Below are positions 1-64,000 of a stretch of 64,000 nucleotides of DNA, one piece after another. The notes beneath the pieces were generated by a model. The model saw only the letters and a list, made by a program, of their open reading frames with translations, searched no databases and was not told the DNA's origin. Position numbers and translations under genes: made by a program. Numbering within the stretch: the first letter of the stretch is position 1; each line of letters starts with the position of its first letter. This DNA comes from Candidatus Omnitrophota bacterium. Its GTDB lineage: Bacteria; Omnitrophota; Gorgyraeia; Gygaellales; Profunditerraquicolaceae. The stretch lies in the NCBI GenBank assembly GCA_041651035.1, contig JBAZKC010000001.1, positions 323,244 to 387,243 on the forward strand, written 5' to 3'.

Positions 1-127
1 CAGGCGTAAATGGCAAAGGTATACGCACAAAAGCGCCCAGGCTGGTAAGAATTATAAATGTTGCCACGCCGAATACGCGGCAGGATGTCTTATTTATAAG
101 TATTTCCTTTTTTAAAACCGCCTCCAT
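1..127 (-). CDS. bioY: Biotin transporter BioY, 5' part only (gene runs off the window start)
   Basis: Minus-strand translation from the ATG at 127 gives MEAVLKKEILINKTSCRVFGVATFIILTSLGAFVRIPLPFTP. The IPLPFTP motif is typical of the BioY N-terminus. A strong SD (GAAAGGAG) lies 6-12 nt upstream. The reading frame is open to the window edge. Confidence 0.5.
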   Translation of the reverse strand, partial: MEAVLKKEILINKTSCRVFGVATFIILTSLGAFVRIPLPFTP

Positions 128-221
128 AATATCTCCTTTCTTCTTGACCAGACAGACCTAAGTATACAAGTTATGATTTTATTTATTATATCCGAAAACA
201 TAACAATAGTAAAGTTATCTT

Positions 222-268
222 AAAAAATTGGGGACGGTTTTGTTAAAACAAAACCGTCCCCTTGTTTT
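222..268. terminator. Bidirectional rho-independent terminator. A 12-bp stem (GGGGACGGTTTT / AAAACCGTCCCC) is flanked by an A-run on one side and a T-run on the other.
   Basis: Perfect inverted repeat at 230-241 and 250-261, flanked by AAAAAATT and TTGTTTT. It sits directly downstream of the minus-strand gene 301-522. Confidence 0.7.
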
Positions 269-300
269 CAACCTCTGCTATCTTAAAAACTTCTGTAAAA

Positions 301-522
301 CTATTCTTTAGCGATGGCTAAGGTAATTATGCCCGCTAAGATCAAAAACAAACCCAGGCAGCCCTCTACTATTGTTAACAACTGCGGCCACCATTTTAAT
401 ATCGCCAAGGCGCCTAACGCCAAGAGCACAATACCTAAAATAACCTTGGAGATCACAGAGAACACCTTCTTGGTTTCTGCTTTCTTTTCTTCCTGCTTTA
501 TCTCTTCCGCCATATTACACAC
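301..522 (-). CDS. Small two-TM membrane protein, function unknown
   Basis: 73-aa ORF with two hydrophobic helices after a charged N-terminus (EEIKQEEKKAETKK). A terminator follows immediately downstream. Confidence 0.45.
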   Translation of the reverse strand: MCNMAEEIKQEEKKAETKKVFSVISKVILGIVLLALGALAILKWWPQLLTIVEGCLGLFLILAGIITLAIAKE

Positions 523-528
523 CTCCTT

Positions 529-1440
529 CTAATTTGGCTTGCTCTTCCATCTACGGTGAATCCATCCCCACTCCGCAGGATACCTGCGGATGTAAGATTC
601 AATTATACTGGTTAATCTCTGTATATTTACAACAATGGTCTCCTGGAAATCCTTGCCTTCTTTTATATCTAACTCCGGCTCAAAAATGATCTTATGATGG
701 TCGTCTTTTTGCCTGATGATAAAACAAGGAAGCACCGCTGCTTTTGTCCGTTTTGCCAAGATCACGGGCCCTGTGGCAGTAGCGGCTTTCCGGCCGAAGA
801 AATCTACAAATACGCCGCCTGTACCAAAATTCTGGTCAATGGGTATAAAGACCAGCTCATTATTCCGCAGCGTTTCTATAGTCTTATTAACGCAGGTATC
901 CCTCGGCTGGCTATATATTGTCTTTATATTAAGCCTGTCGCGCTTAGCCATAAAGAATTTTTCTACCCGGGTATCCCGCATCGCGCGCATGATGCCCGCG
1001 ATCTTATATCCGGAAAAGGCTAATCTTGCCATCAGCAAAGGAAAGTTGCCAAAATGCGCGCTTACTAAGATCACGCCGTTACCCCGGGATAAAGCGCTAT
1101 CTAAATTGTCTTTGCCTTCTATCTTAACGCGCTCCTTTAGAAGCCCGGGCTTATCCATAAGGAACATGAGTTCTATCGCTGCCTTTGCCATAAAAGTAAA
1201 ACTATTTCTGGCAATCTCCTCTATCTCCTGGGGGGATTTTTCCTGGCCAAAGGCAATGGTTAAGCTTTCCAGGGCGATCTTTCTCTGCTTACCGGAGAAC
1301 CGATAACCAAGAGAACTTATGCCCCTGGCAAACCCATACAGGCAGTTTACCGGGATAAGCTTGACCATCAAAGAACAGAAATTTAACGCCAGCCACGCAA
1401 AAAAACGGCCTATACTTGTACGAATTCTTTTTGAGTCCAT
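529..1440 (-). CDS. Lipid A biosynthesis (Kdo2-lipid IVA) acyltransferase, LpxL/HtrB family
   Basis: 303 aa with an N-terminal TM. The family-typical C-terminus is present (YPAEWGWIHRRWK, compare ...W.W.HRRWK in LpxL/LpxM), as is a central SAHFGNFP-type motif region. Confidence 0.6.
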   Translation of the reverse strand: MDSKRIRTSIGRFFAWLALNFCSLMVKLIPVNCLYGFARGISSLGYRFSGKQRKIALESLTIAFGQEKSPQEIEEIARNSFTFMAKAAIELMFLMDKPGLLKERVKIEGKDNLDSALSRGNGVILVSAHFGNFPLLMARLAFSGYKIAGIMRAMRDTRVEKFFMAKRDRLNIKTIYSQPRDTCVNKTIETLRNNELVFIPIDQNFGTGGVFVDFFGRKAATATGPVILAKRTKAAVLPCFIIRQKDDHHKIIFEPELDIKEGKDFQETIVVNIQRLTSIIESYIRRYPAEWGWIHRRWKSKPN

Positions 1441-1487
1441 TATTTTATTGTAGTTGAATTATAACAAAAGGCCGCATAAATGCAAGA

Positions 1488-1976
1488 TTAAAACTTATAG
1501 TTGAGTTTGCGCAAGAATTCCTTCCGCCAGGCTATATCCGCGTCCGTCTCAATACCCTGGGGCTTGGCGCCATCGATTACCCCCAATATACCCCTGGCGC
1601 CGTCCTGCGCTTGGGCGATAATCACCTGTACAGGATTAGCGGAGGCGCAATATATCGCGCAGACTTCGGGGATGTTTTTTATGGCGTTCAACACATTAAT
1701 AGGATAGGCATTCTTCATCAGGATAATAAAGCTGTGCCCCGCCCCTATTTCAAGGGCATTCTCAGAAGCTATCTTCTTTAATTCCGGGTCATTGCCCTCG
1801 CATCTTATTTTACAGGCTCCGGAAGACTCTACAAAACTAAGCGCGAATTTTATACCCGGAACGCTATTGACCAAGGCTTCGTGCAAATCCTCAACGGTTT
1901 TAATAAAATGGCTCTGCCCCAATATGATATTTACATCATCGGGCTTGCTGATCTTGAATAGTTTCAACTCTAACAT
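1488..1976 (-). CDS. Adenosine-specific kinase family protein (COG1839/PF04008-like)
   Basis: MLELKLFKISKPDDVNIILGQSHFIKTVEDLHEALVNSVPGIKF... matches the adenosine-specific kinase family. The start was moved to the internal ATG at 1976, which has a GGAG SD. The ORF-track N-terminal extension (MTDHYTSRSSELRECCPCGQGEA) is the translated leader element. Confidence 0.55.
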   Translation of the reverse strand: MLELKLFKISKPDDVNIILGQSHFIKTVEDLHEALVNSVPGIKFALSFVESSGACKIRCEGNDPELKKIASENALEIGAGHSFIILMKNAYPINVLNAIKNIPEVCAIYCASANPVQVIIAQAQDGARGILGVIDGAKPQGIETDADIAWRKEFLRKLNYKF

Positions 1977-1986
1977 AGCTTCTCCT

Positions 1987-2033
1987 TGCCCACAAGGGCA
2001 ACACTCGCGCAATTCCGATGAGCGCGAGGTGTA
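1987..2033 (-). promoter_or_regulatory. Conserved two-hairpin 5' leader element, copy A. On the mRNA strand: CUCGCGC-ucaucggaauu-GCGCGAG, then UGCCC-uugu-GGGCA abutting the SD.
   Basis: About 47 nt, near-identical to 41486-41532 (5 mismatches). It lies in the 5' UTR directly upstream of the SD and AUG of gene 1488-1976. Confidence 0.5.
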
Positions 2034-2072
2034 GTGGTCAGTCACGCAGGCCTGCCCGCCTGCAGGCAGGCT

Positions 2073-3458
2073 TTATTCAATATATACCTTCCTAAAACCT
2101 GAAACCCCAATAGGCAGCGCCTTACGGTATGACTTTACGGAAGTAAGGATAAAATCGGGGAAACCCAAGATCTGAAGCGGTACTTTTAAGATCAGGGCAT
2201 TAGGGCCTACCTCCAGAGATATGCCTTGCGGGTTGATCATTGTCTTGCCGTTGAATACCCTGAACTTGCCATACTTGGCGATTATTTTTATTTTAGGCAT
2301 ATGGGCAAACGGAGTTTTGTAACTGTAGCCGAAAAGATAAAGCATGAGATTGATCTGGCGGCGGGCCTCTTTTGTTTTTTCAATGCGGATCACAATAGAG
2401 TTATCCACAACGGCATAACTGACCCGGTCATTGCTTTTAGGCGGACCTTCTAAATTACCTGGGCCGCCGCTATCCTGCTTGCGAAACATGCCTAAAAAGC
2501 CAAAAGGCGAGACTGCCTTTTTTTCTTCAAATACCGCGCCCTTGATCTTTATCTCGGGGTAATCCCCGAATAATTCATTCTTGCGGACAAAAGACAATAA
2601 ATAAAAGGCGCTGGATTCTGTTTGGCTTTTGTAACAAAGAATAGCCTTATGTTTCTTATCCAGCTGCTCCGGGGTTAACGCGGATTCCTCCCAATTAATC
2701 TGACTGCCGGCAAATTTTTCTGGCGGCTCTAAATTTAACTCCGGATGATAATGGCGCGGAGCCGGCCAACCCAGGCAATGGACAAGATAAGGATATACCC
2801 GGGGCTTAGGGATTTCTTTATTTAGGTCGCGTAAGGCAACTTGCAAAAACAAATAGAGCGTTTTATGATCCACATTCACATCCGCCGGATGAGAAACAAA
2901 TATTTTATTCGGCTTATAATTCAAAAGCACATTCTTTAGATCATCCAGTATGCTTTCCCCGGTATAAGGGGCATCGTAAGAAAGATTATTTTTATAAGGC
3001 ACGCTTGAAATACGGGTCATCCGGTCTCTAAACGGCTTTTTATACGCCTGCCAATATTGGTTAAATATGGTAAATGTTCCAAAATCAGGATAACCCAGGA
3101 AAATAAGGTTATCTTCATCTAAACCTAAGGTTTTCATAGCCTTTACCGCCTCAGACCTGCGCACTTCACCCATATGGATGAATTCGCCTTTTCTGAAAGT
3201 CAGCCTTTTTTCATATACAATAAAGGCGAATTGATTATGGTCTCCGTTTGTAAGATAGGCAACCTGTACTTTAGCTCCCGCAGAAAGTGCCTGTTGAATT
3301 ATACCCGCGCAGCCTATAGTTTCATCGTCGGGATGAGGCGCTAGTATGAGGATACGATCGTTCTTCTTGATGGGGTCAATAGGAGCCGGCAAAGCAGCTG
3401 TATAATACCCCAGCATCAGGATGGAAGATAAAAAGATAAAAAATGATTTCTTATGCAT
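2073..3458 (-). CDS. PIG-L/LmbE family N-acetylglucosaminyl deacetylase with signal peptide and a C-terminal extra domain
   Basis: N-terminal signal peptide, then ILILAPHPDDETIGCAGII, the PIG-L HPDDE motif. 461 aa, so about 250 aa of additional C-terminal domain. Confidence 0.6.
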   Translation of the reverse strand: MHKKSFFIFLSSILMLGYYTAALPAPIDPIKKNDRILILAPHPDDETIGCAGIIQQALSAGAKVQVAYLTNGDHNQFAFIVYEKRLTFRKGEFIHMGEVRRSEAVKAMKTLGLDEDNLIFLGYPDFGTFTIFNQYWQAYKKPFRDRMTRISSVPYKNNLSYDAPYTGESILDDLKNVLLNYKPNKIFVSHPADVNVDHKTLYLFLQVALRDLNKEIPKPRVYPYLVHCLGWPAPRHYHPELNLEPPEKFAGSQINWEESALTPEQLDKKHKAILCYKSQTESSAFYLLSFVRKNELFGDYPEIKIKGAVFEEKKAVSPFGFLGMFRKQDSGGPGNLEGPPKSNDRVSYAVVDNSIVIRIEKTKEARRQINLMLYLFGYSYKTPFAHMPKIKIIAKYGKFRVFNGKTMINPQGISLEVGPNALILKVPLQILGFPDFILTSVKSYRKALPIGVSGFRKVYIE

Positions 3459-3560
3459 AGTATTATTTTATCATACAATCATTTATAACTCAACCGGATG
3501 CATAACTTTATTTTCCTATCCGTTTTAAGGCCTGGGAATCCTCTCTTTTATCAATATAAA

Positions 3561-4775
3561 TCAACAGAGATGAACAATGTCTTCAGGATGATACAAGGAA
3601 AGAAACAATAACATATAATCTCTTAAATGGCGCGTAATCAAAAAATTGTTTTTTATATGCTCCCGCCCATTTTCTCCTAATTTCTTGGCGTACGCCGGGC
3701 TGCTTAAAAGTTGCTTTATGGAAAAACTGGCTCCTTCAACTGAATGGCAAAGCAAACCTGAATATTTATGCTTTATCTGCAACGGGATACCGCCGACATT
3801 GGATGCCACAACAGGCTTGCCCTTCCATAAAGCCTCTGCAACCGTTAAACCGAAACCCTCCCTAAGAGACTTTTGGACAATTACATCTGATGCCTTCTGC
3901 AACGCATTGACCTCTATATCGTTTTGGGCTAATAATAAAATGTGGATATCGGGGTCGCTCTTAGCTTTTTCTTTAACCTCGCTCAAAACCTTGAATCCTT
4001 CCGGGTCGTCCTCTGCGGTACCGCCGGCTAACACCAGCTGGCAATCAATATATTTCTTTACCTGCAAATACGCTTCAATAACACCCAACGGGTCTTTCAA
4101 ACGGTCAAAACGCGATACCTGCGTGATGATCGGTTTATCTTTCTTGATATCGTATTTCCTCAATACGGAATCAACCGTTTCCTGCGGCAACTCTTTGTTT
4201 TTATCGCTTAAGGGGTCAATGGAAGGAGAAATCAGAAATTGCCTGATAGGCAATTTCCGGGAAAAAACCGGGGCGGAGAATACCGCCGAATCATATTGAA
4301 CGATAAAATCCATAAGGAATCCCCAAACTCTTTCATTAGGATTAGACACGTCAACATGGCATCGCCAAAGCCATTTATTAGCGGCCTTCTTTTTTATCAG
4401 GGCTATCGGCTGCGGATCATGGACAAAAACTATATCCCCATAGATATTGACATTTTCAATATTCTCCCGGCTCGTTTCCATGAATATTTCAAAATCCCTC
4501 CGGGTGACCTCTTCCGTCCTGCCGTGCAAGGCGTTGTGGAACTTCTTTGTCACATTAAAAAATTGTTCCCCGCCCTTTATCACATCCCATTTAGTATCCA
4601 CCCCCAATTCTCTCAATAATGGGACCATGCGGTTTAATATCTCGGCGACTCCGCCGCCTACAGGAGTAGAATTTATATGCTGGATAGCCTTACCCTTTAA
4701 CCGCTCGCCGAGCAGGCTTAAATCATCAATAACAGCCTGTCCTACTAAGGAGGCATATTCTTCTATTTTTGCCAT
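3561..4775 (-). CDS. treT: Trehalose glycosyltransferring synthase TreT (GT4 family)
   Basis: Blocks match archaeal/bacterial TreT as recalled: HINSTPVGGGVAEIL, FFNVTKKFHNALHG, VHDPQPIALI...WLWRCHVD, SPSIDPLSDKN, KPIITQVSRFD, REGFGLTV...WKGKPV. Confidence 0.65.
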   Translation of the reverse strand: MAKIEEYASLVGQAVIDDLSLLGERLKGKAIQHINSTPVGGGVAEILNRMVPLLRELGVDTKWDVIKGGEQFFNVTKKFHNALHGRTEEVTRRDFEIFMETSRENIENVNIYGDIVFVHDPQPIALIKKKAANKWLWRCHVDVSNPNERVWGFLMDFIVQYDSAVFSAPVFSRKLPIRQFLISPSIDPLSDKNKELPQETVDSVLRKYDIKKDKPIITQVSRFDRLKDPLGVIEAYLQVKKYIDCQLVLAGGTAEDDPEGFKVLSEVKEKAKSDPDIHILLLAQNDIEVNALQKASDVIVQKSLREGFGLTVAEALWKGKPVVASNVGGIPLQIKHKYSGLLCHSVEGASFSIKQLLSSPAYAKKLGENGREHIKNNFLITRHLRDYMLLFLSLYHPEDIVHLC

Positions 4776-5447
4776 TTAATCAGTTATCCTTCTTCCAACT
4801 ATTTGTATAATCTTATTTCTTAAATCCTCTAAGGTGCGGGTATAAGGATCAAAACCGGAAATCTCATCCGCTAACCCTTTATCGTCTAAAGAGTTCTCTA
4901 TCCAAAATGAAAAGTCATTAGTCGGCTTTTCCAGCCTTAAGCGCGCCTCAAAAATATGGAAATAAATAGAATCTATGGTTATTTTCTTTAAGACTTCCGT
5001 GAATTCTTTTAAATCATAAACAATATAATTTGTCGGCAGTATAAAACTGACCGATTTGATAAAATGGAATTCTTCCCCGGTCCTGGCAAATTTCAATTTA
5101 GCGAACGGGTTATCCTTCAGATAGTTCTCAATACTTGAAGCGATCTTCTCCCGCAAATCCCTGATGCTTGAGTATTGCATGGTATCAATGCTGGCCAACC
5201 TCTCCCCAAGCTCATCTTCACCGAGAATATCCGTTACCCAGTACGCGAAGTCGTTAGGAGGCTCAGGAGAAAGAAATTGGTGCTGTTGCAGGAATCTATG
5301 GGTATGGTGATAAATACAGGAGCCAGGCACTTCTTTAACAAGAACCAGTAACTGGCCTAAAGCGGTGGCCCGTAATCCGGTCAGCTCCGATAAATGTAAC
5401 CTGGTGCAAAACCTAAAAGGCTCTTTTGCTTTTATTAATCCTGACAT
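4776..5447 (-). CDS. Conserved hypothetical protein embedded in the trehalose operon
   Basis: 223-aa ORF whose ends are about 2 nt from otsB and treT. No recognisable catalytic motif. Confidence 0.4.
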   Translation of the reverse strand: MSGLIKAKEPFRFCTRLHLSELTGLRATALGQLLVLVKEVPGSCIYHHTHRFLQQHQFLSPEPPNDFAYWVTDILGEDELGERLASIDTMQYSSIRDLREKIASSIENYLKDNPFAKLKFARTGEEFHFIKSVSFILPTNYIVYDLKEFTEVLKKITIDSIYFHIFEARLRLEKPTNDFSFWIENSLDDKGLADEISGFDPYTRTLEDLRNKIIQIVGRRITD

Positions 5448-5449
5448 AA

Positions 5450-6247
5450 TTAGCTGGGCATGAGATCCAATATTAAACGTAGAAATTTAGTTACTTCTTT
5501 TGTATCCTTTAAGTAGTAATTGGCCTGAGAGCTACCTGGCTTTCCCACGAACACCGTCAACCCTTTATTTTTCAAGGCGCTAAAAGCATCTTCATCGGTT
5601 ATATCATCTCCGATATAAACCGGTAAGACATTCTTTTCTCCGGAAATAAATTGCTGCCTTGCGAAAAGCCACAAAACCACCCTGCCCTTGCCCCATTTAA
5701 CAGAAGGTCTTACCTCATAAACTTTTTTACCGGAATTAACCTTTATCTTGCCAGGCGCCGTATAAGGACCAGTGACTTCGGAAACAACCTTCTCCAGCGC
5801 GGGCATATCCCCTTTGTCAACCAGCCGGTAGTGGATACTCAAAGTCAAGCCCTTATCTTCAATTAAGGCGCCCTTGATGCCTGAAAGCCGCTTCCGCATA
5901 TCTTCGGCGACATTCCGCATAATTGATTTTGATCTCGCTGAAACCTGGCTTTCAAATTTCATCTTTGGGCTTTCAATTTCCAAACCGTGATTACCGGCAT
6001 AAATAATGCCCTCTATCCCCACGATGTTTTTTAAATCCTGTAAAGACCTGCCGCTGATAATACCCAATTTGCAATAAGGCTTGCTGGATAACTTCTGTAA
6101 TAATTCTTTTGCGCCCTTAGGGATAATTGCCTTCCTGGGGGTATCTACAATAGGGGCCAACGTCCCATCGTAATCAAGCAGAAGTAAAATAAATCTATTA
6201 CGCAATAGTTCTTTTATGTTATTAAATTGAGCGAATAAATAATCCAT
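5450..6247 (-). CDS. otsB: Trehalose-6-phosphate phosphatase OtsB (HAD family)
   Basis: HAD motif I LLLDYDGTL and motif IV YIGDDITDEDAF. 265 aa. Immediately downstream of otsA. Confidence 0.75.
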   Translation of the reverse strand: MDYLFAQFNNIKELLRNRFILLLLDYDGTLAPIVDTPRKAIIPKGAKELLQKLSSKPYCKLGIISGRSLQDLKNIVGIEGIIYAGNHGLEIESPKMKFESQVSARSKSIMRNVAEDMRKRLSGIKGALIEDKGLTLSIHYRLVDKGDMPALEKVVSEVTGPYTAPGKIKVNSGKKVYEVRPSVKWGKGRVVLWLFARQQFISGEKNVLPVYIGDDITDEDAFSALKNKGLTVFVGKPGSSQANYYLKDTKEVTKFLRLILDLMPS

Positions 6248-6249
6248 GC

Positions 6250-8487
6250 TTAAGCCTTTTTAAATGCCGTTAATTCCGTGATTATATTACCTGCCCAGCG
6301 GTAAATATTGTTTTCGGTTATCACCTTGCGCATGTTTTCCATGCGCCTCTGCTTCTCTTCTTTAGGCATCTGGATTGCCAGATTTATACTATCAGCAAAA
6401 TCTTCAATAGAATAAGGATTAATTAGAATAGCATCGCTGAGTTCACGCGCGGCCCCGGTAAACTGGCTTAAGATCAAACACCCCGATAAATCATCTTTCT
6501 CTGCCACATACTCTTTAGCCACCAGATTCATCCCATCATGCAGCGAACTAACAATACAAATATCACCCAGCTTATAATAAGGCTGAATATCGTCTTGCGA
6601 GAAATATTTCTTAAGATAAATTATTGGTTTCCAGTTCCCGTCTCTATATTTCCAGTTTATTTTCTCAACCAATTCATCAATTTCTCCTATTAAATCATGA
6701 TAACGCTTAATATGCGTGCGGCTCGGAGCGGCTAATTGAATAAAAACAAAATTCTTTTTATACGCGGGGTATTTATCCAGAAACCTATCTATCGCTAATA
6801 TTCTTTCAACTATGCCTTTAGTATAATCAATCCTGTCTACACCCATAGCAACAATCTTATTCTCAAGCTCAAATTCTTTCTTCAGCCTTTCCATCTGCCT
6901 TACCAGATTAACCTTAAGCGAACCGCCGCCTATGCGCGCGTTAATACTTATCGGGAAAGCCCTTATAAACGTCTCTTTCCCCGAACGAACAACACTGAAT
7001 CTTTCAGTGTCCACGCGTGACTCAAGCAGGCGGTTGGCGGTATCAAGAAAATTGTTGCAATGATTCTGGACATGGAAACCGATCAAATCACATCCCAGCA
7101 TTCCCTCCAGAATTTCGTTTTGATAAGGGCAAATCATAAAAGCCTCGGGCGTAGGCCAGGGTATGTGCCAAAATAAGGCTACTTTTGCATCCGGGCGTTT
7201 ATCTTTTATCATTTTTGGCAGAAGAGTAAAATGATAATCCTGCACAAATATAAACGGGCTGCTAGCCGGCAACTCTTCCAAAACACTATCAGCAAACTTC
7301 TGGTTTACTTCTTTATACATGCGCCAGTCAGATTCTCTGAAGACCGGACGTGTATGTGTGTTATGGCATAAGGGCCATAACCCTTCATTAGAAAAACCAT
7401 AATAATACCCTTGCTCCTCCTCTTTAGTAAGCCAAACTCTCTTAAGAATATAGCGGTTATCCTCAGGCGGCACCCCAAGCTTGTCTTTAGAATTGACGAA
7501 TTTCTTGTCGGAATTACCGCTTCCATGAGCAATCCAGGTCCCGCCGCAAGCAGAAAGTATGGGATGTATCGCGGTAACAACCCCGCTTGCCGGCCTTATA
7601 CACACTGCCTTACCTAAACTATCATCAAAAACATGCATATAAGGCTCTCTGTTAGAAACCACGAATAACGAATTATCTCCCAGCTTTGCGTGGATAAGAT
7701 CTTTAAGCTTGGCTTCAGTCCAAAGACCTTCTTTTTGCATCCGGGCATGCGCTTCATCTGATATGGTCCTGCGAGCTACCCTTATGCTTAAAGCAACCTG
7801 CTCAACTTCACTGATAAGTTTCCCAAATTCGCCTTTTTCTGCAAACGGGCGTAATTTGTCAGTTTCTCCTCTCTGAAAATGCGTAAACCACTGAGTCAAT
7901 CTGCGTACAGGGATGATAAAAATCTGCCTCTGGATCAATAAGGCAGTTAATACTATTAATAAAATAAGCGCTATGGAAGTAACGCTTATTTTTCTCCATA
8001 ATTCAGTTAAAGTAGCAAACATATAAGAAGTATCATAAATTACCTCTACCATGCCTAATACACTCTCATCATCATTTAAAACAGGCAAAATGTAACTATA
8101 CACGGAATATTCTTTAAATTTCTCCAAAACCCCGCGCGGATTCTTTGAAGACAGAATATCCTTAAGATATGGCCTTTCTCTATGTTTAAAATCAGAAAAT
8201 CGTTCAGTAATAGCTAATATTTGGCCGTCCTTATCGTAAATTACGCAACCCTGCAGCCTTTCTCTTTTCTGGAAACTATCAACTAAACGGTTAGCTTGTT
8301 TTAAATCATTGTTGATAAGGATGTACTTGGCGGATAACTCCAAACTCTCATCCACGGACCTGGCCTTCCTTTTTAAATCATCCATAAGCTTTTCTTCCGT
8401 GAAACGGGCCTGCATAATACCCGATATAGTAAATCCAAGCGCGACTAAGATTAATATAGGCAAAATAAACAGAAGTATTCTTTTCAT
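6250..8487 (-). CDS. otsA: Trehalose-6-phosphate synthase OtsA (GT20) fused to an N-terminal TM1 / periplasmic sensor / TM2 / HAMP module
   Basis: Residues ~1-250 hold two TM helices (ILLFILPILILVALGFTI and ISVTSIALILLIVLTALLI), a ~140-aa intervening domain and a HAMP-like segment (IPVRRLTQWFTHFQRGE...EFGKLISEVEQV). The GT20 core follows, with LFVVSNREP, FVQDYHFTLLP and ALFWHIPWP. Confidence 0.75.
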   Translation of the reverse strand: MKRILLFILPILILVALGFTISGIMQARFTEEKLMDDLKRKARSVDESLELSAKYILINNDLKQANRLVDSFQKRERLQGCVIYDKDGQILAITERFSDFKHRERPYLKDILSSKNPRGVLEKFKEYSVYSYILPVLNDDESVLGMVEVIYDTSYMFATLTELWRKISVTSIALILLIVLTALLIQRQIFIIPVRRLTQWFTHFQRGETDKLRPFAEKGEFGKLISEVEQVALSIRVARRTISDEAHARMQKEGLWTEAKLKDLIHAKLGDNSLFVVSNREPYMHVFDDSLGKAVCIRPASGVVTAIHPILSACGGTWIAHGSGNSDKKFVNSKDKLGVPPEDNRYILKRVWLTKEEEQGYYYGFSNEGLWPLCHNTHTRPVFRESDWRMYKEVNQKFADSVLEELPASSPFIFVQDYHFTLLPKMIKDKRPDAKVALFWHIPWPTPEAFMICPYQNEILEGMLGCDLIGFHVQNHCNNFLDTANRLLESRVDTERFSVVRSGKETFIRAFPISINARIGGGSLKVNLVRQMERLKKEFELENKIVAMGVDRIDYTKGIVERILAIDRFLDKYPAYKKNFVFIQLAAPSRTHIKRYHDLIGEIDELVEKINWKYRDGNWKPIIYLKKYFSQDDIQPYYKLGDICIVSSLHDGMNLVAKEYVAEKDDLSGCLILSQFTGAARELSDAILINPYSIEDFADSINLAIQMPKEEKQRRMENMRKVITENNIYRWAGNIITELTAFKKA

Positions 8488-8502
8488 TTAATTAGCCCCC
8501 CT

Positions 8503-8546
8503 AAAAACAAAAACCGCCCCCTGATTATTAAAATCAGATGGCGGCC
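8503..8546 (-). promoter_or_regulatory. Terminator-like hairpin plus U-tract inside the otsA 5' leader. Possible attenuator or riboswitch expression platform.
   Basis: Minus-strand RNA reads GGCCGCCAUCUGAU-uuuaaua-AUCAGGGGGCGG followed by UUUUUGUUUUU. This sits immediately 5' of the G-rich SD (AGGGGGG) and the AUG at 8487. There is no minus-strand gene upstream that it could terminate. Confidence 0.4.
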
Positions 8547-8644
8547 CGACCATCCAAAATCGCCTCCAGAGACATATATTTATCTCCAGACCACTTGATT
8601 TCTTATTTATGTTTATGCGCTTATTATACATCTTCCAGGGATTA

Positions 8645-8672
8645 TTACAACCATTTCATTCTCCCGTATAAT
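8645..8672 (+). promoter_or_regulatory. Sigma70-like promoter for the CDF transporter (TTACAA, 16-nt spacer, TATAAT)
   Basis: TTACAA at 8645-8650 and a perfect TATAAT at 8667-8672. It would give a ~150-nt leader containing a 9-bp hairpin (CGGCTTACG...CGTAAGCCG at ~8750-8783). Confidence 0.3.
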
Positions 8673-8829
8673 CTCAAGCATCCATCCTCCGGTTTTAAGG
8701 CCAGGGGGGTTACTGCGTTTCCCGTCTCGTAAGATATGCCTAAACGGCTTACGCTCACTGTCATTCCGTAAGCCGCGGGTTCATTAAAATAATTTGAACT
8801 ATAAATAAAAACGGGGTATAATTTATTTT

Positions 8830-9711
8830 ATGGATACCACTGATAGAGAACACTATAAAAGGATCAGGAAGATACTAATACTGATATTGATCCTGAATTG
8901 GGCGGTGGCCTTGGCTAAAATTATTTATGGAGCCTTGAGCCGCTGCGAAAGTATGTCAGCCGATGGATTCCATTCGCTGGCCGACGGCGCCTCCAATATA
9001 ATGGGCTTAATCGGCATACATTTCGCCTGCCAGCCTACGGATAAAGACCATCCCTATGGCCACAAAAAATATGAGACGCTTTTCTCCTTAGGCATAGCAG
9101 CCCTTCTATTTATTGTCGCTTTTAACCTCGCCAAAGAAGGCATAGAACACCTGCGACAACCCGCGATACCCAATATTGATATCAGAAGCTTTGTAGTAAT
9201 GCTCACTACACTGGCGATTAACCTTTGGGTAATGCGCTACGAACATAAACAAGGCAAGGCCTTAAAAAGCGACATACTTATATCGGATGCTATGCACACT
9301 AAGGCGGATATATTTATTTCGCTCTCAGTCATAACCGCCCTCATTGTGATAAAATTAGGCTACCCCATATTAGACCCCATTACCGCCATACTTGTTTCTT
9401 TATTTATCGCCCATACCGGATACGACATACTAAAAAGCAGTTCCGCGGTCCTCTGCGATACCGCGGCCATATTAGACGATAAGAGAATAACGGATATTGT
9501 TTTGGGGATCAAGGGGGTAAAAACCTGCCATAAGATAAGGTCACGCGGCAGGCTGGATGATATTCATGTGGATATGCACGTGCAGGTAAACGCGGACATG
9601 CACATAGACGACGCGCATAAAATAAGCTATAAAATCGAAGAGTCGATAAAAAAAGGCATCCCTGAAGTTAGCGACGTTATCGTACACATGGAGCCGAAAG
9701 AAAAGCGTTAG
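8830..9711 (+). CDS. Cation diffusion facilitator (CDF) family metal efflux transporter (CzcD/FieF-like)
   Basis: HSLADGASNIMGLIGIHFA (TM2 signature), HGHKKYETL, six TM helices and a C-terminal cytoplasmic domain. 293 aa. Confidence 0.7.
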   Translation: MDTTDREHYKRIRKILILILILNWAVALAKIIYGALSRCESMSADGFHSLADGASNIMGLIGIHFACQPTDKDHPYGHKKYETLFSLGIAALLFIVAFNLAKEGIEHLRQPAIPNIDIRSFVVMLTTLAINLWVMRYEHKQGKALKSDILISDAMHTKADIFISLSVITALIVIKLGYPILDPITAILVSLFIAHTGYDILKSSSAVLCDTAAILDDKRITDIVLGIKGVKTCHKIRSRGRLDDIHVDMHVQVNADMHIDDAHKISYKIEESIKKGIPEVSDVIVHMEPKEKR

Positions 9712-10850
9712 ATGCCTCTTAATATAAACCAGAGCCCGAAGCTGGAGAGTATCCCCATAAAGCCGCCGAAATAAAATGGCGCGGCCGGGCCAAAGTATTG
9801 CCAAAGCATCCCCGCCAATAGAGACGCCGGGAATAAACCAACGCCTACAAGCGCGGCATGCAGCCCTATCGTTGTTGCGCGCAGCTGGGATGGCGCGATA
9901 TCCGCTACCAATGCCTTTTCTACGCCGTCTGTAAATCCCATATACAGCCCGTAAATCCCGAATAAAAGCCAAAGTATGCCCGGGGAATTGTTTACTGCAA
10001 ACCCCAGATAAACCAGGCCATAAAATAAATAACCAAAGACCAGAAGATTCCTTCTGCCGATCTTATCCGAGAGGCGGGATGCCGGATAAGCAGCTAAACA
10101 ATAAACGATGTTATAAACCAGGTAAAAAAGAATAACCAGGGCAAGAGGGCTGCCCATATTCTTGGCGCGCAACAATAAAAATTGGTTGGAAGAATTACCC
10201 AGCGTAAAGATAAAAGTAAAAATAAGGAACAGTTTTAACTTTTTATCCAGGGCGTGCCACTTAAATTTCGGCCTTTCAACACCCGGTTTCAGCTCCCGCT
10301 TTTTTTCTTTTACTAAAAACAAGAATAACACGCCTAAGAACGCCGGTATTAAAGAAAACAGAAATACGCTTTTTATATTACCCCTATAATGCACAATTAA
10401 AAGATAGGAGATAAATACCCCCAAACTTGCCCCGAGGCTATCCATAGCCCTATGCAATCCAAACGCTGCCCCCCGCTTCCCTTCTTTAGCGCTGTCAATA
10501 ATCAGGGCATCCCTGGGGGCTGTACGTATGCCTTTGCCAAGCCGGTCAATCAAACGTCCGGCAAAAACATGCCCCCAGCCGGTAGATATATATATAAATA
10601 TTTTACCAAAAGCCGAACCGGCGTATCCTAATATAGTAAGGGGCTTTCTCGTTTTTGTCTTGTCAGAAGAATACCCCGAGAACACCTTAAGCATGCTTGC
10701 CAGGCTCTCAGCTATCCCTTCAATTAATCCCAGTATAGCGGGGCTGGCGCCAAGGGTAGTTACCAAAAAGACCGGCAAGAGCGGATAGATCATCTCGCTG
10801 GAAATATCGGTCAATAAACTGGTAATGCCTAATATGATAATGTTAAACAT
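9708..10850 (-). CDS. MFS transporter
   Basis: 380 aa with 12 predicted TM helices and an MFS-like N-terminus (ITSLLTDISSEMIYPLLPVFL). It is convergent with the CDF gene, overlapping by 4 nt. Confidence 0.55.
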   Translation of the reverse strand: MFNIIILGITSLLTDISSEMIYPLLPVFLVTTLGASPAILGLIEGIAESLASMLKVFSGYSSDKTKTRKPLTILGYAGSAFGKIFIYISTGWGHVFAGRLIDRLGKGIRTAPRDALIIDSAKEGKRGAAFGLHRAMDSLGASLGVFISYLLIVHYRGNIKSVFLFSLIPAFLGVLFLFLVKEKKRELKPGVERPKFKWHALDKKLKLFLIFTFIFTLGNSSNQFLLLRAKNMGSPLALVILFYLVYNIVYCLAAYPASRLSDKIGRRNLLVFGYLFYGLVYLGFAVNNSPGILWLLFGIYGLYMGFTDGVEKALVADIAPSQLRATTIGLHAALVGVGLFPASLLAGMLWQYFGPAAPFYFGGFMGILSSFGLWFILRGI

Positions 10851-10858
10851 GCCCTAAA

Positions 10859-11347
10859 CTACTCCAGGTATCCTAACGGATCTTGCGGGATGCCGTTATT
10901 CTTTACTTCAAAATGCAGGTGCGGTTGAATATCGCGAAGGTTGGCATTGCCGGTTTTACCTACATTCCCGATGATCTGGCCCTGCCTGAGGAATTGATTC
11001 TTGCTAACGCATATTTTAGAAAGATGCCCGTATATAGTAATGATACCGCCCGGATGTTTTATAATAACGTATTTGCCCATACCCCGGTTCTCTTCTACGG
11101 CAGCTACTATTCCTGAACGGCTGGCCAAAACCGGAGTGCCAACTGCCGCCAGAAGGTCTATGCCCCTATGCATTCTCCCGCCGTTACGCTTAGCGGCAAA
11201 GAAGCCGTCTCCGTAGTAATCATTACGTATAATAATACCCCTCTTATATTCTATGGGGGAGAGAAAATACTGTTTGTCTAAGAAATAAATACTTATTAAT
11301 AAGTAAACCGGCAGGATAATCAGTAAATATAATACTGTCTTCTTCAC
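10859..11347 (-). CDS. M23 family metallopeptidase (LytM-like) with N-terminal TM anchor
   Basis: HRGIDLLAAVGTPVLASRSG (HxxxD) and PHLHFEV (HxH) motifs. 162 aa. Confidence 0.7.
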   Translation of the reverse strand: MKKTVLYLLIILPVYLLISIYFLDKQYFLSPIEYKRGIIIRNDYYGDGFFAAKRNGGRMHRGIDLLAAVGTPVLASRSGIVAAVEENRGMGKYVIIKHPGGIITIYGHLSKICVSKNQFLRQGQIIGNVGKTGNANLRDIQPHLHFEVKNNGIPQDPLGYLE

Positions 11348-11391
11348 CCTTCAAGAGACCTCGCTTTCCAATTATAATATTTTCTAATGGC

Positions 11392-12945
11392 TTATCGCCT
11401 GTTTTTAAAAGTTTGTATTATACCATACAACAGGAATAAAAGACAAATAGCGGGGAAAAAATCTCCATAGCGGGTATAGATAGTAAGGGGCTTATTTAAA
11501 ACAGCAACCTCCCGCGTATTAATACCGCCTACAAATATATCCCCGCCAGATTTATCGCTAACTTTAGAAATGATCTTTCCGCCCGGGCCGATAAACCCTG
11601 ATATGCCGGTATTGGCGCAACGCACTAAGAATACGCGGTTCTCCACCGCCCTGAACACAGACGCCTGTAGATGCTGGCTTGAAGCGCTGGTCCTTTTATA
11701 CCAGGCATCATTAGTTATGTTCACTAAGAGGCCGGCTCCTCTTTTTATGAATTCTCTGGATATCTGCGGGAACAGATCTTCAAAACAAATCAAGACAGAA
11801 AACTTAAGCGGCAGAGGGCAAGAAACATCAGGCAGAGTAAATATTGTATAGTCCCTGCCCGGAGTTATGTCGCCGATAGGGACAACGGTCTCTAAGAAAG
11901 GCAGGGCTTTCTTTAGCGGTATATACTCGCCGAAGGGAACAAGATGCAGTTTATTATAGCGTCCGGATATTTCGCCTGAAGGCCCAAGCAATAACGCGCT
12001 GTTAAAATATCTTTCATTTTCCACCGCCACAACTCCTATAAGCAGAGGGACCCCTGTTTTCCTGCCTAAAGCGAAGATTTCCCCAGGAATTAAATCATCT
12101 TCGCCGAATATTCCCGGACTGGATGCTTCGGGCCAGACGATTAAATCCGGTTTTTCTTTACCGGCTTGTTCTGTAAATTTCGCGTATACGTCCAGTATGC
12201 CCGCCTTAGCATCGGGCGACCATTTTAATTCCTGCGGGATATTCCCCTGAACGACAGAAATCCGCACAGAATTCCGGGTATCTATTACAGGGGAATGGGA
12301 TAAACGAAAATAACCGTAAGATAAAACTAAAAACAAAGATAAAACCAGCAAAATGGAGACTTTTTTTAGCTTCGAACTTACTCCTTTTGCCTGCGACCAG
12401 ACCATCTCTACCACAGCCACATTTACCATCATCACCAAAAATGATACTCCCCAGGCACCTGTAATATCCGCTATCTGGATAACAGGCAGATTAAGGTATT
12501 GCGAATATCCTAAAAGCGCCCAAGGGAACCCCGTAAAAAGCAAGCCGCGTATATATTCTAGTAAAACCCATACGGAAGGAATAAATATTAACGAGTAAAG
12601 CGTGGATTTCTTAGTGGACGGCCGGATAACCAGGCCAAATACCGCGAAATACAGAGCCAAATACAAAACCAGCGCGATTGTCCCGGCTAAGGTAACATGT
12701 ATGAGCCAATAAATAATACCCGCCCAGAAGATTGCTCCGGTAACAAAAAATAATAAAAACGCCTGCCTGCCGGATTTATTATTAAGCGCAAAAAATACCG
12801 GCACAAACCCAAACCAGGCAAGAAATTCAAGATTGAAAGGGGGAAAGGACAGGATCAATAAGATTGCGGATAATAAACAAAGGAATAGTTCTTTTGCTAT
12901 TGGCCTCTGGCTTCTAATTATGGATTGGGCTACCTTCCGCAGCAT
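11392..12945 (-). CDS. lnt: Apolipoprotein N-acyltransferase Lnt
   Basis: Multi-TM N-terminal half plus a C-terminal CN-hydrolase domain ([30 protein letters not shown]). 517 aa. Overlaps the secA stop. Confidence 0.8.
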
Positions 12946-15827
12946 TTCTTATATTTCTTCCCTGACCCGCAGGGACAAGGGTCATTGCGGCCTACTTTGG
13001 GGTGGGACGACTGAACGGGTTTAACCGCCTCCGGCGCCTGCTCTTTAAGGCTTTCAAATTTGGCGGCATCAGGATGCACGAGCTGCTGGGAACCGGGGCT
13101 GAATACGCCTTTGAATCTTTCCGGTTTGGCTGCCTGTAACCTGAATACTGCTTCAACCGCTTCATCTCCAATGGTAGAAATCATCTGGCCGAACATATCA
13201 AATGCCTCGCGCTTATATTCTACCAGCGGGTCGCGCTGGCCATACGCGCGCAGCCCTATCCCTTCCCGTAAATTATCCATTATGTATAAATGGTCTTTCC
13301 ATTTGCTGTCGATTATCTGTAAGTATACCATGCGTTCCAAATGGCGCGTAAGGTCCTGGCCCATGGACTTCTCTTTTTCTTCATAGGCATAAAGAACCGC
13401 CCGGCATAATGATTCTTTTAATTCATTACTGTTTAAATCCCGCCCTTGCGGAATATCTATATCCAACCCAAATTTTAATTTAAGCGCCAGTTTAAGGCCT
13501 TCTCTGTCGGGCTCTTGGCCGCCGGCATTATCACTAAAATATGTTTCTACTATCCCGTCGATAACTACGCGGGCCGCCTCGAAAATATTTTCTTTCACGG
13601 AAGCCCCTTCCAGCACTTCCCGGCGCTGCGTATAGATTATTTCCCTTTGTTTATTCATTACATTATCATATTCCAGAAGCTGTTTTCTGATCTCAAAATT
13701 GCGCTGTTCTACGCGCCTCTGCGCCATCTCAATTGACCCGGAAACCCAGGAATGCTCTATCACCTGGCCTTCTTCTAAGCCTAATTTATCCATAACCCCC
13801 ACCAGCCTGTCAGAACCGAACAAACGCATTAAATCATCCTTCAGCGATACATAAAATCTTGATGACCCGGGATCACCCTGCCGGCCGCTGCGGCCGCGCA
13901 ACTGGTTATCAATACGCCGCGCCTCATGACGCTCAGTACCTAAAACATGCAGGCCCCCCGCCTCTACTACTTTTTTATGCTCTATTGCGGTTTCCTTCCT
14001 GTATTTATCCAAAAGCTTTTTATATTCTTCCTGATAACCGGGGTCTTCCGGATTCAATTTCTGTTTTATCAAATTCTTGGCCATGAACTCGGGATTACCT
14101 CCCAGTAAGATATCAGTTCCGCGGCCGGCCATATTTGTAGCAATAGTTACAGCTTTGTATCTGCCTGCCTGGGCGACAATTTGCGCTTCCATCTCGTGAT
14201 ATTTAGCATTAAGCACCTGATGCGCTATCCCCCGCATCTTTAACATCTCCGAGAGTTTTTCAGATCTGTCTATAGAAATAGTACCGACTAAAACGGGCTT
14301 GCCTATATTATAAAGCTCGGCTATTTCATCTACTACCGCGGCGAACTTTTCTTTTTCCGTCTTATAGATGCGGTCAGGGGAATTCGCGCGGATCAGCGGC
14401 TTATTAGTGGGGATGACTACGACATCTAACTGATAGATACTTTTAAATTCATTAGCTTCAGTAAATGCGGTGCCTGTCATACCGGCTAACTTTTCATACA
14501 TGCGAAAGTAATTTTGGAAGGTAACGGTTGCCAAGGTTTGGTTCTCGCGCTCTATTTTCATGCCCTCTTTGGATTCCACCGCCTGGTGCAGGCCGTCTGA
14601 CCAGCGCCTGCCGGGCATCATACGCCCGGTAAATTCGTCTACGATAATGACCTCGCCGTCTTTTATGACATAGTCCACATCACGCTGGAAGAATTCTTTC
14701 GCCCGCAAGGCCTGAATAGTGTGGTGCCGGTATTCGATCGTCTCTATATTATGCATACTTTCTACTCCCCAGAGCCCGGCTGCCTTTGTTTCTCCGGTAT
14801 CGGTAAGCGCGATGGTCTGGGCTTTCTCATCGGCGATATAATCAAACCCTAAAGATAGATCCACCCCTTTATATTTGGCGTCTATCTCATCTCTTTCTGT
14901 GACGCGCCTGCCTTTTAATTGATCCGCTATTTTTTTAGCAGTGTAATACTTATCCGTGGACTCTTCAGCGGGCCCTGAAATGATCAAAGGGGTGCGTGCT
15001 TCGTCAATTAATATGGAATCCACTTCATCGACGATAGCATAATAAAACGGCCTCTGCACCAGGTCCTCCAAACTATATTTCATATTATCGCGCAGGTAAT
15101 CAAACCCGAATTCGTTATTCGTGCCGTAGGTAATATCGCAGGCATAGGCAGATTTTCTTTCCTCATCAGACATTTCATGCTGTATAGTGCCTACGGTAAG
15201 GCCTAAAAATTCATAAATAGGCCCCATCCATTCGCGGTCCCGGCGCGCCAGGTAATCATTGACCGTAACAATATGGACGCCGCGGCCCAATAAGGCATTC
15301 AGATACGCCGGAAGTGTCGCGACTAAAGTTTTGCCTTCGCCGGTAGCCATTTCCGCGATCCTGCCTTCATGCAATACGATACCGCCGATTATCTGCACAT
15401 CAAAATGCCTTAGGCCGATGGCGCGTTTAGACGCTTCCCTGACAACCGCGAATGCCTCAGGCAGGATATCTTCAAAAATCTTGTTTCTAGAGGCCCTTAT
15501 TTTTCCTTTTATCCTCTCTCTTTCCTCCGGGATAGCTGCCAAAACAAGCGACTCTTCTAATTCCCGCAATTCCTGGGAGTATTCTTCAGACTTCTTTAAA
15601 ATATGCTTCTTAAACTCTTCTGTCTTCTGGCGTAATTGCGCGTCCTGAAGGCTGCTGATTTCGGCTTCCCGGCGATTAACCAGATCCACTATCCGGCTTA
15701 AGCCCGCTACTTTATTCATCGATGGGCTGGGCATATCCGGATGTAAAACAATACTGACACCGGGAAACCTTTTCTTGATCAGGCCTTGCTTACTGTTTAA
15801 AATAGTCTTTTTAATAAACTTTAACAT
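12930..15827 (-). CDS. secA: Preprotein translocase ATPase SecA
   Basis: 965 aa. DEAD-like motor motifs ([24 protein letters not shown]) and the C-terminal zinc motif [14 protein letters not shown]. Confidence 0.95.
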
Positions 15828-15837
15828 ATTGGGATCT

Positions 15838-16954
15838 CTAATTCTCTCCGGCAGGGCGGACGGATGAGGAACTTTTTAAGTACGCCTCAATAAATTCTAT
15901 AAGCCCGCCATCTAAAATCTTGGAGGTATCACCGGTTTCAAAACCGGTGCGATGGTCTTTTACCATATTATAAGGGTGCAGGATATAAGAGCGGATCTGG
16001 CTGCCCCATTCTATTTTTTTCTTTTGAGCGCCGTGTTTCAGCAGTGCCTGCTCTTTCTTTTCTTCTTCTAACTCGTAGATACGCGCCTTTAGTATTTTTA
16101 AAGCGGTCTGCTTGTTCTGGTGTTGCGAGCGTTCGTTTTGGCATTGCGCGACTAAACCGGTGGGTAAATGCGTGATCCTTACTGCGGAATCCGTGGTATT
16201 CACGCTTTGGCCGCCGGCGCCCTGAGAACGGAATACGTCAATGCGCAGGTCTTTTTCTTCCAGTTTTATATCCACGTCTTCTTCTATTTCGGGAATTACA
16301 TCTACTGAAGCAAAAGAGGTATGCCTGCGTTTGTTGGAGTCAAAAGGCGATATACGCACCAGCCTGTGCACCCCGCGTTCACATTTAAGATACCCGTAGG
16401 CGTATTCCCCCTCGATCAAAACGGTGATATTTTTTATTCCCGCCTCTTCCCCGGCAAGCAGGTCTATGGTTTTTACTTTATACCCGCGGCTTTCCGCGAA
16501 ACGCGTATACATGCGCGAAAGCATCTGGGCCCAATCGCAAGACTCAGTGCCTCCCGCGCCGGCGTTGATGCTTAAGATAGCGCTGTTCTTATCAAACTCG
16601 CCCCCCAGAACGACCCTGAATTCTAATTCCCCAACCTCTTTTGAAAGGGCCTCTATATTCCTGTCCAGATCGGAGATCAATTCTTTGTCTTGGGTATTAA
16701 GAATATCGGCGAGATCCTGCAGCTCCTGATATTTCTTGTAGACCAGTTCCCAGGGTTCAACAACCGACTTTAAGGCCTTAAGCTGCTTTACTACTTTAGC
16801 TGAATTACCCGCGTCATCCCAGAATCCAGGAGCGGACATCTGAGACGACAGATCGTCAATAAGGTTCCTTTTATTGCCTACGTCAAAGATAACCTCTAAG
16901 CTGCTGGAGAATGCCTGATACAGACGATAATCGTGCCCTTGCCTCTTCTAACAT
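15838..16954 (-). CDS. prfB: Peptide chain release factor 2 with its conserved +1 programmed frameshift. ORF0 runs 16954..16883 and ends at the in-frame UGA. ORF1 continues from 16885.
   Basis: GGQ motif ([20 protein letters not shown]). Upstream, ATG at 16954 encodes [23 protein letters not shown] then stop. The CTT-TGA-C shift site is at 16888-16882, preceded by the SD-like AGAGGT. The +1 frame reads [15 protein letters not shown] and joins MSAPGFWDD of the tracked ORF. Confidence 0.85.
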
Positions 16955-16964
16955 TTTATCTCCT

Positions 16965-18038
16965 TTATCTTTTCTTTATCCCTTTTAAGGACAGGTTGAA
17001 CTCGTCGCTATTATTCGAGAATTTTACCGCTTCTTCTTCGGTTATCTTGCCCTGCTGGACTAAGTCTATTAAGGATTGATTGAAAGACTGCATGCCGAAT
17101 ATACCGCCGTCTTCTATATAAGGAGGTATCTCCCAGGTCTTCCTTTCCCTGATGAGCCGGCTTATGGTAGGAGTTAACAGCATAACTTCGTAAGCAGGTA
17201 TACGGCCAGTGCCGTCTTTTAGAGGTACCAGTCTTAAGGATATTACGCCTTTCAGCAAAGAAGATAATTGGGCGCAAATCTCGGCGTGCTGATGCGGCGG
17301 GAAGAAATTAATGATCCTTTCCGTGCTTAAGGCGGCGTTTATCGTATGTAAAGTGCTTAAGACCAATACCCCTGTCTCAGCAACGGTAAGGCAGGCGGAC
17401 ATAGTTTCATAGTCCCTGATATTGCCGATAAATATGACATCCGGGCTCTGTAAGGTAAACGCGCGCAATGCCGCGGCATATGAAGAGACATCTAAGCCGA
17501 GCTCTCTCTGGTTAATAATGGATTTCTTATCTTTAAACGTGAACTCAATGGGCTCCTCTATGGTCAAGATATGTTTGTTATAAGTAACATTGATATGTTC
17601 CAGCATGCTGGCAATGGTAGTGGATTTCCCGCTGCCTACGCTGCCGGTCAAAAGGATCAACCCCCGGGACTCCGCGCACAACTTCTTTAATACTTCGGCG
17701 GGCAGGTTGAGTTCTTCGAAAGTATGGACATCGGAGCGGATATACCTGACAACTAAAGCCGGCCAGTTGCGCTGCATAAAGATGCTTATGCGGAAACGGG
17801 ACTCGAGCTCCGGTACGTATATCCCGAAGTCCACGTCGAGATTCTTCTGAAAAAGCGTCCTCAGTTCATTAGAAGTCAGCTCTTTTACCGCGTCATTAAC
17901 TTCGTCCAGGCTGATGATCCGTTCGTCTACAGGGATAATTTTGCCGTTGACACGCATGCGGACATTCGCTCCGGCGCGGTAGAACAGGTCCGAGGCCTTA
18001 TTTTCAATCATCAACTTTAAATAATTCTTTATAGACAT
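16965..18038 (-). CDS. pilT: Type IV pilus retraction ATPase PilT
   Basis: Walker A (LTGSVGSGKSTT), Asp-box, Walker B and the PilT-type His box (AYEVMLLTP). 357 aa. Confidence 0.8.
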   Translation of the reverse strand: MSIKNYLKLMIENKASDLFYRAGANVRMRVNGKIIPVDERIISLDEVNDAVKELTSNELRTLFQKNLDVDFGIYVPELESRFRISIFMQRNWPALVVRYIRSDVHTFEELNLPAEVLKKLCAESRGLILLTGSVGSGKSTTIASMLEHINVTYNKHILTIEEPIEFTFKDKKSIINQRELGLDVSSYAAALRAFTLQSPDVIFIGNIRDYETMSACLTVAETGVLVLSTLHTINAALSTERIINFFPPHQHAEICAQLSSLLKGVISLRLVPLKDGTGRIPAYEVMLLTPTISRLIRERKTWEIPPYIEDGGIFGMQSFNQSLIDLVQQGKITEEEAVKFSNNSDEFNLSLKGIKKR

Positions 18039-18081
18039 CTTCTCCCCCCGTCAACTAGGATTTTTGCCATTATTTTCCATA

Positions 18082-19599
18082 TTATACCATTTTATTGCCT
18101 TTTTCAGTAGGATTAAATTCCATATACCTGCCTAACATCAACCTTGTCTGCGCGTCTAAAGCGGGAGTAGAGCCTAAGACCAGTATTATCAACGGCACAG
18201 TTACCCATTCTATGGTCATTATTATATTCTTCGTCCAGCTCACGCTTTTCGGGCGGGGAGGCAGGATCGTCCTGCTTAAGATTATCCAGGCTAAGCTGGT
18301 GATCAATGTGAAATTAAGCAGGAGCCCGGTTATTTTGGGCAAATTATAACCTATGGCCATCTGGTTAAAGAAAGTCCCTCCCAGCAATATCGGCAAAGGG
18401 CCTACCAGAACCAGGATAATCGCCCAGACCGCCCAGGTAACATGGCTTTCTAAAAGGTTAAATGTCCGTCTTATTTTTTTGGTCAGGGCTATATTCTGAT
18501 TATTTAAAAATCCGGTGAGCACAAAAGGAAAATTCTCAACGCCCCAGGCCCACCTTCTTTTCTGTTTATACTGTATCACTATCGTCTTAAAAAAGTTCCT
18601 GGAATAGGCCACATCCATGGAAATCGTGATATACAAAGGTATAACGCGGTAGTCCCCATTATAAAAAAGAAAGGCCTTCCAGTAGATTAACGAGTCATCT
18701 GAGACCATATCTACGGGCCAATAATCTATATCCACCAAAGTCTTAAAATTCATGCTGTGGCTGGAAAAGGTAACAAATTTTTCCAAGCGCATGCTCTCGA
18801 TCAACTGGCAGAAAGACGCGCTTATCTCCACGATACGCGCGAAAGACGGCGCCTGCCAGATATTATTGTTATAGACGGGGATAGGCTGGTAACTGGCCTG
18901 ATGAGGGTTGGGAGTGGTCAAGAAATGATACGTAAGGCATCCAAAGTATTGCCTGTCTACGCAGGTATCCGCGTCAAAACAAGAAATAATTACATTCTCA
19001 TAGGCTATAACTTTAGTATCCAGGAATTGCTTTGCTTTTTTTGCCGCCCAGGTGGCATTAGCGCCTTTTGTGCGGCCTTCTCCCGGGATACCGTCAGGAT
19101 GGAATGTGGATAAATACCCGAAGAACGATCCCTTAAATTCTGCCTCCAGGGCCAAGGCATTCTCCCTGCACTGTTTATTGCGCTCCTCAAACGCCACCAC
19201 CACGATTATTTTGTCTTTCGGGTAATGCGATTGTTTTAACGCGTTTAAAGAAGCAGCCAGGATATCCTGGCCTTCTTTATATACCGGAAAAATAATTAAA
19301 TGATACAGCTTTTGCCAAGGCCGCTTGAGGCTTCTTCCCCCATCGCCGACAGCGCTTAAGTTCTGGCATTCGCTTAGCCAATCCCTGTCTTTTTGCTTGT
19401 GCAGTTTCCGGTAAGCCATAACTAACAGCGTAGTTAAGTACCCCGTGCGGATGATCCAGTAGAAATCAAAAATAATTATCAGTATCGCGCAGGCAACGGG
19501 ATTAAGAATGGCCAGCAAAATAAAGAAAAGGATTATCCCCCAGGAGATGCCTCCGGGGATGATCTCAAGATATCTTTTTATTCTCGGCATATTATTCAT
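18082..19599 (-). CDS. Processive GT2-family membrane glycosyltransferase (cellulose/chitin/PNAG-synthase-like)
   Basis: N- and C-terminal TM helices with a cytoplasmic GT-A domain. CFDADT (DxD) and the QxxRW motif (QYKQKRRWAWG) are present. 505 aa. Confidence 0.6.
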   Translation of the reverse strand: MNNMPRIKRYLEIIPGGISWGIILFFILLAILNPVACAILIIIFDFYWIIRTGYLTTLLVMAYRKLHKQKDRDWLSECQNLSAVGDGGRSLKRPWQKLYHLIIFPVYKEGQDILAASLNALKQSHYPKDKIIVVVAFEERNKQCRENALALEAEFKGSFFGYLSTFHPDGIPGEGRTKGANATWAAKKAKQFLDTKVIAYENVIISCFDADTCVDRQYFGCLTYHFLTTPNPHQASYQPIPVYNNNIWQAPSFARIVEISASFCQLIESMRLEKFVTFSSHSMNFKTLVDIDYWPVDMVSDDSLIYWKAFLFYNGDYRVIPLYITISMDVAYSRNFFKTIVIQYKQKRRWAWGVENFPFVLTGFLNNQNIALTKKIRRTFNLLESHVTWAVWAIILVLVGPLPILLGGTFFNQMAIGYNLPKITGLLLNFTLITSLAWIILSRTILPPRPKSVSWTKNIIMTIEWVTVPLIILVLGSTPALDAQTRLMLGRYMEFNPTEKGNKMV

Positions 19600-20530
19600 T
19601 TGGCCTTGGTTTTATTAAGCCCTGGAATGGATAGGCTTTAACGCTTAATTCCAGCTTATAGGTGTTGTCGTAAACCTGCCCGTCCGGGGCCTCTTGAGGA
19701 TCCAGGAAATAAAGCGCGTCTTTAGCATCATCATAAAATACGGAATTCGTTTCTTTATTCAAATTCACCAGATTAACCGGCGCGGCCTGACGGCTTGCCT
19801 CCAATACCCCTATATTCTTATCAGTAACTAAAACAAGGTGGTAGCTGTCGGAATGCCAGAATATATCAACTATATTGCGGTCAGGATAATTCAATATGAA
19901 TGAATAACCCGCGGGTGATGAACCGTTTTGCGCAATTAAATAAATTACCGCGATCTGGTGCTGGCTAAAGCCCAATAATTTTTCCTGGTCAGGGGAAGGC
20001 TTCCATTTCTTAAGCGGGATGCTGGCTTTGGGTATAGTGCCAACCTCTTTAAAATTATCACCCTCCAGATCCGACCTGTAAATAATACTGTCTTGCTGGT
20101 TAACGTAATAGATCTTCTCTTTTTCCTTATCTACCCAATAGGAGGAAATCTTGTTTTTATTCAGCTGTTTGATATTCGACCTTAAAGGGAAAAAGATGAT
20201 CTTCTCCAGGCGGGTGACCCTGCCGCCTTCTACATCAACCTCCCCAAACCAGGGATAATATTTCTCCAATTCCAGCCTGATATTATATTTACCCGGCAGG
20301 AGCTCATTAATAGTGGCGGATGTTTTATCATTTAATAATCTGCCGTTTAGATAAATACTTGCTCCCTGGGGCTGTGTTTTTAAAGCGACCAGCCCGGTTT
20401 TGGTAAATTTGAATGTCCGCTTATTGAATTTGTAACCCAGCGCGAAAGATAAAATAAAAGGCAGGCCGAGCAGGAATATAGTCAGGCTTAAATAAAATAA
20501 AACGGTCCTTATTCTTTGTTCGTGAGACAC
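19592..20530 (-). CDS. PEGA-domain protein with N-terminal TM anchor and a C-terminal beta-rich domain
   Basis: TM helix (LFYLSLTIFLLGLPFIL) then a PEGA-like segment (GASIYLNGRLLNDKTSATINELLPGKYNIRLE). Overlaps the GT2 gene by 8 nt. Confidence 0.45.
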   Translation of the reverse strand: MSHEQRIRTVLFYLSLTIFLLGLPFILSFALGYKFNKRTFKFTKTGLVALKTQPQGASIYLNGRLLNDKTSATINELLPGKYNIRLELEKYYPWFGEVDVEGGRVTRLEKIIFFPLRSNIKQLNKNKISSYWVDKEKEKIYYVNQQDSIIYRSDLEGDNFKEVGTIPKASIPLKKWKPSPDQEKLLGFSQHQIAVIYLIAQNGSSPAGYSFILNYPDRNIVDIFWHSDSYHLVLVTDKNIGVLEASRQAAPVNLVNLNKETNSVFYDDAKDALYFLDPQEAPDGQVYDNTYKLELSVKAYPFQGLIKPRPNE

Positions 20531-20787
20531 AGTGAAAACCTCTTTTCCAGATCCAGGATCAATTTCTTCGGCTTGATGCCGAAGACATACCCGCCTGATT
20601 TTTTATCACTTTTCACTACCCGGTGGCAAGGAACTAGGAACGGCAAAGGATTATTTTTTAATATCGTGCCCACCGCGCGGAACGCCCTGGGGTTACCTGC
20701 TTTTTGAGCCACCCACTTATAAGTCCGCACCTGGCCCAAGGGGATACTTAATACCGCTTTATAAACCTTCCTGGCAAAAGGAGTCAT
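20509..20787 (-). CDS. Methylated-DNA-protein-cysteine methyltransferase family protein (MGMT/Ogt DNA-binding domain)
   Basis: 92 aa. The PCHRVV active-site motif with the helix-turn-helix-like VAQKAGNPRAFRAVG is typical of the Ogt C-terminal domain. Confidence 0.7.
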   Translation of the reverse strand: MTPFARKVYKAVLSIPLGQVRTYKWVAQKAGNPRAFRAVGTILKNNPLPFLVPCHRVVKSDKKSGGYVFGIKPKKLILDLEKRFSLCLTNKE

Positions 20788-22025
20788 CTGCCTATAGTCT
20801 TCTTCCTTCTTAATATATGGTGATAGGAAACCGCAAACCTATGCGCTTCATCGCGGATCCTGCGGATCAAATTTAACGCGGGGGTGTCCGAACTTAATTT
20901 TATGGGTTCCGCCCTTTCTTTAGTATATATGTTCTCTTGTTCTTTAGCAATACTTACTAAAGGTACGCGCACGCCCAACCCCTTAAGTGCTTTTTGCGCG
21001 GTCAAAAGATGCCCCCTGCCGCCGTCAATAAGGATTAAATCCGGCAGCGGAGATTTCTCCCGGATAAGCCTGGCATAACGCCTCTCTACTACCTCGCTCA
21101 GCATTTTATAATCATTAACCGCCCTGACTGTCTTTATCCGGAAGCGGCGGTAATTATTTTTATCCGGCATGCCTCTATAGAAACTGACCATTGAACCAGT
21201 GGCTTCTTTGCCGTATATATTAGATATATCAAAGGCTTCAATGCGTTTAATGGGCAGGCGTAAGCGCAGCAGGTTTTTCAGGTCTTCTAACGCGAACCGA
21301 CTGGAAAAACCGGTTTGGCCCCGGCCTATCGCGCCTAAGGCGCTTATCTGGTCCCTAAGCTTGGCTGCTTCTTCAAATTCCCGCCTTTTAGATCTTAAGC
21401 CCATTTCGCGGGATAATTTTTTAATAAGGAAATCTGTTTTCCCCTCTAAGATCAGGGATATATTTTTTGTGGTCTTAGCGTATGCCTGTTTATTTATCCT
21501 GCCGATGCAGGGAGCCGGAGATAGGCCTATCCTGTAATATATGCATTCCTTCCTGGGAAGGTGTTTACAGGAACGATACGGGAAATGCCTGCGGATAATT
21601 TTCAGAGCCTCTCTTAAAAGGCCGGAATTTGTATACGGGCCGAAGTAACGCGCGCCGTCCGGTTCTTTTCTCCTGACGATACAAATCGCGGGGAATTCTT
21701 CATTTGTTATCTTAACCATAGGAAAACTTTTGTCGTCACGAAGCGATATATTATATTTGGGTTTATATTTACGGACTAAATTTGCCTCAAGCAATAAAGC
21801 TAGGCTTTCGGCGGGAGTGGGCCTGTATCCGATATCATAAACATTAGACATCAGAGCAACGGTCTTACTGGAAAGGCCGCCGGAGAAATAACTGCTTAAT
21901 CGTTTTCTTAATGACTTTGCCTTACCGATGTAAATAACCTTGCCTGCCTGGTCTTTCATAAGATAGACTCCCGGGCTATCCGGCATAGAAGCAATTCTCT
22001 CTTTTAGCTTATCGACACACGCCAT
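20784..22025 (-). CDS. uvrC: Excinuclease ABC subunit C (UvrC), short form lacking the C-terminal (HhH)2 domain
   Basis: GIY-YIG (GVYLMKD...GKVIYIGKAKSLRKR), a UVR-like helix (FEEAAKLRDQISAL) and the RNase H-like nuclease motif IRDEAHRFAVSYHH. Only 413 aa. Confidence 0.65.
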   Translation of the reverse strand: MACVDKLKERIASMPDSPGVYLMKDQAGKVIYIGKAKSLRKRLSSYFSGGLSSKTVALMSNVYDIGYRPTPAESLALLLEANLVRKYKPKYNISLRDDKSFPMVKITNEEFPAICIVRRKEPDGARYFGPYTNSGLLREALKIIRRHFPYRSCKHLPRKECIYYRIGLSPAPCIGRINKQAYAKTTKNISLILEGKTDFLIKKLSREMGLRSKRREFEEAAKLRDQISALGAIGRGQTGFSSRFALEDLKNLLRLRLPIKRIEAFDISNIYGKEATGSMVSFYRGMPDKNNYRRFRIKTVRAVNDYKMLSEVVERRYARLIREKSPLPDLILIDGGRGHLLTAQKALKGLGVRVPLVSIAKEQENIYTKERAEPIKLSSDTPALNLIRRIRDEAHRFAVSYHHILRRKKTIGR

Positions 22026-22027
22026 TT

Positions 22028-23626
22028 TTATAATTGATCCTTAAGGGGAGTAGCCACTTTCTTAGCTAACCACTGCCACAATTGCCGCATCTCAACTACC
22101 TTAAAGATAAAACAGAAAACAATATAAGATACGATTCCGGAAATAAGCGCTAATGCCAGATTAATTACTTTATACAATATATTGGCGCCCAGGAAGATGT
22201 TCTGGGAAACAAGATAACAGGCTATGCCCATGCAGATACTCGCTGCCAGTATCCGCATAAAAGATCCCAGGATCTCTTTCGTATCAAAATCCCCCAGTTT
22301 TCTCTTTAAGACAAAAAACAGGATAAAAAATGTGCTTATACCGGATAAAGATGTGGCCAGCGCCAATCCCCCGATCTTAAGGGGGAACATAAACAGGAAA
22401 TTCAAGCCGGTATTAATTATTAAAGCGATGGCCGCTATTTTTGTGGGGGTCACGGTGTCTTTTAAAGCAAAAAAACAAGACTGCAATATCTTGGTCGCCC
22501 CATAAGCGGACAAACCAATACTATAAAAGAATAACGCGTTAGCGGTGAGTTTGGCGGAATTCGTGTCAAACCTCCCGCCGCCGAATAATAGCGAAACAAT
22601 AGGCAAGGCCAGGACCATAAATCCCACGGAAGCAGGCAGCATAACGAAAAATGATGTACGCAGGCCCCAGGAAAGCGTATGCTTTAGCCCCTGGTGTCCT
22701 TCTTCCAGCGCCTGCGTGGAAAACGCGGGCAATATCGCCTGCGAAAGAGCGTTGCTAAAGATGCCTAAAGGGAACTGGATCAATCTATAGGAGAAATATA
22801 ATACGGCGACCCCTCCTTCTCCCACTATCCAGGCCAAAGAACCGAACATTGTGTCTACAAAATTATTCAATTGGTATATGGAAGAACTTAAAATCCGCGG
22901 CAGCATCAATACGCCGATAGTTTTTGCTGCCGGATGGTTGAATCTGGCGGGGAACTTGAGCCTAAAGCCTTTCTTGTAAAGCACCGGGACCTGAACTGCC
23001 AATTGCAGGATCCCTCCTGCCAGGATCCCCAAAGCCAGGCCTTTTATCCCTTCCCCGAAAATAAGCGCGAATACGATTATGGAGATATTTAAAAGGCAGG
23101 GCGCGAAAGCGGGAACGGCAAAATGTTTTAAGGAATTCAGTATCCCCATAGAATAAGCCGCCAGGCTTACTAATAAAATATAGGGAAAGATGATGCGAGT
23201 TAACCTGATCGTGGCTTCTAATTTCTCCGGAGAGGCCGTAAAGCCGGGCGCGATGAGCCGCACGATAACCGGAGATAATATTATCCCCAAGAGCGTGATC
23301 GACATAAGGACGACCAACAGCAAATTAAGCACGACGTTTATAAGCTCCCAAAACTCCTCTTTCGAATGGGTTACCGCGTATTGGCTGAACACCGGGACAA
23401 GCGCGGCATTAGTCGCTCCTTCGCCAACCAGATCACGGAATAGGTTAGGGATTTTAAACGCTATGACAAAGGCCTGGGCGTAAATATAGACTCCGAATAG
23501 CCTGGCAATGATCACATCCCGGATGAACCCCAATATGCGGGAGCACAAAGTCGCCAGGCCAATTACGCTGGCGGATTTAGCGAGGCTGCGGTGGGTTTGA
23601 AGATAAACAGATTTGTCTGTTGACAT
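22028..23626 (-). CDS. murJ: Lipid II flippase MurJ
   Basis: 532 aa. MviN/MurJ N-terminal signature (RILGFIRDVIIARLFGV...FKIPNLFRDLVGEGATNAALVPVFSQ). 14 TM helices. Confidence 0.85.
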   Translation of the reverse strand: MSTDKSVYLQTHRSLAKSASVIGLATLCSRILGFIRDVIIARLFGVYIYAQAFVIAFKIPNLFRDLVGEGATNAALVPVFSQYAVTHSKEEFWELINVVLNLLLVVLMSITLLGIILSPVIVRLIAPGFTASPEKLEATIRLTRIIFPYILLVSLAAYSMGILNSLKHFAVPAFAPCLLNISIIVFALIFGEGIKGLALGILAGGILQLAVQVPVLYKKGFRLKFPARFNHPAAKTIGVLMLPRILSSSIYQLNNFVDTMFGSLAWIVGEGGVAVLYFSYRLIQFPLGIFSNALSQAILPAFSTQALEEGHQGLKHTLSWGLRTSFFVMLPASVGFMVLALPIVSLLFGGGRFDTNSAKLTANALFFYSIGLSAYGATKILQSCFFALKDTVTPTKIAAIALIINTGLNFLFMFPLKIGGLALATSLSGISTFFILFFVLKRKLGDFDTKEILGSFMRILAASICMGIACYLVSQNIFLGANILYKVINLALALISGIVSYIVFCFIFKVVEMRQLWQWLAKKVATPLKDQL

Positions 23627-23740
23627 AACTAGTTAATTATGATATAAAAATTACTCGTTGTGGTTATCCCTTGCGTAAGCGCTTGAAGATTTCCTGGCGC
23701 TTCGCGCCAAAAATCTTCTTCGCACGCTTCGGGATAATTC

Positions 23741-23786
23741 GCGCATATAACTTACGTTGCGCTTCGCGCTTCCGTAAGTTATGCGC
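23741..23786 (+). promoter_or_regulatory. Long imperfect hairpin in the rpsT leader (GCGCATATAACTTACG ... CGTAAGTTATGCGC)
   Basis: A 14-16-bp stem with a 2-nt bulge, ending 8 nt before the rpsT SD (AAAGGAG). CGCTTCG-type repeats lie upstream. Confidence 0.4.
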
Positions 23787-23804
23787 TCATTAAAGGAGAA
23801 AAAT

Positions 23805-24065
23805 ATGCCCAGGCGCAGGACCTCTGTAAAGAAAACCCGTGCTGACAAAAAAAAGCACCTACGGAATTTAAAAATAAAACAGCAGCTCAAGAAAACAATA
23901 AAAAAGTTCCAGTCATTATTATCCGCAAAGAACACCGCTGAAGCTAAAGCATTATTAGGAAAGGTGTTTTCTCAACTCGATAAGGCGGCAAAAAAAAGAG
24001 TTATCCATCCCTGCACATCCGACAGAAGAAAATCACGGCTGGCAAAGAAACTCTCACGGACCTGA
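23805..24065 (+). CDS. rpsT: 30S ribosomal protein S20
   Basis: MPRRRTSVKKTRADKKKHLRN...KNTAEAKALL...KSRLAKKLS is S20-like. The start was set at the ATG with a GGAG SD 7 nt upstream. The ORF-track start at 23781 lies inside the leader hairpin. Confidence 0.8.
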   Translation: MPRRRTSVKKTRADKKKHLRNLKIKQQLKKTIKKFQSLLSAKNTAEAKALLGKVFSQLDKAAKKRVIHPCTSDRRKSRLAKKLSRT

Positions 24066-24101
24066 TATTTTCTATAGCCTGGGTACCTTGAGCCCTTTAA
24101 T

Positions 24102-24752
24102 TCAATTTCTCTCACGGGCAGCCCCGCACAAATTTATTACCAGCCTCTCTAACGCGAAAACGGGTTTAAGTTTACCCGTTTTGATATCAATATCGCAATT
24201 AAGCAGTAATCGTAACTTTCTTTTCATGGTAAGGGCGCTTGCCGTATCCCTTTCCCAGGCATACCTTAATCCCCCTAAAATCCGTTCCGGCCTTTCTCCC
24301 GCTTTAAGAAGCTGATCCAGTACCCGAAGGGCGTAGTCGGGCTTGCTTAAGGCTATCTGGCGGCTTAAGGCGAATGTATCCAGTTGTTTTGTTTCTTTAA
24401 AATGGCAGGCCTTTACATATCTACGCAAATGGCCTATAAATTCTTTGGACTTATCCGGCTGGGTGATATCTAAAACAAGGATTATCTGCTTATACGGTTC
24501 CTTTATATATTTAATAATATAATCCCTAACGCCTTCTTTTAAGTTCTGCGCCTCTTTTATGACTATTATTCGTTTGGGGTTATTTACAGGCAGGTAGAAT
24601 AATCTTTCTTGCAGGTCTTTTAAAGTTAATTCCCTGGCGTATAAAATATCCAGGTTGAACTGTTCGGTTTCTTTCTTAAAGAATTCTTTTCGTATCGCCT
24701 TTAACTGCGCGTCCTTAGAAAGGCAGTCTTCGCCTAGGAATAGATAAACCAT
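24102..24752 (-). CDS. holA: DNA polymerase III delta subunit (HolA), short
   Basis: MVYLFLGEDCLSKDAQLKAIRKEF resembles the HolA N-terminus (YLLYGEE...). Synteny with lptE immediately upstream matches the conserved leuS-lptE-holA arrangement. 216 aa. Confidence 0.55.
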   Translation of the reverse strand: MVYLFLGEDCLSKDAQLKAIRKEFFKKETEQFNLDILYARELTLKDLQERLFYLPVNNPKRIIVIKEAQNLKEGVRDYIIKYIKEPYKQIILVLDITQPDKSKEFIGHLRRYVKACHFKETKQLDTFALSRQIALSKPDYALRVLDQLLKAGERPERILGGLRYAWERDTASALTMKRKLRLLLNCDIDIKTGKLKPVFALERLVINLCGAARERN

Positions 24753-24758
24753 TTTAAG

Positions 24759-25310
24759 CTACCATACTTCAACTGCCCGCTCAACGATCCTGCGCGCTAA
24801 ATCATCCAGGGCATCTTTTACGGCAGCGTCTTCGGTTTTCGCCTGGATCCCGCTGGTAAAATAAGTGGTATCGCCTATAAAATTGTTTTCCTGCCAGAGC
24901 AGTTTATTTTCTTTTTTATCCTGGAGGCTGATATTGACCACTAAATTGATCCTGTATTCGGCGACCACGTCATTACTATCATATCTTAAAGGATCCCTGC
25001 GGAATTCGGTGATTTCCCCTTTTAAAACCACATCCGCCGATTCTTCTTTCACGGGCCTTAAATTCCCGTCAAAAAGAAATTTATTTGTAACAGACCTAGT
25101 GATATCTGTTTCTATCATAGGCCTGTAGATCCTGTATTTGTTCTGGGTATATGCCTCATTGGTGATATCTACTTTATTAATAAAAGGCGTTACATATATG
25201 GTCTTGAAATTATCCGAGATCATAGAACGGGTAGTATAACCGCATCCCGTAAGCCCGAGGCCGCAGACGGAAAACCACAAACTAAAGGCAATTATCTTTA
25301 GGTTCCTCAT
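24759..25310 (-). CDS. lptE: LPS-assembly lipoprotein LptE (RlpB-like)
   Basis: Lipobox LTGC|G after a signal peptide. ~180 aa beta-rich protein. Its position between the leuS-side genes and holA matches the conserved operon. Confidence 0.5.
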   Translation of the reverse strand: MRNLKIIAFSLWFSVCGLGLTGCGYTTRSMISDNFKTIYVTPFINKVDITNEAYTQNKYRIYRPMIETDITRSVTNKFLFDGNLRPVKEESADVVLKGEITEFRRDPLRYDSNDVVAEYRINLVVNISLQDKKENKLLWQENNFIGDTTYFTSGIQAKTEDAAVKDALDDLARRIVERAVEVW

Positions 25311-26251
25311 TTTTTAGCCTCCATTAACCGCAACCTCTCCAGGGCCTTGCCCGCCCATGTACTATCGGGATAATTACTGATCGTATCGTTGTAATAAATC
25401 TTAGCTGATCCATACGCTTCCTGCTTTTCGTAAAACAGCCCGATATTATAGCTGCCTTCGGCCTCTTTTTCTCTTAACTGCTTTATGTTCTTCTCCGCGT
25501 CCCGGGAAAGGACTGCATCAGGATGCTCTTTTACAAACTCTTCAAACTTCTGCTTGGCTTCCTGTGTCGCTCCCTGATCATAAGAAGAACTCTTGGATAC
25601 AGCCGCCCTGCAAGAGGCGATCTGAAACTTTGCCGCCTCCACCCATTCGCTGTCAGGATAGTTTAAGATCACTTTATTAAAAGCGTCTTCCGCCTCATAG
25701 TACCTCATCAGGCTTTTTAAGACCAGCCCCAATTTGTACTGGGCCTTAGAGGCCAGAGGCCCAAAAGAAGAATTCTCCACCACTTTGGTAAATATCTCTA
25801 TAGCCGGATTCTCCACGGGCAAAGTAACACCCATGCTCTTGCGTTTTTCACCCGTCATAAAGCGTTCGGCGAGTCCGTATTCACGTTCAATGACCTCCTG
25901 GATCCTTTCTGAAAAAGGATATTTATCAATAACCTTTTGAAAAGCCTGATACGCCTCGTATAAATTACCCTGGGCCTCTTCTGTAAGCCCAAGATAATAC
26001 TGGCTTTCCGAAGCCTCAAAGGACCTGGGATATTTCTTCAGCAGCTTCTTAAACTCACGCTTGGCGTCTTCGTATTTCTTCTCGTCGTAAAAAGCCTTGG
26101 CGAAATCGAATTGTTCCTTAGGGGTAGGCTTGGGCATGCTCTTTGGGTTTATCCATTTGCCTGTCTTGGGAGTCCAGATCCAGTAAGGATAGGCTGGATT
26201 TACGGATAAACCTAAGGAAATAAACACTATTATTATGATTATTCGCTTCAT
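25307..26251 (-). CDS. TPR-repeat outer-membrane assembly factor, BamD/YfiO-like, with signal peptide
   Basis: Repeated ...Y..A...F..V...YP.S.... TPR units (KYPRSFEASESQYYLG, KYPFSERIQEV, NYPDSEWVEAAKFQIA, NYPDSTWAGKALERL), characteristic of BamD. No lipobox Cys. Confidence 0.45.
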   Translation of the reverse strand: MKRIIIIIVFISLGLSVNPAYPYWIWTPKTGKWINPKSMPKPTPKEQFDFAKAFYDEKKYEDAKREFKKLLKKYPRSFEASESQYYLGLTEEAQGNLYEAYQAFQKVIDKYPFSERIQEVIEREYGLAERFMTGEKRKSMGVTLPVENPAIEIFTKVVENSSFGPLASKAQYKLGLVLKSLMRYYEAEDAFNKVILNYPDSEWVEAAKFQIASCRAAVSKSSSYDQGATQEAKQKFEEFVKEHPDAVLSRDAEKNIKQLREKEAEGSYNIGLFYEKQEAYGSAKIYYNDTISNYPDSTWAGKALERLRLMEAKK

Positions 26252-26296
26252 GTTAGTTTAATTTAACATATATATGGGGATTTGTCAACCCTGCCC

Positions 26297-27835
26297 TCAA
26301 GAGCAGTCTCTTGTAAAGCGGATACGGAAAAGGTTCAAGATCAATAAAAGCAGGATGTAATAAAATAAGACCGCGGCAGGAGATACTCCGGATAATTTAA
26401 AATACGCTCCGGGGATACTGATCAACAAGGAATTTATCTTAAATAATAATGAAATAGACAACTCACAGCTGGCAGCAAACACAGGCGCTAAAGAAGGCGC
26501 TAATATGCCCAGGAGCATTAAAGTAAATCCTGAAGCTACGATGATTGAGGCATAAGGGACGATAATCATATTCGCTATAAGAGCAACGGGAGTAATAATC
26601 TTAAAATAATACGCGATTAAAGGCAGGAGGCCAAGCCAGGCGGCAAACGAGACAGAGAACGTAAGAGCTAAGAACCGCGCCCAGTTTATCTTACATAACC
26701 CTGGCGGGAATATGGCTGTGATCTTTGGCGTAAGCCAGACAATAAAAATTATACTCAAGAACGATAACTGAAAACTGATCTCAAAAATCTGCCAGGGATT
26801 AATTGCCAATATGATCAAGGCGGCCAGGGACAGGGAATTATAGATATCAACTTCCCGCTTCAGGAAATAACTAAACAATAAAACTATGGCCATGATCGTC
26901 GCTCTGACTACCGGCGGATTTGCTCCGGTTAAGACGCAGTAAACAAATAAAAAAATAATAGTAAGCATATAGCGCGGCTTTCTGGGGATCCTGATGATCT
27001 TTAGTATGAGCAGGGCCATAAAAGCGACGATGCCTATATTAAAACCGGAGATAGCGATTATATGGATAGTGCCGGATTTTAATAACCCGTCATTAACCCA
27101 AAAGGGCAGGTTTTGCCTTTCGCCTAAAATAAGGGCATTGAATATATTCGCTGAAAAAGAAGGCAAGTTCTTATCAAACGCCGCTTTCATATTGCTCCTG
27201 GCCATATACCCCAGAAAGGTTAACGGGTTACCGGCATGCCTATCTAACCGCTTGATCATTTCGCCCTTCTTCACGCTCAAAACGCAGTAAATACCCTGGC
27301 GTTTTAAATAATCTCTGTAATCAAACCCTCCTGAGAAAGAAAACGGCCGGTACAATTTGCCTCTCAGCAACAATCTATCCCCGTAGGAAAACCTGTTCTT
27401 TCCAAAAACCTTGGCTAAAACTTTGCCGCGGGCCTTAAGCCAGGTTTCGTTTATTCCTATCTTTTCCGCCTTTAAAATAAAAGAAGTGCTGCTGGCCTGG
27501 TAATAGGGTTCATTGTCGATGACCCCTATTAAAAAAGAAGGCCCGCTTTTATAAGGGATTAATCTGGCGATATGACAGCCGGGGAGGGCTTGAGTGTTCT
27601 TTAATAAAACCGCTCCGAAGGAAAAAATAAGACAAGAGAGAAAAATATCAAATAGTATTCTTTTTTTAAATGATCCCCAGGCCGCTATCAGGGATATTGC
27701 CGCGAGAGAATAAAGCAGGGGCGGATAAATCCTTATTTTACTGGCGGCGATTATCCCTAAGCAGAAAATGAGCGTAAAACACGCTAAGGGATATTTCTTT
27801 ATTTTATGGTTAAATAATCCTTCATTTTCCCGCAT
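26297..27835 (-). CDS. comEC: DNA internalisation channel ComEC/Rec2 (competence domain only, no beta-lactamase domain)
   Basis: DUF4131-like N-terminal TMs plus the Competence domain (GTIHIIAISGFNIGIV...GANPPVVRATIMAIV). 512 aa. Confidence 0.7.
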   Translation of the reverse strand: MRENEGLFNHKIKKYPLACFTLIFCLGIIAASKIRIYPPLLYSLAAISLIAAWGSFKKRILFDIFLSCLIFSFGAVLLKNTQALPGCHIARLIPYKSGPSFLIGVIDNEPYYQASSTSFILKAEKIGINETWLKARGKVLAKVFGKNRFSYGDRLLLRGKLYRPFSFSGGFDYRDYLKRQGIYCVLSVKKGEMIKRLDRHAGNPLTFLGYMARSNMKAAFDKNLPSFSANIFNALILGERQNLPFWVNDGLLKSGTIHIIAISGFNIGIVAFMALLILKIIRIPRKPRYMLTIIFLFVYCVLTGANPPVVRATIMAIVLLFSYFLKREVDIYNSLSLAALIILAINPWQIFEISFQLSFLSIIFIVWLTPKITAIFPPGLCKINWARFLALTFSVSFAAWLGLLPLIAYYFKIITPVALIANMIIVPYASIIVASGFTLMLLGILAPSLAPVFAASCELSISLLFKINSLLISIPGAYFKLSGVSPAAVLFYYILLLLILNLFRIRFTRDCS

Positions 27836-28128
27836 TTGGATTCAGGGATACCTTTTATATTCTTTAATTCTTCCAGGCTGGTGAAACTTGTTTGCTTCTC
27901 CCTGTATTCAATGATACGCCTGGCTAATTTTTCTCCGATCCCCGGGATGCTCATCAACAGGTCCTTATCCGCTGAATTCAGGTCGATCTTGCCGATATCC
28001 TGGCTAAATCGCGCGATGGCCCTAACAGGAGAGTATTGTTTTGCTAAGAAATCTATACCCAATCCTGCTAACGCCAGGGCAGCCAGGAATAAAACAACCC
28101 GGCGTTCTTCCCGCGTAAGATTAAACAT
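27799..28128 (-). CDS. comEA: ComEA-like helix-hairpin-helix DNA-binding protein
   Basis: TM anchor then DLNSADKDLLMSIPGIGEKLARRIIEYR (HhH). 109 aa. Overlaps the comEC start. Confidence 0.7.
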   Translation of the reverse strand: MFNLTREERRVVLFLAALALAGLGIDFLAKQYSPVRAIARFSQDIGKIDLNSADKDLLMSIPGIGEKLARRIIEYREKQTSFTSLEELKNIKGIPESKCGKMKDYLTIK

Positions 28129-28253
28129 AAAAAATGCCCCTTTCTACTATAATTGACGTAAAAAGAGGCCCAATCTAACAAAATAGGGACACCCAACTTG
28201 CCAATCGGGGGACACCCTTTCAGTTAATCGGGAGGGTGTCCCCCGCTTAATGA

Positions 28254-30653
28254 TTATATTACCAGGTTGACTAACTTATTAGGAACAACGATACAATTCT
28301 TGATAGGCTTATTTTGCAGCCAGGGTTTTAATTTCTCATCGGCGAGAACAAGCTTCTTGATCTCGCTTTCTGAGATACCGGCGGGAACATCTATTTTTGA
28401 CCGCACCTTGCCGTTAACCTGCACGACGATAGTGACGTTTTCCTCGACTAACAGCGCGGGGTCATATTTCGGCCAGGATGCCTTAAGGATACTCTCTTTG
28501 TTCCCCAAAGACTGCCAGAGCTCTTCACAAAAATGCGGGGCAATGGGGCCAAGCATGATCAAAAGATTAGAAAAAACTTCTCTATCTGCCGCGGATTGAT
28601 ATATCGCATTGACAAATTCCATCATCGCGGCGATCGCGGTATTGAATTTAAAACTCTCCACATCTTCGGTAATACGTTTGATCAAACGATGCATAACTTT
28701 GATCAAATCCTGATCTGCTTTTTCTTTCAGGTTTTCCCTGATGCGCCAGACACGGTTTAAAAATTTATGCGCCCCCTCAATGCCGCGGTCATCCCACTCC
28801 AGCTCTGTTTCCGGCGGAGCGGCAAAGAGTATAAACAACCTCAAGGTATCCGCGCCGTATCTCTGGATAATGGAATCAGGGTCAACGATGTTGCCGCGGG
28901 ACTTAGACATCACCTCACCGTCTTTTAAAACCATCCCCTGCGTAAGCAGCCTGGTAAACGGCTCGTTGAAATCCACATAACCTAGATCCTGGAAAAACTT
29001 AGTGAAGAAACGCGAATACAAAAGATGCAGGACAGCATGTTCGATCCCGCCGATGTATTGATCAACCGGCATCCAGTATTTGACTTCCTGCCGATCAAAA
29101 GGCCCTTGGTCAAAATTGGGCGAACAAAATCTTAAAAAATACCATGAGGAATCAAAAAATGTAGCCATAGTGTCAGTTTCCCGGCGGGCAGAGCCATGGC
29201 ATTTAGGACAAGAGCACTCTACGAATTCCTTTACTTTGCCCAATGGGCTTCCGCCTTCTCCGGTAAACGGCGCGTCAGCGGGAAGTTTAACCGGCAGGGC
29301 ATCGTAAGGCACGGGGACGGTGCCGCATTTCTTGCAATAGATCATCGGGATGGGCGTGCCCCAGTAACGCTGGCGGGAGATCAACCAATCCCGCAGCCGC
29401 CAATGCGTCTGGATCTTACCGATCCCTTCTTTCTCCATCCACTCGGCGATCTTTATTTTAGCTTCCTGATTAGGAAGGCCGTTGAATTGCCCGGAATTAA
29501 CCTGCGTCCCATCGCCTTCATAGGCTTGGCTTGTTTCATTTGGATTTTGAGCCTTGAATTCTGGATCTTTAATTACAATCCTCATCAATAAATTATGCTC
29601 TTTAGCGAATAAAAAATCCCTCTGGTCATGCGTGGGTACTGCCATGATCGCGCCTGTGCCGTATTCCATAAGCACATAATCAGCTATCCAGACCGGGACT
29701 TCTTCGTTATTAACAGGATTTACCGCGTAAGCTCCCGTAAAAACACCTTCCTTTTTCACATCCGACGCCTGGCGCACAACCTTGCTCTCTTGAGAAACTT
29801 TATCTATAAAATCCAACACGCTTTTTTCCTGCGGTTTACCTTTTACGATCTTCTTCACCAGCGGATGTTCCGGAGCTAAAACAATGTAGGTGGCGCCGAA
29901 GATAGTGTCTACCCGCGTCGTAAAAACCGGTATCGTTTTATCAGCTTCCTTTAATTTAAAATAAATCTCCACGCCCTGGCTCCTGCCTATCCAGTTACTC
30001 TGCATGGAAAAGACCCTATCCGGCCAGTCCTTAAGCTGCGCTAGATCCTCTAACAGCTTCTCTTTGTAGTCTGTAATTTTTAAATACCATTGCTCCAGGT
30101 CTTTCTGTTCTACTTTTGTATGACATCTCCAGCACCCGCCTTCAATCACCTCTTCGTTGGCCAGGGTGGTGGCACAGGAAGGACACCAGTTTACTGCCGA
30201 GGCTCTCTTGTAAGCAAGCCCCTTTTCAAACATCTTCAGGAATATCCATTGGTTCCATTTATAGTAACTGCTGTCGCAGGTAGAGATCTCTCTATCCCAA
30301 TCGTAAGAAAACCCCATCTTCTTTAACTCAACTTTCATCCATTCAATGCACTTGCGCGTCCAGGCATCGGGCCTGGTTTTATTTTTTATAGCCGCGTTCT
30401 CTGCCGGCTGGCCGAAAGCGTCGAAACCCATGGGGTGTAAGACATTAAATCCCTGCATTATTTTATACCTGGCTGCCACATCGGCAATGGTATAATTACG
30501 GACATGCCCCATATGGATCTTCCCGGAAGGATAAGGGAACATCTCCAAGAGGTAATACTTCTTCCTTCCGCTAGAGGAATTGACAGAAAATATCTTCTGT
30601 CTTTCCCACTCCTTCTGCCATTTTTCTTCGATTTCTTTAAAAGTATAGAACAT
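28254..30653 (-). CDS. leuS: Leucyl-tRNA synthetase
   Basis: HIGH (HMGHVRNYTIADV), KMSKS (VMSKSRGN), CP1 editing domain and zinc Cys clusters. 799 aa. Confidence 0.95.
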   Translation of the reverse strand: MFYTFKEIEEKWQKEWERQKIFSVNSSSGRKKYYLLEMFPYPSGKIHMGHVRNYTIADVAARYKIMQGFNVLHPMGFDAFGQPAENAAIKNKTRPDAWTRKCIEWMKVELKKMGFSYDWDREISTCDSSYYKWNQWIFLKMFEKGLAYKRASAVNWCPSCATTLANEEVIEGGCWRCHTKVEQKDLEQWYLKITDYKEKLLEDLAQLKDWPDRVFSMQSNWIGRSQGVEIYFKLKEADKTIPVFTTRVDTIFGATYIVLAPEHPLVKKIVKGKPQEKSVLDFIDKVSQESKVVRQASDVKKEGVFTGAYAVNPVNNEEVPVWIADYVLMEYGTGAIMAVPTHDQRDFLFAKEHNLLMRIVIKDPEFKAQNPNETSQAYEGDGTQVNSGQFNGLPNQEAKIKIAEWMEKEGIGKIQTHWRLRDWLISRQRYWGTPIPMIYCKKCGTVPVPYDALPVKLPADAPFTGEGGSPLGKVKEFVECSCPKCHGSARRETDTMATFFDSSWYFLRFCSPNFDQGPFDRQEVKYWMPVDQYIGGIEHAVLHLLYSRFFTKFFQDLGYVDFNEPFTRLLTQGMVLKDGEVMSKSRGNIVDPDSIIQRYGADTLRLFILFAAPPETELEWDDRGIEGAHKFLNRVWRIRENLKEKADQDLIKVMHRLIKRITEDVESFKFNTAIAAMMEFVNAIYQSAADREVFSNLLIMLGPIAPHFCEELWQSLGNKESILKASWPKYDPALLVEENVTIVVQVNGKVRSKIDVPAGISESEIKKLVLADEKLKPWLQNKPIKNCIVVPNKLVNLVI

Positions 30654-30770
30654 AGTTATTAATTATAGAGCGGGCCTCTTATATACTTGGCCCATCAGAT
30701 TAGTTAAGCTAGAAATAACTAAATCATATATTATCATGATTTCTAACGGGGTCAAGGTCATAGTTGCTAT

Positions 30771-30805
30771 AAAAACAAAGGACGGATCGCAATCCGTCCT
30801 TTTTA
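30771..30805. terminator. Bidirectional intrinsic terminator (GGACGGAT-cgca-ATCCGTCC flanked by an A-run and a T-run)
   Basis: 8-bp GC-rich stem at 30780-30799 with TTTTT downstream on the plus strand and TTTGTTTT downstream on the minus strand. Immediately 3' of tRNA-Ala on the minus strand. Confidence 0.65.
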
Positions 30806-30806
30806 T

Positions 30807-30882
30807 TGGTGGAGCTGGAGGGAGTTGAACCCTCGACCCCTTGCATGCCATGCAAGTGCTCTCCCAACTGAGCTACAGCCCC
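30807..30882 (-). tRNA. tRNA-Ala (anticodon GGC)
   Basis: Manual fold: acceptor GGGGCUG/CAGCUCC carrying the G3:U70 Ala identity pair. D arm GCUCAGUUGGGAGAGC. Anticodon stem CUUGC/GCAAG with loop AUGGCAU. T arm GAGGG-UUCAACU-CCCUC. CCA is encoded. 76 nt. Confidence 0.85.
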
Positions 30883-30946
30883 GTTTAATTAGTTGTTGAT
30901 TTTTAGTATTTTAGAATATAAAATGGTCAGCGTCAACTTAAATATT

Positions 30947-31032
30947 GCCGGAGTGGCGGAATGGCAGACGCGGCAGCCTCAAAAGCTGTTGAGGGCAACC
31001 TCATGGGGGTTCAAGTCCCTTCTCCGGCACCA
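30947..31032 (+). tRNA. tRNA-Leu (anticodon CAA), class II with a long variable arm
   Basis: Acceptor GCCGGAG/CUCCGGC. Anticodon stem GCAGC/GCUGU with loop CUCAAAA (U33, CAA, A37). Variable arm UGAGG-gcaa-CCUCA. T loop UUCAAGU. CCA is encoded. 86 nt. Confidence 0.8.
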
Positions 31033-31673
31033 TGTTTTTTTCTTAAGGCGGTGTTTTGTTCAAGGTAAGGCATTATCGCCTCATAGATACGCTGGGCAAC
31101 TATCTTATAACCTTCCGTGTTAGGATGCAGGAAATCGCTCTTCATGGAAGGGTTAGTGATCAGCCCGCTTAGTATGGCGGGGATAAATATAGCTCCATTC
31201 TCCCGGGCGATATTTCTAAACAGCGGCCGGTATTCCTTTAAGAACAAGCCCGCGCTTATATCTACAATAGCTACCATAGCACCCCTTGCCTGAAACTGCC
31301 TGACCATTTCTCTTATATTATTAGCGGTATCCTGCTTAGGGATCTTTCCTAAAAAGTCATTTCCGCAAAACTCAATAATCACAAGATATGGATCTTTATC
31401 CAATACATCCGGATTAATACGCTTTAGGCCATCAAAAGTGGTGTCCGCGCTGACGCCTGAGTTTATTACCGGCACATCAGTCAATTTGGCTAATAGTGAC
31501 GGATAGTCTTCGCCTGGGCTTACTCCATAGCCAAAAGTAAGGCTGTCGCCAAAACAGATAATATTTACCCCTTTTGAATCTATGTTCTTTACCTCTTTTT
31601 TTACGCAGCCCGCCAACATAAAAGCGCAAAAAATAAAGACGCTACCCAGTAGCAAAAATTTATTTTTTCCCAT
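31011..31673 (-). CDS. SGNH/GDSL-family lipase/esterase lipoprotein
   Basis: Lipobox LAGC, GDSLT motif (block I) and a DxxH-like C-terminal block (DFLHPN). 220 aa. The 3' end overlaps the tRNA-Leu 3' end on the opposite strand by 22 nt. Confidence 0.6.
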   Translation of the reverse strand: MGKNKFLLLGSVFIFCAFMLAGCVKKEVKNIDSKGVNIICFGDSLTFGYGVSPGEDYPSLLAKLTDVPVINSGVSADTTFDGLKRINPDVLDKDPYLVIIEFCGNDFLGKIPKQDTANNIREMVRQFQARGAMVAIVDISAGLFLKEYRPLFRNIARENGAIFIPAILSGLITNPSMKSDFLHPNTEGYKIVAQRIYEAIMPYLEQNTALRKKHGAGEGT

Positions 31674-32688
31674 ATCTTAACCTAAGTTGTCCGCAGGCAG
31701 CCTCAATATCCCGGCCGCGCGGTTTCCTCAAAGTCACGTTTACGCCCTGTTTTAAAAGATAATCCCTGAATAATAAAATAGCTAATTTACTCGGCGGTTC
31801 CATCCCAAGCTCTTTTATAGGATTAGAAGGGATAAGGTTCACCTTACAATTTAAGCCATTTAATATATCGCTTAATCTTGCCGCGCTGCGCAGATCAGAA
31901 TTTATGCCATTAATTAAAATGTATTCAAAGGTGACCTGGCGGTTTGTCTTCTTAATGTATTCTGCGCAGGCCTTGATAAGCTCTTTAACGGGATATTTTT
32001 TATTTACGGGCATAATTTGCGACCTGGTTTGGTCATCCGCGGCATGTAAAGAAATGGATAGCTCCACTTGCAACCCTTCATCCGATAACCTTTTGATCCC
32101 CGGGATCAGGCCGCAGGTAGAAATAGTGATCCTCCTCGCCCCGATACGTAAGGCTTCGGGTGAATTTATAATACGGATGGCTTTAATGACATTCTCGCAA
32201 TTATCCAGGGGCTCGCCCATGCCCATAAACACCAGATGGGTGAGTTTGCCGCCCTGAGATCTATTTTTTAAATACAGGGCTTCCTCCACTATCTCGCCGC
32301 TGGCCAGATTCCTTTTAAAACCCGATACACCGCTGGCGCAGAATCCGCAATTGAATTTGCAGCCTACCTGTGTAGAGACGCACCCTGTAATCCTGTTTTC
32401 CGCCGGGATGAGGACCGTTTCAATAAGGCTTGCGTCCTTTAATTCAAGAAGGGATTTCTCCGTGCCATCAAGAGATTTATCCAGCTTGACCGGTTTTAAA
32501 CTTAATAAATAGAAATCTTCTTTTAATTGTTTTCTTAACCCGGAAGATAAATCGCTCATCATTTCAAAATCTGTGGCTGCTTTCTTATATATCCAGGAAA
32601 AAACCTGCTGGGCATGAAAAGCCTCCTGCCCGCGCTTACGCAGAAGTTCTTTCAGTTCTTCTAAAGTCAGATCACAGATATTTATCAT
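31660..32688 (-). CDS. rlmN: 23S rRNA (adenine2503-C2)-methyltransferase RlmN (radical SAM)
   Basis: CxxxCxxC as GCKFNCGFCASG plus RlmN/Cfr-type surrounding blocks (HLVFMGMGEPLDN, ISTCG). 342 aa. Confidence 0.8.
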   Translation of the reverse strand: MINICDLTLEELKELLRKRGQEAFHAQQVFSWIYKKAATDFEMMSDLSSGLRKQLKEDFYLLSLKPVKLDKSLDGTEKSLLELKDASLIETVLIPAENRITGCVSTQVGCKFNCGFCASGVSGFKRNLASGEIVEEALYLKNRSQGGKLTHLVFMGMGEPLDNCENVIKAIRIINSPEALRIGARRITISTCGLIPGIKRLSDEGLQVELSISLHAADDQTRSQIMPVNKKYPVKELIKACAEYIKKTNRQVTFEYILINGINSDLRSAARLSDILNGLNCKVNLIPSNPIKELGMEPPSKLAILLFRDYLLKQGVNVTLRKPRGRDIEAACGQLRLRYGKK

Positions 32689-32721
32689 TATTTGACGAGA
32701 TTGTTTTAACGGGAGAGCAGT

Positions 32722-34236
32722 TTATTCTTTATTCGCCTGCCTGAGTTTTTCTTTATCTACTTTCCCTGTCCTGTTCTTAGGCAGTTGGGGAATAAATTCA
32801 AAATAGTGGGGGATTTTAAAATGGGCCAAATGCTCGCGGCAGAAATAACGCAGGTCTTCTTCGCTTAAACCCCTGCCTTGCCTTAAAGCCACAAAAGCCT
32901 TAGGCACTTCTCCTCTTAATTTATCCGGCACGCCTATAACCGCAGCTTCCGCCACATCCGGATGTTTATGCAGGGCGGCTTCCACTTCCGGCTCAAAAAC
33001 AATTTCACCGCCCACCTTGATCATTTCTTTAATTCTCCCGACGATATACAAAAACCCCTCTTTATCAAATCTGCCTAAATCTCCGGTATGGAACCAACCG
33101 TTACGCAGGGCCTGGCGGGTTAAGGCTTCGTCTTTATAATAACCGTCTGTAACTACCCAGCTTTTTACCACTACCTCTCCGGAACTTCCCGCGGGAAGTT
33201 CTCTATCAGAATCATCAAATATTTTCACGTCAATCCAGGGCGCTGGCCTGCCCACGCTTTCTATTTTCTGCGAACCCATAGGAAGTACTACAGTCGGGGC
33301 ATTGGTTTCTGTCAGGCCCCAGCCGTTTAAAAGCTGCGCCTTGGGGCAATATTGATGGAAACGCCGCAGCGCGTCAGGCGAATTAGAAGCGCCAAAAGTA
33401 ACGATCCAGCGCAGGCTGGATAGATCAAAGGTTTCAAATTCTTTAAGCTGTAATAGCGCGTAATACATGGAAGGCACTATCCAAAAGGAATTTACTTTGT
33501 GTTGCTGGATATTCTTTAAGAATTCTAAAGGGATAAAACGCTCCATCAAAACCATAGTCAGGCCAAAAGAAAGCATATTCTGGATATAGATCAAACCACC
33601 CAGGTGGGAAAACGGTAAAGCGCAGAGTACTGTATCTTTATGGGTTAAATCAGCGTTAACAAAAAACTCCATGGACTTAGGAGGAGCTCCCAGCTGCAGA
33701 TAATTTATCAGGACCCCTTTGGGTTTTCCAGTAGTGCCTGAAGTATAGAAAATTATCGCGTAGTCCTTATCCGCTACCGTGACAGCTGGCGCTTTATCGC
33801 TTGAGGAAGCAAGCAATTCTTCCAGATTCAAGACCCCATCAACTTTTTCCTGAACAGTAATGATGTCTTTTAACAAAGGTGCCGCTTTTTTCAGATTATC
33901 CAGGGAAATAGTGGCTTTCTGCTTAGCGATCAAAACCCTGGCTTCAGAGTGGGCTATGCAGGAGGCCAGTTCATCGTCGGTAAGCATAAAATCCAACGGC
34001 ACGCAGACAGCACCTATTGACCAGCAGCCCAGATAACTATAAATATATTCCGGCCAACTGGGCAGATATATCGCTACCTTATCGCCCTTCTTTATCCCCA
34101 GCTTAACCAAGGCATTACCCAGGCGGAAACTCGCTTCTTTTAATTGGGTAAAATTGATATCCTGGCTGCGGAAAATTATTGCCGGCTTAGCTGGATATTT
34201 TTTTGCCTTTTCTTCTAATAATGCCCTGACATCCAT
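32722..34236 (-). CDS. AMP-dependent acyl-CoA synthetase/ligase (ANL superfamily)
   Basis: AMP-binding motif YTSGTTGKPKGV, plus TGD and the C-terminal K of the ANL fold. 504 aa. Confidence 0.75.
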   Translation of the reverse strand: MDVRALLEEKAKKYPAKPAIIFRSQDINFTQLKEASFRLGNALVKLGIKKGDKVAIYLPSWPEYIYSYLGCWSIGAVCVPLDFMLTDDELASCIAHSEARVLIAKQKATISLDNLKKAAPLLKDIITVQEKVDGVLNLEELLASSSDKAPAVTVADKDYAIIFYTSGTTGKPKGVLINYLQLGAPPKSMEFFVNADLTHKDTVLCALPFSHLGGLIYIQNMLSFGLTMVLMERFIPLEFLKNIQQHKVNSFWIVPSMYYALLQLKEFETFDLSSLRWIVTFGASNSPDALRRFHQYCPKAQLLNGWGLTETNAPTVVLPMGSQKIESVGRPAPWIDVKIFDDSDRELPAGSSGEVVVKSWVVTDGYYKDEALTRQALRNGWFHTGDLGRFDKEGFLYIVGRIKEMIKVGGEIVFEPEVEAALHKHPDVAEAAVIGVPDKLRGEVPKAFVALRQGRGLSEEDLRYFCREHLAHFKIPHYFEFIPQLPKNRTGKVDKEKLRQANKE

Positions 34237-34258
34237 AACCTGATCGTCCTCTTTAGCC

Positions 34259-35701
34259 CTAAAACCCGTACCAGTAATTTACCAACGGCTTTCCATCCTT
34301 AGTTTTATCAACCAGTATATTTTTCAGGCGTGTATATTCCAAGAATCCTTCTTTGCCTAATTCTTTGCCAAAGCCGCTTTGTTTAAATCCACCGAAGGGC
34401 GTTTCATTATAAAACATGCCGTAGGTATTGATCCAGACTGTTCCGGCATCCAGTTTCCTGGCGATCTCTTCTGCTTTTAAATTATCTTTAGTCCAAATAC
34501 TGGCGGCCAGGCCGTATTTGGAATTATTAGCCAGCTTTATCGCTTCATCAATATTGGAAAATTTGCTGACGCAGGCTACCGGGCCGAAAACTTCCTCCTG
34601 GGATATCTCCGCCTGCGGCGCGGCATCCACTACGACTGTAGGCTCAAAGAAAAACCCGTTTTTTAACTGCGGGCTGCCGGGAATTTCTCCTCCGCCAATA
34701 ATTTTCGCGCCCTGCTTTTTCGCCCTTTCTAAAAAGTTGATCACGCGCTTACGCTGCGCGTCGGAAATCAAAGGCCCCATCTGGGTTTGGAAGTCGCTTC
34801 CCGGGCCTAATTTAATGCGCTTGGCTTTCGCTGTAAAACCTGCTATAAATTGTTCGTAGATCTTATCTTCTACTAATAAGCGCGACATCGCGGTGCACAT
34901 CTGGCCCTGGTTTAAAAATATGGAGCATAGAGCGCTGTTTATTGCCACATCAATATCAGCATCGGATAAAATAATAGCCGCTGATTTTCCGCCCAGTTCC
35001 ATATTCAGTTTCTTGACATTTTCCGCGGCATAGGCAGTGATTTTCCTGCCGACTTCATTGCTGCCGGTAAAAGACACCATATTTACGCGCGCGTCCGAAC
35101 AAAGGGCTTTACCGATCTTCTCTCCGCTGCCGTATATGATATTTACAACGCCCGCGGGAATTCCGGCAGCCTGGATAATTTTCCCTAATTCCAACGCGGT
35201 AAGCGGGGTTAAGCTGGATGGTTTTAAGATCACGGTATTGCCCGCGGCTAAAGCTGAAGCCATTTTCCAGGAGGCGATCAGAAGAGGATAATTCCAAGGC
35301 ACGATCAAAACTATCACGCCTACGGGCTCGCGGATCAATTTACATTCTGCTTCCGCTTCTAAAACAGGAACTTTTTCTTCTAAATATTTCTCAAAATTAT
35401 TAGCCAGGTATTCAAATGCCTTGGCACTGGAAGGGATATCCATAAAGGTGGATTCTTTGATAGGCTTGCCGGTATTCATTGTTTCTAAGTCCGCCAGCTC
35501 CCCCGCTTTTTCTAAAATGCCCTGCGATATTTTTAAAAGGTAGTTTTTCCGCTCAAGAAGGGATGATCTTGGCCAGGGCCCGTGGTCAAAAGCAGCGCGC
35601 GCGGAACACAGGGCGTTTTCTATATCCTGCGCCGAAGCTATAGGAACCTCAGCAATTACTTTTCCGGTAGAGGGATTAATTATTTTTTGTTTCTCGCTCA
35701 C
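34259..35701 (-). CDS. NAD(P)-dependent aldehyde dehydrogenase
   Basis: ALDH Glu motif (ELGGKSAAII) and the catalytic Cys region (NQGQMCTAMSRLLV). 480 aa. Confidence 0.8.
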   Translation of the reverse strand: MSEKQKIINPSTGKVIAEVPIASAQDIENALCSARAAFDHGPWPRSSLLERKNYLLKISQGILEKAGELADLETMNTGKPIKESTFMDIPSSAKAFEYLANNFEKYLEEKVPVLEAEAECKLIREPVGVIVLIVPWNYPLLIASWKMASALAAGNTVILKPSSLTPLTALELGKIIQAAGIPAGVVNIIYGSGEKIGKALCSDARVNMVSFTGSNEVGRKITAYAAENVKKLNMELGGKSAAIILSDADIDVAINSALCSIFLNQGQMCTAMSRLLVEDKIYEQFIAGFTAKAKRIKLGPGSDFQTQMGPLISDAQRKRVINFLERAKKQGAKIIGGGEIPGSPQLKNGFFFEPTVVVDAAPQAEISQEEVFGPVACVSKFSNIDEAIKLANNSKYGLAASIWTKDNLKAEEIARKLDAGTVWINTYGMFYNETPFGGFKQSGFGKELGKEGFLEYTRLKNILVDKTKDGKPLVNYWYGF

Positions 35702-36684
35702 TTGAATTTTACCTCTTTAAAGTGCTGGAAAAGCCGCGTAAACGGCACATACCACTTGGAAAGCTGCCCTAATTGCCCCGCAAGCTTCATCTTACCCTGG
35801 GTTACCGCGACAAAAGAATCAAGTTTCCCCAAGAAAACCTGTTCCCATATCTCTCGGGAGGCAGAAATCACAAACGGCGCGTCAGCATCATCATCCAGCC
35901 GGATAATTTTCCCTTTTTCAAAATTAAATTTAAAAGCCTTGCCAGCCCCGTCTAATTTTATTGCCAACTGCACGGTTAAATCCAGTTCTTTTCCTTTTTG
36001 AGCGATAAAATCATCTTTATTTACCCCATCCACTATAGCCTGGATATGCCCGCGGGAAAACATTTCATACGCTGGATCGTCTTTTTTTAAGGTTTGCTTT
36101 AGCTCTACATCCAGGTCATCAAGTATTGCTTTGTCGAAAAGCCGTGCTAAGGCTGCTGTGCGCACTGCCTCTTCCAATGCCTCAATTAAACTTAAAGCAT
36201 CTTCAAATTTATCCCCTACCGCGACTACGCCGTGGTTTTTTAAAACTACCAGGTTATTTGACTTTAACGCGCTGATTACTTCCTGCGGCCTGGTTACTGT
36301 GGGCGTATCCTGCTCTACTACCGGTATCTCTCCCAGATAAAATTTGGTTTCAAAAGTCAGTGCCTTGATCTTCTGATAAACCGCAAAATATCCGTTAATT
36401 AAAGGCGGGTGCGCGTGCACTACCACCTTTGCCGGAAAGTTTTTATAGACCAAAGAATGCAGCGGTAGTTCGGAACTGGGTTTTTTACTTTCGGCGCATT
36501 TCCCGTCCGCTAAACTAACCTTTACTATATCATCCTCTTTCAGATCTCCTAAAAAAGTGCCCGTAGCTGTAATTAAAATGCCCGCTTCATCCGGCCGGGA
36601 ACTGATATTGCCGGACTTAGCAACCGTTAAACCGTTTTGATAAAGACGCCTGCCTACTTTAATAATATCTTCTTTTTGGCTCAT
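35698..36684 (-). CDS. Class II aldolase/adducin-domain protein (MtnB / methylthioribulose-1-P aldolase-like) fused to a C-terminal SCP2 sterol-carrier-like domain
   Basis: N-terminus (GLTVAKSGNISSR...VVHAHPPLING) is class II aldolase / L-fuculose-P aldolase-like. The C-terminal ~120 aa (…AFKFNFEKGKI…AVTQGKMKLAGQLGQLSKW) matches the SCP2 pattern. Confidence 0.55.
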   Translation of the reverse strand: MSQKEDIIKVGRRLYQNGLTVAKSGNISSRPDEAGILITATGTFLGDLKEDDIVKVSLADGKCAESKKPSSELPLHSLVYKNFPAKVVVHAHPPLINGYFAVYQKIKALTFETKFYLGEIPVVEQDTPTVTRPQEVISALKSNNLVVLKNHGVVAVGDKFEDALSLIEALEEAVRTAALARLFDKAILDDLDVELKQTLKKDDPAYEMFSRGHIQAIVDGVNKDDFIAQKGKELDLTVQLAIKLDGAGKAFKFNFEKGKIIRLDDDADAPFVISASREIWEQVFLGKLDSFVAVTQGKMKLAGQLGQLSKWYVPFTRLFQHFKEVKFK

Positions 36685-37619
36685 TTTAGATTTAAATAGA
36701 TATGCTTGGTTATCAGGTTATTCGGGGTTATATCAAACGCCGGATAATATGCTTTTACTCCTTTAGGCGCGATGCAGGTGCCGCAGAATTGAAGCAGTTC
36801 GCTGTCCGGCCGCACTTCAATCTTGATATCCTCTCCGGTAGCCGCGTTTGAAGCCGGCGGGCAAATAACGTAAAATGGGATCTTAAAATAGTTTGCCAGA
36901 ATAGCGATCTGGTAAGTGCCGACCTTGTTGGCAATGTCACCGTTCTGCGCCAGATTATCCGAGCCGACTATCACTTTACTAACCCTGCCTTCTTTCATTA
37001 CCTGCGCTGCCATATTATCAGTGATAAGCGTAACTTCAAAACCCGCTTCTTTTAATTCCCAGGCGGTTAAACGGCTGCCTTGCAGATACGGCCGCGTTTC
37101 TGTGGCAATAAAACTGACGGTTTTCCCCTGTTTGCGGCAAATTCCTCCGATCAAAGGCAATAGCCCGCTGATATTACAGTGAGTCAGTATAACATCTTTG
37201 TCGCTTAGTAATTGCGCGCATTCTTCTGCCTGCGCGATGCGCTTAAATTTCAAGCCCTCTAAGAATCCTATGATACCTTTATCCAAAGGAATACCTTGTT
37301 TGTGTAAACCCAGCACTATATCAGTAAGGAATTTAAATGACAGCGTGGGCCGCGCTGTATTAAAGGCATCGGCAACCACAGCCAGTATTTCCACGAGGTT
37401 CTTCTTGTTCTTATTCTGGTTAAATACAAGCAGGAAGGAATACATTACCAGCAAAACCTGGCCTACGGCGCGCGTCTTCATTTGCTTAATGGCCGCTACT
37501 GCCTGTTTATAATTCTTAGCTTTGATATATTTTACTTTATGCGGCAGGAGAGTTTCATCAAGGATGTAAATTGTATTCCCTTTTAATTCTATAGGCCAGA
37601 AAAGCGGTGAGAATCCCAT
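36681..37619 (-). CDS. eIF-2B alpha/beta/delta-family sugar-phosphate isomerase (methylthioribose-1-phosphate isomerase MtnA-like)
   Basis: 312 aa. N-terminal IYILDETLLPH and the e2b2 Rossmann-like core (AQNGDIANKVGTYQIAILA). Confidence 0.6.
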   Translation of the reverse strand: MGFSPLFWPIELKGNTIYILDETLLPHKVKYIKAKNYKQAVAAIKQMKTRAVGQVLLVMYSFLLVFNQNKNKKNLVEILAVVADAFNTARPTLSFKFLTDIVLGLHKQGIPLDKGIIGFLEGLKFKRIAQAEECAQLLSDKDVILTHCNISGLLPLIGGICRKQGKTVSFIATETRPYLQGSRLTAWELKEAGFEVTLITDNMAAQVMKEGRVSKVIVGSDNLAQNGDIANKVGTYQIAILANYFKIPFYVICPPASNAATGEDIKIEVRPDSELLQFCGTCIAPKGVKAYYPAFDITPNNLITKHIYLNLK

Positions 37620-38368
37620 TATTTACCCTCTAACTTTTTTACAGCCCCTAAGGCAATGGTGATTAAGTTTGATTCCGCCATATAATAAAGCGGGTTCATA
37701 AATCCCATTTCGCCGGTTATGACATTATCGCTTACCGCAAGTATTGAGCCGGCCTTAATATTGTAAGTCTGCGCGATAGTTAACAGCGTCGAGGAAACCA
37801 TATCCACGGCAATAGCGCCTTCTTTGCGTTTTGCTTCCACTATCTCCCTGGTCTCGCGTAAAAGAGCGTCTGTGGTCCAGACTGTGCCGCGGTGTATATT
37901 TAACCCCATGTCTTTGGCAACATCATATAAGGTATCGCTGATCTTTTTATCGGCAACTGTCTTAAAATCTTTATCCACATAGTAAGGCGTAACCCCGTCT
38001 CCGCGGATTACTTTATCCGCTATTACTAAATCCCCGACTTTGATATCCTCGCTTAAAGAGCCGCAGGTGCCAATACGAATAATATTCTGTATCCCGGAGT
38101 TACACATTACCTCGCTGGTAATAGAGGTATCGGTAGAGAATCTTCCGCCGTTTATGGCAGTAAGTTTGATCCCCTGATAGGTGCCGGTGTACATGGTGTA
38201 TTCCATAAAAGAAAAATTGCGCACGGGATTTTCTATTTTCTTGATCAACACTTCTAATCTATCTTTCGGGCCGGGGACAATGGCGTATTTGCCCACATCC
38301 TGCGGCCTCAACTGCACCATCTGCGTTAGATCCTTGCCTGTTAAATGAACATCCTTCTGCATCTGCAT
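37619..38368 (-). CDS. PNP/UDP-family nucleoside phosphorylase (candidate MTA/purine nucleoside phosphorylase)
   Basis: PNP_UDP_1 signature (IRIGTCGSL...GDLVIADKV). 249 aa. Start codon overlaps the mtnA-like stop. Confidence 0.6.
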   Translation of the reverse strand: MQMQKDVHLTGKDLTQMVQLRPQDVGKYAIVPGPKDRLEVLIKKIENPVRNFSFMEYTMYTGTYQGIKLTAINGGRFSTDTSITSEVMCNSGIQNIIRIGTCGSLSEDIKVGDLVIADKVIRGDGVTPYYVDKDFKTVADKKISDTLYDVAKDMGLNIHRGTVWTTDALLRETREIVEAKRKEGAIAVDMVSSTLLTIAQTYNIKAGSILAVSDNVITGEMGFMNPLYYMAESNLITIALGAVKKLEGK

Positions 38369-38392
38369 GTATTTATCTCCTTTTTAATCACT

Positions 38393-38562
38393 GTTTAGCG
38401 GCTGTCTTGTCTTGTTTCTCGCAGGGACGTTCGCCAGCCCCGGCGTGTCTGGCTCACTCAGCGAAAATTCTCGCTCTGCCAGATAATTATTTAGCGGGGC
38501 AACCGTGCCCGCTCGAATTTCCGTATGCCCTGCTCAAAATCAAGCCAAGCCATCCGCTAAAT
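38393..38562. promoter_or_regulatory. Three copies of a TTTAGCGG box (two direct, one inverted) plus an 8-bp hairpin in the promoter region of the phosphorylase/isomerase/aldolase operon
   Basis: GTTTAGCGG at 38393, ATTTAGCGG at 38489, CCGCTAAAT at 38554. Hairpin AGCGGGGCA...TGCCCGCT at ~38493-38514. Confidence 0.3.
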
Positions 38563-38601
38563 CGGACATCCTTTTTTCAAAAAACAGTCGCTGTCTCTAT
38601 T

Positions 38602-39297
38602 TTACATATTTTCAACCAATATCTTAGAATCCATACCCCAACAGAGTAAACGAACTAAAATTCTATCGCTAAGCCTTCGCTTTTCATCATCTTTTCTTAG
38701 GGGATTTATATAAATCTTTTTTATATATTCAAAGGGGTTAACATAAAAGACAACGCACGCTAATGATACTTTACTGCTTATTCTATATCCAAACCTATAT
38801 TCTTTATCTAGAAAATACTTTTTCCCTTGAAACTCCTTAAGTTTTCTAAAGGGGCTCTCTAAGCAATAGTTAGGCATTTCTGCAGCTTCTGGTGGAGCAT
38901 CGTCATCTGTATAGTAGGAAATCTTCGCGTCTTTAAATTCTTGAAATATCCCCTTTTCTAGGAAGTAGCTACCCTGTGAAGCAATCTTCTTCACATCGTC
39001 CACGGTTGACAAAATAGCAATATCATTATTTTGTGTATACAATTCAAAGAATGTCTGTATATCTTTATTTTTATCTTCATTCTCTAAGGAATGCCAACAA
39101 CTTACTAACCAGTCACCTGATGTCGTAGCAATTGTATTTTTTAATCTGGTTTCCTTCTCATGTGGGTCGCCATTCTTTTCTAAAGGAAGAACGAGATAGT
39201 ATTTGGTATTATGAAAGATGAAAGTACTGCTTTCTCCACTTTCAGGTAAAATATAATTGCTAAAGTCTTGAATTGAAATAATTCTGAGTAACTCCAT
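38602..39297 (-). CDS. Hypothetical protein in an AT-rich (~35% GC) island, no recognisable domain
   Basis: 231-aa ORF. Composition and codon usage differ clearly from flanking genes. Flanked by long non-coding stretches. Confidence 0.45.
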   Translation of the reverse strand: MELLRIISIQDFSNYILPESGESSTFIFHNTKYYLVLPLEKNGDPHEKETRLKNTIATTSGDWLVSCWHSLENEDKNKDIQTFFELYTQNNDIAILSTVDDVKKIASQGSYFLEKGIFQEFKDAKISYYTDDDAPPEAAEMPNYCLESPFRKLKEFQGKKYFLDKEYRFGYRISSKVSLACVVFYVNPFEYIKKIYINPLRKDDEKRRLSDRILVRLLCWGMDSKILVENM

Positions 39298-39357
39298 CTT
39301 AAAATTATCTTAAGAATTTGTTATCTATTCAATGAACTTGGCAAGGTTCGAGCGAAT

Positions 39358-39523
39358 GTCGATTTTAGCCAAAGCAGCTTGAGCATTTTCGGGAATCCCG
39401 AAGCCCGAAGGGCAATTTCGGGACGGCGATGCTGTTTGAGCGCCGAGGTAGAGGCCGAGGCGCGAGTTCAGCAGCCGCCGAAAATGCGAAAGACCTTTGG
39501 CGGCCCGTCAGGGCAAAATCGAC
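39358..39523. ncRNA. Candidate structured RNA or regulatory element, GC-rich (~60%), with nested long-range helices
   Basis: Outer helix GTCGATTTT(39358)/AAAATCGAC(39515). Inner helix GCCAAAG/CTTTGGC. Internal alternative pairings TTCGGG/CCCGAA x2. Direct repeats GCCGAGG x2. No credible ORF. Confidence 0.3.
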
Positions 39524-39552
39524 CTTGAGCGAGAAGCTTGACAGGTTCATTG

Positions 39553-40464
39553 TTAAAGAGCAAGTATATTTCCCAAATTACCACCCAGGATATCTTGCTT
39601 ATCCTCTTGCGATATATCCAGGCTGTTTACCGCGTTTATCCCCGCGGCGACATCTTTCTTTGCCGGCCAGTCACTGCCCCAGAGTATATGTTTTGGGCCG
39701 AGCATCTCCAGCGCGGAGAGAAAATTAGTCTTTTTTATATCGCCGCTGGTATCTACGTAAATACTCCTTAAGAAATCCGTGGGCTTGCCTTTTAAGTCTT
39801 TGACAAAATTCATCCCTTTAAGCATCTGATAAGTGGCGTCAAAGCGGTGCTCCAAATGGGTGATCACTCCTCCGAAATAAGCAAAGATAAACTTCAACTT
39901 AGGATAATCACGCAGGATATCCGCCATCAAGAGTTTACCGATACAGATCGTAGTATCAAATACATACTCGGCAACCGGGGTCAATAACGGGTCCTGCACG
40001 CGTTCATAGCCGATAGGATTGACTATCTGCGAATGCACAAATATCGGGATTTTTGATTCTTCAGCCAGCTTGTATAAAGGTAAGAACCTCTGATCATCAA
40101 GATAAATACCGTTGTAGCTGCTGGCTAAAGAAATTGCCTTAAAACCAAATTCCCCTGTGGCGCGCTTGGCCTCTGAGACCATATCCTGCGAGTTATCTAC
40201 CGGCATGATCGCAGCACCAATGAACTTATCAGGGAACTTTTTAATAATCTTGGCTACATGGTCATTATAAATACGCGAGACCATACTCATGCTGCCGAGT
40301 TTTAAATGCGCGTCAGAGGTAGGATATGACAAAACCGCCTTATCAATGCCGGCTGCTTCCATCATCTTTACCTGGGCTTCAATATCTCCCCATGCCTTAT
40401 GGAAGAAATGGGCATTGTTGATGATTTCTTCTGGTAACCAATGCGAGTGGCTGTCTATAATCAT
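39553..40464 (-). CDS. Amidohydrolase-2 family (TIM-barrel metal-dependent hydrolase/decarboxylase, PF04909-like)
   Basis: N-terminal IIDSHSHW metal-binding HxH and further His/Asp ligands (VHSQ, HLEHRFD, GSDWP). 303 aa. Confidence 0.6.
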   Translation of the reverse strand: MIIDSHSHWLPEEIINNAHFFHKAWGDIEAQVKMMEAAGIDKAVLSYPTSDAHLKLGSMSMVSRIYNDHVAKIIKKFPDKFIGAAIMPVDNSQDMVSEAKRATGEFGFKAISLASSYNGIYLDDQRFLPLYKLAEESKIPIFVHSQIVNPIGYERVQDPLLTPVAEYVFDTTICIGKLLMADILRDYPKLKFIFAYFGGVITHLEHRFDATYQMLKGMNFVKDLKGKPTDFLRSIYVDTSGDIKKTNFLSALEMLGPKHILWGSDWPAKKDVAAGINAVNSLDISQEDKQDILGGNLGNILAL

Positions 40465-40465
40465 C

Positions 40466-40855
40466 CTAATGCTCCGTGCTTTTTAAGATCCTCTCGGTCA
40501 TCTCCTTCTCATAAAGCGCCTTGATCTCTTTTAGAGATGATACCCCAAGTGTCCTGGCAATTACTTTCTCTATTGCCCGCAGTTTTAAACACAAAAACGC
40601 GTAATCTCTTTTTAAAGCCTTGCCGTCATATTTTAATTTCAGGCCGGTTTTCTCCTTATTCTCGATATAGGCCTGAAAATCATCAACAAATTTCTTTATT
40701 TCCGGGCTCTGGCGGTTACGCAGTTCTTTTAAGATCAACCTGTCAATCTGGCTTTGCGTAAACTTACGCTCGATCTTATCCAATTCCTCTTTGACAGCCT
40801 TATACAGCCAGATGAGGTATCTCTTTTTAAGGTTTTTCAGGTCTTGCTTATCCAC
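40466..40855 (-). CDS. Hypothetical helical protein
   Basis: 129-aa Lys/Glu-rich ORF overlapping the amidohydrolase start. Confidence 0.35.
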   Translation of the reverse strand: MDKQDLKNLKKRYLIWLYKAVKEELDKIERKFTQSQIDRLILKELRNRQSPEIKKFVDDFQAYIENKEKTGLKLKYDGKALKRDYAFLCLKLRAIEKVIARTLGVSSLKEIKALYEKEMTERILKSTEH

Positions 40856-40862
40856 CGTTTAG

Positions 40863-41471
40863 TTATTTCTTTACCAATTCCGCGTCGTCAAGATAAAGCG
40901 TGCCTTTTGCCGGCGGCAACGGTTCAAACTGGTAACTCTTTATCGGGAAATCTATCTGTCCATTCTTTTCCGCGGTCTGCGGCTGCCAGTCGTCGCGCGC
41001 GACAAATTCCTTGAACGGGCAGACTACCTGTTTCCAGCCTTTAAAATTATCTTCAAAAATATAGCGCGATATCTCACCGCCGTTATCTTTGATGTCAAAA
41101 GCGATCTTTGCCTTATTATCGCTGCCGTACATATAAAAAGCTATGGCATTGTATTTATTCCAGCTCACATCTCCTGCCTTCACCAGCCAGCCGGAATTCT
41201 TAGCGTCTAAATCATAACCTCTGGCTACCCAGATATATCCTCCGGGAACAGCATCATAAGTTACCTTAAGCGACTGTTTGCCTCCGTGCGCGATATCTGT
41301 AGCCGCGCTGACTTCCACGTTTGAACCATTACCAGCCCCGAAATCCACCGTTCCTTCGGGACCGCCGGTAATCATGATCTCAAAACCGTCAATTAATAAT
41401 ATCTCATCCGCGGCAAGGCTCAAACCTGCCAAACTTAAAACCATAACCAGGATCAAAACAGCTGTTTTCAT
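40863..41471 (-). CDS. Secreted beta-sandwich protein, carbohydrate-binding-module-like (CBM11/CIA30-like)
   Basis: Start moved to the internal ATG (41471) with a strong SD (AGGAGGAAGC). Signal peptide MKTAVLILVMVLSLAGLSLAADE. The ORF-track N-terminal extension is the translated leader element. Confidence 0.45.
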   Translation of the reverse strand: MKTAVLILVMVLSLAGLSLAADEILLIDGFEIMITGGPEGTVDFGAGNGSNVEVSAATDIAHGGKQSLKVTYDAVPGGYIWVARGYDLDAKNSGWLVKAGDVSWNKYNAIAFYMYGSDNKAKIAFDIKDNGGEISRYIFEDNFKGWKQVVCPFKEFVARDDWQPQTAEKNGQIDFPIKSYQFEPLPPAKGTLYLDDAELVKK

Positions 41472-41485
41472 AATGCTTCCTCCTT

Positions 41486-41532
41486 TGCCCACAAGGGCAC
41501 ACCCGCGCAATTCCGATAAGCGCGGGGTGTAA
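41486..41532 (-). promoter_or_regulatory. Conserved two-hairpin 5' leader element, copy B
   Basis: mRNA strand reads CCGCGC-uuaucggaauu-GCGCGG then UGCCC-uugu-GGGCA-AAGGAGG. One stem base pair covaries with copy A (U:A to C:G). Confidence 0.5.
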
Positions 41533-41572
41533 GTCCACAGGGACACGCCCGCCACTCCTTTATGGCGGGGCG

Positions 41573-42349
41573 TTATTTACCCGGGTGCGCTTGTTTAAAC
41601 GGTATTACCGGCGCGGTCCAGGGTGTCTGCTGGTTAATAATAGCGATCTCCAACGGACAAACATTTGCCGGCACAGTCAAAGCGAACTTCACCGCGTTTT
41701 CAATTGCCTCGGTTGTCATCAGGCGCGAGGTGTCTGCGGTAATTTCCTTTAATTTGCCGGTTAAGTCAGTATCTGTTACGCCCGGCAGCAAAGAGGTGAT
41801 CTTAATGCCGTGGTCGCGGATCTCCCAAAAGAGCCCTTTTAAGAAAGCACGCAAGCCCACTTTTAAAGAACTATAAACAAGGAAATTACGCGGCAGGGGA
41901 TCGCATAGAGTTGAACCGGAAACCATATTAATGATCGAGCCGCTTTTATTTTTTATCATATCGTTAATTACCAGGCGGATCAACCTGACATAACCTAAGT
42001 AATTCGTATGCGCCAATCTTTCAAAATCCTCAATGGGCTGCTCGTGGAACGGATACTGGCTGGAAACCCCGGCGTTATTGATGAGGATATCTATTTTGCC
42101 GAATTTCGCTTTTGTTTTATTAACCAGGTTTTCCAGGTCCTCTAATTTCGCCACGTCGCAGACCAAAGGCAGCACTTCTACTTTATATTTTTTGGCGATC
42201 TCGCCCGCGGTTTCCTCTAACGGGCCCTGCTGGCGCGCGGCAATGGCAAGATTAATGCCTAAACTCGCGCAGGTGCAGGCAATAGCCTTGCCGATACCGC
42301 GGCTTGCTCCGGTTATAATAGCGGTCTTCCCTTTCAATTCCGTGCTCAT
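41573..42349 (-). CDS. SDR-family ketoreductase (FabG/ActIII-like)
   Basis: TGASRGIGKAIA Rossmann motif, NNAG, and catalytic S...YSSLK. 258 aa. Last gene of the PKS-like operon. Confidence 0.75.
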   Translation of the reverse strand: MSTELKGKTAIITGASRGIGKAIACTCASLGINLAIAARQQGPLEETAGEIAKKYKVEVLPLVCDVAKLEDLENLVNKTKAKFGKIDILINNAGVSSQYPFHEQPIEDFERLAHTNYLGYVRLIRLVINDMIKNKSGSIINMVSGSTLCDPLPRNFLVYSSLKVGLRAFLKGLFWEIRDHGIKITSLLPGVTDTDLTGKLKEITADTSRLMTTEAIENAVKFALTVPANVCPLEIAIINQQTPWTAPVIPFKQAHPGK

Positions 42350-42359
42350 ATTAAGCCTC

Positions 42360-43484
42360 CTAAACTTTTGCGATCAATAACTTCCTATCCAGTAATAATA
42401 ATACTACCAAGCTAAAACCAAAACAAACAAAACTCAAAACAAAACTTTTCTGTATCAACACTCCTCCGATAGCCACACCCAGGCCTCCGGAGACAAAACG
42501 TATGCCGCTGTTTAAACTCGCTGCCTCATGCAGAAAATCCCCGGGCAGGTCAGTAAGCATAGTAGAAAGCCCGGCGTGGTTAAAAGTCCAACCCAGGCCC
42601 CAGATAATCATTAACAGCGCGATAAACAAAACCGGCAGTTTAAATGCCAGGCAAAATATGCTTAAGGCCATCATCAGGATCCCTAAATTTATCGTCTTTA
42701 CCCTGCCCAGCGTATCTGCCAAAATACCCCCGAATGTTTCACCGAAAACTCCGCTTAGGCTGGTCAATGTGATCAAAGAACTGATCAGGAACTGGGAAAA
42801 TCCTAAATCAGATGAAAAATATACTGCCAGCCACTGCTGCACGCCGTGATAGATCAAGCTGATAAAGAATATATAGGTAAAAACCAGAAAGAAATCCCTG
42901 TTTTTAAAGGCGCGCAAATAATTTATTTTAAAACCCACAGCATCTTTCTTAAAGCTCGGCAGGTAAAAATAGATAATAACGCATAATACAAACCCTAACA
43001 CCGCCGGAATAAAGAAAATCAGCCGCCAGTGGACAATCCCGCTTAAGGCCAGGCCTAAAAGAGACGCGATAAACGTCGCTCCAAAGAAAATCCCGACGAA
43101 TTTGCCCCGGGATTTGTCTTCCACGTGCCTGGCAATTAAAATAATCCCCAAAGGAATTACTGAAGCCCCGAATAACCCCATCATGAACCGGGCAAAAAAT
43201 AAGGAATTTATATTTTGCGCCAATGCCGCCAGCAGGTTAGCCAAAGAAAACAAACTAAGGCAGGTTAATTCTACCTTTTTGGCGTCAATCAAACGCACCA
43301 GCGGCCCGTAGACCAAGGCAGCTATGCCGTAAGGCAGCATATACAGCCAGATGATCCTGCCGGCAAATAATTGAGAAAGAGCGAAATCCCTGGCTATGGA
43401 AGGCACCAGTGCTGCAACTGCGGCGACATTAAAAGAAAGCAGCGCGCCTTCTAAACACAAGATAATAAAAGTAGACTTCTTCAC
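42360..43484 (-). CDS. MFS transporter (putative exporter of the cluster product)
   Basis: 374 aa, 12 TM helices. Overlaps the SRPBCC stop by 4 nt. Confidence 0.55.
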   Translation of the reverse strand: MKKSTFIILCLEGALLSFNVAAVAALVPSIARDFALSQLFAGRIIWLYMLPYGIAALVYGPLVRLIDAKKVELTCLSLFSLANLLAALAQNINSLFFARFMMGLFGASVIPLGIILIARHVEDKSRGKFVGIFFGATFIASLLGLALSGIVHWRLIFFIPAVLGFVLCVIIYFYLPSFKKDAVGFKINYLRAFKNRDFFLVFTYIFFISLIYHGVQQWLAVYFSSDLGFSQFLISSLITLTSLSGVFGETFGGILADTLGRVKTINLGILMMALSIFCLAFKLPVLFIALLMIIWGLGWTFNHAGLSTMLTDLPGDFLHEAASLNSGIRFVSGGLGVAIGGVLIQKSFVLSFVCFGFSLVVLLLLDRKLLIAKV

Positions 43485-43966
43485 TTCTTAGTTGCTTCTC
43501 TTTCAATAATTTCTTTAAAGATCTTCAGGTTGTGCCGTGAGCCTTCATTAATAAAGCCCTCGACCTGCTGGTCGGTAAATTTAGCTTTTTCATCCATTTC
43601 AAAATGCTGGATCCAAGCCATCTCCACTGGACAGAAGTCCGTGGTTTGGCATCCTTTAGCCAAAGCCATGCCTGCGGGCTTAGACGTATAAAGCCAGACG
43701 ATCTTCATATATTTAAAAGGAAACAACGGCTCCTGCCTTTGGGCATAAGTAAAATATTTGTCTTTAAAAAGCAGCCGCCAGGAAACCCAGGACTTCCCTT
43801 CTTCGTCAGTAAGGCGGAAGGTGATTTTATTGTCTTTCTTCTCCACGACTTCGGCTTTCTGGTATTCACTGCCAAATAATTCTGTCCAGCGCGGGATATC
43901 GTTAGAAATATCAAAAACCAAATCATACGGGGCGTTAATAATTATTGAATTGCACGTGTGTCCCAT
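43481..43966 (-). CDS. SRPBCC-superfamily protein (polyketide aromatase/cyclase-dehydrase type, Polyketide_cyc2-like)
   Basis: Start at the internal ATG (43966) with SD AAGGAGG. IINAPYDLVFDISNDIPRWTELF is the typical START/Bet v1-like N-terminus. ~160 aa. Confidence 0.55.
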   Translation of the reverse strand: MGHTCNSIIINAPYDLVFDISNDIPRWTELFGSEYQKAEVVEKKDNKITFRLTDEEGKSWVSWRLLFKDKYFTYAQRQEPLFPFKYMKIVWLYTSKPAGMALAKGCQTTDFCPVEMAWIQHFEMDEKAKFTDQQVEGFINEGSRHNLKIFKEIIEREATKK

Positions 43967-44020
43967 ATATAACCTCCTTGCGCAGAAAGCGCACACCGAC
44001 TCCTCCTTTAGAGTCGGGTG

Positions 44021-44821
44021 CTATTCTAATATCGCCACTACGCGCGACCAGGCAGCTCCGGTATTCTTTATCTTTACCGGAAAACAAACCACCTTAAAAC
44101 CAAAAGCAGGCAGTTCCTCTAAATGCGCCAGGCGCTCAATATGTATAAATTCCCTTTTCCTGCCGTAAAAATGCGCCGGATATAACGCGCCCGTTTTTTT
44201 GTTATCCAGAAATTCTTTCAGCATGAATTTATAAGGCCGGTCAATACCCATGGTGTCTGTGCCGAATATTTTTACACCCCTGTCCAGCAAATAATCTATC
44301 GCCGAAATATCTATCCCCGGGTAATCTGTAAAATAACGGGGGCTTCCATAAAATTTATCGGCGCCGGTATGCAAAAGCACGATATCCAGGTTTTTAAGGG
44401 AATAATTTATCTTTTTTAGCGCGCTTTCTAAGTCCTGGGCGGTTATGGTTTCGTTTGGCGTCTTATGCGTAAAGTCAAGATGCACGCCACTAGACATGCA
44501 CCAATCTAATGGGATTTCTTCCGCGGTCTTTGACGGCCTGCCTTCTGATAATGAACCGTAATGAAAGGAGTAATCTAAGTGTGTGCCGACATGAACCGGC
44601 GAATGGACTATTTCTAAAGACAGGAATTCCTGGCCAGGGAGGTCTTCTTTCCGGAGGATACGCTTTCCCAGGATATATTTTATCCTGCCTAAGAAAGTCT
44701 TACCCATAATTACGCGGTTAAACTTTTCCACGCCCTGCTTATGAGACACTCTCTGGATATTTACAGGGTGCACCTCAAAAGCCTTTTCATCAATAGGCAG
44801 GCTTAAGTCAACTATCTTCAT
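44021..44821 (-). CDS. Cyclase-family protein (PF04199; kynurenine formamidase/polyketide cyclase-like)
   Basis: HxGTHxDxPxH motif as HSPVHVGTHLDYSFH. 266 aa. Confidence 0.65.
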   Translation of the reverse strand: MKIVDLSLPIDEKAFEVHPVNIQRVSHKQGVEKFNRVIMGKTFLGRIKYILGKRILRKEDLPGQEFLSLEIVHSPVHVGTHLDYSFHYGSLSEGRPSKTAEEIPLDWCMSSGVHLDFTHKTPNETITAQDLESALKKINYSLKNLDIVLLHTGADKFYGSPRYFTDYPGIDISAIDYLLDRGVKIFGTDTMGIDRPYKFMLKEFLDNKKTGALYPAHFYGRKREFIHIERLAHLEELPAFGFKVVCFPVKIKNTGAAWSRVVAILE

Positions 44822-45055
44822 TTAACTTAATTTTGGTTGGATCACCTTTTCAATATCGTTGATAGTAGAAGACTTGGTTATTTCTTTAGGGCTTAATTTT
44901 ATATTAAAGGTTTTTTCCAGCGCGATAACGGTTTCTACCATTTCCGTGGAATCCACGCCTATGCTGTCCTGTAGCGCTGCGTCGTCTTTTAACTCTTCAA
45001 GCTTCACCTTCAATAATTTCACTAAAACATCTTTGATCTTTGGTTTTATATCCAT
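44822..45055 (-). CDS. Acyl carrier protein
   Basis: 77 aa. Phosphopantetheine-attachment motif IGVDSTEMVETVIALE. Confidence 0.8.
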   Translation of the reverse strand: MDIKPKIKDVLVKLLKVKLEELKDDAALQDSIGVDSTEMVETVIALEKTFNIKLSPKEITKSSTINDIEKVIQPKLS

Positions 45056-45070
45056 ATCGCCTCCCTGTGT

Positions 45071-46531
45071 TTAGATGTGCGCTTCGCCTTTAGTGGCTCC
45101 GGCTTCCCATTTTCCTACGCCTGCCATAACATCCTGGAAACAAAGCTTGGCAAGAGGATCAAAATTGCTTTCCATGATCCGGTTGATCCTGCCGGGTTTA
45201 GAAAAGAATTCGCGCATACACCAGGAACCCAGGCGGCCCAAATCTTCGGTAGTAAGATGATCCGTCGGGATAACCGGATGCAGGAAATCCCAGGTACTGA
45301 AATCAACTTTTTTAGGGTCGATCCAGTTTTTCTTCATGGCGATCCTCCACATCGGGGAATTCGGCGCGGGAGTAACGTAGCCGACCCAGAGGATATCCGG
45401 ATCAACCTGGTCCGTAAACTCAAAGCGCTGCTTGATGATCTCTTCGGTGTCGTAATCAAAACCCATCATAATATCGGCGACGATCGCGATGTCATGCTTG
45501 CGCAGAAGCTCAATGGTTTTTTTGATCTGGTCTAACGTAATACCCTTGGCTATTCTCTTAAGTTCTGACTGCGTGGTAACCTCGATGCCGAATACCCCCA
45601 TAAACAACCCTGTTTCTTTCATTAAGGGAAGTACGGATTCACAATTGACCCAGTCAATGGCGCGGCCCAGGGAAACCCATTTAATATCGATCTTTTTTTG
45701 CTTCTTTAATTCGCAGAATCTCCTGACGCGTTCGGGGTCTACGTTAAAATTATCATCCTGGATAACCACTACCTTTACCCCGTATTTATTCTGCAGAAGT
45801 TCCATCTCCTCTATTACGCGTTCCGGGGATTTGGCGCGCCAGGTCAAGAAATCAGAGGGGTGGCGCGGATCATACTGGTCCCATTCATAACAAAAGGTGC
45901 AGGCAGAAGGGCAGCCGCGCGAGGTCACCATGTCCACAAACGGCTTCCAGTAAGTATGCCCCACGTATTTATCCATGGGAAACAGGTCATATGCCGGTAA
46001 AGGCAATTTATCTAAATCCTGCATAAGCGGTTTGTGCGGCCCCATGACAATCTTACCGTCAATGCGCGAGGTAACGCCGCCGACATCCTTAAGGTTTTTC
46101 TTTTTATCTATAGCCTCAATTAAATCGCCAAAAGACTCCTCTTCGCCCATGACCACAAAATCAACAGCCGGATTCTCTTCCAGCGTCGGAACAGGCATTG
46201 CCGAATACCATAAGCCGCCGAAAATTATCTTTGTTTCAGGCAGTGCCTGCTTGATCTTCTCGGCTGCTTCCTTAAAATGCCTTAATACTCCGTAGCCGCC
46301 ATAGCCATGCAGTTGTTCGCCCATCACCACCACATCGGGATTTTTTGATTTCACCTGTTCGACCAGTTCATCCATCGGGGTTTGAAAGGCCTTACCGTCA
46401 ATAACTGCCACATCCGCGTAACCCCGTTCTCGGACATATGCTGCCCAGTGCGCGTAAAGCTGATTAGGTGACCTGTGTATCCCGTGTGTTGCCCACGCGC
46501 CTACTTTTGGCATTACAAATAGAATCTTCAT
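45071..46531 (-). CDS. B12-binding-domain radical SAM enzyme (class B)
   Basis: N-terminal Rossmann-like B12-binding domain. CxxxCxxC as CPSACTFC. 486 aa. Confidence 0.7.
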   Translation of the reverse strand: MKILFVMPKVGAWATHGIHRSPNQLYAHWAAYVRERGYADVAVIDGKAFQTPMDELVEQVKSKNPDVVVMGEQLHGYGGYGVLRHFKEAAEKIKQALPETKIIFGGLWYSAMPVPTLEENPAVDFVVMGEEESFGDLIEAIDKKKNLKDVGGVTSRIDGKIVMGPHKPLMQDLDKLPLPAYDLFPMDKYVGHTYWKPFVDMVTSRGCPSACTFCYEWDQYDPRHPSDFLTWRAKSPERVIEEMELLQNKYGVKVVVIQDDNFNVDPERVRRFCELKKQKKIDIKWVSLGRAIDWVNCESVLPLMKETGLFMGVFGIEVTTQSELKRIAKGITLDQIKKTIELLRKHDIAIVADIMMGFDYDTEEIIKQRFEFTDQVDPDILWVGYVTPAPNSPMWRIAMKKNWIDPKKVDFSTWDFLHPVIPTDHLTTEDLGRLGSWCMREFFSKPGRINRIMESNFDPLAKLCFQDVMAGVGKWEAGATKGEAHI

Positions 46532-46553
46532 AAAACCTCCATGTTAGATTTTA

Positions 46554-47786
46554 CTATTTACCTTTTTCAATCACCAATACAGAATTTATGCCGCCTCTCC
46601 CGCGGGAGATTATTAAAGCCTTATTTATTTTATGCTCCCTGGCTTCTTTTGTAACATAATTCAGGCCGGGGAAGACAGGAGTATCTAAATTCAACGTGGG
46701 GGGTATCAAACTGTTCTCCATCGCCAGGATCGCGATGATCAAGTCCACGGCGCCTGAAGCACCCAGCAGGTTCCCGAACATAGACTTAGGGCAGCTGACA
46801 GGTATACTTTTAAGTTTCCCGCCAAAAACATTCTTTAATGCTTCTATCTCTGAATTATCCCAGATATCTACAGCTAATCCGTCTAAACTAATATAATTAA
46901 TCTCATCCGGGGATGCTTCTGCGTCGGCAAGGGCAGTCTTGATCGCCCGGGCCAATTGCCGGCCGTCTAAGGCGGGATTGATCCTGTCTTCTCCATCGCA
47001 GCTTGTCCCGAATCCGGAAACATACGCTAATATATTCGCCCCGCGGCCAAGCGCGCGCTCTCCCGGCTCCATTACCATAATGCCGGCACCCTCTCCGATA
47101 ACAAAACCGCTGCGTTTTTTATCAAAAGGCCTGTAGGCAGCCTGGGGGTGGGCGTTATCAGTAGATAACCCGCCGTAAGTATTGCAGCATAAAAGCGCGT
47201 AAGGCGTAACCGGCGCTTCCATGCCGCCGGCCAGGATCATATCTAATTTTTGCTTAGCCAGAGTCTTGCGCGCGTAACCAATGGCCTCAATTGAACTGGC
47301 CCTGTCCGCTACAATAGTCTTGCTAAAACCCTTTATCCCGTAATAAATGGAAACCTGGCCCTGTGGCGCTGCCGGAAACCACGCCGAGGCCATATATGGG
47401 GAAACCCCTTCACGGCCCTCCAGATATAGATCGCGTAATTCCGTCTCCGCGTATAACCATCCGCCTATGGCATTACCTAAAAATATGCCTACCAGGTTAG
47501 GGTCTTCTTTCTTGATGTCTATACCCGCATCCTGCAAGGCAAGCTCTGAGGCGATCAGCGCCATATGCGAAAAAGCATCGATCTTTTTTAAAAGGCGCTC
47601 TGAAACGTGGCTGTATTTTTCCAGGTCATCTATCTGTCCGGCGATATGAGCGGGATATTTAGAGGCGTCAAAACGGGTGATCTCCTTAATAAACGACCTG
47701 CCGGCTTTGATATTGGCCCAGAATTGCCGGCGGCCTATTCCCGACGGAGCAACTATGCCTAAACCCGTAACCGCGACTTTTTTCAC
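46554..47786 (-). CDS. Ketosynthase-fold protein lacking the Cys-His-His triad (KS-beta / chain-length-factor-like)
   Basis: Aligns along its length with the adjacent KS. The active-site Cys position reads IVADRASS. The His positions read CDGEDR and SLDGLAV. Its start overlaps the KS stop by 1 nt. Confidence 0.7.
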   Translation of the reverse strand: MKKVAVTGLGIVAPSGIGRRQFWANIKAGRSFIKEITRFDASKYPAHIAGQIDDLEKYSHVSERLLKKIDAFSHMALIASELALQDAGIDIKKEDPNLVGIFLGNAIGGWLYAETELRDLYLEGREGVSPYMASAWFPAAPQGQVSIYYGIKGFSKTIVADRASSIEAIGYARKTLAKQKLDMILAGGMEAPVTPYALLCCNTYGGLSTDNAHPQAAYRPFDKKRSGFVIGEGAGIMVMEPGERALGRGANILAYVSGFGTSCDGEDRINPALDGRQLARAIKTALADAEASPDEINYISLDGLAVDIWDNSEIEALKNVFGGKLKSIPVSCPKSMFGNLLGASGAVDLIIAILAMENSLIPPTLNLDTPVFPGLNYVTKEAREHKINKALIISRGRGGINSVLVIEKGK

Positions 47787-49048
47787 TATACCTCCAGACG
47801 TTTAAGGATTAATGATGAATGTATGCCTGAGAATCCGCTTGAAGTCTTAAGGATAGTCTTTACTTTCTTGGCCCGTGCCACATTGGGGATGTAATCCAAG
47901 TCGCAGCGGGGATCTTTTTCCTCCTGGTTTATCGTGGGAGGAAGAATATCTTTCTGAAAGATCATGGAACAAACTACCAGCTCTATGGCATTGGCCGCGG
48001 CCAAGGGATGGCCGATCATGGATTTTAAGGAACTGGCCGGAAGTTTATACGCGTAATCCCCAAAGACCATTTTATAAGCGGAAGTCTCAAATATATCATT
48101 CATGCGCGTGGATGAACCGTGCGCGTTAATGTAATCTATGCCTTGCGGTTTTATATCCGCGTCTTTAAGCGCTAAATTAATACAATTAGCCATGGCTGAG
48201 CCGTCGGATGGCAAATCCGTCATATGGAAGGCATTGCAGCTTGTGCCAAAACCCGCTACTTCAGCGTAAATATGGGCGTTGCGTTTTAAAGCATGGCCTA
48301 GCTCTTCCAGGATCAATATGCCTGCCCCCTCTGAAAGTACAAACCCATCGCGCTTGTTATCAAACGGCCTGCTGGCAGCTTCCGGCCGGTCATTACGCGC
48401 GGACAGTACATTAACCACGTCAAAGGCGCCAAAGGTAACTGGAGTGATCGGCGCCTCCGCGGCTCCAGCGAACATTATGTCCTGTTCACCGTCCTGAATG
48501 ACCTCTAAAGCAAACCCTAATGAATCAGTTCCCGCGGTACAACCCGTAGAAAGCGTGTTACAAATACCCTTTAACCCGAGCCTAGCTGATATTTCAATGG
48601 AAGGCGTATTAAACATCGCCGCGTCATACAGATCCGGCCTTACTTTTGACGGATCAATGGGATTCTTGCCGTCGTCGGTAACTAAGGCGAATTCCTCTTC
48701 CATATATTTTGTTCCGCAGATAGCATTGGCAAGGCAGACCCCGATGCGCTGGGGATCTTCTTTAGATAAAACTAATCCACTGTCTTTTAAGGCCATATCT
48801 CCGCAGACTACGCCAAACTGCACATATCTATCCATGCGCACCGCTTCTTCATGCGTAAGGCCGAGTTTGAAAGGATCAAAATCGCGCACTTCCGCGGCGA
48901 TCCTGGTATTAAATAGAGATACATCAAAGCCATCTACCAGTTTTACCGCTGATTTTCCCGATGACATTGCCTGCCAAACGTTATCCTTACCTATGCCGTT
49001 AGGCGAAACCACCCCTACTCCCGTAATAACCACTCTTCTCTTTGCCAT
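47786..49048 (-). CDS. Beta-ketoacyl synthase (KS-alpha / FabF-like condensing enzyme)
   Basis: Active-site Cys (LSTGCTAGTDS) and both His (FHMTD, NAHGSST). Also GHPLAAAN. 420 aa. Confidence 0.8.
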   Translation of the reverse strand: MAKRRVVITGVGVVSPNGIGKDNVWQAMSSGKSAVKLVDGFDVSLFNTRIAAEVRDFDPFKLGLTHEEAVRMDRYVQFGVVCGDMALKDSGLVLSKEDPQRIGVCLANAICGTKYMEEEFALVTDDGKNPIDPSKVRPDLYDAAMFNTPSIEISARLGLKGICNTLSTGCTAGTDSLGFALEVIQDGEQDIMFAGAAEAPITPVTFGAFDVVNVLSARNDRPEAASRPFDNKRDGFVLSEGAGILILEELGHALKRNAHIYAEVAGFGTSCNAFHMTDLPSDGSAMANCINLALKDADIKPQGIDYINAHGSSTRMNDIFETSAYKMVFGDYAYKLPASSLKSMIGHPLAAANAIELVVCSMIFQKDILPPTINQEEKDPRCDLDYIPNVARAKKVKTILKTSSGFSGIHSSLILKRLEV

Positions 49049-49049
49049 T

Positions 49050-49652
49050 TTACTTTTCTTTATCCTCTTGGACCCGCCTTACTTTAAAAACAATATTTCC
49101 CCCGTCGGGACAAGTGACCGTATCTATGGAGTCAGGGTCTTCCATAAAGAAGAACTTGGCTCCGAAATTAAGCGCGAAAAGCGCCGGAAATGCCGTATGG
49201 AACGCCGCGCCGCAGAAACCGGGGATACATTTCAAACCTTGCGTCTCCCATTTATCCCCGACTTTATAACCAAAAGCGCATTTACCTTTTGCCTTGGCTA
49301 CCTCAATTATCATTTTCTTAGGGTTAGGCCCCTTAAAATCAGGGTCCTTAGGCAATACTTTGACCTTACCCTCTTTGTCTAAAACCTCCGCCTTAAATTC
49401 CAGCTTACCTCCGTCGGGGCAAGTTACTAACAATGAATGCTGGTTATCGCGGAAGCCGAATTTTGCCCCAAAACTTAAAGCATAGGCAACCGGAAAAAGC
49501 GCGTGGGCCAACCCCAGGCAAAAATACTTAGGCGCGTGCGTGAAATCTTCAAGTACCAGCTCATCGCCGATCTTATAACCATGATAACAATGGCCGAAGA
49601 CATTGGTTACCGTAAGTTTTAATTTAGGAAAAGGAGAATTGATCTCGTTCAC
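49050..49652 (-). CDS. Tandem-duplicated small Cys-rich domain protein (TIGR04076-like, x2)
   Basis: Two ~95-aa repeats, each with C..GYK.GD, C.G.(A/C)..A....FP...AL.FGAKF and VTCPDGG..(E/V)FK. The family assignment is from memory. Confidence 0.45.
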   Translation of the reverse strand: MNEINSPFPKLKLTVTNVFGHCYHGYKIGDELVLEDFTHAPKYFCLGLAHALFPVAYALSFGAKFGFRDNQHSLLVTCPDGGKLEFKAEVLDKEGKVKVLPKDPDFKGPNPKKMIIEVAKAKGKCAFGYKVGDKWETQGLKCIPGFCGAAFHTAFPALFALNFGAKFFFMEDPDSIDTVTCPDGGNIVFKVRRVQEDKEK

Positions 49653-50647
49653 AGGCCTTTTATATTATTCAGTAATTCTTCCTTGGTAAAAAACTTCCGC
49701 GTTTGTTCAACTTTATGCACCATCTCCACTAATTTCTTATTCAAAGGAGCGTTTAGTTTATACTTCTCGGCTATAAGCAGAAACTCGCCATTTATATAAT
49801 CGATCTCGGAAGCCTTTCCTCTTTTTATGCTCTGCAATATTGAGCCGTAAAGCGGCTCTTTGTTTAGATTAATCATGATACCGGAAAATATCTTCGCTGC
49901 TTCCAGATTAGGCATAGAAGTCAATTTTGTCAGCCTCTCTAATGGGAAATCCGGCAAAGACAACAACCGGATACCTGCTTTATCCATGATATCCAGGCCT
50001 TCTTTCCATATGGCAATACTGATACTGCTAATATCTATATCCAAGAACGCTTCCTGCATGCTTACGCCTAGTATCGCCGGTATACAATTATTGGCATTAA
50101 CGAATATCTTAAGGTACTTCATTCCCTTTAAGTCTTCTGCTACGATAGTAGGGAAGGCTTTATCTAAAACCCGGCTTATTTCTACCGTCTTTTCATCATT
50201 ATTAGTGAACGCCCTGCCAATGATCCAGCTGCCTTCAAAATTATGCGCTATCTTGCCCCGCTCTAAATAAGTAGCGCCAAACATGACAATGCTGGAGATT
50301 ATATTCTCAGCAGGAACATACTTGGCAACTATACCATCTGCGGCTATCCCGTTTTGAGTAGTCAAGATCGTAGCACTGCCGATAAATCCCAGGTTCTCTT
50401 TTACCGCTCGCTCAACATCCTGTACTTTTGTAGCCAGGATCACCAAGTCAGGGCTTTGGGATAGCTTTTCCTGCGCGTCTATCCGGATATTAAAATCACC
50501 CCTTACTCCGGAAATCTGTAACCCATTTTCTTTTATCGCCCTTATCGAATCAGCGCTGCCCGATAAAGAGACATCCGCGTTTTTAAGTTTTAAATACCCT
50601 GCCACCAGGCCGCCTATTGCCCCGCTTCCGACTACCGCTATCTTCAT
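49649..50647 (-). CDS. Ketopantoate reductase family (PanE/ApbA-like) NAD(P)H-dependent reductase
   Basis: MKIAVVGSGAIGGLVAGYL Rossmann N-terminus and the ApbA C-terminal helical domain. 332 aa. Confidence 0.65.
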   Translation of the reverse strand: MKIAVVGSGAIGGLVAGYLKLKNADVSLSGSADSIRAIKENGLQISGVRGDFNIRIDAQEKLSQSPDLVILATKVQDVERAVKENLGFIGSATILTTQNGIAADGIVAKYVPAENIISSIVMFGATYLERGKIAHNFEGSWIIGRAFTNNDEKTVEISRVLDKAFPTIVAEDLKGMKYLKIFVNANNCIPAILGVSMQEAFLDIDISSISIAIWKEGLDIMDKAGIRLLSLPDFPLERLTKLTSMPNLEAAKIFSGIMINLNKEPLYGSILQSIKRGKASEIDYINGEFLLIAEKYKLNAPLNKKLVEMVHKVEQTRKFFTKEELLNNIKGL

Positions 50648-50665
50648 TTTATACCTTTTGTGATC

Positions 50666-51004
50666 TTATTGCTGCCGCCTGGGAAAACCGTATTTTTTAT
50701 AATCAAACCCTGTCTGCTCTAATAACCTGATCATCATGCCATAGAATGGCGAAGGCACATCGCAAAAAAAGGCAGCTATCACGTCCTGCTCTTCAATCTG
50801 CTTAGCTTGCCTGAGTGAGGCGTTCTCCTGGGCTCTCTTAGTTACCGCTTCTTCGGTAATGTGACGGTGGAAAACGGGGATCTTAGAGATCATCAGCTGG
50901 AACTTTGTCTTAACTTCATTATTCCAATCCATGGGATTTTCCCTTCTCTGGTAATAGTAAAATTTTACTATTCCAATTTTACCGACCAAGCCAAATTTTG
51001 TCAA
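50666..51004 (-). CDS. PCP-reductase-domain-like small protein (PF08369-like); true start may be the ATG at 50932
   Basis: WNNEVKTKFQLMISKIPVFHRHITEEAVTKRAQENASLRQAKQIEEQDV matches the W..EA...L..IP.FVR...E..A pattern of the BchB/ChlB C-terminal domain. Confidence 0.35.
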   Translation of the reverse strand: MTKFGLVGKIGIVKFYYYQRRENPMDWNNEVKTKFQLMISKIPVFHRHITEEAVTKRAQENASLRQAKQIEEQDVIAAFFCDVPSPFYGMMIRLLEQTGFDYKKYGFPRRQQ

Positions 51005-51047
51005 GCAATTTCTTAATAGCTATTTATCTAATGAACTTGGAGAGGAA

Positions 51048-51566
51048 TCAGACTGTTTTTATCAGGGTCAAGAGGAACTTTGATTCCGTTTCTACCATTT
51101 GGAGGTTATGTTCCAGTATGCGCTTCAAGGGTAATGGTATCCCCTGTTTATACTTCAGGCGAAGCATTTGTTTTAGGTCGCGGGATAATTTATTTAAAAT
51201 AAATACCCGGCCCTTTAGCCTCCTGCGGGCAATATTGGAATTTATATAGGACAAGAAATACAGGCTTAGATCTAAGCTAAAATGCGGGCGTTTAAAATCC
51301 AGGAAGCTGGCGGAAAGCAGCTTATCAAAACGCGCCTGCCCGCTCTTGCTTAAGGCGTAGACAAAACGCTGCGGGCGCCTGCCTTGTTTGGCTGTGTGCT
51401 TTATCACTAACCCTTTTTTCTCTAATAAATTTAAAGGGTAATATATGGACTTTGGCTCTAAGCCGGCGAATAGAGATAAGATCTCTTTGATTTTCTTCTT
51501 TATCTCGTATCCATGCTTGGGGCTCTCTTTGAGCAAACCCAACAGCAACAGCTCATGCTCGATCAT
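51048..51566 (-). CDS. PadR-family transcriptional regulator
   Basis: LLLLGLLKESPKHGYEIKKKI...SIYYPLNLLEKKGLV winged-HTH PadR signature. 172 aa. Confidence 0.75.
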   Translation of the reverse strand: MIEHELLLLGLLKESPKHGYEIKKKIKEILSLFAGLEPKSIYYPLNLLEKKGLVIKHTAKQGRRPQRFVYALSKSGQARFDKLLSASFLDFKRPHFSLDLSLYFLSYINSNIARRRLKGRVFILNKLSRDLKQMLRLKYKQGIPLPLKRILEHNLQMVETESKFLLTLIKTV

Positions 51567-52510
51567 CCTATGACACCCATGTTCCTGAATCTCTTATATC
51601 TTAATTCCAGCAATTCTTTCTTATCCAGCGTACCAAGAGCCTTCAAATTCCTGTTTATCGCTTCTTTCAATGCCGCGGCTGTTTTCTGGGGATCGCGGTG
51701 CGCGCCGCCTAAAGGCTCCGGCACTACTTCATCAATAATGCCCATCTTTAACAAATCCTGCGCGGTCAATTTTAATACCTCCGCTGCTTCGGGCGCTTTT
51801 GCTCCGTCCTTCCACAATATCGCAGCACACCCTTCCGGAGAGATAACTGAATAATAAGCATTTTCCAGGACTAAAACACGGTCCGCTATTCCCACTCCTA
51901 ACGCCCCGCCTGAGCCGCCTTCACCAATGACTATGGCTATTATGGGTACGGATATACCCATCATCTCTCTTAAATTAAGCGCTATAGCCAGCGACTGGCC
52001 GCGTTCCTCCGCGCCTATGCCAGGATAGGCGCCGGGCGTATCTATAAATACCACGATAGGCAGGTTAGATGCTTCAGCTAATTGCATGATCCTCAGCGCC
52101 TTACGATACCCTTCGGGATGCGCGCAACCGAAATTACGCTTGAGGTTTTCTTTGGTGTCTCTCCCTTTCTGATGCCCCATGATAACCAGCTTTTGGCCGT
52201 CTAATTTAACCAAGCCGCAAACCATCGCCTTATCGTCGGCAAAAACCCTATCCCCATGCAATTCTATAAAATCAGACATGAGCATGTTAATATAATCCAA
52301 TGTATAGGGCCTGGTGGGATACCTGGCCAGCTGCACTCTTTGCCAGGCAGTTAAATCACTGTAGATGCTTTTCTTTAAATGCTCGAGCTTATCTTCCAGG
52401 CGCCTGACCTCGGAAGAAAGATCGATTTTTTTATCCGAAATGAAATTCTTCAGTTCCTCGATCTTCTTTTCCAGCTCTACAATAGGTTTTTCGAAATCAA
52501 GTCCAGCCAT
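51563..52510 (-). CDS. accA: Acetyl-CoA carboxylase carboxyltransferase alpha subunit
   Basis: 315 aa. AccA blocks (IVVFIDTPGAYPG, GEGGSGGAL). The stop overlaps the padR start by 4 nt. Confidence 0.85.
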   Translation of the reverse strand: MAGLDFEKPIVELEKKIEELKNFISDKKIDLSSEVRRLEDKLEHLKKSIYSDLTAWQRVQLARYPTRPYTLDYINMLMSDFIELHGDRVFADDKAMVCGLVKLDGQKLVIMGHQKGRDTKENLKRNFGCAHPEGYRKALRIMQLAEASNLPIVVFIDTPGAYPGIGAEERGQSLAIALNLREMMGISVPIIAIVIGEGGSGGALGVGIADRVLVLENAYYSVISPEGCAAILWKDGAKAPEAAEVLKLTAQDLLKMGIIDEVVPEPLGGAHRDPQKTAAALKEAINRNLKALGTLDKKELLELRYKRFRNMGVIG

Positions 52511-52553
52511 AATTAATGCCTATCTTTTAACCTGTGGTTTATCGAACCGGGGG

Positions 52554-53369
52554 TTAATCAACAATAGTTACTTCCGTGCCTACGGGGACTATTGAATACA
52601 GCTCTTCCACATCGGGATTTGCCATACGCACGCAGCCTTCAGTAACCTGCTGGCCTAAACTTTTAGGGTCAGTCGTGCCGTGTATGCCATAACCAGGCAG
52701 GTTAAACCCCAGCCAGCGCGTACCCAGTACATTCTCAGGGCTTTGGGCCGGGACAACCGCGCCTGCCTTAAACCAGGTAGGATTCATTAGCTTGTTGGTT
52801 ATCTTAAGAGTGCCTACCGGGCTGGAATTGTTTTTACCTGTGGCAACAATGTATGTTTTAACTATGTCTTCATCGGATTTTAAAATAAGGATATTCTGGG
52901 ATTTGTCCACAAATATACTAAAAGGCGCTGTCCATACCTTGATCTTCCTGCCCGGCAAGATCCTGTCATTGGCCAGATTATTGCTCTTCATAATTAAATC
53001 GCCCGTAGTTTTAAACTCTTTAGCGATCCTGGCTATCGTATCACCCGGCTTGATCTCATAAACAATGCTCTTAGGAGTTATAGTGGGAGAAAATAATAAT
53101 TTTATGTTTATATCTTCAGCCTTCTTCTGCCAATTCATGACCTCCCTTGAATTGGGAAATTCGCTGATCAGTTTCTGATATGCCGCGCCGCTAGACATAA
53201 GCTCTCCCTTGGCCTCAGAATCTTTAGCCTGGCCAAGCAAGCTGGTTAAATCCGCGGGGTTACATGTTTTAGCTGGAGAAGAACTCCCATTCTTTTTGAT
53301 ATTTAAAGCTATAGAAACAATTAAGATTATTAAGGCTGCGGAACCTGCGATAAGTAGCTTCTTCTTCAC
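52554..53369 (-). CDS. L,D-transpeptidase (YkuD) with a LysM domain
   Basis: LysM (YEIKPGDTIARIAKEF) plus the catalytic HGT...GCVRM motif. Signal/TM anchor present. 271 aa. Confidence 0.75.
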   Translation of the reverse strand: MKKKLLIAGSAALIILIVSIALNIKKNGSSSPAKTCNPADLTSLLGQAKDSEAKGELMSSGAAYQKLISEFPNSREVMNWQKKAEDINIKLLFSPTITPKSIVYEIKPGDTIARIAKEFKTTGDLIMKSNNLANDRILPGRKIKVWTAPFSIFVDKSQNILILKSDEDIVKTYIVATGKNNSSPVGTLKITNKLMNPTWFKAGAVVPAQSPENVLGTRWLGFNLPGYGIHGTTDPKSLGQQVTEGCVRMANPDVEELYSIVPVGTEVTIVD

Positions 53370-53412
53370 CGAATCCTCCTTTAATAAACCCTGATCATTT
53401 GATCGAACGATT

Positions 53413-53859
53413 TTACTGCGCTAAAAAAGCAATGGCTACGCCCAATAAAAACCCTACAATGACTTCTACCGGAGTATGGCCTACGAGTTCGCGCAACCTG
53501 CCCTCGTCAATCTTACCCTGCCAATATATATCTTCCGTTATTTTATTCAATATGCGGGCCTGCTTACCGGTAGCCCGGCGCACACCCTGGGCATCAAACA
53601 TCACTACAATGGCAAATACGGCAGCCAGGGCAAAGTAAGCGCTGCCAAATCCGTATTCGATCCCCATGGCCGTAGCTAAACAAGAAGCTCCTGTGGCATG
53701 GCTGGAAGGCATCCCTCCGGTGCCTACGAACCAGCGAAAGTCAAATTTCTTCTGGCGGATGACGCCTATAGCTACCTTAATTGTCTGGGCGATCAACCAG
53801 GCAGAAATGGTGGTCATCAGGATCTTATTCTTAACTATCTGGGTAAATATCTCCATCAT
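53413..53859 (-). CDS. Divergent PAP2-family membrane protein (DUF212-like)
   Basis: GGMPSSHATG motif and 4 TM helices. 148 aa. Confidence 0.55.
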   Translation of the reverse strand: MMEIFTQIVKNKILMTTISAWLIAQTIKVAIGVIRQKKFDFRWFVGTGGMPSSHATGASCLATAMGIEYGFGSAYFALAAVFAIVVMFDAQGVRRATGKQARILNKITEDIYWQGKIDEGRLRELVGHTPVEVIVGFLLGVAIAFLAQ

Positions 53860-54100
53860 TATTATTCTTTCACCAGTAAAACCGGGGCGCGTTTAAAGAT
53901 GCTAATACGGTTTTAGCCAACAAGAAGGCGTTTAACATATTCTTAAGCAAGGTGTTATAGTAAATTAGTATTATATAATCCAGGCATATAAAAAGCAAGA
54001 TTTTTTCTACGGGCCGGCTGATTACCGGAGTTTCTTAGTTAGATTTAACGGTTCATCACGTCTATTAAAGTAGGAAACATACCCTAAGGAGGCAAACAAG

Positions 54101-55630
54101 ATGCTGGCAAAAGTTTTTAGTTTTGGGCTCTTAGGTATAGAAGCGTATCCTATTGAGATAGAGGTAGATGTCTCCAGGGGCCTGCCGGCCATAACCCTGG
54201 TTGGCATGGCAGACACAGCCATAAGAGAAAGCAGGGAACGGGTTAAATCCGCTATTAAAAATTCGGGTTTTGAGTGGCCGGCTGAAAGAATTACTGTAAG
54301 CCTGGCACCTTCAGATATAAAAAAAGAGGGCTCTTCTTTTGATCTGGCTATAGCTTTAGGCATCCTCGCTGCGACAGAACAATTAAGCGGTGAAAGCCTT
54401 AAAGATTATTATGTGTTAGGGGAATTATCGCTTGATGGGTCTCTCAGGCCGACTCGGGGTATTTTGCCTATAAGCGTAGCGATCTCTAAGTCTAAATCTA
54501 AAAACATTATTACAGCGGTTCAGAATGCCAGAGAGGCGGCCGCGGTTTCAGGGATCGGGGTCTGGCCGGTAAAAACCCTGAAAGAAACAATAGAATTCTT
54601 GCATAATCCAAACACAACCCGGCCTTTTAAACTGGATATAGCCGGGTCGTTTAAGCAAAATTCAAGCTACGCGGTGGATTTTTCAGAAGTTAAAGGCCAG
54701 TATTTGGCTAAAAGGGCTTTGGAGGTAGCGGTTTCTGGCGGGCACAACGTGCTGATGATCGGCCCTCCGGGAAGCGGCAAGACTATGCTGGCTAAAAGGA
54801 TACCCACGATCATGCCCGATCTGACTTTGGATGAAGCATTAGAAGTAACCAAAATACATTCTGCAATGGGGACATTACCTAACGGAGAAGGCATAATGGG
54901 GATAAGGCCATTCCGCAGCCCTCATCACAGCATATCCAGCGTAGCCTTAATTGGCGGCGGTTCTATCCCTCAACCCGGAGAAATAAGCATGGCTCATCAA
55001 GGCGTCTTATTCCTCGACGAACTTCCGGAATTCCACCGCGATTGCCTGGAAGCATTAAGGCAGCCCCTGGAAGATGAATTAATCCGCGTATGCCGGATAA
55101 GAAAATCCTTTATTTTCCCCGCTTCCTTTATGCTGGTCTGCGCCATGAACCCCTGCTCTTGCGGTTATTACACTGATTTGCATAAAACCTGCAGGTGTAA
55201 TCCGAATAAAATCTCAGGCTACATGAGTAAGATCTCCGGGCCGCTATTGGACAGAATAGATATACATATTGAGTTGCCGTCAATAAAATATACGGAGCTT
55301 GTTGACACAAAAGAATCCGAATTTTCAATTGCTATTAAAGCGCGGGTAGCAAAAGCACGCTCTATACAAAACAAGCGCTTCAGGAATGACGGGATCTTTC
55401 ATAACGCGCGAATGAATACTAAATTAATCAGAAAATATTGCGCCCTGGAAGATGAGGCTAAAGAATTACTTAAGATGGCAATGACGGAACTAGGGTTCTC
55501 CGCGCGCGCTTTTGATAAGATACTTAAAATCAGCCGGACTATCGCTGATTTAGCTGAGTCGGAAATTATTCTAGTTGAGCATATTTCCGAAGCAGTGCAG
55601 TATAGGAATCTGGATAAACAGCACTTATGA
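54101..55630 (+). CDS. YifB/ComM-family Mg-chelatase-like AAA+ ATPase
   Basis: N-terminal Lon-like domain (LLGIEAYPIEIEVDVSRGLP), Walker A (GPPGSGKT), Walker B (LFLDELPEF) and a Cys cluster. 509 aa. Confidence 0.8.
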   Translation: MLAKVFSFGLLGIEAYPIEIEVDVSRGLPAITLVGMADTAIRESRERVKSAIKNSGFEWPAERITVSLAPSDIKKEGSSFDLAIALGILAATEQLSGESLKDYYVLGELSLDGSLRPTRGILPISVAISKSKSKNIITAVQNAREAAAVSGIGVWPVKTLKETIEFLHNPNTTRPFKLDIAGSFKQNSSYAVDFSEVKGQYLAKRALEVAVSGGHNVLMIGPPGSGKTMLAKRIPTIMPDLTLDEALEVTKIHSAMGTLPNGEGIMGIRPFRSPHHSISSVALIGGGSIPQPGEISMAHQGVLFLDELPEFHRDCLEALRQPLEDELIRVCRIRKSFIFPASFMLVCAMNPCSCGYYTDLHKTCRCNPNKISGYMSKISGPLLDRIDIHIELPSIKYTELVDTKESEFSIAIKARVAKARSIQNKRFRNDGIFHNARMNTKLIRKYCALEDEAKELLKMAMTELGFSARAFDKILKISRTIADLAESEIILVEHISEAVQYRNLDKQHL

Positions 55631-56971
55631 TCTATAGGAACAATTTCCCAGTAATGCGTTCACGCGGGCGGAACGGATATGAGAGTCATTAGACCCATCC
55701 GCGAGAAACCAATTGGTAACATAATCTTCCGGCAAAACCATACCCCACTTCTTATGGTTTTCAAAAAGATCGCTTCCCTTTAAGACATAACAAGGGTTAA
55801 TATGAATACAGTCGGTTAATGCGCGTATTTTATTAACGAATCTTCGGGTTTTTTCAAAATCTTCCTCTGACTCTCCGGGGTGGCCGATCACAAGATTCAC
55901 GGAAAACGAAATCCCCGCGTCTTTTGTGTATTCAAGCGTCCTCAAGGCAAGATCTGTGTCAAAAGATTTCTTCATAATTTTAAGCACACTATCAGACCCG
56001 GATTCTATACCAAAGTTCAGCCGCTCAGCTCCGGCTATCTTCATTTTTAATAAAAAACCCTTTGTCATTTCTTTCCTTACCAATATATGCCCTCCCCAAT
56101 TGACCCCCATTTCCCTGACGGCCATTAGGTCGCAAAACATGGAGAATCCCTCCATGTTCCCGTTAATAAGCGAATCATTAAGGTAAACGAATTTAAGCTT
56201 GCTAAAACGGCTTTTTTGAAACGCTATCTCCTCAACCACTGAAACCGCGCTTCGAAAACGGTGAGGGCTCCAATGGCTCTTTTCTATACAGAAACTGCAA
56301 TGCGCTATGCATCCACGCGAAGTTGAAATCGAAATCTTTTCTGTTTGCTCATTCAGGAATCCGAAATCCGCGAAAGGCAGCTCATCCAGACACCGGACTA
56401 GCTCTTTCTGCCCACAATCAAGAGGCCCATCTCCTGTTTTTATAAGAAAACCCTCCGTGCGCCAGTCTTCATTATTACTTATTTTCCTTAAAAGCTCGGG
56501 CAAAACAATCTCCGCCTCTCTTAGACATACGGCGTCAAACATTCCTGTACTCATCAAGTATTCTGGGCTGAAGTTTATAAAACATTCCGGGCCCCCGGCA
56601 AGAATGATTTTCTCGGGATACCTTTCCTTAATTTTCTTTATTAATTCTACAGCAAAAACAAAATTCAGGCTCTGTAATGTAAATCCCAATATCTCGAACT
56701 TTTCTAGACTACTTATTGCGCCCTCAATAATGTTTTTATTGCGTCCCAGGAAAGATAATACCTCTTTCTGCGATTGCCAAAATCCGTACGGATTAGAAAT
56801 ATTCCAGAGATACTGTTCTTGCGGCAGCAAGTCGTGAAAAGAGCGGTTAAAGTCAAAACACTCTGCTTCGAAACGCTTTCCTTTCAATACCGCGCATATA
56901 AGGGCGATATTGTAGGGGGGGAACTCAATATCCCACATCGGACATTGCACTAATGCTAATTTTTTTTCCAT
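55625..56971 (-). CDS. B12-binding-domain radical SAM enzyme (second copy in the window)
   Basis: B12-binding N-terminal domain. CxxxCxxC as CIAHCSFC. 448 aa. Confidence 0.65.
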   Translation of the reverse strand: MEKKLALVQCPMWDIEFPPYNIALICAVLKGKRFEAECFDFNRSFHDLLPQEQYLWNISNPYGFWQSQKEVLSFLGRNKNIIEGAISSLEKFEILGFTLQSLNFVFAVELIKKIKERYPEKIILAGGPECFINFSPEYLMSTGMFDAVCLREAEIVLPELLRKISNNEDWRTEGFLIKTGDGPLDCGQKELVRCLDELPFADFGFLNEQTEKISISTSRGCIAHCSFCIEKSHWSPHRFRSAVSVVEEIAFQKSRFSKLKFVYLNDSLINGNMEGFSMFCDLMAVREMGVNWGGHILVRKEMTKGFLLKMKIAGAERLNFGIESGSDSVLKIMKKSFDTDLALRTLEYTKDAGISFSVNLVIGHPGESEEDFEKTRRFVNKIRALTDCIHINPCYVLKGSDLFENHKKWGMVLPEDYVTNWFLADGSNDSHIRSARVNALLGNCSYRS

Positions 56972-57028
56972 TTCCGGAGCTTAGGCAGAAAATTATTTCT
57001 ATAAAATACGGCCTGGCAGGATCTTATT

Positions 57029-57406
57029 TTACGCAGTTCTTTCAATACAATCCATCAACTCTCTTACGCTTACCGGCTTGGCAATAAAAGGGCGCCCCCC
57101 GATACTACCCTTGCCGTTCTTTACTTCTTCTTTGCTGGCGATCGCGGTTAGAAATATCACGGGGATACCCTTGGTTTCCTCGTCATTTTCCAGCTGAGAG
57201 CAAACATCTCCGCCGTCTATATCCGGCATCATAATATCCAAAAAAATAAGGTCCGGCTTAAACTCCTTGGCAGCATCCAGCCCAAGCAGCCCGTTATTTT
57301 CTGTTTTAACTTCGTATTGACCGGTCAGTTCAAGGTTTAATTTTATCAATTTCGTAAAATCCGCTTCATCGTCAATCAACAATATCTTTTTCTTTTTAAT
57401 GCTCAC
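57029..57406 (-). CDS. Single-domain response regulator (CheY-like receiver)
   Basis: DD...D phospho-acceptor (LIFLDIMMPDIDG) and T/K residues. 125 aa. Confidence 0.75.
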   Translation of the reverse strand: MSIKKKKILLIDDEADFTKLIKLNLELTGQYEVKTENNGLLGLDAAKEFKPDLIFLDIMMPDIDGGDVCSQLENDEETKGIPVIFLTAIASKEEVKNGKGSIGGRPFIAKPVSVRELMDCIERTA

Positions 57407-57416
57407 TCGCCCCTCC

Positions 57417-59210
57417 TTACCTTTCGGCTACCTTTAAAATAACGGTCATTATAGTCCCTTGCCCGGGCTTGCTGTCGGCGTATATCAGGCCCCTGTGCAT
57501 ATGAATTATACTCTTGGTTACGGATAATCCTAAGCCGGTGCCTTGCTGGCCCTTGGTAGTAAAAAAAGGGTCAAAGATCCTTTTTAAGTTTTCTTCAGTA
57601 ATCCCTGTCCCTGTATCTTCAATCTCAACCATTACCACTTTTTCTCCAAGTTGAAAATTATCCTGCACCCTCCTGCCTATACCATTCTTTATTGTTTCTA
57701 ATTGCTTATCAAAACTACGTATTGCGATCTTGCCTCCGTCAGGCATAGCCTGCGCCGCGTTCAATAGTATATTAATAAATACCTGCTCTAATTTATTCTT
57801 ATCCGCTAAGACCTTAGGCATGCCTTTTTTTATTTCCATTGTAGTATCTATATTCTCAAATTTCAGCCTGGTCTTTACCAAGGCTAAAGAATTCTGTAAA
57901 ATAGGATTTATGTCTTCCGGGTTTAAACCCAGGCTCACATCCTTGGAGAAGTCAAGCAGGGAATTTACAATACTGTCCGCCCTGCCGATGTTATCCTTAA
58001 GCGCGGCCAGGGTCTCTAAGATATCCACCTCTTTGGATGAGAGCCTGCTTTCCAGGTAATTAACACCTTGCAGCATTATTCCTAATGGATTCCTCACCTC
58101 GTGGGCTACGCCACTGGCAAGCTGGCCTATGGCGTTCAATTTTTCAGCCTGGATAAGCTGGTCCTGTATTTCTTTAAGTTTTGTATACGACTCTTTAAGT
58201 TCCCCCTCCGCTTTCTTGCGTTCGGAGATTTCTTTAACCAGTATTTCTTTCTGTTCGAAGAATTTAGATATTAATCGCGCGATATCACCGAACTCGCTGG
58301 TGTCCTTTTTAAGGCCGCGGAGATTCTCCGGATCCTCTGTTTTTAACGTCTGGGATATCATAAAGAAGGGCGTGCTTAATAAAATTGTAAGAAAAACCGC
58401 TATAAAAATAATAACAGAAATAATAAAACCTATAAATATTATCGCCGCGTTCCTGGAGAATAGTTTGTAACTTTCCATTTCTTTGGATTGTATATTGACA
58501 TAAATATACGCTGCCGGTTTTCCTTGCCAGTCGGAAAACTCCCTAGAAAGAATAATCGTATTTCTTTCTGAAAGAGTTTTAAAATCAGGGATTGCCTGCT
58601 TTATAGCACTAATGCTAATCTGCCCTCCTACCAACTTTGAGAGCTCTTCTATATAATTTTTATTCCATAGGCGGCCAGTAAAAAAATAGCCGCAAGGAGC
58701 GGTTTTTCTTGTTGGGTCTGAGCTGGGATGTATCGTAGCACCGCGAATTTCCATTAAACCGGCGCTGGTATCCACAAAAAAATGGCAAAACCGTTCTTTT
58801 AAAAATATATTATTAATTGCTTCTCTGGGCAAAGGGAACTCTTTTATGACGGAAGAATCCTGGTTATTTATGAAATAGGCCTGAGAAAGGTCTCTTTTGT
58901 ATACCCATATCGTGTCGGCTTGATAAGTCTTAAGGACAGTCTCGTTTAACATCTTCTTGGCCCACTCTATATCATTATTAAGAATAAAATCCACCATTTC
59001 ATCCCAGTAGGTATAATCAAATGCCAGCGTTTCAAGGGTTGACCCTTTCAGCTTTACAAGCTTATCAAAGTAAATATTTTTCTCCTCGTTATTATCCTTA
59101 AACAGGGCGTATACCCGCTTATCTTCAAATATCTGATAAAAATATCTTCCTGCGGTAAATATAGCGCTAAGCAGCAGCAACAGCAAAATTAATCTTGTCC
59201 GTACTCTCAT
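57417..59210 (-). CDS. Sensor histidine kinase with a large periplasmic sensor domain
   Basis: TM1, a ~230-aa extracytoplasmic domain, TM2, coiled coil, HisKA H-box (HEVRNPL) and HATPase_c N/G boxes. 597 aa. Confidence 0.8.
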   Translation of the reverse strand: MRVRTRLILLLLLLSAIFTAGRYFYQIFEDKRVYALFKDNNEEKNIYFDKLVKLKGSTLETLAFDYTYWDEMVDFILNNDIEWAKKMLNETVLKTYQADTIWVYKRDLSQAYFINNQDSSVIKEFPLPREAINNIFLKERFCHFFVDTSAGLMEIRGATIHPSSDPTRKTAPCGYFFTGRLWNKNYIEELSKLVGGQISISAIKQAIPDFKTLSERNTIILSREFSDWQGKPAAYIYVNIQSKEMESYKLFSRNAAIIFIGFIISVIIFIAVFLTILLSTPFFMISQTLKTEDPENLRGLKKDTSEFGDIARLISKFFEQKEILVKEISERKKAEGELKESYTKLKEIQDQLIQAEKLNAIGQLASGVAHEVRNPLGIMLQGVNYLESRLSSKEVDILETLAALKDNIGRADSIVNSLLDFSKDVSLGLNPEDINPILQNSLALVKTRLKFENIDTTMEIKKGMPKVLADKNKLEQVFINILLNAAQAMPDGGKIAIRSFDKQLETIKNGIGRRVQDNFQLGEKVVMVEIEDTGTGITEENLKRIFDPFFTTKGQQGTGLGLSVTKSIIHMHRGLIYADSKPGQGTIMTVILKVAER

Positions 59211-59456
59211 AATCGCCTTTCTTCCGGATATTTTTTCTTGTTAATAACCGCCAGACAGGTTAAACGTAATATTTTTATTAAGCTTATAATTAAGGCGGGG
59301 GGCTGATTCGTTGTTTAAATAAAGAGAGAGTTTCTTGGTTGCCCTAGAGAAAATGGCTACCGCCTCTTTCCATTGATATTATACACCATCAATCAAAAAT
59401 AAGCGATAGTTTATCGTTAAAACGGAGTTTAAAGCGGGATATTCTTTATTTAGAAA

Positions 59457-61994
<2,538 letters not shown>

Positions 61995-61998
61995 TTGA

Positions 61999-63519
61999 CT
62001 ACCCCTGAAAAGTTTTCTTAAAATCCCCCAGCAGCATATCCAGCCTTTTTATTAGATCCGGGTTCAGTTCTCCTTTTTCTTCAATATCTTTCTCAATGCC
62101 TGGATCACGCTCCTGCGCGAAAGGATATAACTGCGACTCAAACTTTACCACTGATTCCAAGGCAACGCCGTCTAATAATCCGCGTGTGCCGGCATAAATT
62201 ATCATAATCTGTTTCCCCAGGGAAAGCGGACTATATTGTTTTTGTTTAAGAATTTCTACCATGCGCTGGCCGCGGATAAGCTGCGCCTGGGTCGTCTTAT
62301 CCAATTCTGTGCCGAACTGCGTAAAGTTGACTAATTCCCGGTATTGTGCCAAGTCAAGCCTTAGTTGCCCGCATACCTGGCGCATGGCCTTGCTTTGCGC
62401 CTTGCCGCCGACGCGCGACACAGACAAACCCACATTAACTGCCGGGCGTATGCCCGCGTAAAAATAATCGCTCTCAAGGTATATCTGCCCATCAGTGATT
62501 GAAATAACGTTAGTCGGGATATAGCTGGTAATGTCCCCTGCCTGTGTTTCAATTATGGGTATGGCGGTAAGGGAACCTCCGCCTAAAGTATCATTTAGCC
62601 TGGCTGCTCTCTCCAGCAAGCGGGAATGAAGATAAAATATATCCCCGGGATAAGCCTCTCTCCCCGGCGGCCTTCTTAAAAGAAGTGAAAGCTGCCTGTA
62701 GGCCTGGGCGTGTTTCGAAAGGTCATCGTAGATTATAAGGACGTCTTTACCGGAATACATCAATTCTTCCCCTATGGCGCAGCCTGAGTAAGGAACGAGG
62801 TATTGCAATGATGCCGACGCCCGGGAAGAAGCGGAAACTATAGTGGTATATTCCATTGCCCCGTGCTTAATTAACGTCTCGCTGACCGCGACAATACTGG
62901 ATATTTTCTGCCCTATGGCGACATACACGCAATAAACGCCTTTATCTTTCTGGTTTATTATAGTATCTATAGCTAAAGAAGTTTTGCCTGTCTGCCTGTC
63001 GCCTATGATCAACTCGCGCTGGCCCCGGCCTATCGGTATCATGGAATCAATGGCCTTGATACCCGTCTGGAGTGACCGCGTCACCGGCTGGCGTTCGATT
63101 ACATTGGGTGCCTGTGTCTCCAACGGACGAAATTTATCCGCCGCTACCGGGCCCTTACCGTCAAGGGGATTCCCCAAAGCGCCTATGACACGCCCCAACA
63201 AGACTTCTCCGACAGGAACCTGGGCAACTTTACCGGTCCTCTTTACTACATCGCCTTCTTTAATGGTCTGGTCGGGATTATCTGTCCCGAATATTACCGC
63301 TCCTACGCTGTCCTCTTCAAGATTAAGCACCATCCCCATTATCTTGCCGGGGAATTCAACCAATTCCCCTACCATTACGTCATCCAGGCCGTATACCCTG
63401 GCTATAGTGTCACCCACCTGAATGACTGTGCCCACAGACTCAAGGCGCATGCGAGTCTGGTATTTTTCCAATTCTTTCTTAAGAATAGAAGTTACTTCTT
63501 CCGGGTTTAAAGGCGCCAT
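61999..63519 (-). CDS. atpA: F1 ATP synthase alpha subunit
   Basis: Walker A GDRQTGKT. 506 aa. Confidence 0.95.
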
Positions 63520-64000
63520 TTATAATATCCTGGTTATGGAAAGTTTCTCTTTTAGTTCATCCAGACGCTTACGGACCGAACCGTCGATTATTGTATTGCC
63601 GATTACCACTTGAACGCCCCCTAACAGGCTGCCGTCTAATTCTATATACAGCTTAAACCCTCTTTTGAATTTCCTCTCCAAGGCCTCCTTAATCAGCTGT
63701 ATCTGGTCTAATTCTATAGGAAAACTGGTCTTAATAACAGCTTCCGCCTTCTGCGCGCGCACATACTTTAACCGGATATACTCGGCTATCTCCATGAACT
63801 TATCAATGCGCTGGCGCTCTATAAGCAGCTTCAGGAAATTTCTGAACTCTTCCGGAAAATCCTTGCACAGGAACCCGTCGATAAAATCACTTTTCTCCGT
63901 AAAAGTAATTTGCGGGGCGGTAAAAAAATCCCACATCTCGGGATCCTTTCTAAAAACATCCTTTACCTGCTTAAAACATCCTAATACCGCCTCTTTCTGA
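63520..64000 (-). CDS. atpH: F1 ATP synthase delta (OSCP) subunit, 3' part only; frame open to the window end
   Basis: OSCP-like C-terminal domain. The frame upstream of the tracked ATG (63936) stays open to position 64000 (…QKEAVLGCFKQVKDVFRKDPE-MWDFF…). Confidence 0.7.
   Translation of the reverse strand, partial: QKEAVLGCFKQVKDVFRKDPEMWDFFTAPQITFTEKSDFIDGFLCKDFPEEFRNFLKLLIERQRIDKFMEIAEYIRLKYVRAQKAEAVIKTSFPIELDQIQLIKEALERKFKRGFKLYIELDGSLLGGVQVVIGNTIIDGSVRKRLDELKEKLSITRIL

Follow-up and report, generated by a model that had tools for sequence, protein, structure and literature searches.

A covarying two-hairpin repeat in fixed register with the ribosome-binding site at operon junctions of Omnitrophota

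Introduction

REP/BIME elements, REPINs and IS200/IS605-derived palindromes are co-transcribed in operons, form arrays, undergo lineage expansions and show clean insertion boundaries. Imperfect palindromes with an extrahelical base are typical of IS200/IS605 and REP ends. BOX and Correia elements can alter the expression of neighboring genes, and STAB-SD and intercistronic stem-loops raise the output of one cistron via mRNA protection or 30S docking. Mycobacterial MIRUs are regarded as mobile repeats that enter translation start regions while the downstream gene stays expressed (PMC12548453).

The element described here was encountered in the window, by which we mean the whole 64,000-nucleotide stretch of a Candidatus Omnitrophota genome that was analyzed. 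Omnitrophota are uncultured and, to our knowledge, almost nothing is known about the control of their gene expression. In a preliminary description, the leaders of an adenosine-kinase-family gene (adk) and of a gene for a secreted CBM-like protein were singled out as carrying near-identical structured RNA, with a palindromic DNA operator as the alternative. Here we show that both belong to a repeat family found almost exclusively in Omnitrophota. Among dispersed intergenic hairpin repeats the element is an undescribed variant, unusual in its fixed register with the ribosome-binding site.

Results

The window contains two canonical and two diverged copies

The core pattern CGCGCTNATCGGAATTGCGCG has two exact matches in the 64-kb window where none is expected (0 in 100 shuffles), and a repeat search recovered the pair as one family, D5. 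Both copies lie on the minus strand (2032..1987 and 41530..41487), each followed by a Shine-Dalgarno sequence (SD) and an ATG at 1976 and 41471, respectively, which bears out the near-identity of the two leaders. Their shared sequence reads ACACC-NCGCGC-UNAUCGGAAUU-GCGCGN-GUGU and continues with a GCCC-UUGU-GGGC hairpin and the SD. Copies 1 and 2 are predicted to fold into two hairpins, H1 and H2, at -23.4 and -24.7 kcal/mol (z = -2.3). The 11-nt loop and the UGCCC/GGGCA-type H2 abutting the SD are as the preliminary description had them, while the stem of H1, given there as 6-7 bp, consists of 10 bp with a bulged C. The compensatory U:A versus C:G difference noted between the two stems is real and falls in alignment column 6/28. 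Also correct was the remark that automatically called ORFs had been over-extended across the element: they run to GTG codons at 2045 and 41555, and the lengths of PF04008 homologues (161-162 amino acids in most of the 120 listed) support the ATG at 1976.

Covariance models (R1, later R2) were built from related sequences and run over the window with filters off. They recovered the two known copies and two diverged ones (Table 1). Both diverged units possess the H1 architecture with different stems and carry the same 8-nt loop, UAAAGGAG. The variant unit adjoining copy 2 starts with the final base of the TAA stop codon of the SDR gene and follows its H1 with GUCC-CUGU-GGAC, then UU. The third copy starts with the G of the TAG stop codon of an upstream cyclase gene and precedes a Polyketide_cyc/SRPBCC gene with its ATG at 43966; the orthologous site, L004:3442-3493, holds a canonical-loop copy. 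Each canonical unit of the window (copies 1 and 2) has a more diverged unit on its 5' side, making a repeated block of about 86 nt. By a rough ORF call, the element is found upstream of only 3 or 4 of about 60 window genes.

Two other interpretations of features in these leaders were rejected. The G+C palindrome at 2050-2071 does not form a repeat family of its own, being present just once in the window and once in L023. Intrinsic terminators were discarded because the candidates called at 2050-2071 and 41548-41569 lie only on the plus strand, antisense to the genes; the T-run after the G+C hairpin at 2050-2071 is likewise found on the plus strand only.

Table 1. Positions of the element and its adjoining features in the window.
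Feature	Position	Strand	Composition	Evidence
SD and start codon of PF04008 adenosine-kinase-family gene	1974..1986	-	SD AGGAGA (1986..1981), spacer AGCU, ATG (1976..1974)	
Copy 1, H2	1987..2000	-	UGCCC-UUGU-GGGCA; 3' end abuts SD	Sequence, fold, covariance model
Copy 1, H1	2001..2032	-	ACAC-C-UCGCGC, loop UCAUCGGAAUU, GCGCGA-GUGU; 10 bp, bulged C, 11-nt loop	Covariance model, 76.7 bits, E = 5e-16
5' half of the ~86-nt block at the adk junction	2033..2072	-	G+C hairpin GCCUGCCUGCAGGCGGGCAGGC (2071..2050) and degenerate H2-like hairpin GUGACUGACCAC	Whole block missing from relatives (alignment with four empty orthologous sites)
SD and start codon of secreted, signal-peptide CBM_11-like gene	41469..41486	-	AAAGGAGG SD, spacer AAGCAUU, ATG (41471..41469)	
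Copy 2, H2	41487..41498	-	GCCC-UUGU-GGGC	Sequence, fold, covariance model
Copy 2, H1	41499..41530	-	ACAC-C-CCGCGC, loop UUAUCGGAAUU, GCGCGG-GUGU	63.6 bits, E = 6e-13
Variant unit, directly 5' of copy 2	41531..41573	-	H1 ACGC-C-CCGCCA, loop UAAAGGAG, UGGCGG-GCGU	Covariance model (41573..41532), 15.8-16.6 bits, E = 0.05-0.07
Third copy (variant loop)	43973..44021	-	H1 G-CAC-C-CGACUC, loop UAAAGGAG, GAGUCG-GUG; H2 UGCGC-UUUCU-GCGCA; AGGAGG	Covariance model (44021..43973), 32.7 bits, E = 6e-6

The repeat family is confined almost entirely to Omnitrophota

To determine the distribution of the element, a species-representative genome collection was scanned with the pattern ACACC-N6-TNATCGGAATT-N6-GTGT, which leaves the six inner stem pairs free. 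The scan yielded 57 matches in 56 stretches, or 59 including the two window copies. The free N6 arms are complementary at five or more of six positions in 57 of the 59, compared with about 3% by chance, and the two non-genuine matches, in Desulfobacteraceae and Bacteroidetes records, are chance occurrences. The 55 genuine copies from the collection belong to 39 genomes, almost all labeled Candidatus Omnitrophota or Omnitrophica and including the complete genome of Velamenicoccus archaeovorus, with six copies in one genome. Together with the two more diverged window copies, they remove the earlier doubt that there might be no further copies. Units are 46-52 nt long and are often paired as dimers of about 86 nt or arranged in tandem arrays or nested composites.

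Viral contigs gave no pattern match. The covariance model found no match in 80 metagenome PF04008 loci (600 kb), a result that serves as a specificity control and adds no orthologous copies. A known RNA family had been considered as well, and no Rfam 15 family matches the element, either in the whole window at gathering threshold or at positions 1900-2200 at E <= 10. The gathering-threshold scan identified an nhaA-I riboswitch elsewhere in the window. We found no description of the element in the literature searched, namely Omnitrophota genome papers, the Velamenicoccus archaeovorus RNA paper and a 224-motif survey.

Stem covariation and strand-biased wobble pairs indicate a folded sense-strand RNA

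Among 62 distinct sequences, 98.9% of pair cells are standard pairs and double-sided changes are present in 13 of 15 pairs. None of 500 shuffles reaches the observed values, sliding the partner column lowers pairing to 21-54%, and RNAalifold independently predicts the same two hairpins. The preliminary description had allowed that homologues might show no covariation. This holds for the orthologous leaders, which do not carry the element, and does not hold for the family, in which covariation is strong. On the sense strand G.U pairs (18) are far more numerous than A.C pairs (3), indicating that the sense strand is what folds.

H1 spans 32 nt and 10 bp, with an ACAC/GUGU base, a bulged C, six further base pairs and an 11-nt loop of the form U-N-A-U-C-G-G-A-A-U-U (UNAUCGGAAUU). 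The loop, the bulged C and the ACAC/GUGU base are nearly invariant, which for ACACC, the loop and GTGT is in part ascertainment, since the scan pattern itself specified them. Copies detected by the covariance model only have the stem bases GCAC/GUGY, GUAC/GUAU, AUAC/GUAU and GGAC/GUCU and looser loops that still read U.A...GGAAUU. Loop positions G17, G18 and A19 are conserved in 61, 62 and 58 of the 62 distinct copies, and the asymmetric H1 loop is the most conserved part of the element. H2 lay outside the search pattern. Its sequence is highly variable and its pairing is always kept, as illustrated by the stems UGUGU/ACACA, UGUCU/AGACA, GCCC/GGGC, UUCAU/AUGAA and UCCGC/GCGGA. The SD is located 3' of H2 and is unpaired in the predicted folds. 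Loop-loop kissing and SD-hiding folds were rejected as a general feature: CUUCU-type H2 loops could pair with GGAA or AGGAG, but the commoner NNGU loops cannot.

Most copies lie between operon genes and directly precede a strong SD

Among the 57 genuine copies, 43 have an AAGGAGG SD directly after H2 and a start codon 22-33 nt past H1 (median 26). In about half of cases the end of a same-strand upstream gene is 0-25 nt away from the unit, and many units begin at, or within a few nucleotides of, the upstream stop codon. No promoter is present at a fixed distance in 50 distinct upstream regions, where just a weak preference for A/T at -2 and G at -1 is seen; a 5'-terminal stabilizer hairpin with a fixed-distance promoter was rejected for this lack of positional signal. 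The proximity of the upstream same-strand gene and the lack of a fixed promoter signal indicate that the element is typically intercistronic. Since the unit sits between a stop codon and the next SD, usually on the sense strand, it would be transcribed within the operon mRNA.

At least 40 functionally unrelated genes are found downstream (43 distinct ORFs), with Pfam classes that include chaperones, ribosomal proteins, glycolysis, secretion, hydrogenase, regulators and others. Most encode abundant proteins: GroEL, DnaK, IlvC, the ribosomal proteins L7/L12, L20, L25, L31 and S8, AtpE (ATP synthase subunit c), PFK, transaldolase, CysK, PII, ThiS, the NiFe hydrogenase large subunit, desulfoferrodoxin, secretin, pseudopilin, PstS-like, LolA-like and histone-fold proteins, ExbB and others. 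The enrichment before abundant proteins could reflect a mere preference for strong AAGGAGG sites, without benefit to the host.

Of the 44 sense copies 41 have a G-rich element strand, and of the 7 inverted copies 5 have a C-rich one; in 8-kb loci such GC skew is confounded by coding-strand bias and therefore does not discriminate replication from transcription orientation. A MIRU-style coupled mini-ORF was rejected because the copies share no common reading frame. Window copies 1 and 3 differ in their frame relative to the unit, and the loop contains UAA or UGA, in one frame, in 44 of 62 copies.

Orthologous junctions are cleanly filled or empty

The adk junction is empty in L060 and L140-L147, in which the order PIG-L, adk, LpxL is syntenic and the adk proteins are 78-87% identical. 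These empty junctions measure 10-14 nt and consist of the stop codon, AGGGGGAG or AGGGAGG, and ATG. The window junction is longer by about 86 nucleotides, which lie between TAA-AG and GAGAAGCU-AUG. In close relatives, about 20 kb of the syntenic adk locus is free of any copy. The CBM junction reads TAA-AAAGGAGG-ATG and is empty in L148, L149, L151 and L152 (85, 84, 78 and 66% identity). In the window, 86 extra nucleotides are present exactly between TAA and AAAGGAGG; this block, composed of the variant and the canonical unit, has no counterpart in those four loci. L150 (81%) carries a single diverged unit, AUAC-C-CCGCGC...GCGCGG-GUAU, in the same place, and L004 carries one unit with an inner stem fully covaried to CAAAUC/GAUUUG. 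Other junctions of the CBM-gene operon are filled elsewhere, that between KS and radical-SAM genes in L148 and that between radical-SAM and ACP genes in L150 and L151, and the MFS-SDR junction is filled in L004 and empty in the window.

Tandem arrays comprise up to four units (L013). Nested composites, in which a whole unit lies inside the H1 loop of another between UAAU.. and ..AAUU, are found in L004, L013, L021, L023, L035 and L039. Inverted copies in L008, L059 and the L023 group still adjoin the SD of the opposite-strand gene. Multi-unit arrays without an ORF are present in L059 and at the L014/L021/L023 locus, one of them ending at an intrinsic terminator. Within one genome, 46-nt units can be identical ahead of different genes. 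The clean presence or absence of units, the filling of different operon junctions and the tandem, nested and inverted copies all point to mobile or duplicating behavior. A consistent target-site duplication was not found; AG precedes the unit in about 40% of copies, and AG or AAG is present on both flanks at window copies 1 and 3 and in L010. Copies at orthologous sites have changed less than the coding sequence beside them, with 45 of 46 positions conserved versus 79% at IlvC and 43 of 46 versus 75% at the array locus. This high conservation could be due to homogenization between copies rather than to selection at each locus.

Discussion

The explanation we favor, to which we give about an even chance, is that the element is a mobile or duplicating intercistronic cassette that is co-transcribed with its operon and preserves, perhaps boosts, translation of the downstream gene. 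Each insertion would leave the downstream gene with a strong SD that is structurally insulated by a small hairpin, with H2 predicted to stack directly against the single-stranded AAGGAGG. H1 may represent the recognition site for a trans-acting factor, which could be a mobilizing protein, an RNA-binding protein or the 30S subunit. A candidate mobilizer would be an enzyme acting on single-stranded hairpins. A loop-specific RNA-binding protein is a further candidate, the GGA of the loop and that of the SD recalling CsrA targets, and the 30S subunit could be engaged through variant loops UAAAGGAG, which are perfect SD-like sequences. The H1-H2 pair would make the downstream start independent of the sequence before it and may shield the mRNA segment that follows, which would explain the retention of copies before abundant proteins. 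Copies might be kept either for raised output (GroEL, L7/L12, AtpE, ACP) or because strong SDs are a favored target.

It is possible, if on the unlikely side, that the element is purely selfish DNA, a repeat of the same type as REP/REPIN or the palindromes derived from IS200/IS605 (PATE/MITE). Its hairpins would then be recognized by a single-strand-specific transposase, its insertions would target the stop-SD junction or an SD-like G^GA, and its RNA fold would be incidental and neutral. Clean filled and empty sites without obvious duplication fit this explanation, as do the different junctions of one operon filled in different genomes, the tandem, inverted and orphan copies (four in tandem in L013) and the identical 46-nt units before different genes of one genome. 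Whole units are nested in the H1 loop at UAAUCG^GAAUU, which resembles AAG^GAGG, and the imperfect palindrome with its extrahelical base is typical of such ends. However, H2 always pairs even though its sequence differs widely among the copies of one genome, a pattern not expected of recently transposed copies. The sense orientation and exact SD abutment in 75% of copies, and the better conservation of orthologous copies than of neighboring coding sequence, also speak against selfish DNA, and the element has neither the GT[AG]G head of REPs nor the inverted-pair arrangement of REPINs. Finally, no Y1 transposase was found in the 1.19 Mb examined, where tblastn with IS200 TnpA and E. coli RAYT gave no match, a search of low power.

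A more far-reaching proposal, which we consider unlikely, is that of a self-spreading "ribosome-binding-site cassette". Such a mobile RNA module would install an insulated strong SD, with H1 docking a dedicated factor or the 30S subunit. Selection would keep it before cistrons that need above-neighbor output, such as GroEL, L7/L12, AtpE and ACP, and it would thereby tune operon stoichiometry throughout the phylum, with the gene-less arrays acting as decoys for the same factor.

More doubtful is a regulon-type site for a global RNA-binding protein, of the CsrA/Rsm style or another loop-specific regulator, that would bridge the GGA of the H1 loop and that of the SD, co-control many abundant proteins and be titrated by gene-less arrays as decoy RNAs. 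The loop GGA is invariant in 61-62 of 62 distinct copies, and conservation of the loop and the stem base extends over 39 genomes. The SD supplies a second GGA about 30 nt downstream, at a fairly constant spacing that falls within the 10-63 nt of CsrA-type sites, and the ORF-less multi-unit arrays, including the one that ends at an intrinsic terminator, are consistent with decoys. Variant loops are UAAAGGAG and carry AAGGA or AUGGA, but in the canonical loop UCGGA takes the place of the A(N)GGA core, and the stem is far longer and more elaborate than in known CsrA sites. The sites of a regulon are not usually gained and lost so rapidly at orthologous genes, and the close relatives whose syntenic adk locus holds no copy apparently manage without it there. 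With tblastn, CsrA had no match in the 1.19 Mb examined, again at low power.

A riboswitch or other ligand-sensing leader, in which H1 or H1 and H2 together would bind adenosine, a nucleotide or another small molecule, is very improbable. The structured RNA with its conserved loop and 5' leader position is what such a reading would predict, and the nhaA-I riboswitch elsewhere in the window is a genuine one. The preliminary description had named adenosine or nucleotides as candidate ligands, but the unrelated set of downstream genes, which have no common pathway, and the position of the SD outside the structure argue against it, and the orthologous adk leaders lack the element. No expression platform is apparent, in that no terminator, sense-strand U-tract or consistent SD-sequestering alternative was found; many copies occur per genome, some of them tandem or nested, and relaxing the Rfam scan to E = 10 brought up no match. 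A transcription-factor site in the DNA, as a palindromic operator or promoter element, suggested by the inverted repeat ACACC...GGTGT near gene starts, is effectively excluded in favor of the conserved RNA structure preferred from the outset, because the stems change with complementarity kept, wobble pairs are strand-asymmetric and the conserved loop at the center is not palindromic, and the copies moreover lie between co-transcribed genes in 0-20 nt of intergenic space with no promoter-like signal.

The element provides a concrete and very common sequence handle on Omnitrophota, a covarying two-hairpin RNA in fixed SD register before the genes of many abundant proteins. An effect on translation or mRNA stability would make it a post-transcriptional device of the whole phylum and a natural insulator part ready for use. 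As merely selfish DNA, it would survive through insertion at the stop-SD junction without breaking the downstream gene, and the MIRU idea would then reach beyond mycobacteria. Because ORFs are systematically over-extended across it, the element needs to be masked or modeled in the annotation of these genomes.

The favored mobile or duplicating cassette shares features with several known systems. Similar to REP/BIME, REPIN (RAYT) and IS200/IS605-derived elements, it is a multi-copy extragenic imperfect palindrome with an extrahelical base, and the 32 nt of H1 fall within the 20-40 nt of REP palindromes. REP/REPIN features are found only partly: the head is ACAC, GCAC or GUAC instead of GT[AG]G, units are direct tandem or nested instead of inverted pairs, the loop and not the stem is most conserved, and the sense-strand position 5' of the SD is fixed whereas REPs are mostly 3' of genes. 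CsrA/RsmE targets and CsrB/RsmZ decoys resemble it in the loop GGA, the second GGA in an SD tens of nucleotides away and the ORF-less arrays of GGA hairpins, but H1 differs from CsrA/RsmE hairpins in its much longer, bulged stem, its loop consensus UNAUCGGAAUU and its insertion/deletion dynamics. A stable hairpin or SD-like sequence upstream of a start site is shared with the STAB-SD of B. thuringiensis cryIIIA and the Rhodobacter puf hairpins. These are single-locus features, in contrast to the dispersed Omnitrophota family with its conserved loop. Pneumococcal BOX and Neisseria Correia elements are likewise modular, co-transcribed intergenic repeats with RNA secondary structure; they are larger, have boxA-B-C modules or, in Correia, terminal inverted repeats, and show no fixed SD register.

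The closest precedent in behavior is the mycobacterial MIRU, which is also a short (about 46-100 nt), sense-oriented, intercistronic repeat with variable tandem copy number. MIRUs are thought to act via a small ORF coupled to the downstream start through a -4 overlap, whereas the Omnitrophota element has no consistent frame. Without sequence similarity to MIRUs and in a different phylum, it instead leaves an intact SD and combines a covarying two-hairpin fold with a conserved loop.

Called open reading frames over-extend into the element

At three window loci the two-hairpin element lacks any stop codon that would be in frame with the gene after it, and mechanical ORF calls there consequently have an over-long N-terminus. 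At least one deposited gene call is likewise too long, P0001 being 185 aa versus 161-162 aa in most of the 120 listed homologues.

The element occurs in composite, variant and possibly stand-alone arrangements

A composite roughly 100 nt long is present repeatedly across several genomes and consists of an outer H1, the 10-bp hairpin, with a complete inner unit (GYACC...H2') inside its loop. The genes located 3' of composites are dnaK, pfk and an SDR gene; one composite locus, kept in three species, is gene-less. The L059 unit leads into AAUAAAAAA and then into a bidirectional intrinsic terminator; no ORF follows, and the unit could be a small stand-alone RNA. On the opposite strand, this unit represents an inverted copy adjoining the next gene's SD, AAGGAAAGG. 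In both diverged variant units of the window, a perfect SD-like sequence, UAAAGGAG, is displayed in the hairpin loop, and among all DNA compared this loop class is confined to the window's genome. At the cyclase|SRPBCC junction, the element is present in the window and L004, while L149 carries a different structure, in which the palindrome GGGACTGTCCC occurs twice in direct orientation with a spacing of about 40 nt.

A G+C palindrome found once in the window has a near-identical counterpart, also single-copy, in the Velamenicoccus archaeovorus stretch L023, where it splits the 3' arm of an H1. The GCCTGCCCGCCTGCAGGCAGGC/CCTGCCTGCCGGCAGGCAGG palindrome could be another small mobile hairpin.

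One gene preceded by the element specifies a protein of 121 aa with a histone fold (PF00808, E = 9e-6), which is a candidate bacterial histone-like protein in an Omnitrophota MAG. Separately, the window contains two divergent tRNA genes with 64 nt between them.

Coordinates of features in the window and in comparison stretches from other genomes (L numbers)
Feature	Location	Strand	Remark
Over-extended ORFs at the element	window 1488-2045, 40863-41555, 43481-43996	-	
Composite form	L004 5058-5143; L013 6671-6960; L039 6345-6430; L023 2079-2244; L035 2746-2900		
Single unit, AAUAAAAAA, bidirectional intrinsic terminator	L059 5900-5990	-	
Variant loop UAAAGGAG	window 44003-44010, 41555-41562	-	identical in both
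Direct palindromes GGGACTGTCCC	L149 2569-2640		
Palindrome GCCTGCCCGCCTGCAGGCAGGC	window 2050-2071		shortly 3' of PIG-L stop codon
Palindrome CCTGCCTGCCGGCAGGCAGG	L023 2154-2173		
Histone-fold gene	L025 2854-3216		
tRNA genes	window 30810-30882; 30947-31029	-; +	
nhaA-I riboswitch (RF03057)	window 8536-8593	-	Rfam, 41.2 bits; gathering score 37
GT20 gene	window 6250-8355	-	

The window contains an nhaA-I riboswitch match

The next gene downstream of the nhaA-I match encodes a trehalose-6-phosphate synthase of family GT20 that shows a weak Cache-like match at its N-terminus. This enzyme is an unusual partner for the Na+/Li+-responsive nhaA-I motif; the pairing plausibly fits osmoprotection.

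Follow-up and report, generated by a model that had tools for sequence, protein, structure and literature searches.

A transmembrane Cache–HAMP module fused to trehalose-6-phosphate synthase, encoded downstream of an nhaA-I-class riboswitch in Omnitrophota

The window analysed here is a 64,000-nt stretch of a Candidatus Omnitrophota contig. On its minus strand lies an operon of four genes, in the order sensor-OtsA, OtsB, an OrfY-like DUF5752 protein and TreT. The first gene, and the subject of this study, encodes a trehalose-6-phosphate (T6P) synthase joined to a putative transmembrane sensor. Its leader contains an aptamer and a terminator. In the 5ʹ-to-3ʹ direction of the minus strand, the features of the locus are:

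8623..8650, minus strand: candidate sigma-70-like promoter TTGTAA-16-TATAAT, 5ʹ of the riboswitch (consensus scan, 10/12; such sites are no commoner than in shuffled sequence)
8536..8593, minus strand: nhaA-I class aptamer (Rfam RF03057; Li+-I / Na+-II family) in the 5ʹ leader (Rfam, 41.2 bits)
8503..8547, minus strand: intrinsic-terminator hairpin and U-tract, UUUUUGUUUUU, the expression platform (RNAfold MFE and centroid; z = -3.5 versus shuffles)
8496..8501, minus strand: ribosome-binding site GGGGGG, 8 nt 5ʹ of the ATG at 8487 (direct sequence reading)
6250..8487, minus strand: sensor-OtsA coding sequence, 745 aa, the whole fusion (ORF, Pfam; AlphaFold2 mean pLDDT 84.8)
5450..6247, minus strand: OtsB, trehalose-6-phosphate phosphatase, 265 aa, 2 nt past the otsA stop (Pfam Trehalose_PPase, E 3e-49)
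4776..5447, minus strand: DUF5752 / OrfY-like protein, 223 aa (Pfam DUF5752, E 2.4e-67; PDB 4cso, "ORFY protein, transcription factor", E 2.4e-19)
3561..4775, minus strand: TreT, trehalose glycosyltransferring synthase, 404 aa (Pfam TreT_GT1 and Glycos_transf_1; PDB 6zj4, E 5.5e-123, and 2x6q, E 3e-105)

The sensor-OtsA ORF starts with the ATG at 8487. From the N-terminus, the 745-residue protein consists of a transmembrane helix (TM1), an extracytoplasmic domain of ~135 residues, a second transmembrane helix (TM2), a divergent HAMP domain, a short helical extension and a complete GT20 domain. An earlier note on this DNA had read the protein as TM1, an extracytoplasmic domain, TM2, a HAMP-like linker and a complete OtsA, and this order is upheld by sequence, profile, predicted-structure and comparative evidence. 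The peptides it quoted are all present (LFVVSNREP at residues 274-282, FVQDYHFTLLP, FWHIPWP, IPVRRLTQWFTHFQRGE at 192-208 and EFGKLISEVEQV at 220-231). The parts of the protein map as follows:

8413..8478, minus strand: TM1, residues ~4-25, N-terminus (MKR) cytoplasmic (hydropathy peak 2.8; within the long model helix 2-59)
8008..8412, minus strand: WalK-like single Cache/PAS-like domain, residues 26-160 (family profile versus PDB, Foldseek)
7927..7995, minus strand: TM2, residues ~165-187 (hydropathy peak 2.9; continuous model helix 154-205)
7768..7926, minus strand: divergent HAMP, residues 188-240, comprising AS1 with P193...G207, a 14-residue connector and AS2 with E227 (hhalign, PDB profile, model)
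7723..7767, minus strand: helical extension of AS2 and a turn, residues 241-255, linking HAMP with the native OtsA N-terminus (model helix 220-250, loop 251-257)
6250..7722, minus strand: OtsA (GT20) catalytic domain, including its own N-terminal helix W256-A268 (Pfam GT20, PDB, intact motifs)

The Kyte-Doolittle hydropathy profile has exactly two peaks, at residues ~4-25 and ~165-187, and their cytoplasmic flanks are rich in K and R, which places ~135-140 residues outside the membrane. By this predicted topology the GT20 domain is on the cytoplasmic side, where UDP-glucose and G6P occur.

Could the fusion be an artefact of annotation or assembly, with a sensor fragment and otsA merged through a frameshift or in a chimeric contig? 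We give this explanation practically no credence, having found no point that supports it. Hundreds of independent assemblies, which represent different samples and phyla and include isolate genomes, contain this ORF uninterrupted. All 120 matches to a sequence pattern described below have the same distance between W256 and N279, and the pLDDT of the AlphaFold2 model is 81-87 across the junction between sensor and OtsA. In addition, a deposited Candidatus Omnitrophota contig of 646,801 bp encodes an identical protein. Two genes joined by a frameshift, which the earlier note had named as fatal to its reading, are not what the locus contains: the full-length ORF is continuous across many clusters and phyla, and the comparative data lead us to reject both frameshift and chimera.

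The full-length fusion is kept in more than 240 clusters (90% identity), of which more than 120 are from Omnitrophota and more than 120 from Acidobacteriota; those from Omnitrophota are 75-100% identical to sensor-OtsA and all ~745 aa long. Relatives were also found with a degenerate DNA pattern, built by hand across the HAMP-OtsA junction. This pattern has 0 chance matches in shuffles of the window, and its matches are true GT20 genes in 120/120 cases. The whole sensor module is present in 89 of the 120 GTDB species-representative loci found with the pattern, in at least nine phyla, and the carriers include cultured Janthinobacterium and Noviherbaspirillum (Burkholderiales). Because the pattern itself imposes W256, T257, L261, V276 and NREPY.H, the invariance of these residues in alignment A6 is not independent evidence. 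Sensor-less forms account for 11/120 loci, and a single TM anchor or only a short N-terminus is found in Mesorhizobium L019, in Dechloromonas L056 and in L099. Hence, membrane attachment, or the lack of any N-terminal module, is compatible with function in this OtsA subfamily. Within Omnitrophota, identity is 71% for Cache, 80% for HAMP and 81% for GT20, values that support selection on the sensor module. Judged from these sequences, Cache-TM-HAMP-OtsA defines a large, multi-phylum family.

The extracytoplasmic domain is most like that of the WalK kinases. A family profile searched against PDB matched the extracellular domain of S. aureus WalK (5is1, E 2.2e-6), and Foldseek with the predicted domain matched the WalK extracellular domain 4ywz (E 3.7e-7, TM 0.72), followed by CitA, KinD, DctB and Tlp3. 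With the N-terminal model, Foldseek matched full-length WalK over 270 columns (E 7.8e-12), and the NCBIfam WalK N-terminus aligns with residues 3-245 of sensor-OtsA (E 1.8e-7). The family profile was needed for the PDB matches because a single-sequence phmmer search of PDB with the N-terminal 271 aa gave no meaningful match. For sensor-OtsA the Pfam scores lie under the gathering scores (sCache_3_2, 21.8-24.3 bits versus 28.4; dCache_1, 21.9 versus 45); sCache_3_2 matches 19/88 relatives at E<=0.01, and many close homologues carry PF02743 or PF17203 in precomputed Pfam annotation. In the predicted model the Cache domain fills the entire region between the TM helices, with a long N-terminal helix and then a PAS-like beta-sheet (helices 2-59 and 62-74; strands 78-85, 90-93, 118-124, 127-137 and 143-152; then a helix into TM2). 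Its conserved residues are F72, R75, G80, Y84, P135, G145 and D152. Kindred sensor modules sit on GGDEF cyclases (P0146 and P0149) and on the histidine kinase P0266, whose HAMP is recognised by Pfam. By all these comparisons, the sensor module is a homologue of genuine signalling inputs.

The HAMP domain has diverged far enough to escape Pfam in sensor-OtsA and in 84/88 relatives. Pfam HAMP (PF00672) gives no match at E<=1 with sensor-OtsA alone, and at E<=0.01 it matches 4/29 and 4/88 family members; one relative, P0231, scores above the gathering score (26.5 versus 25 bits). When the family segment was compared by hhalign with Pfam-positive kinase HAMPs plus Af1503, the two aligned over 53 gapless columns (96.7%, E 3.3e-10). 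The family profile matched the Af1503 HAMP, Tsr and NarQ in PDB at E 0.02-0.7, and the phmmer alignment with the kinase P0266 covers the HAMP of that kinase. The segment also has the layout of a HAMP domain: a helix-connector-helix of ~50 residues right after the last TM helix, with the Pro and Gly of AS1 and the hydrophobic heptads of AS2. In alignments A2 and A4, both made before the pattern search, E227 never varies and P193 and G207 hardly do. The AlphaFold2 model, which is of a monomer and so could not display a HAMP four-helix bundle, has a helix-loop-helix at 188-205 / 220-250. The HAMP-like linker of the earlier note therefore fails the single-sequence Pfam search and is borne out by family-level Pfam, hhalign, PDB profiles and the AlphaFold/Foldseek match to WalK. 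The more sensitive tests overturn the Pfam failure, and we regard the HAMP assignment as supported at the level of sequence and model.

Beyond AS2, A246 and R249 are nearly invariant in alignment A4, whose 54 sequences comprise only the Omnitrophota and Acidobacteriota clades and partial sequences. Helix 258-268 was considered as a "signalling helix" for HAMP output, and rejected because proteins of this OtsA subfamily natively begin with it, sensor-less relatives included. These relatives begin M-W-T at W256-T257, in agreement with the start of the OtsA part at ~residue 255 proposed in the earlier note.

Pfam GT20 (PF00982) covers residues 274-740 (E 7.5e-125; 417.8 bits versus 32.5; profile positions 3-472 of 473). 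The best PDB matches of this domain are all OtsA/Tps1, the first being M. thermoresistibile OtsA (5jij, E 2.8e-86); E. coli OtsA (1gz5) matches at E 1.3e-66. The motifs SNREP(278), SGVVTA(301), YYYGFSNEGLWP(361), QDYH(416), WHIPWP(440), VDRIDYTKG(550), APSR(587) and HDGMNLVAKE(650) are present, and the residues R280, G302, Y361-363/W371, D417-H419, H441, R552/K557, R590, D651 and E659 lie within conserved motifs. The catalytic and substrate residues of E. coli OtsA, as reportedly defined by Gibson and colleagues in 2002, are R9, G22, Y76, W85, D130, H154, R262, K267, R300, D361 and E369; equivalence to this numbering was set by motif and not by a computed structural alignment. From the intact motifs and the PDB matches to characterised OtsA enzymes we infer that the domain is a catalytically competent OtsA. 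It belongs to a subfamily with the signature SNREPY.H, which replaces SNRLP, and with an N-terminal W-T helix. The NCBIfam OtsA equivalogs score under their curated cutoffs (TIGR02400, 425.9 versus 564.85; PRK14501, 482.4 versus 634). Since the subfamily is divergent and falls below the equivalog cutoff, its function is assigned from the best PDB matches and from the adjacent OtsB.

These same properties, the signature and the scores below cutoff, would also suit a GT20 enzyme with a product other than T6P, such as glucosylglycerol-phosphate or another GT20 product, or an enzyme whose T6P is an output signal and not a precursor of trehalose; the GgpS model, too, scores 317 bits. We consider this highly improbable. 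The OtsA models score 426-482 bits versus 317 for GgpS, and the best PDB matches point to OtsA/Tps1 without exception. Moreover, a T6P phosphatase above the equivalog cutoff is encoded 2 nt downstream (TIGR00685, 179.4 bits versus a cutoff of 68.05; PDB 5gvx, E 2e-37). The pairing with OtsB recurs in ~30/51 relatives (those with enough downstream sequence), and TreT is encoded in the same operon.

In the leader, the nhaA-I match spans the full Rfam model (1-55 of 55) at 41.2 bits, above the gathering score of 37 (E 3.5e-7). Homologous aptamers lie 5ʹ of sensor-OtsA in L001/L002, L020, L053, L100, L085 and L111 (37.3-53 bits in relatives), and the pairing of aptamer and sensor-OtsA recurs in relatives from Omnitrophota and Elusimicrobiota. 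The 5ʹ arm of the terminator overlaps the loop and 3ʹ strand of stem P2, so that aptamer and terminator are mutually exclusive. A hairpin with a T-run follows the aptamer in 5/5 loci read past its 3ʹ end (the window, L001, L053, L111 and L100). In alignments A7 and A8 there are G-C, A-U and G-U exchanges in both stems while the loop GGUCGGGCCGCC is invariant; the sequences are few and the covariation is illustrative. The specificity position (GGUCGGGCC) is U, as in Li+-I, in an RNA that also has a terminator platform and a Na+-II-like 5ʹ signature. An engineered C54U RNA, a D. propionicus construct, answered to Li+, Na+ and NH4+ (PMC9646797). The same study counted otsA as an nhaA-I-associated gene in 16/944 representatives and suggested an osmotic role (PMC9646797). 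The aptamer described here shares the terminator platform of Na+-II, and its 5ʹ GGUC...GAGG matches the D. propionicus Na+-II representative. Its hosts differ, being Omnitrophota and Elusimicrobiota, while the published motif is from Proteobacteria, with terminator-bearing variants only in Deltaproteobacteria (PMC9646797).

The riboswitch and terminator in the leader support a salt or osmotic role for the operon. The guess in the earlier note that the signal is "possibly osmotic" thereby gains independent support, as it does from channel genes of the MscS type in the same operon or neighbourhood in relatives. In L053 the riboswitch is separated from sensor-otsA by MscS-like and HflKC-like genes. 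In L005, a gene like those for MS channels and one for a glycosyltransferase of the mannosylglycerate-synthase type are found upstream.

What is the function of a receptor module on a trehalose enzyme? We propose that sensor-OtsA is a receptor-type trehalose-6-phosphate synthase, in which the sensor regulates OtsA directly, and that the operon is additionally under the control of a riboswitch; we judge this reasonably probable. On this view the enzyme resides in the membrane, presumably as a dimer, and an envelope, osmotic or ionic cue would be perceived either by its WalK-like Cache domain or by the membrane segment. TM2 and the divergent HAMP would then pass the cue on to the cytoplasmic OtsA, at its N-terminal helix and N-lobe. 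T6P synthesis would be raised or lowered without a kinase or transcription factor, and OtsB would convert T6P to trehalose. TreT, with its OrfY-like partner, would provide a second trehalose route from the same operon, and the nhaA-I-class monovalent-cation riboswitch would switch the whole operon on by blocking the leader terminator. The architecture makes it plausible that an external or membrane signal controls T6P synthesis directly, with no kinase in between. Given a receptor front end that is encoded behind a Li+/Na+-type riboswitch, the enzyme may be switched directly by salt or by signals from the envelope. We put forward more tentatively a specific form of this proposal, in which a Cache-TM-HAMP receptor gates a GT-B glycosyltransferase and, in Omnitrophota and Elusimicrobiota, is layered under a hybrid Li+-I/Na+-II riboswitch. 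Such an arrangement would act as a two-tier osmo/salt circuit without a dedicated regulator protein, the RNA sensing cytoplasmic cations and the protein sensing the envelope or exterior.

The main rival to gating is a pure membrane tether. The module would then have degenerated from a sensor into an anchor that keeps OtsA at the inner membrane face and transmits no signal, possibly for local protection of the bilayer, for meeting partners (MscS/HflKC) or for channelling trehalose to export or lipid pathways. Such a role is consistent with the high divergence of HAMP, with the single TM anchor and missing periplasmic domain of L019 and L056, and with the function of sensor-less forms in the same OtsA subfamily. 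Nonetheless, a simple anchor needs neither a folded periplasmic domain of ~135 aa nor a HAMP, and both are kept in at least nine phyla. P193, G207, E227, G80, P135 and G145 are conserved, identity of the module within clades is near that of the enzyme, and the same module serves real kinases and cyclases. We therefore consider a tether unlikely and favour gating by the receptor.

Known OtsA/Tps1 enzymes are soluble, have no TM, Cache or HAMP, and are regulated transcriptionally or by metabolites. The canonical enzymes (E. coli 1gz5/1uqu; M. thermoresistibile 5jij) share with sensor-OtsA the GT-B domain of ~470 residues, the donor and acceptor motifs and the pairing with OtsB. In contrast, sensor-OtsA carries 255 N-terminal residues as a transmembrane receptor module and falls in a distinct subfamily. 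The input module of WalK (YycG) kinases is homologous and superimposable, with the same topology and order of parts (TM1, sCache/PAS, TM2, HAMP). The output differs, being PAS-DHp-CA kinase domains in WalK and a glycosyltransferase in sensor-OtsA; hence, sensor-OtsA involves neither phosphotransfer nor a response regulator, and the ligand and logic of WalK are not transferable. HisKA, HATPase and receiver domains are absent from sensor-OtsA and from the genes examined at 3561-12945.

Classically, HAMP domains act on kinases, cyclases, chemoreceptors and phosphatases. The principle of sensor-OtsA, a transmembrane sensor fused straight to an enzyme with no kinase, is that of the mycobacterial receptor enzyme Rv3645, a HAMP-adenylyl cyclase, and of Cache-GGDEF cyclases, including P0146 and P0149, which are 31-33% identical to its sensor module. 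However, those enzymes make signalling nucleotides, whereas sensor-OtsA would catalyse a step of compatible-solute biosynthesis. This bears on the term "one-component" used in the earlier note, whose architecture stands. As in one-component systems, input and output are in one polypeptide without phosphotransfer domains, but the output is a biosynthetic GT20 enzyme and not a regulatory (usually DNA-binding) or signalling one. The label is thus loose, and "receptor-enzyme", as for HAMP-adenylyl cyclases, fits better.

To our knowledge, and in the descriptions we checked, every output of HAMP and extracytoplasmic Cache domains is a signalling one (a kinase, chemoreceptor, nucleotide cyclase or phosphatase). 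In the literature that we could search, no account of an OtsA fused to a sensor or a HAMP came up, and for Omnitrophota and trehalose there were only generic mentions of trehalose synthesis; the database label of the fusion is plain "trehalose-6-phosphate synthase". The fusion is apparently unstudied. If our proposal is correct, it adds a new output class to HAMP and Cache signalling, with control of compatible-solute synthesis that is free of kinase and transcription, and extends transmembrane signalling to direct metabolic control of a housekeeping biosynthetic enzyme. Cells would gain a fast post-translational path to trehalose under osmotic, desiccation or envelope stress, and HAMP-driven closure of the GT-B lobes would be a fresh structural question. 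Because some family members come from cultured Burkholderiales, the idea is directly testable. The proposal would also place the unexplained association of nhaA-I with otsA noted previously (PMC9646797) in a concrete physiological setting.

The downstream genes can be compared with the trehalose modules of Thermoproteus tenax. We found no paper in a literature search on DUF5752. The DUF5752-GT4 pair was considered as a counterpart of the TPS-activating GT of T. tenax; this was rejected, as the GT4 protein is a genuine TreT. In the TPSP-GT-MSC operon of T. tenax, TPS is fused to TPP and is controlled via a complex with a GT4 protein (PMC3634074). This operon and the TreT-OrfY system (4cso; 6zj4 / 2x6q) likewise combine trehalose enzymes with an OrfY-family protein and TreT. 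T. tenax is an archaeon and its system is without a membrane sensor, but it has a mechanosensitive-channel gene as a neighbour, as do relatives of sensor-OtsA, and it is a precedent for post-translational control of TPS by a partner.

The gene sensor-otsA joins a membrane sensor module to a GT20 OtsA domain:

6250-8487 (-): sensor-otsA CDS, one ORF of 745 aa with an ATG start

GGGGGG is located 8 nt before the ATG. All of the peptides cited in the earlier note are found in this ORF, and its claim of a complete GT20 domain is borne out by Pfam (residues 274-740, E 7.5e-125). Hydropathy agrees with the claimed order of TM1, extracytoplasmic domain and TM2, with exactly two peaks, at residues ~4-25 and ~165-187. 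Basic residues flank the membrane segments (MKR at the N-terminus, more after TM2), which predicts that residues 26-160 are outside and that residue 188 onward is cytoplasmic. An identical protein, encoded on a MAG contig of 646,801 bp from Candidatus Omnitrophota, is named “trehalose-6-phosphate synthase”. The best 120 cluster representatives for the window protein have 75-100% identity and lengths of 743-772 aa, save for ~8 partial sequences and a few that are slightly longer; another 120-plus clusters, from Acidobacteriota, have ~44% overall identity and lengths of 748-836 aa. The possibility that two separate genes were joined by a frameshift is contradicted by the recurrence of the full-length ORF across independent clusters and loci.

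Databases hold hundreds of sensor-OtsA proteins, plainly named “trehalose-6-phosphate synthase”. A few JGI names are [quoted passage not shown], and others are [quoted passage not shown]. A full-text literature search found no published description of the fusion. Among solved structures, the GT20 domain comes closest to OtsA/Tps1 enzymes that have been characterised (5jij, E 2.8e-86; E. coli OtsA 1gz5, E 1.3e-66), and all of the catalytic and substrate-binding motifs are intact. The NCBIfam OtsA equivalogs are the top-scoring models, yet fall under their curated cutoffs, such that the probable assignment as a trehalose-6-phosphate (T6P) synthase rests on homologies and genomic context.

What is the N-terminal module? 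The NCBIfam model of the WalK N-terminus matches residues 3-245 (E 1.8e-7), and a 29-sequence family profile matches the extracellular Cache/PAS domain of S. aureus WalK in the PDB (5is1, E 2.2e-6), with weaker matches to the Tsr TM2-HAMP, the Af1503 HAMP and NarQ (E 0.02-0.7). A structural model of the N-terminus alone first matches a model of full-length WalK (E 7.8e-12, 270 columns) and then the sensor domains of WalK, CitA, KinD and DctB. A phmmer search of 1.84 billion cluster representatives, with residues 1-271 as the query, returned 442 relatives, and most of those of sufficient length run on into GT20 at the identical junction. Those that do not are either histidine kinases whose HAMP Pfam recognises (P0266, P0258, P0211) or GGDEF cyclases (P0146, P0149), indicating that the input module is also used by bona fide signalling proteins.

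The claim of a HAMP linker fares less simply. In a single-sequence scan, Pfam HAMP has no match in the window protein, and it is found in only 4 of 88 relatives. However, one relative, P0231, exceeds the Pfam gathering score, and the PDB profile matches include HAMP domains. Moreover, hhalign of the family segment 186-242 with the Pfam-positive kinase HAMPs gave 96.7% probability over 53 gapless columns, in a register that aligns the Pro of the first HAMP helix (AS1), the Gly at its end, and the second helix (AS2). HAMP divergence favors the main rival explanation, namely that the N-terminal module is a tether or scaffold.

An AlphaFold2 model from a 54-sequence alignment (mean pLDDT 84.8) predicts the following elements:

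2-59: helix, TM1 and Cache N-helix
after helix 2-59: PAS-like sheet of five strands
154-205: helix via TM2 into AS1, then a 14-residue connector
220-250: helix, AS2 and its extension, then a turn
258-268: helix leading to beta-1 of the GT-B N-lobe

Sensor-less members of the OtsA subfamily (L009, L014, L105, L069 and others) start M-W-T where W256-T257 stands, which identifies helix 258-268 as the native N-terminal helix of the enzyme. The receptor appears to have been grafted onto this helix through a ~15-residue AS2 extension. The pLDDT of the junction region is 81-87 in the full-length model versus 61-64 in the isolated N-terminal model, consistent with packing of helix 258-268 against the GT20 domain. 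Sensor-less forms mostly cluster with one another, which may point to one ancient fusion and later, occasional sensor loss.

A degenerate DNA pattern spanning the HAMP-OtsA junction (W256-T257...L261...V276...NREPY.H285; one match in the window, none in 100 shuffles) was run over one genome per GTDB species, yielding at least 120 loci. All 120 loci listed have a GT20 gene; the complete N-terminal module is within the same ORF in 89, and the others are sensor-less (11), have different N-termini (6), or are truncated at the locus edge (14). The matches listed include 40 from Acidobacteriota and 12 from Burkholderiales/Rhodocyclales, along with Omnitrophota, Elusimicrobiota, Gemmatimonadota, Planctomycetota, Bacteroidota, Thermodesulfobacteriota and other “Deltaproteobacteria”, Gammaproteobacteria and Alphaproteobacteria. 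Among them, the isolates Janthinobacterium sp. GB4P2, Janthinobacterium sp. MDB2-8 and Noviherbaspirillum aridicola NCCP-691 have the complete module; the Caenimonas koreensis DSM 17982 locus is truncated on the 5ʹ side, and in Dechloromonas hankyongensis XY25 (L056) the N-terminus is short, with two TM segments only. Alternative N-termini in the same OtsA subfamily (L019, from Mesorhizobium sp. PUT5; L056; L099; L110) include one TM anchor plus a low-complexity linker, a pair of close TM helices without a periplasmic domain, and an unrelated extension of ~450 residues. Membrane attachment via the N-terminus takes several forms in this clade.

Relatives that have a single anchor or lack the module also favor a tether or scaffold. 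There is evidence that the sensor is functional: its conservation within Omnitrophota (71% identity for Cache, 80% for HAMP) nearly equals that of GT20 (81%), and closely related modules act as the input of kinases and cyclases. A receptor-enzyme is the best-supported reading, for which we infer both the stimulus and the coupling with its sign. A signal would be perceived by the periplasmic Cache domain or by the membrane-embedded part, and TM2 and HAMP would relay it to cytoplasmic OtsA at its N-lobe and N-terminal helix, modulating T6P synthesis; OtsB would finish trehalose synthesis. Separately, cytoplasmic cations would induce transcription of the operon through a riboswitch in its leader:

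8503-8593 (-): riboswitch and overlapping intrinsic terminator, sensor-otsA operon leader
8536-8593 (-): nhaA-I RNA aptamer, full model, Rfam 41.2 bits (gathering score 37)
8547-8503 (-): strong hairpin and UUUUUGUUUUU, the terminator after the aptamer

Aptamer stem P2 supplies its loop and 3ʹ strand as the 5ʹ arm of the terminator hairpin, making aptamer and terminator mutually exclusive; this predicted arrangement has an ON-switch layout. In Omnitrophota (L001/L002, L020, L053, L100) and Elusimicrobiota (L085, L111), sensor-otsA has an equivalent aptamer ahead of it; none was found at the Acidobacteriota or Proteobacteria loci scanned. A terminator hairpin and T-run follow each of the five aptamers read past the 3ʹ end (window, L001, L053, L111, L100). 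In L053 (616-6085), the riboswitch is separated from sensor-otsA by genes for HflK-like and HflC-like (SPFH) proteins and an MscS-type channel, the last ending 13 nt before sensor-otsA; this putative operon for envelope/osmotic stress would be induced by cations. In L100, the separating genes code for an OmpA/LysM protein and a peptidoglycan-binding protein.

nhaA-I RNAs are Li+ riboswitches, with rare terminator-bearing variants, Na+-II, that respond to Na+; otsA is among the associated genes in 16 of 944 representatives, and an osmotic role has been proposed (PMC9646797). Hence, the association with otsA is already published, unlike its link to a sensor-fused enzyme and its occurrence in Omnitrophota and Elusimicrobiota, two phyla beyond those from which the motif has been described. 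We aligned the window RNA with the constructs of that study. The otsA-associated RNAs share the 5ʹ signature of Na+-II RNAs (GGUC...GAGG) and, in the five checked, the terminator platform, but carry U at the specificity position, as Li+-I RNAs do; the window RNA pairs both sets of features. Since Li+, Na+ and NH4+ all elicited a response from a C54U mutant (PMC9646797), we infer only that the ligand is probably some monovalent cation.

Downstream of sensor-otsA, the operon continues:

first gene, 2 nt past the otsA stop (-): otsB, above its equivalog cutoff
after otsB (-): DUF5752 gene, matching T. tenax OrfY (4cso, E 2.4e-19)
after the DUF5752 gene (-): treT, matching PDB 6zj4 (E 5.5e-123)
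3561-5447 (-): DUF5752 and treT pair

OtsAB and a genuine TreT in one operon mean that two trehalose routes are encoded. DUF5752, of unknown function in Pfam, appears from sequence to be the T. tenax OrfY family; a literature search found no paper mentioning DUF5752. The four-gene order is repeated at loci of Omnitrophota (L001, L002) and Acidobacteriota (L003-L005) whose flanks are unrelated. Of 51 GTDB loci whose sequence extends far enough past otsA, ~30 have otsB downstream, 14 have both a DUF5752 and a TreT gene, and one more has TreT alone; the two genes adjoin in 14 of the 15 loci with either. Loci with the pair include L001, L003, L005, L009, L024, L042, L079, L091, L111 and L121, and the pair also adjoins sensor-less OtsA. 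In L005 (2927-4920; Acidobacteriota), genes for MGS_GT (mannosylglycerate-synthase type) and an MS-channel-like protein lie immediately upstream of sensor-otsA, a neighbourhood of compatible-solute and mechanosensitive genes.

Other features of the window are:

8538-8732 (+): 64-aa ORF, probably spurious, overlapping the riboswitch
8830-9711 (+): CDF-family cation efflux transporter, divergent from the riboswitch/otsA leader
9708-10850 (-): MFS transporter, convergent with the CDF gene, 4-nt overlap
10859-11347 (-): 162-aa ORF, Peptidase_M23-like by eye
11392-12945 (-): 517-aa ORF, apolipoprotein N-acyltransferase (Lnt)-like by eye
30810-30882 (-): tRNA gene, Rfam scan of the whole window
30947-31029 (+): tRNA gene, same scan, divergent from the preceding tRNA

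The two ORFs slightly past the MFS gene look envelope-related, if the likeness by eye holds. Just downstream of the trehalose cassette of L001, at 11321-11447 (+), an FMN riboswitch (99 bits) lies ahead of ribBA-ribH; ordinary in itself, it confirms that riboswitch control is in use in the Omnitrophota lineage.

Follow-up and report, generated by a model that had tools for sequence, protein, structure and literature searches.

A conserved operon of Omnitrophota probably encodes an aromatic type II polyketide synthase of ancestral type

The 64,000-nt stretch of DNA analyzed here (the window) belongs to a non-actinobacterial diderm of the phylum Omnitrophota. The 13 ORFs that a preliminary description had grouped into one operon, from accA to an SDR gene, are all present on the minus strand, and nearly all of its family calls pass curated thresholds, with the exception of a small "PCP-reductase-like" protein. 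The claimed spacing of 0 to 4 nt applies to some junctions, but others reach 43 nt when the longest ORFs are considered (−4, 43, 18, −4, 1, −1, 22, 15, 0, 24, −4, and 10 nt for the 12 junctions). Nor does the block end at the SDR gene, since three further genes continue the tight co-directional run (CBM11, after a gap of 17 nt; a 129-aa ORF, after 7 nt; Amidohydro_2, after 1 nt). A search for syntenic clusters among relatives retrieved 83 Omnitrophota loci, which belong to at least 80 species-representative genomes and keep the block almost unchanged in the order small-ApbA-TIGR04076x2-KSα-KSβ-rSAM-ACP-Cyc-SRPBCC-(MFS)-SDR-(CBM11)-unk-Amidohydro_2. The conserved operon thus begins at the small DUF2621-like gene and ends at the PF04909 decarboxylase-type gene.

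At the center of the block lie two ketosynthase (KS) genes with PF00109 and PF02801 domains. KS-α (positions 47,786 to 49,048, minus strand) is an active ketosynthase as judged by its residues Cys170, His310, and His347, a triad that is intact in 80 of 81 relatives. The KS-β gene (46,554 to 47,786, minus strand), which is translationally coupled to the KS-α gene, with its start overlapping the KS-α stop by 1 nt, specifies a CLF-like, catalytically dead partner, as initially proposed: the same positions are occupied by Arg, Asp, and Asn in the window and in 83/83 relatives. Canonical CLFs carry Gln at the active-site Cys position, whereas KS-β has Arg. The source annotations name both proteins "beta-ketoacyl-ACP synthase," and no other KS gene was found within the window. 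The best PDB matches of KS-α are the act KS-α (398 bits) and AntD (380 bits), with every FabF at 344 bits or less; by phmmer, KS-β scores higher with FabF (285 bits) than with the act CLF (256 bits). In a simple neighbor-joining (NJ) tree, which does not contain the act CLF and AntE, both KS proteins fall outside FabF. KS-α forms a clade with AntD and its Leptolyngbya, Clostridium, and Nitrospirota counterparts (bootstrap, 99%), consistent with the affiliation suggested earlier, and is joined to the act KS-α at a node with 63% bootstrap. The dead partners form a further clade (bootstrap, 97%) that includes KS-β of the Clostridium beijerinckii and Leptolyngbya type II PKSs. The adjacent accA gene, the source annotations, and the lack of further KS genes in the window would fit a housekeeping FAS II elongation module made of accA, a FabF/FabB-like KS pair, ACP, and FabG. 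This reading is scarcely credible, being contradicted by the dead KS-β, the failure of both KS proteins to reach the fabF equivalog cutoff (459 and 375 versus 493.75 bits), their placement in the tree, and the unlinking of accA in about half of the loci. Moreover, fabD, fabH, fabZ, and fabI were not found nearby, and the ACP scores under the acpP cutoffs.

The KS pair is accompanied by the other components of a minimal aromatic cassette. The acyl carrier protein (44,822 to 45,055, minus strand; PF00550, 42.5 bits) keeps its phosphopantetheine Ser in 63/63 loci. The PF04199 cyclase (44,021 to 44,821, minus strand) passes the family threshold with 103 bits, occupies the OxyN/AntC-type position of "ancestral" type II PKS clusters, and retains the motif HxGTHxDxxxH in 63/63 loci; in C. 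beijerinckii, Nitrospirota, and Leptolyngbya, orthologues with 41 to 49% identity adjoin an SRPBCC gene. The neighboring SRPBCC protein (43,481 to 43,996, minus strand; true start probably at ATG 43,966), a TcmN-like monodomain protein, is a candidate first-ring aromatase/cyclase. Its assignment holds for PF03364, although marginally in the window protein (28.7 bits versus a GA of 23.4), but not for PF10604 (17.6 bits, under the GA). Its orthologues match both families, and it is 39 to 48% identical to SRPBCC genes of distant type II PKS loci. The SDR oxidoreductase (41,573 to 42,349, minus strand) is a candidate polyketide ketoreductase; family membership of this "FabG-like KR" is sound (PF00106, 169 bits; PF08659 KR, 38.7 bits), but no FabG equivalog cutoff is reached, and the protein is generic, with clavaldehyde dehydrogenase as the nearest PDB match (108 bits). 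Between the two latter genes, an MFS transporter (42,360 to 43,484, minus strand; PF07690, 160 bits) is an optional member, present in 44 loci versus 58 for the SDR gene and missing from this position in about 14. The cassette of KS-α, dead KS-β, ACP, SRPBCC, PF04199 cyclase, and SDR is thus of the Photorhabdus Ant, or "ancestral," kind, as first described. KS-CLF-ACP-TcmN-OxyN has been defined as the ancestral non-actinomycete architecture (PMC7693217), and a 2023 catalogue already lists Omnitrophica KS-CLF pairs (PMC10132072). The loci of C. beijerinckii, Leptolyngbya, and Nitrospirota have the same KS-α/KS-β/ACP/cyclase/SRPBCC core, with orthologues at 39 to 60% identity, and some of them also carry TIGR04076, ApbA, DUF2621, or Amidohydro_2 genes.

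Upstream of the KS genes, the first gene of the block encodes an 88-aa protein (50,666 to 50,932, minus strand, from ATG 50,932; the longest ORF starts at 51,004). Its match to PF11084 (DUF2621; 26.6 to 27.2 bits) lies just under the GA of 27.7 and is the only one reached by this "PCP-reductase-like" protein. Orthologues occur in 67 Omnitrophota loci and head the Nitrospirota loci L085 and L088 (43 to 46% identity). The following ApbA/PanE-family NAD(P)H oxidoreductase (49,649 to 50,647, minus strand; PF02558, 102.8 bits; PF08546, 56 bits; TIGR00745, 166.7 bits versus a cutoff of 141) is kept in Omnitrophota and has counterparts at 50% identity in the Nitrospirota loci. The duplication noted in the TIGR04076 protein (49,050 to 49,652, minus strand) is real, with two Cys/His-rich repeats and a score of 92.8 bits (cutoff, 33). 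In Nitrospirota, two single-domain TIGR04076 genes are found at the same position, and in C. beijerinckii a TIGR04076+ACP fusion lies directly 3′ of KS-β and exceeds both model cutoffs (42.7 versus 33 and 22.3 versus 20.8 bits). We propose an accessory role for the tandem protein, which may be a subunit that associates with the ACP in this lineage of PKSs. The class B (B12-binding) radical SAM enzyme (45,071 to 46,531, minus strand; PF02310, 43.8 bits; PF04055, 79.8 bits; CxxxCxxC) belongs to no named equivalog, because its top NCBIfam matches are BchE (213.6 bits, under the cutoff of 481) and HpnJ (165 bits). Its gene takes three different positions among Omnitrophota-type loci (the window, L087, and L089), has no counterpart in the loci of Nitrospirota, Clostridium, or Leptolyngbya, and is the lineage-specific addition. 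The claim that no described pathway has this combination of genes has to be qualified, as TIGR04076, the small protein, and ApbA are common to type II PKS loci of Nitrospirota, and TIGR04076 is linked to an ACP in that of C. beijerinckii. The extra enzymes and the product of the Omnitrophota operon are undescribed.

Among the genes beyond the SDR, the secreted CBM_11-domain protein (40,863 to 41,555, minus strand; PF03425, 64.6 bits) is a variable passenger of doubtful membership, found in 35 loci only. The 129-aa protein (40,466 to 40,855, minus strand), without a family match, usually lies between the SDR and Amidohydro_2 genes and was found in 46 loci (median identity, 54%). The last gene of the block encodes an ACMSD/LigW-type Amidohydro_2 protein (39,553 to 40,464, minus strand; PF04909, 88.6 bits), whose nearest PDB entries are 5-carboxyvanillate decarboxylase (76 bits), ACMSD (72 bits), and γ-resorcylate decarboxylase (66 bits), and which is a candidate non-oxidative aromatic-acid decarboxylase. 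Its HxH motif is kept in 52/52 loci, the gene remains with the block in all rearranged loci (L015, L024, L076, L087, and L089), and the C. beijerinckii locus has a 33% identical homologue. A more loosely attached module on the same strand (32,722 to 38,368), defined by family matches, comprises a PNP_UDP_1 phosphorylase (37,619 to 38,368), an MtnA-like isomerase (36,681 to 37,619), a class II aldolase-SCP2 fusion (35,698 to 36,684), an aldehyde dehydrogenase (34,259 to 35,701), and an acyl-CoA ligase (32,722 to 34,236); it flanks the PKS block on one of its two sides in every arrangement seen. The SCP2-fused neighbor, the B12-radical SAM gene, and the two reductases could alternatively point to a specialized lipid pathway, in which a reduced or branched acyl chain would be methylated or cross-linked by the radical SAM enzyme to yield a membrane lipid of ladderane-like or branched structure, with other roles for the "cyclases." antiSMASH "ladderane"-type clusters have been reported from Omnitrophota MAGs (PMC9902471), KS-α exceeds the cutoff of the broad NF005589 "KAS II" subfamily (447 versus 387 bits), and the very high conservation of the block would be expected for a membrane component. 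Nonetheless, we regard this pathway as very unlikely: neither a dehydratase nor an enoyl reductase is encoded in the block, the match of the radical SAM enzyme to the lipid/ladderane family TIGR04072 (78.9 bits) stays under the cutoff of 360, KS-α groups with aromatic PKS ketosynthases, the cyclase and SRPBCC genes have their orthologues in aromatic type II PKS loci, and the block includes, as a constant component, a homologue of aromatic-acid decarboxylases.

At the opposite end, accA (51,563 to 52,510, minus strand; PF03255, 492 bits) and PadR (51,048 to 51,566, minus strand; 53.8 bits) are neighbors of the operon rather than members. They form a constant pair, always adjacent to each other, but roughly half of the 83 loci lack them or have them separated from the PKS block: in 7 distinct loci they lie 4.4 to 6.5 kb away from the small gene, and in about 20 neither was detected upstream of it. 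accA also scores above its housekeeping equivalog cutoff (496 versus 357 bits). This loss of linkage, and the location of the conserved promoter/operator region downstream of PadR, speak against the "dedicated accA" formerly invoked for malonyl-CoA supply. The gap between PadR and the small gene is about 115 nt if the latter starts at ATG 50,932, and contains a σ70 promoter-like site, TTGACA-17-TAAAAT (50,976 to 51,004, minus strand), which is the top match of a 16-kb scan (11/12 positions), in a region whose total of such matches is not above chance. It is followed by a perfect 18-bp palindrome, ATAGTAAAATTTTACTAT (50,954 to 50,971), a candidate operator that recurs nowhere else in the window when up to 3 mismatches are allowed. 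Each of 62 related loci has one exact copy of its 16-bp core, which in 59 cases directly precedes the small gene, and a TTGACA box precedes the palindrome in most related loci. The remaining cores lie before the acyl-CoA ligase gene (L015 and L024) or about 250 nt further upstream (L063); the candidate operator precedes the ligase in L015, L024, and L089, where this gene heads the operon. The operon may thus be transcribed from its own promoter and controlled via the strictly conserved palindrome.

Sequence divergence provided a measure of how the block has been inherited. Paired median identities of core proteins (radical SAM, 89%; SDR, 86%; TIGR04076, 83.5%; KS-α, 81%; KS-β, 80%) exceed those of accA (77.6%), DUF212 (74%), and ComM (66.5%), the radical SAM protein being the most conserved of the block (median, 88 to 89%). 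Over 378 pairs, identities of the two KS proteins correlated with those of accA (Pearson, 0.86 and 0.91; housekeeping control, 0.87). This parallel divergence fits vertical inheritance within Omnitrophota. The locus could instead be a conventional accessory secondary-metabolite cluster, in line with the preliminary description; its product would then be an exported bioactive aromatic polyketide for antagonism or predation, with no core role. The architecture does match that of clusters for antibiotics or pigments in Photorhabdus, Clostridium, and Dendrosporobacter, an MFS exporter is encoded in the window and 44 loci, and a host-dependent or predatory lifestyle has been proposed for Omnitrophota (PMC10066038). 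However, at least 80 species have the block at the same chromosomal site, surrounded by housekeeping genes. It surpasses accA in conservation while co-diverging with it, dispenses with the exporter in about 14 loci, and is preceded by a non-coding candidate operator that is conserved exactly. Accessory clusters are normally patchy and evolve fast, and we consider this interpretation unlikely.

Altogether, the locus is probably an "ancestral-type" aromatic type II PKS operon that has been inherited vertically within Omnitrophota. No MCAT or PPTase gene was found within the block. In the pathway that we propose, the FabD of the cell would malonylate the holo-ACP, KS-α/KS-β would build a poly-β-keto chain, the SDR would reduce one keto group, and the SRPBCC protein and the PF04199 cyclase would fold and aromatize the rings. 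Once released, an ortho/para-hydroxy aromatic acid would be decarboxylated by the LigW/ACMSD-type Amidohydro_2 protein, and the scaffold would be tailored by the ApbA-type reductase and the B12-radical SAM enzyme. Since the latter is in no characterized equivalog, its reaction is a guess; C-methylation is the most likely, with an O2-independent BchE-like oxidation as the alternative. Given that these genes surpass their housekeeping neighbors in conservation and co-diverge with them, and that the exporter is often missing, the product probably has a constitutive cellular role, as a redox-active or envelope-associated aromatic compound, rather than acting as an accessory antibiotic. The Omnitrophota PKS operon thus resembles a core pathway more than an occasional antibiotic cluster.

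All 13 minus-strand open reading frames (ORFs) that the preliminary description placed at 41573-52510 are present there, and Pfam and NCBIfam searches upheld most of its family assignments, i.e., PadR, the ApbA/PanE-family reductase (ApbA), the two ketosynthases (KS), the ACP, the MFS protein, and the SDR. AccA is an equivalog match (496 bits versus a cutoff of 357), and the tandem Cys/His-rich protein, with two repeats and 92.8 bits against a cutoff of 33, belongs to the TIGR04076 family. The ACP scored 42.5 bits against PF00550, fell under the housekeeping acpP cutoffs, and retains the phosphopantetheine Ser in 63 of 63 loci. The PF04199 cyclase (103 bits) carries the metal motif; its best match in a PDB sequence search was isatin hydrolase, at an uninformative 31 bits. 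The SRPBCC assignment held only marginally for PF03364 (28.7 bits versus a gathering score [GA] of 23.4) and not for PF10604, which stayed under its GA; orthologues match both models. A TcmN-type SRPBCC protein and an OxyN/AntC-type PF04199 cyclase thus occur together in the cluster, with cyclase activity predicted from their sequences. The small protein (50666-50932) had been called PCP-reductase-like, which was not sustained, its sole match being DUF2621 at 27.2 bits (GA, 27.7). The uniformly tight spacing first proposed is partly right, the 12 junctions measuring -4, 43, 18, -4, 1, -1, 22, 15, 0, 24, -4, and 10 nt; tight packing extends to three more genes (CBM_11, a 129-aa ORF, and Amidohydro_2). 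An Rfam search of the cluster returned no riboswitch or other RNA. Elsewhere in the window, an nhaA-I riboswitch-like RNA was matched at 8536-8593 on the minus strand (41.2 bits versus a gathering score of 37).

Comparison with related loci redrew the boundaries of the operon. AccA and PadR genes always adjoin each other, but they lie 4.4 to 6.5 kb from the small gene in 7 distinct loci, and in about 20 loci whose sequence extends 4 kb or more on the upstream side of the small gene, neither was detected there. This detachment speaks against an accA dedicated to the pathway and identifies it as an ordinary housekeeping gene. Downstream of PadR, the region's top-scoring sigma-70-like site (TTGACA-17-TAAAAT, 51004-50976) is followed by a perfect palindrome, ATAGTAAAATTTTACTAT (50954-50971), a candidate operator; a ribosome-binding site separates the palindrome from the ATG at 50932, from which the small protein is 88 aa long, as it is elsewhere. 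Promoter and terminator scans were overall at chance (33 versus 28 and 22 versus 19 expected, respectively), and only the top promoter match was used, because its position is conserved. The palindrome is unique within the window. Each of 62 loci has exactly one copy of its 16-mer core; this copy lies directly upstream of the small gene in 59 loci and about 250 nt further upstream in one other (L063). Two tandem palindrome copies in L015 and L024 precede an acyl-CoA ligase gene heading the order ligase-PNP-(MtnA)-ALDH-small-ApbA, and degenerate copies in the more distant L089 precede ligase-small-ApbA. Amidohydro_2 is attached to the block in every arrangement, including those of L087 and L089, in which the gene for the B12-binding radical SAM enzyme (rSAM) occupies other positions. 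The conserved unit is therefore approximately 50932-39553. Beyond it, a 231-aa ORF (38602-39297, minus strand) matched no family and is found in none of the related loci; L001 carries CrcB and DUF190 genes in its place, and the ORF, which lies between Amidohydro_2 and PNP, has the appearance of a strain-specific insertion.

Genes for a PNP_UDP_1 phosphorylase, an MtnA-like isomerase, a class II aldolase, an ALDH, and an acyl-CoA ligase follow on the same minus strand (38368-32722). This five-gene module always adjoins the PKS block, upstream or downstream (also in L015, L024, L087, and L089), and its acyl-CoA ligase gene is the first behind the conserved operator in L015, L024, and L089. The module is associated with the PKS unit and is sometimes cotranscribed with it. 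From their family matches, we take the phosphorylase, isomerase, and aldolase to resemble the 5'-deoxyadenosine/MTA "DHAP shunt," a route that disposes of radical SAM by-products. However, the aldolase (35698-36684) has an SCP2 lipid-binding domain at its C terminus (23.8 bits versus a GA of 21.3), as also recorded in L087 and L089. Sugar-phosphate aldolases do not usually have such a fusion, which points tentatively to a hydrophobic substrate, and the module may serve roles other than the DHAP shunt. Past the ligase lie RlmN, a GDSL lipase, tRNAs, and LeuRS.

The ketosynthase pair bears on the assignment of the operon to the aromatic type II PKSs. KS-alpha has an intact triad (Cys170, His310, and His347) and the active-site motif STGCTAGTDS, and the triad is kept in 80 of 81 relatives. 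KS-beta, which overlaps KS-alpha by 1 nt and is translationally coupled to it, has Arg, Asp, and Asn at the Cys/His/His positions, a pattern common to 83 of 83 relatives. Against solved structures, KS-alpha scored 398 bits with actinorhodin (act) KS-alpha, 380 with Photorhabdus AntD, and at most 344 with every FabF. KS-beta scored slightly higher with FabF (285 bits) than with the act CLF (256 bits); this ranking is not diagnostic, since the Leptolyngbya KS-beta, from an obvious aromatic PKS cluster, ranks alike. A neighbor-joining tree with 100 bootstraps grouped KS-alpha with AntD and the KS-alpha proteins of Leptolyngbya, Clostridium beijerinckii, and Nitrospirota (bootstrap 99), with act KS-alpha joining at 63. 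KS-beta joined other catalytically dead partners in a clade with 97% support, as sister to Nitrospirota KS-beta (bootstrap 83), and the FabFs of Escherichia coli and Bacillus subtilis lay outside both groupings. A whole-library HMMER search found the Cys-to-Arg "DR(A/S)(S/G)" motif to be common to many 50%-identity clusters. Placement of the pair among housekeeping FabF/FabB proteins, which the preliminary description had named as one outcome that would overturn its reading, was therefore not observed. We also rejected an identity as KAS I/II of housekeeping fatty acid synthesis (FAS II): the two proteins reached 459 and 375 bits on TIGR03150 against a cutoff of 493.75, KS-beta lacks the triad, and the tree sets both outside the E. 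coli and B. subtilis FabFs; KS-alpha does pass the cutoff of the broad NF005589 subfamily. The canonical active-site Gln of actinobacterial CLFs, which serves decarboxylative priming, is absent, with Arg at that position in 83 of 83 relatives. Since the characterized AntE also lacks it and has Asp there (PMC6638757), the Gln marks an actinobacterial subgroup, not the ancestral one. The claim of an aromatic type II PKS cassette is well founded in the KS-alpha triad and grouping, the dead adjacent KS-beta, the ACP, and the cyclases; the product itself is predicted to be a polycyclic aromatic polyketide. Four polypeptides of about 810 to 870 aa (P0242, P0249, P0252, and P0254) join an active Cys-His-His KS to a dead KS-beta-like half, of the Arg variant in P0252, and are apparently natural fusions of KS-alpha with KS-beta, related to this KS family.

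Close homologues with a source name are labeled Candidatus Omnitrophica/Omnitrophota, most of the proteins listed being nameless. Exact-sequence look-ups of the window KS-beta and of the cluster representative 100% identical to it led to no recorded contig. Distribution was assessed by scanning GTDB, with one genome for each species, using a profile of diverse Arg-type KS-beta proteins, which gave more than 571 matches. The best 80 of these have 77 to 87% KS-beta identity; most are labeled Omnitrophota, about 17 "Planctomycetales," and two generically "bacterium." MAGs named "uncultured Planctomycetales" or "Planctomycetales bacterium" (L014, L021, L022, L033, L038, L045, L048-L051, L056, L057, L061, L077, and L080; L048 and L050 come from a single MAG, the same locus being present on two of its contigs) carry the same operon with Omnitrophota-like synteny and 77 to 81% KS-beta identity, and their NCBI labels are probably placeholders or misassigned. 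As only the best 80 matches were kept, all taken to be Omnitrophota, the distant contexts were retrieved by searching with a second profile and by looking up contigs. When 26 window proteins were compared with 83 loci by tblastn, the order small-ApbA-TIGR04076x2-KS-alpha-KS-beta-rSAM-ACP-cyclase-SRPBCC-(MFS)-SDR-(CBM11)-129-aa ORF-Amidohydro_2 was invariant, with MFS found in 44 loci versus 58 for SDR, and CBM11 in 35. Over the 20 loci also carrying accA, median identities to the window were 89% for rSAM, 86% for SDR, 83.5% for TIGR04076, 81% for KS-alpha, and 80% for KS-beta, compared to 77.6% for accA, 74% for DUF212, and 66.5% for ComM; the operon genes thus exceed accA, an essential fatty acid gene, in conservation. 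Pairwise KS and accA identities were correlated (Pearson 0.86 and 0.91; 378 pairs), similarly to the DUF212 housekeeping control (0.87), which fits vertical descent under strong constraint.

The rSAM is a class B enzyme with an N-terminal B12-binding domain (PF02310, 43.8 bits), a PF04055 domain (79.8 bits), and a CxxxCxxC motif, read as CPSACTFC; of 77 relatives scored, 72 conserve it, and the alignments of the remaining 5 did not extend that far. The best-scoring named family is BchE, the anaerobic Mg-protoporphyrin monomethyl ester cyclase (TIGR02026), but 213.6 bits against a cutoff of 481 rejects this identity, as 78.9 bits against 360 does for the lipid/ladderane-associated TIGR04072. 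The enzyme scored 165 bits with HpnJ and is a member of no named equivalog; a PDB sequence search gave AprD4 as its best match, at an uninformative 58 bits. C-methylation is the commonest class B radical SAM chemistry. A second B12-binding radical SAM gene in the window (55625-56971, minus strand) encodes a protein 24% identical to the cluster enzyme; it best matched the RiPP maturation C-methyltransferase TIGR03975 (113 bits versus a cutoff of 282) and is absent from all 83 related loci. Amidohydro_2 (PF04909, 88.6 bits) has an N-terminal HxH metal site in 52 of 52 loci and LigW, ACMSD, and gamma-resorcylate decarboxylase as top PDB matches, a profile that predicts decarboxylase-type activity. 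The SDR is generic by sequence.

The TIGR04076 protein retrieved only Omnitrophota homologues of 80 to 88% identity, with nothing on function, and the distant loci proved more informative. The C. beijerinckii locus L084, probably the clostrubin clr locus, likewise sits in a strict anaerobe and encodes KS-alpha (46% identity), an Arg-type KS-beta (43%), a PF04199 cyclase (46%), SRPBCC (39%), and Amidohydro_2 (33%). A TIGR04076 domain comes directly after KS-beta, here as a single domain fused to ACP, unlike the free tandem protein of Omnitrophota: the 175-aa fusion (11260-11787; GCA_013296325.1) has TIGR04076 at residues 5-81 and ACP at about 98-166, both passing their cutoffs (42.7 versus 33 and 22.3 versus 20.8). 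The fusion links this uncharacterized family to a putative carrier-protein function in type II PKSs. From it and the conserved position of the gene, we propose that TIGR04076, which is free in Nitrospirota, tandem in Omnitrophota, and ACP fused in Clostridium, is an ACP-associated subunit. The order in L084 is KS-alpha, KS-beta, fusion, cyclase, and SRPBCC, followed by PPTases, Amidohydro_2, KAS III, and an ABC transporter. Unlike the Omnitrophota operon, L084 has PPTases, KAS III, CMD, DUF362/DUF169, hydrolases, and an ABC exporter, and it lacks the B12-radical SAM, ApbA, DUF2621-like, and SDR genes.

The closest cross-phylum relatives are the Nitrospirota loci L085 and L088, which share the order DUF2621-like, ApbA, two TIGR04076 genes, KS-alpha (60% identity), KS-beta (54%), ACP, PF04199 cyclase, and SRPBCC. 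Their two TIGR04076 genes are single-domain, the B12-radical SAM, SDR, MFS, and Amidohydro_2 genes are missing, and an aldehyde:ferredoxin oxidoreductase (AFOR) gene after the DUF2621-like gene and an FMN reductase gene after SRPBCC are present instead. Just upstream of the L088 cluster, a Peptidase_U32 protein (2774-4216) has a C-terminal DUF2621-like region; U32 proteins include O2-independent hydroxylases, e.g., UbiU/UbiV, and this protein would be in keeping with an aromatic product that is oxygenated anaerobically.

Among characterized systems, the AQ-256 antA-I cluster of Photorhabdus laumondii (AntD/AntE, PDB 6SMO), likewise from a nonactinobacterial diderm, shares an active KS-alpha with a divergent CLF devoid of the canonical Gln (Asp in AntE; PMC6638757), an ACP, an SDR ketoreductase, a PF04199 cyclase, an SRPBCC aromatase, and an associated CoA-ligase gene. 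It differs in its TcmN-TcmN didomain (PMC7693217), a monodomain SRPBCC in Omnitrophota, and in its PPTase and AntI-type lyase, both lacking from the Omnitrophota block. The latter adds the B12-radical SAM, tandem TIGR04076, ApbA, DUF2621-like, and Amidohydro_2 proteins, has Arg/Asp/Asn in KS-beta, and is conserved lineage-wide, whereas Ant is confined to a genus. The actinorhodin KS/CLF (PDB 1TQY), the best PDB match for KS-alpha, has the same GCT(S/A)G active-site motif and the same translationally coupled pairing of active and inactive KS; it has the CLF Gln in place of Arg, and gene order and tailoring set are unlike. Compared to the actinobacterial minimal PKS, the Omnitrophota operon has no O2-dependent oxygenases. 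The Leptolyngbya locus L086 is a classical aromatic cluster (KS-alpha, KS-beta, ACP, PPTase, CoA ligase, cyclase, SRPBCC, O-methyltransferases, and an ABM protein). Aryl-polyene clusters are recognized by two active KSs plus a CLF-like one, ApeI/ApeP dehydratases, two ACPs, acyl/glycosyltransferases, and LolA-like/MMPL export; we rejected this identity, as 39.5-51 kb holds no dehydratase, transferase, LolA, or MMPL domain and KS-alpha belongs with aromatic PKS ketosynthases. By gene content, the operon and the distant loci match the "ancestral" nonactinomycete architecture KS-CLF-ACP-TcmN-OxyN of Hillenmeyer and Hertweck (PMC7693217).

The gene inventory, the inactive state of KS-beta, motif conservation, and the orthology to aromatic type II PKS loci are established, and they allow a putative route to be drawn. 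Malonyl units would be condensed iteratively on the ACP, the SDR would perform ketoreduction, and SRPBCC and the PF04199 cyclase would close the rings. The LigW/ACMSD/gamma-resorcylate decarboxylase-like Amidohydro_2 may then decarboxylate the product, with ApbA and the class B radical SAM enzyme tailoring the scaffold and TIGR04076 acting as the proposed ACP-associated subunit. The radical SAM step might be a C-methylation, by analogy with CoeI, a HemN-like radical SAM methylase of the coelulatin type II PKS cluster that C-methylates an anthraquinone (PMC9714029); CoeI is a class C enzyme of an actinobacterial-type cluster, whereas the Omnitrophota enzyme is class B, nearest to BchE/HpnJ below cutoffs. 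Alternatively, a BchE-like O2-independent oxidation would suit strict anaerobes.

The novelty first claimed for the gene combination is partly retained. Candidatus Omnitrophica was already among the 14 phyla with KS-CLF pairs in a 2023 catalogue (PMC10132072), but the radical SAM member and the accessory set were not found described. A major Omnitrophota genomics paper has no "polyketide" and discusses only ubiquinone/menaquinone genes (PMC10066038), and literature searches on TIGR04076 and on Omnitrophota with polyketide or menaquinone turned up no account of the operon. Undescribed in the literature searched are its lineage-wide fixation under strong constraint, the conserved operator, the B12-radical SAM member, the TIGR04076/ApbA/DUF2621-like set common to Nitrospirota, and the Clostridium TIGR04076-ACP fusion. 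That the operon makes a primary-metabolic aromatic product, not that of a secondary-metabolite cluster, and that TIGR04076 is a new PKS subunit form, taken jointly, a tentative reading that we consider rather unlikely as a whole. It would have a vertically inherited, lineage-wide ancestral type II PKS build an aromatic core, which would then be decarboxylated and modified without O2 by the B12-radical SAM enzyme to give a redox-active (quinone-like) or envelope compound needed by these anaerobic nanobacteria; TIGR04076 would be an unrecognized ACP-partner subunit of anaerobic type II PKSs.

Three leads follow: TIGR04076 is apparently a PKS/ACP partner, a type II scaffold may be tailored by a B12-radical SAM enzyme under anoxic conditions, and the genes, which together span only about 11 kb, lend themselves to heterologous expression, the source organisms not being growable. 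The usual view of type II PKSs is that they produce accessory antibiotics and pigments and belong mainly to actinomycetes; in this uncultured phylum of ultrasmall anaerobes, 80 or more species have one as a fixed trait. This fixation, together with conservation above that of accA and the exact operator core in 62 loci, suggests a constitutive role for an aromatic polyketide in these organisms, and the operon offers a look at the "ancestral" form of type II PKSs.
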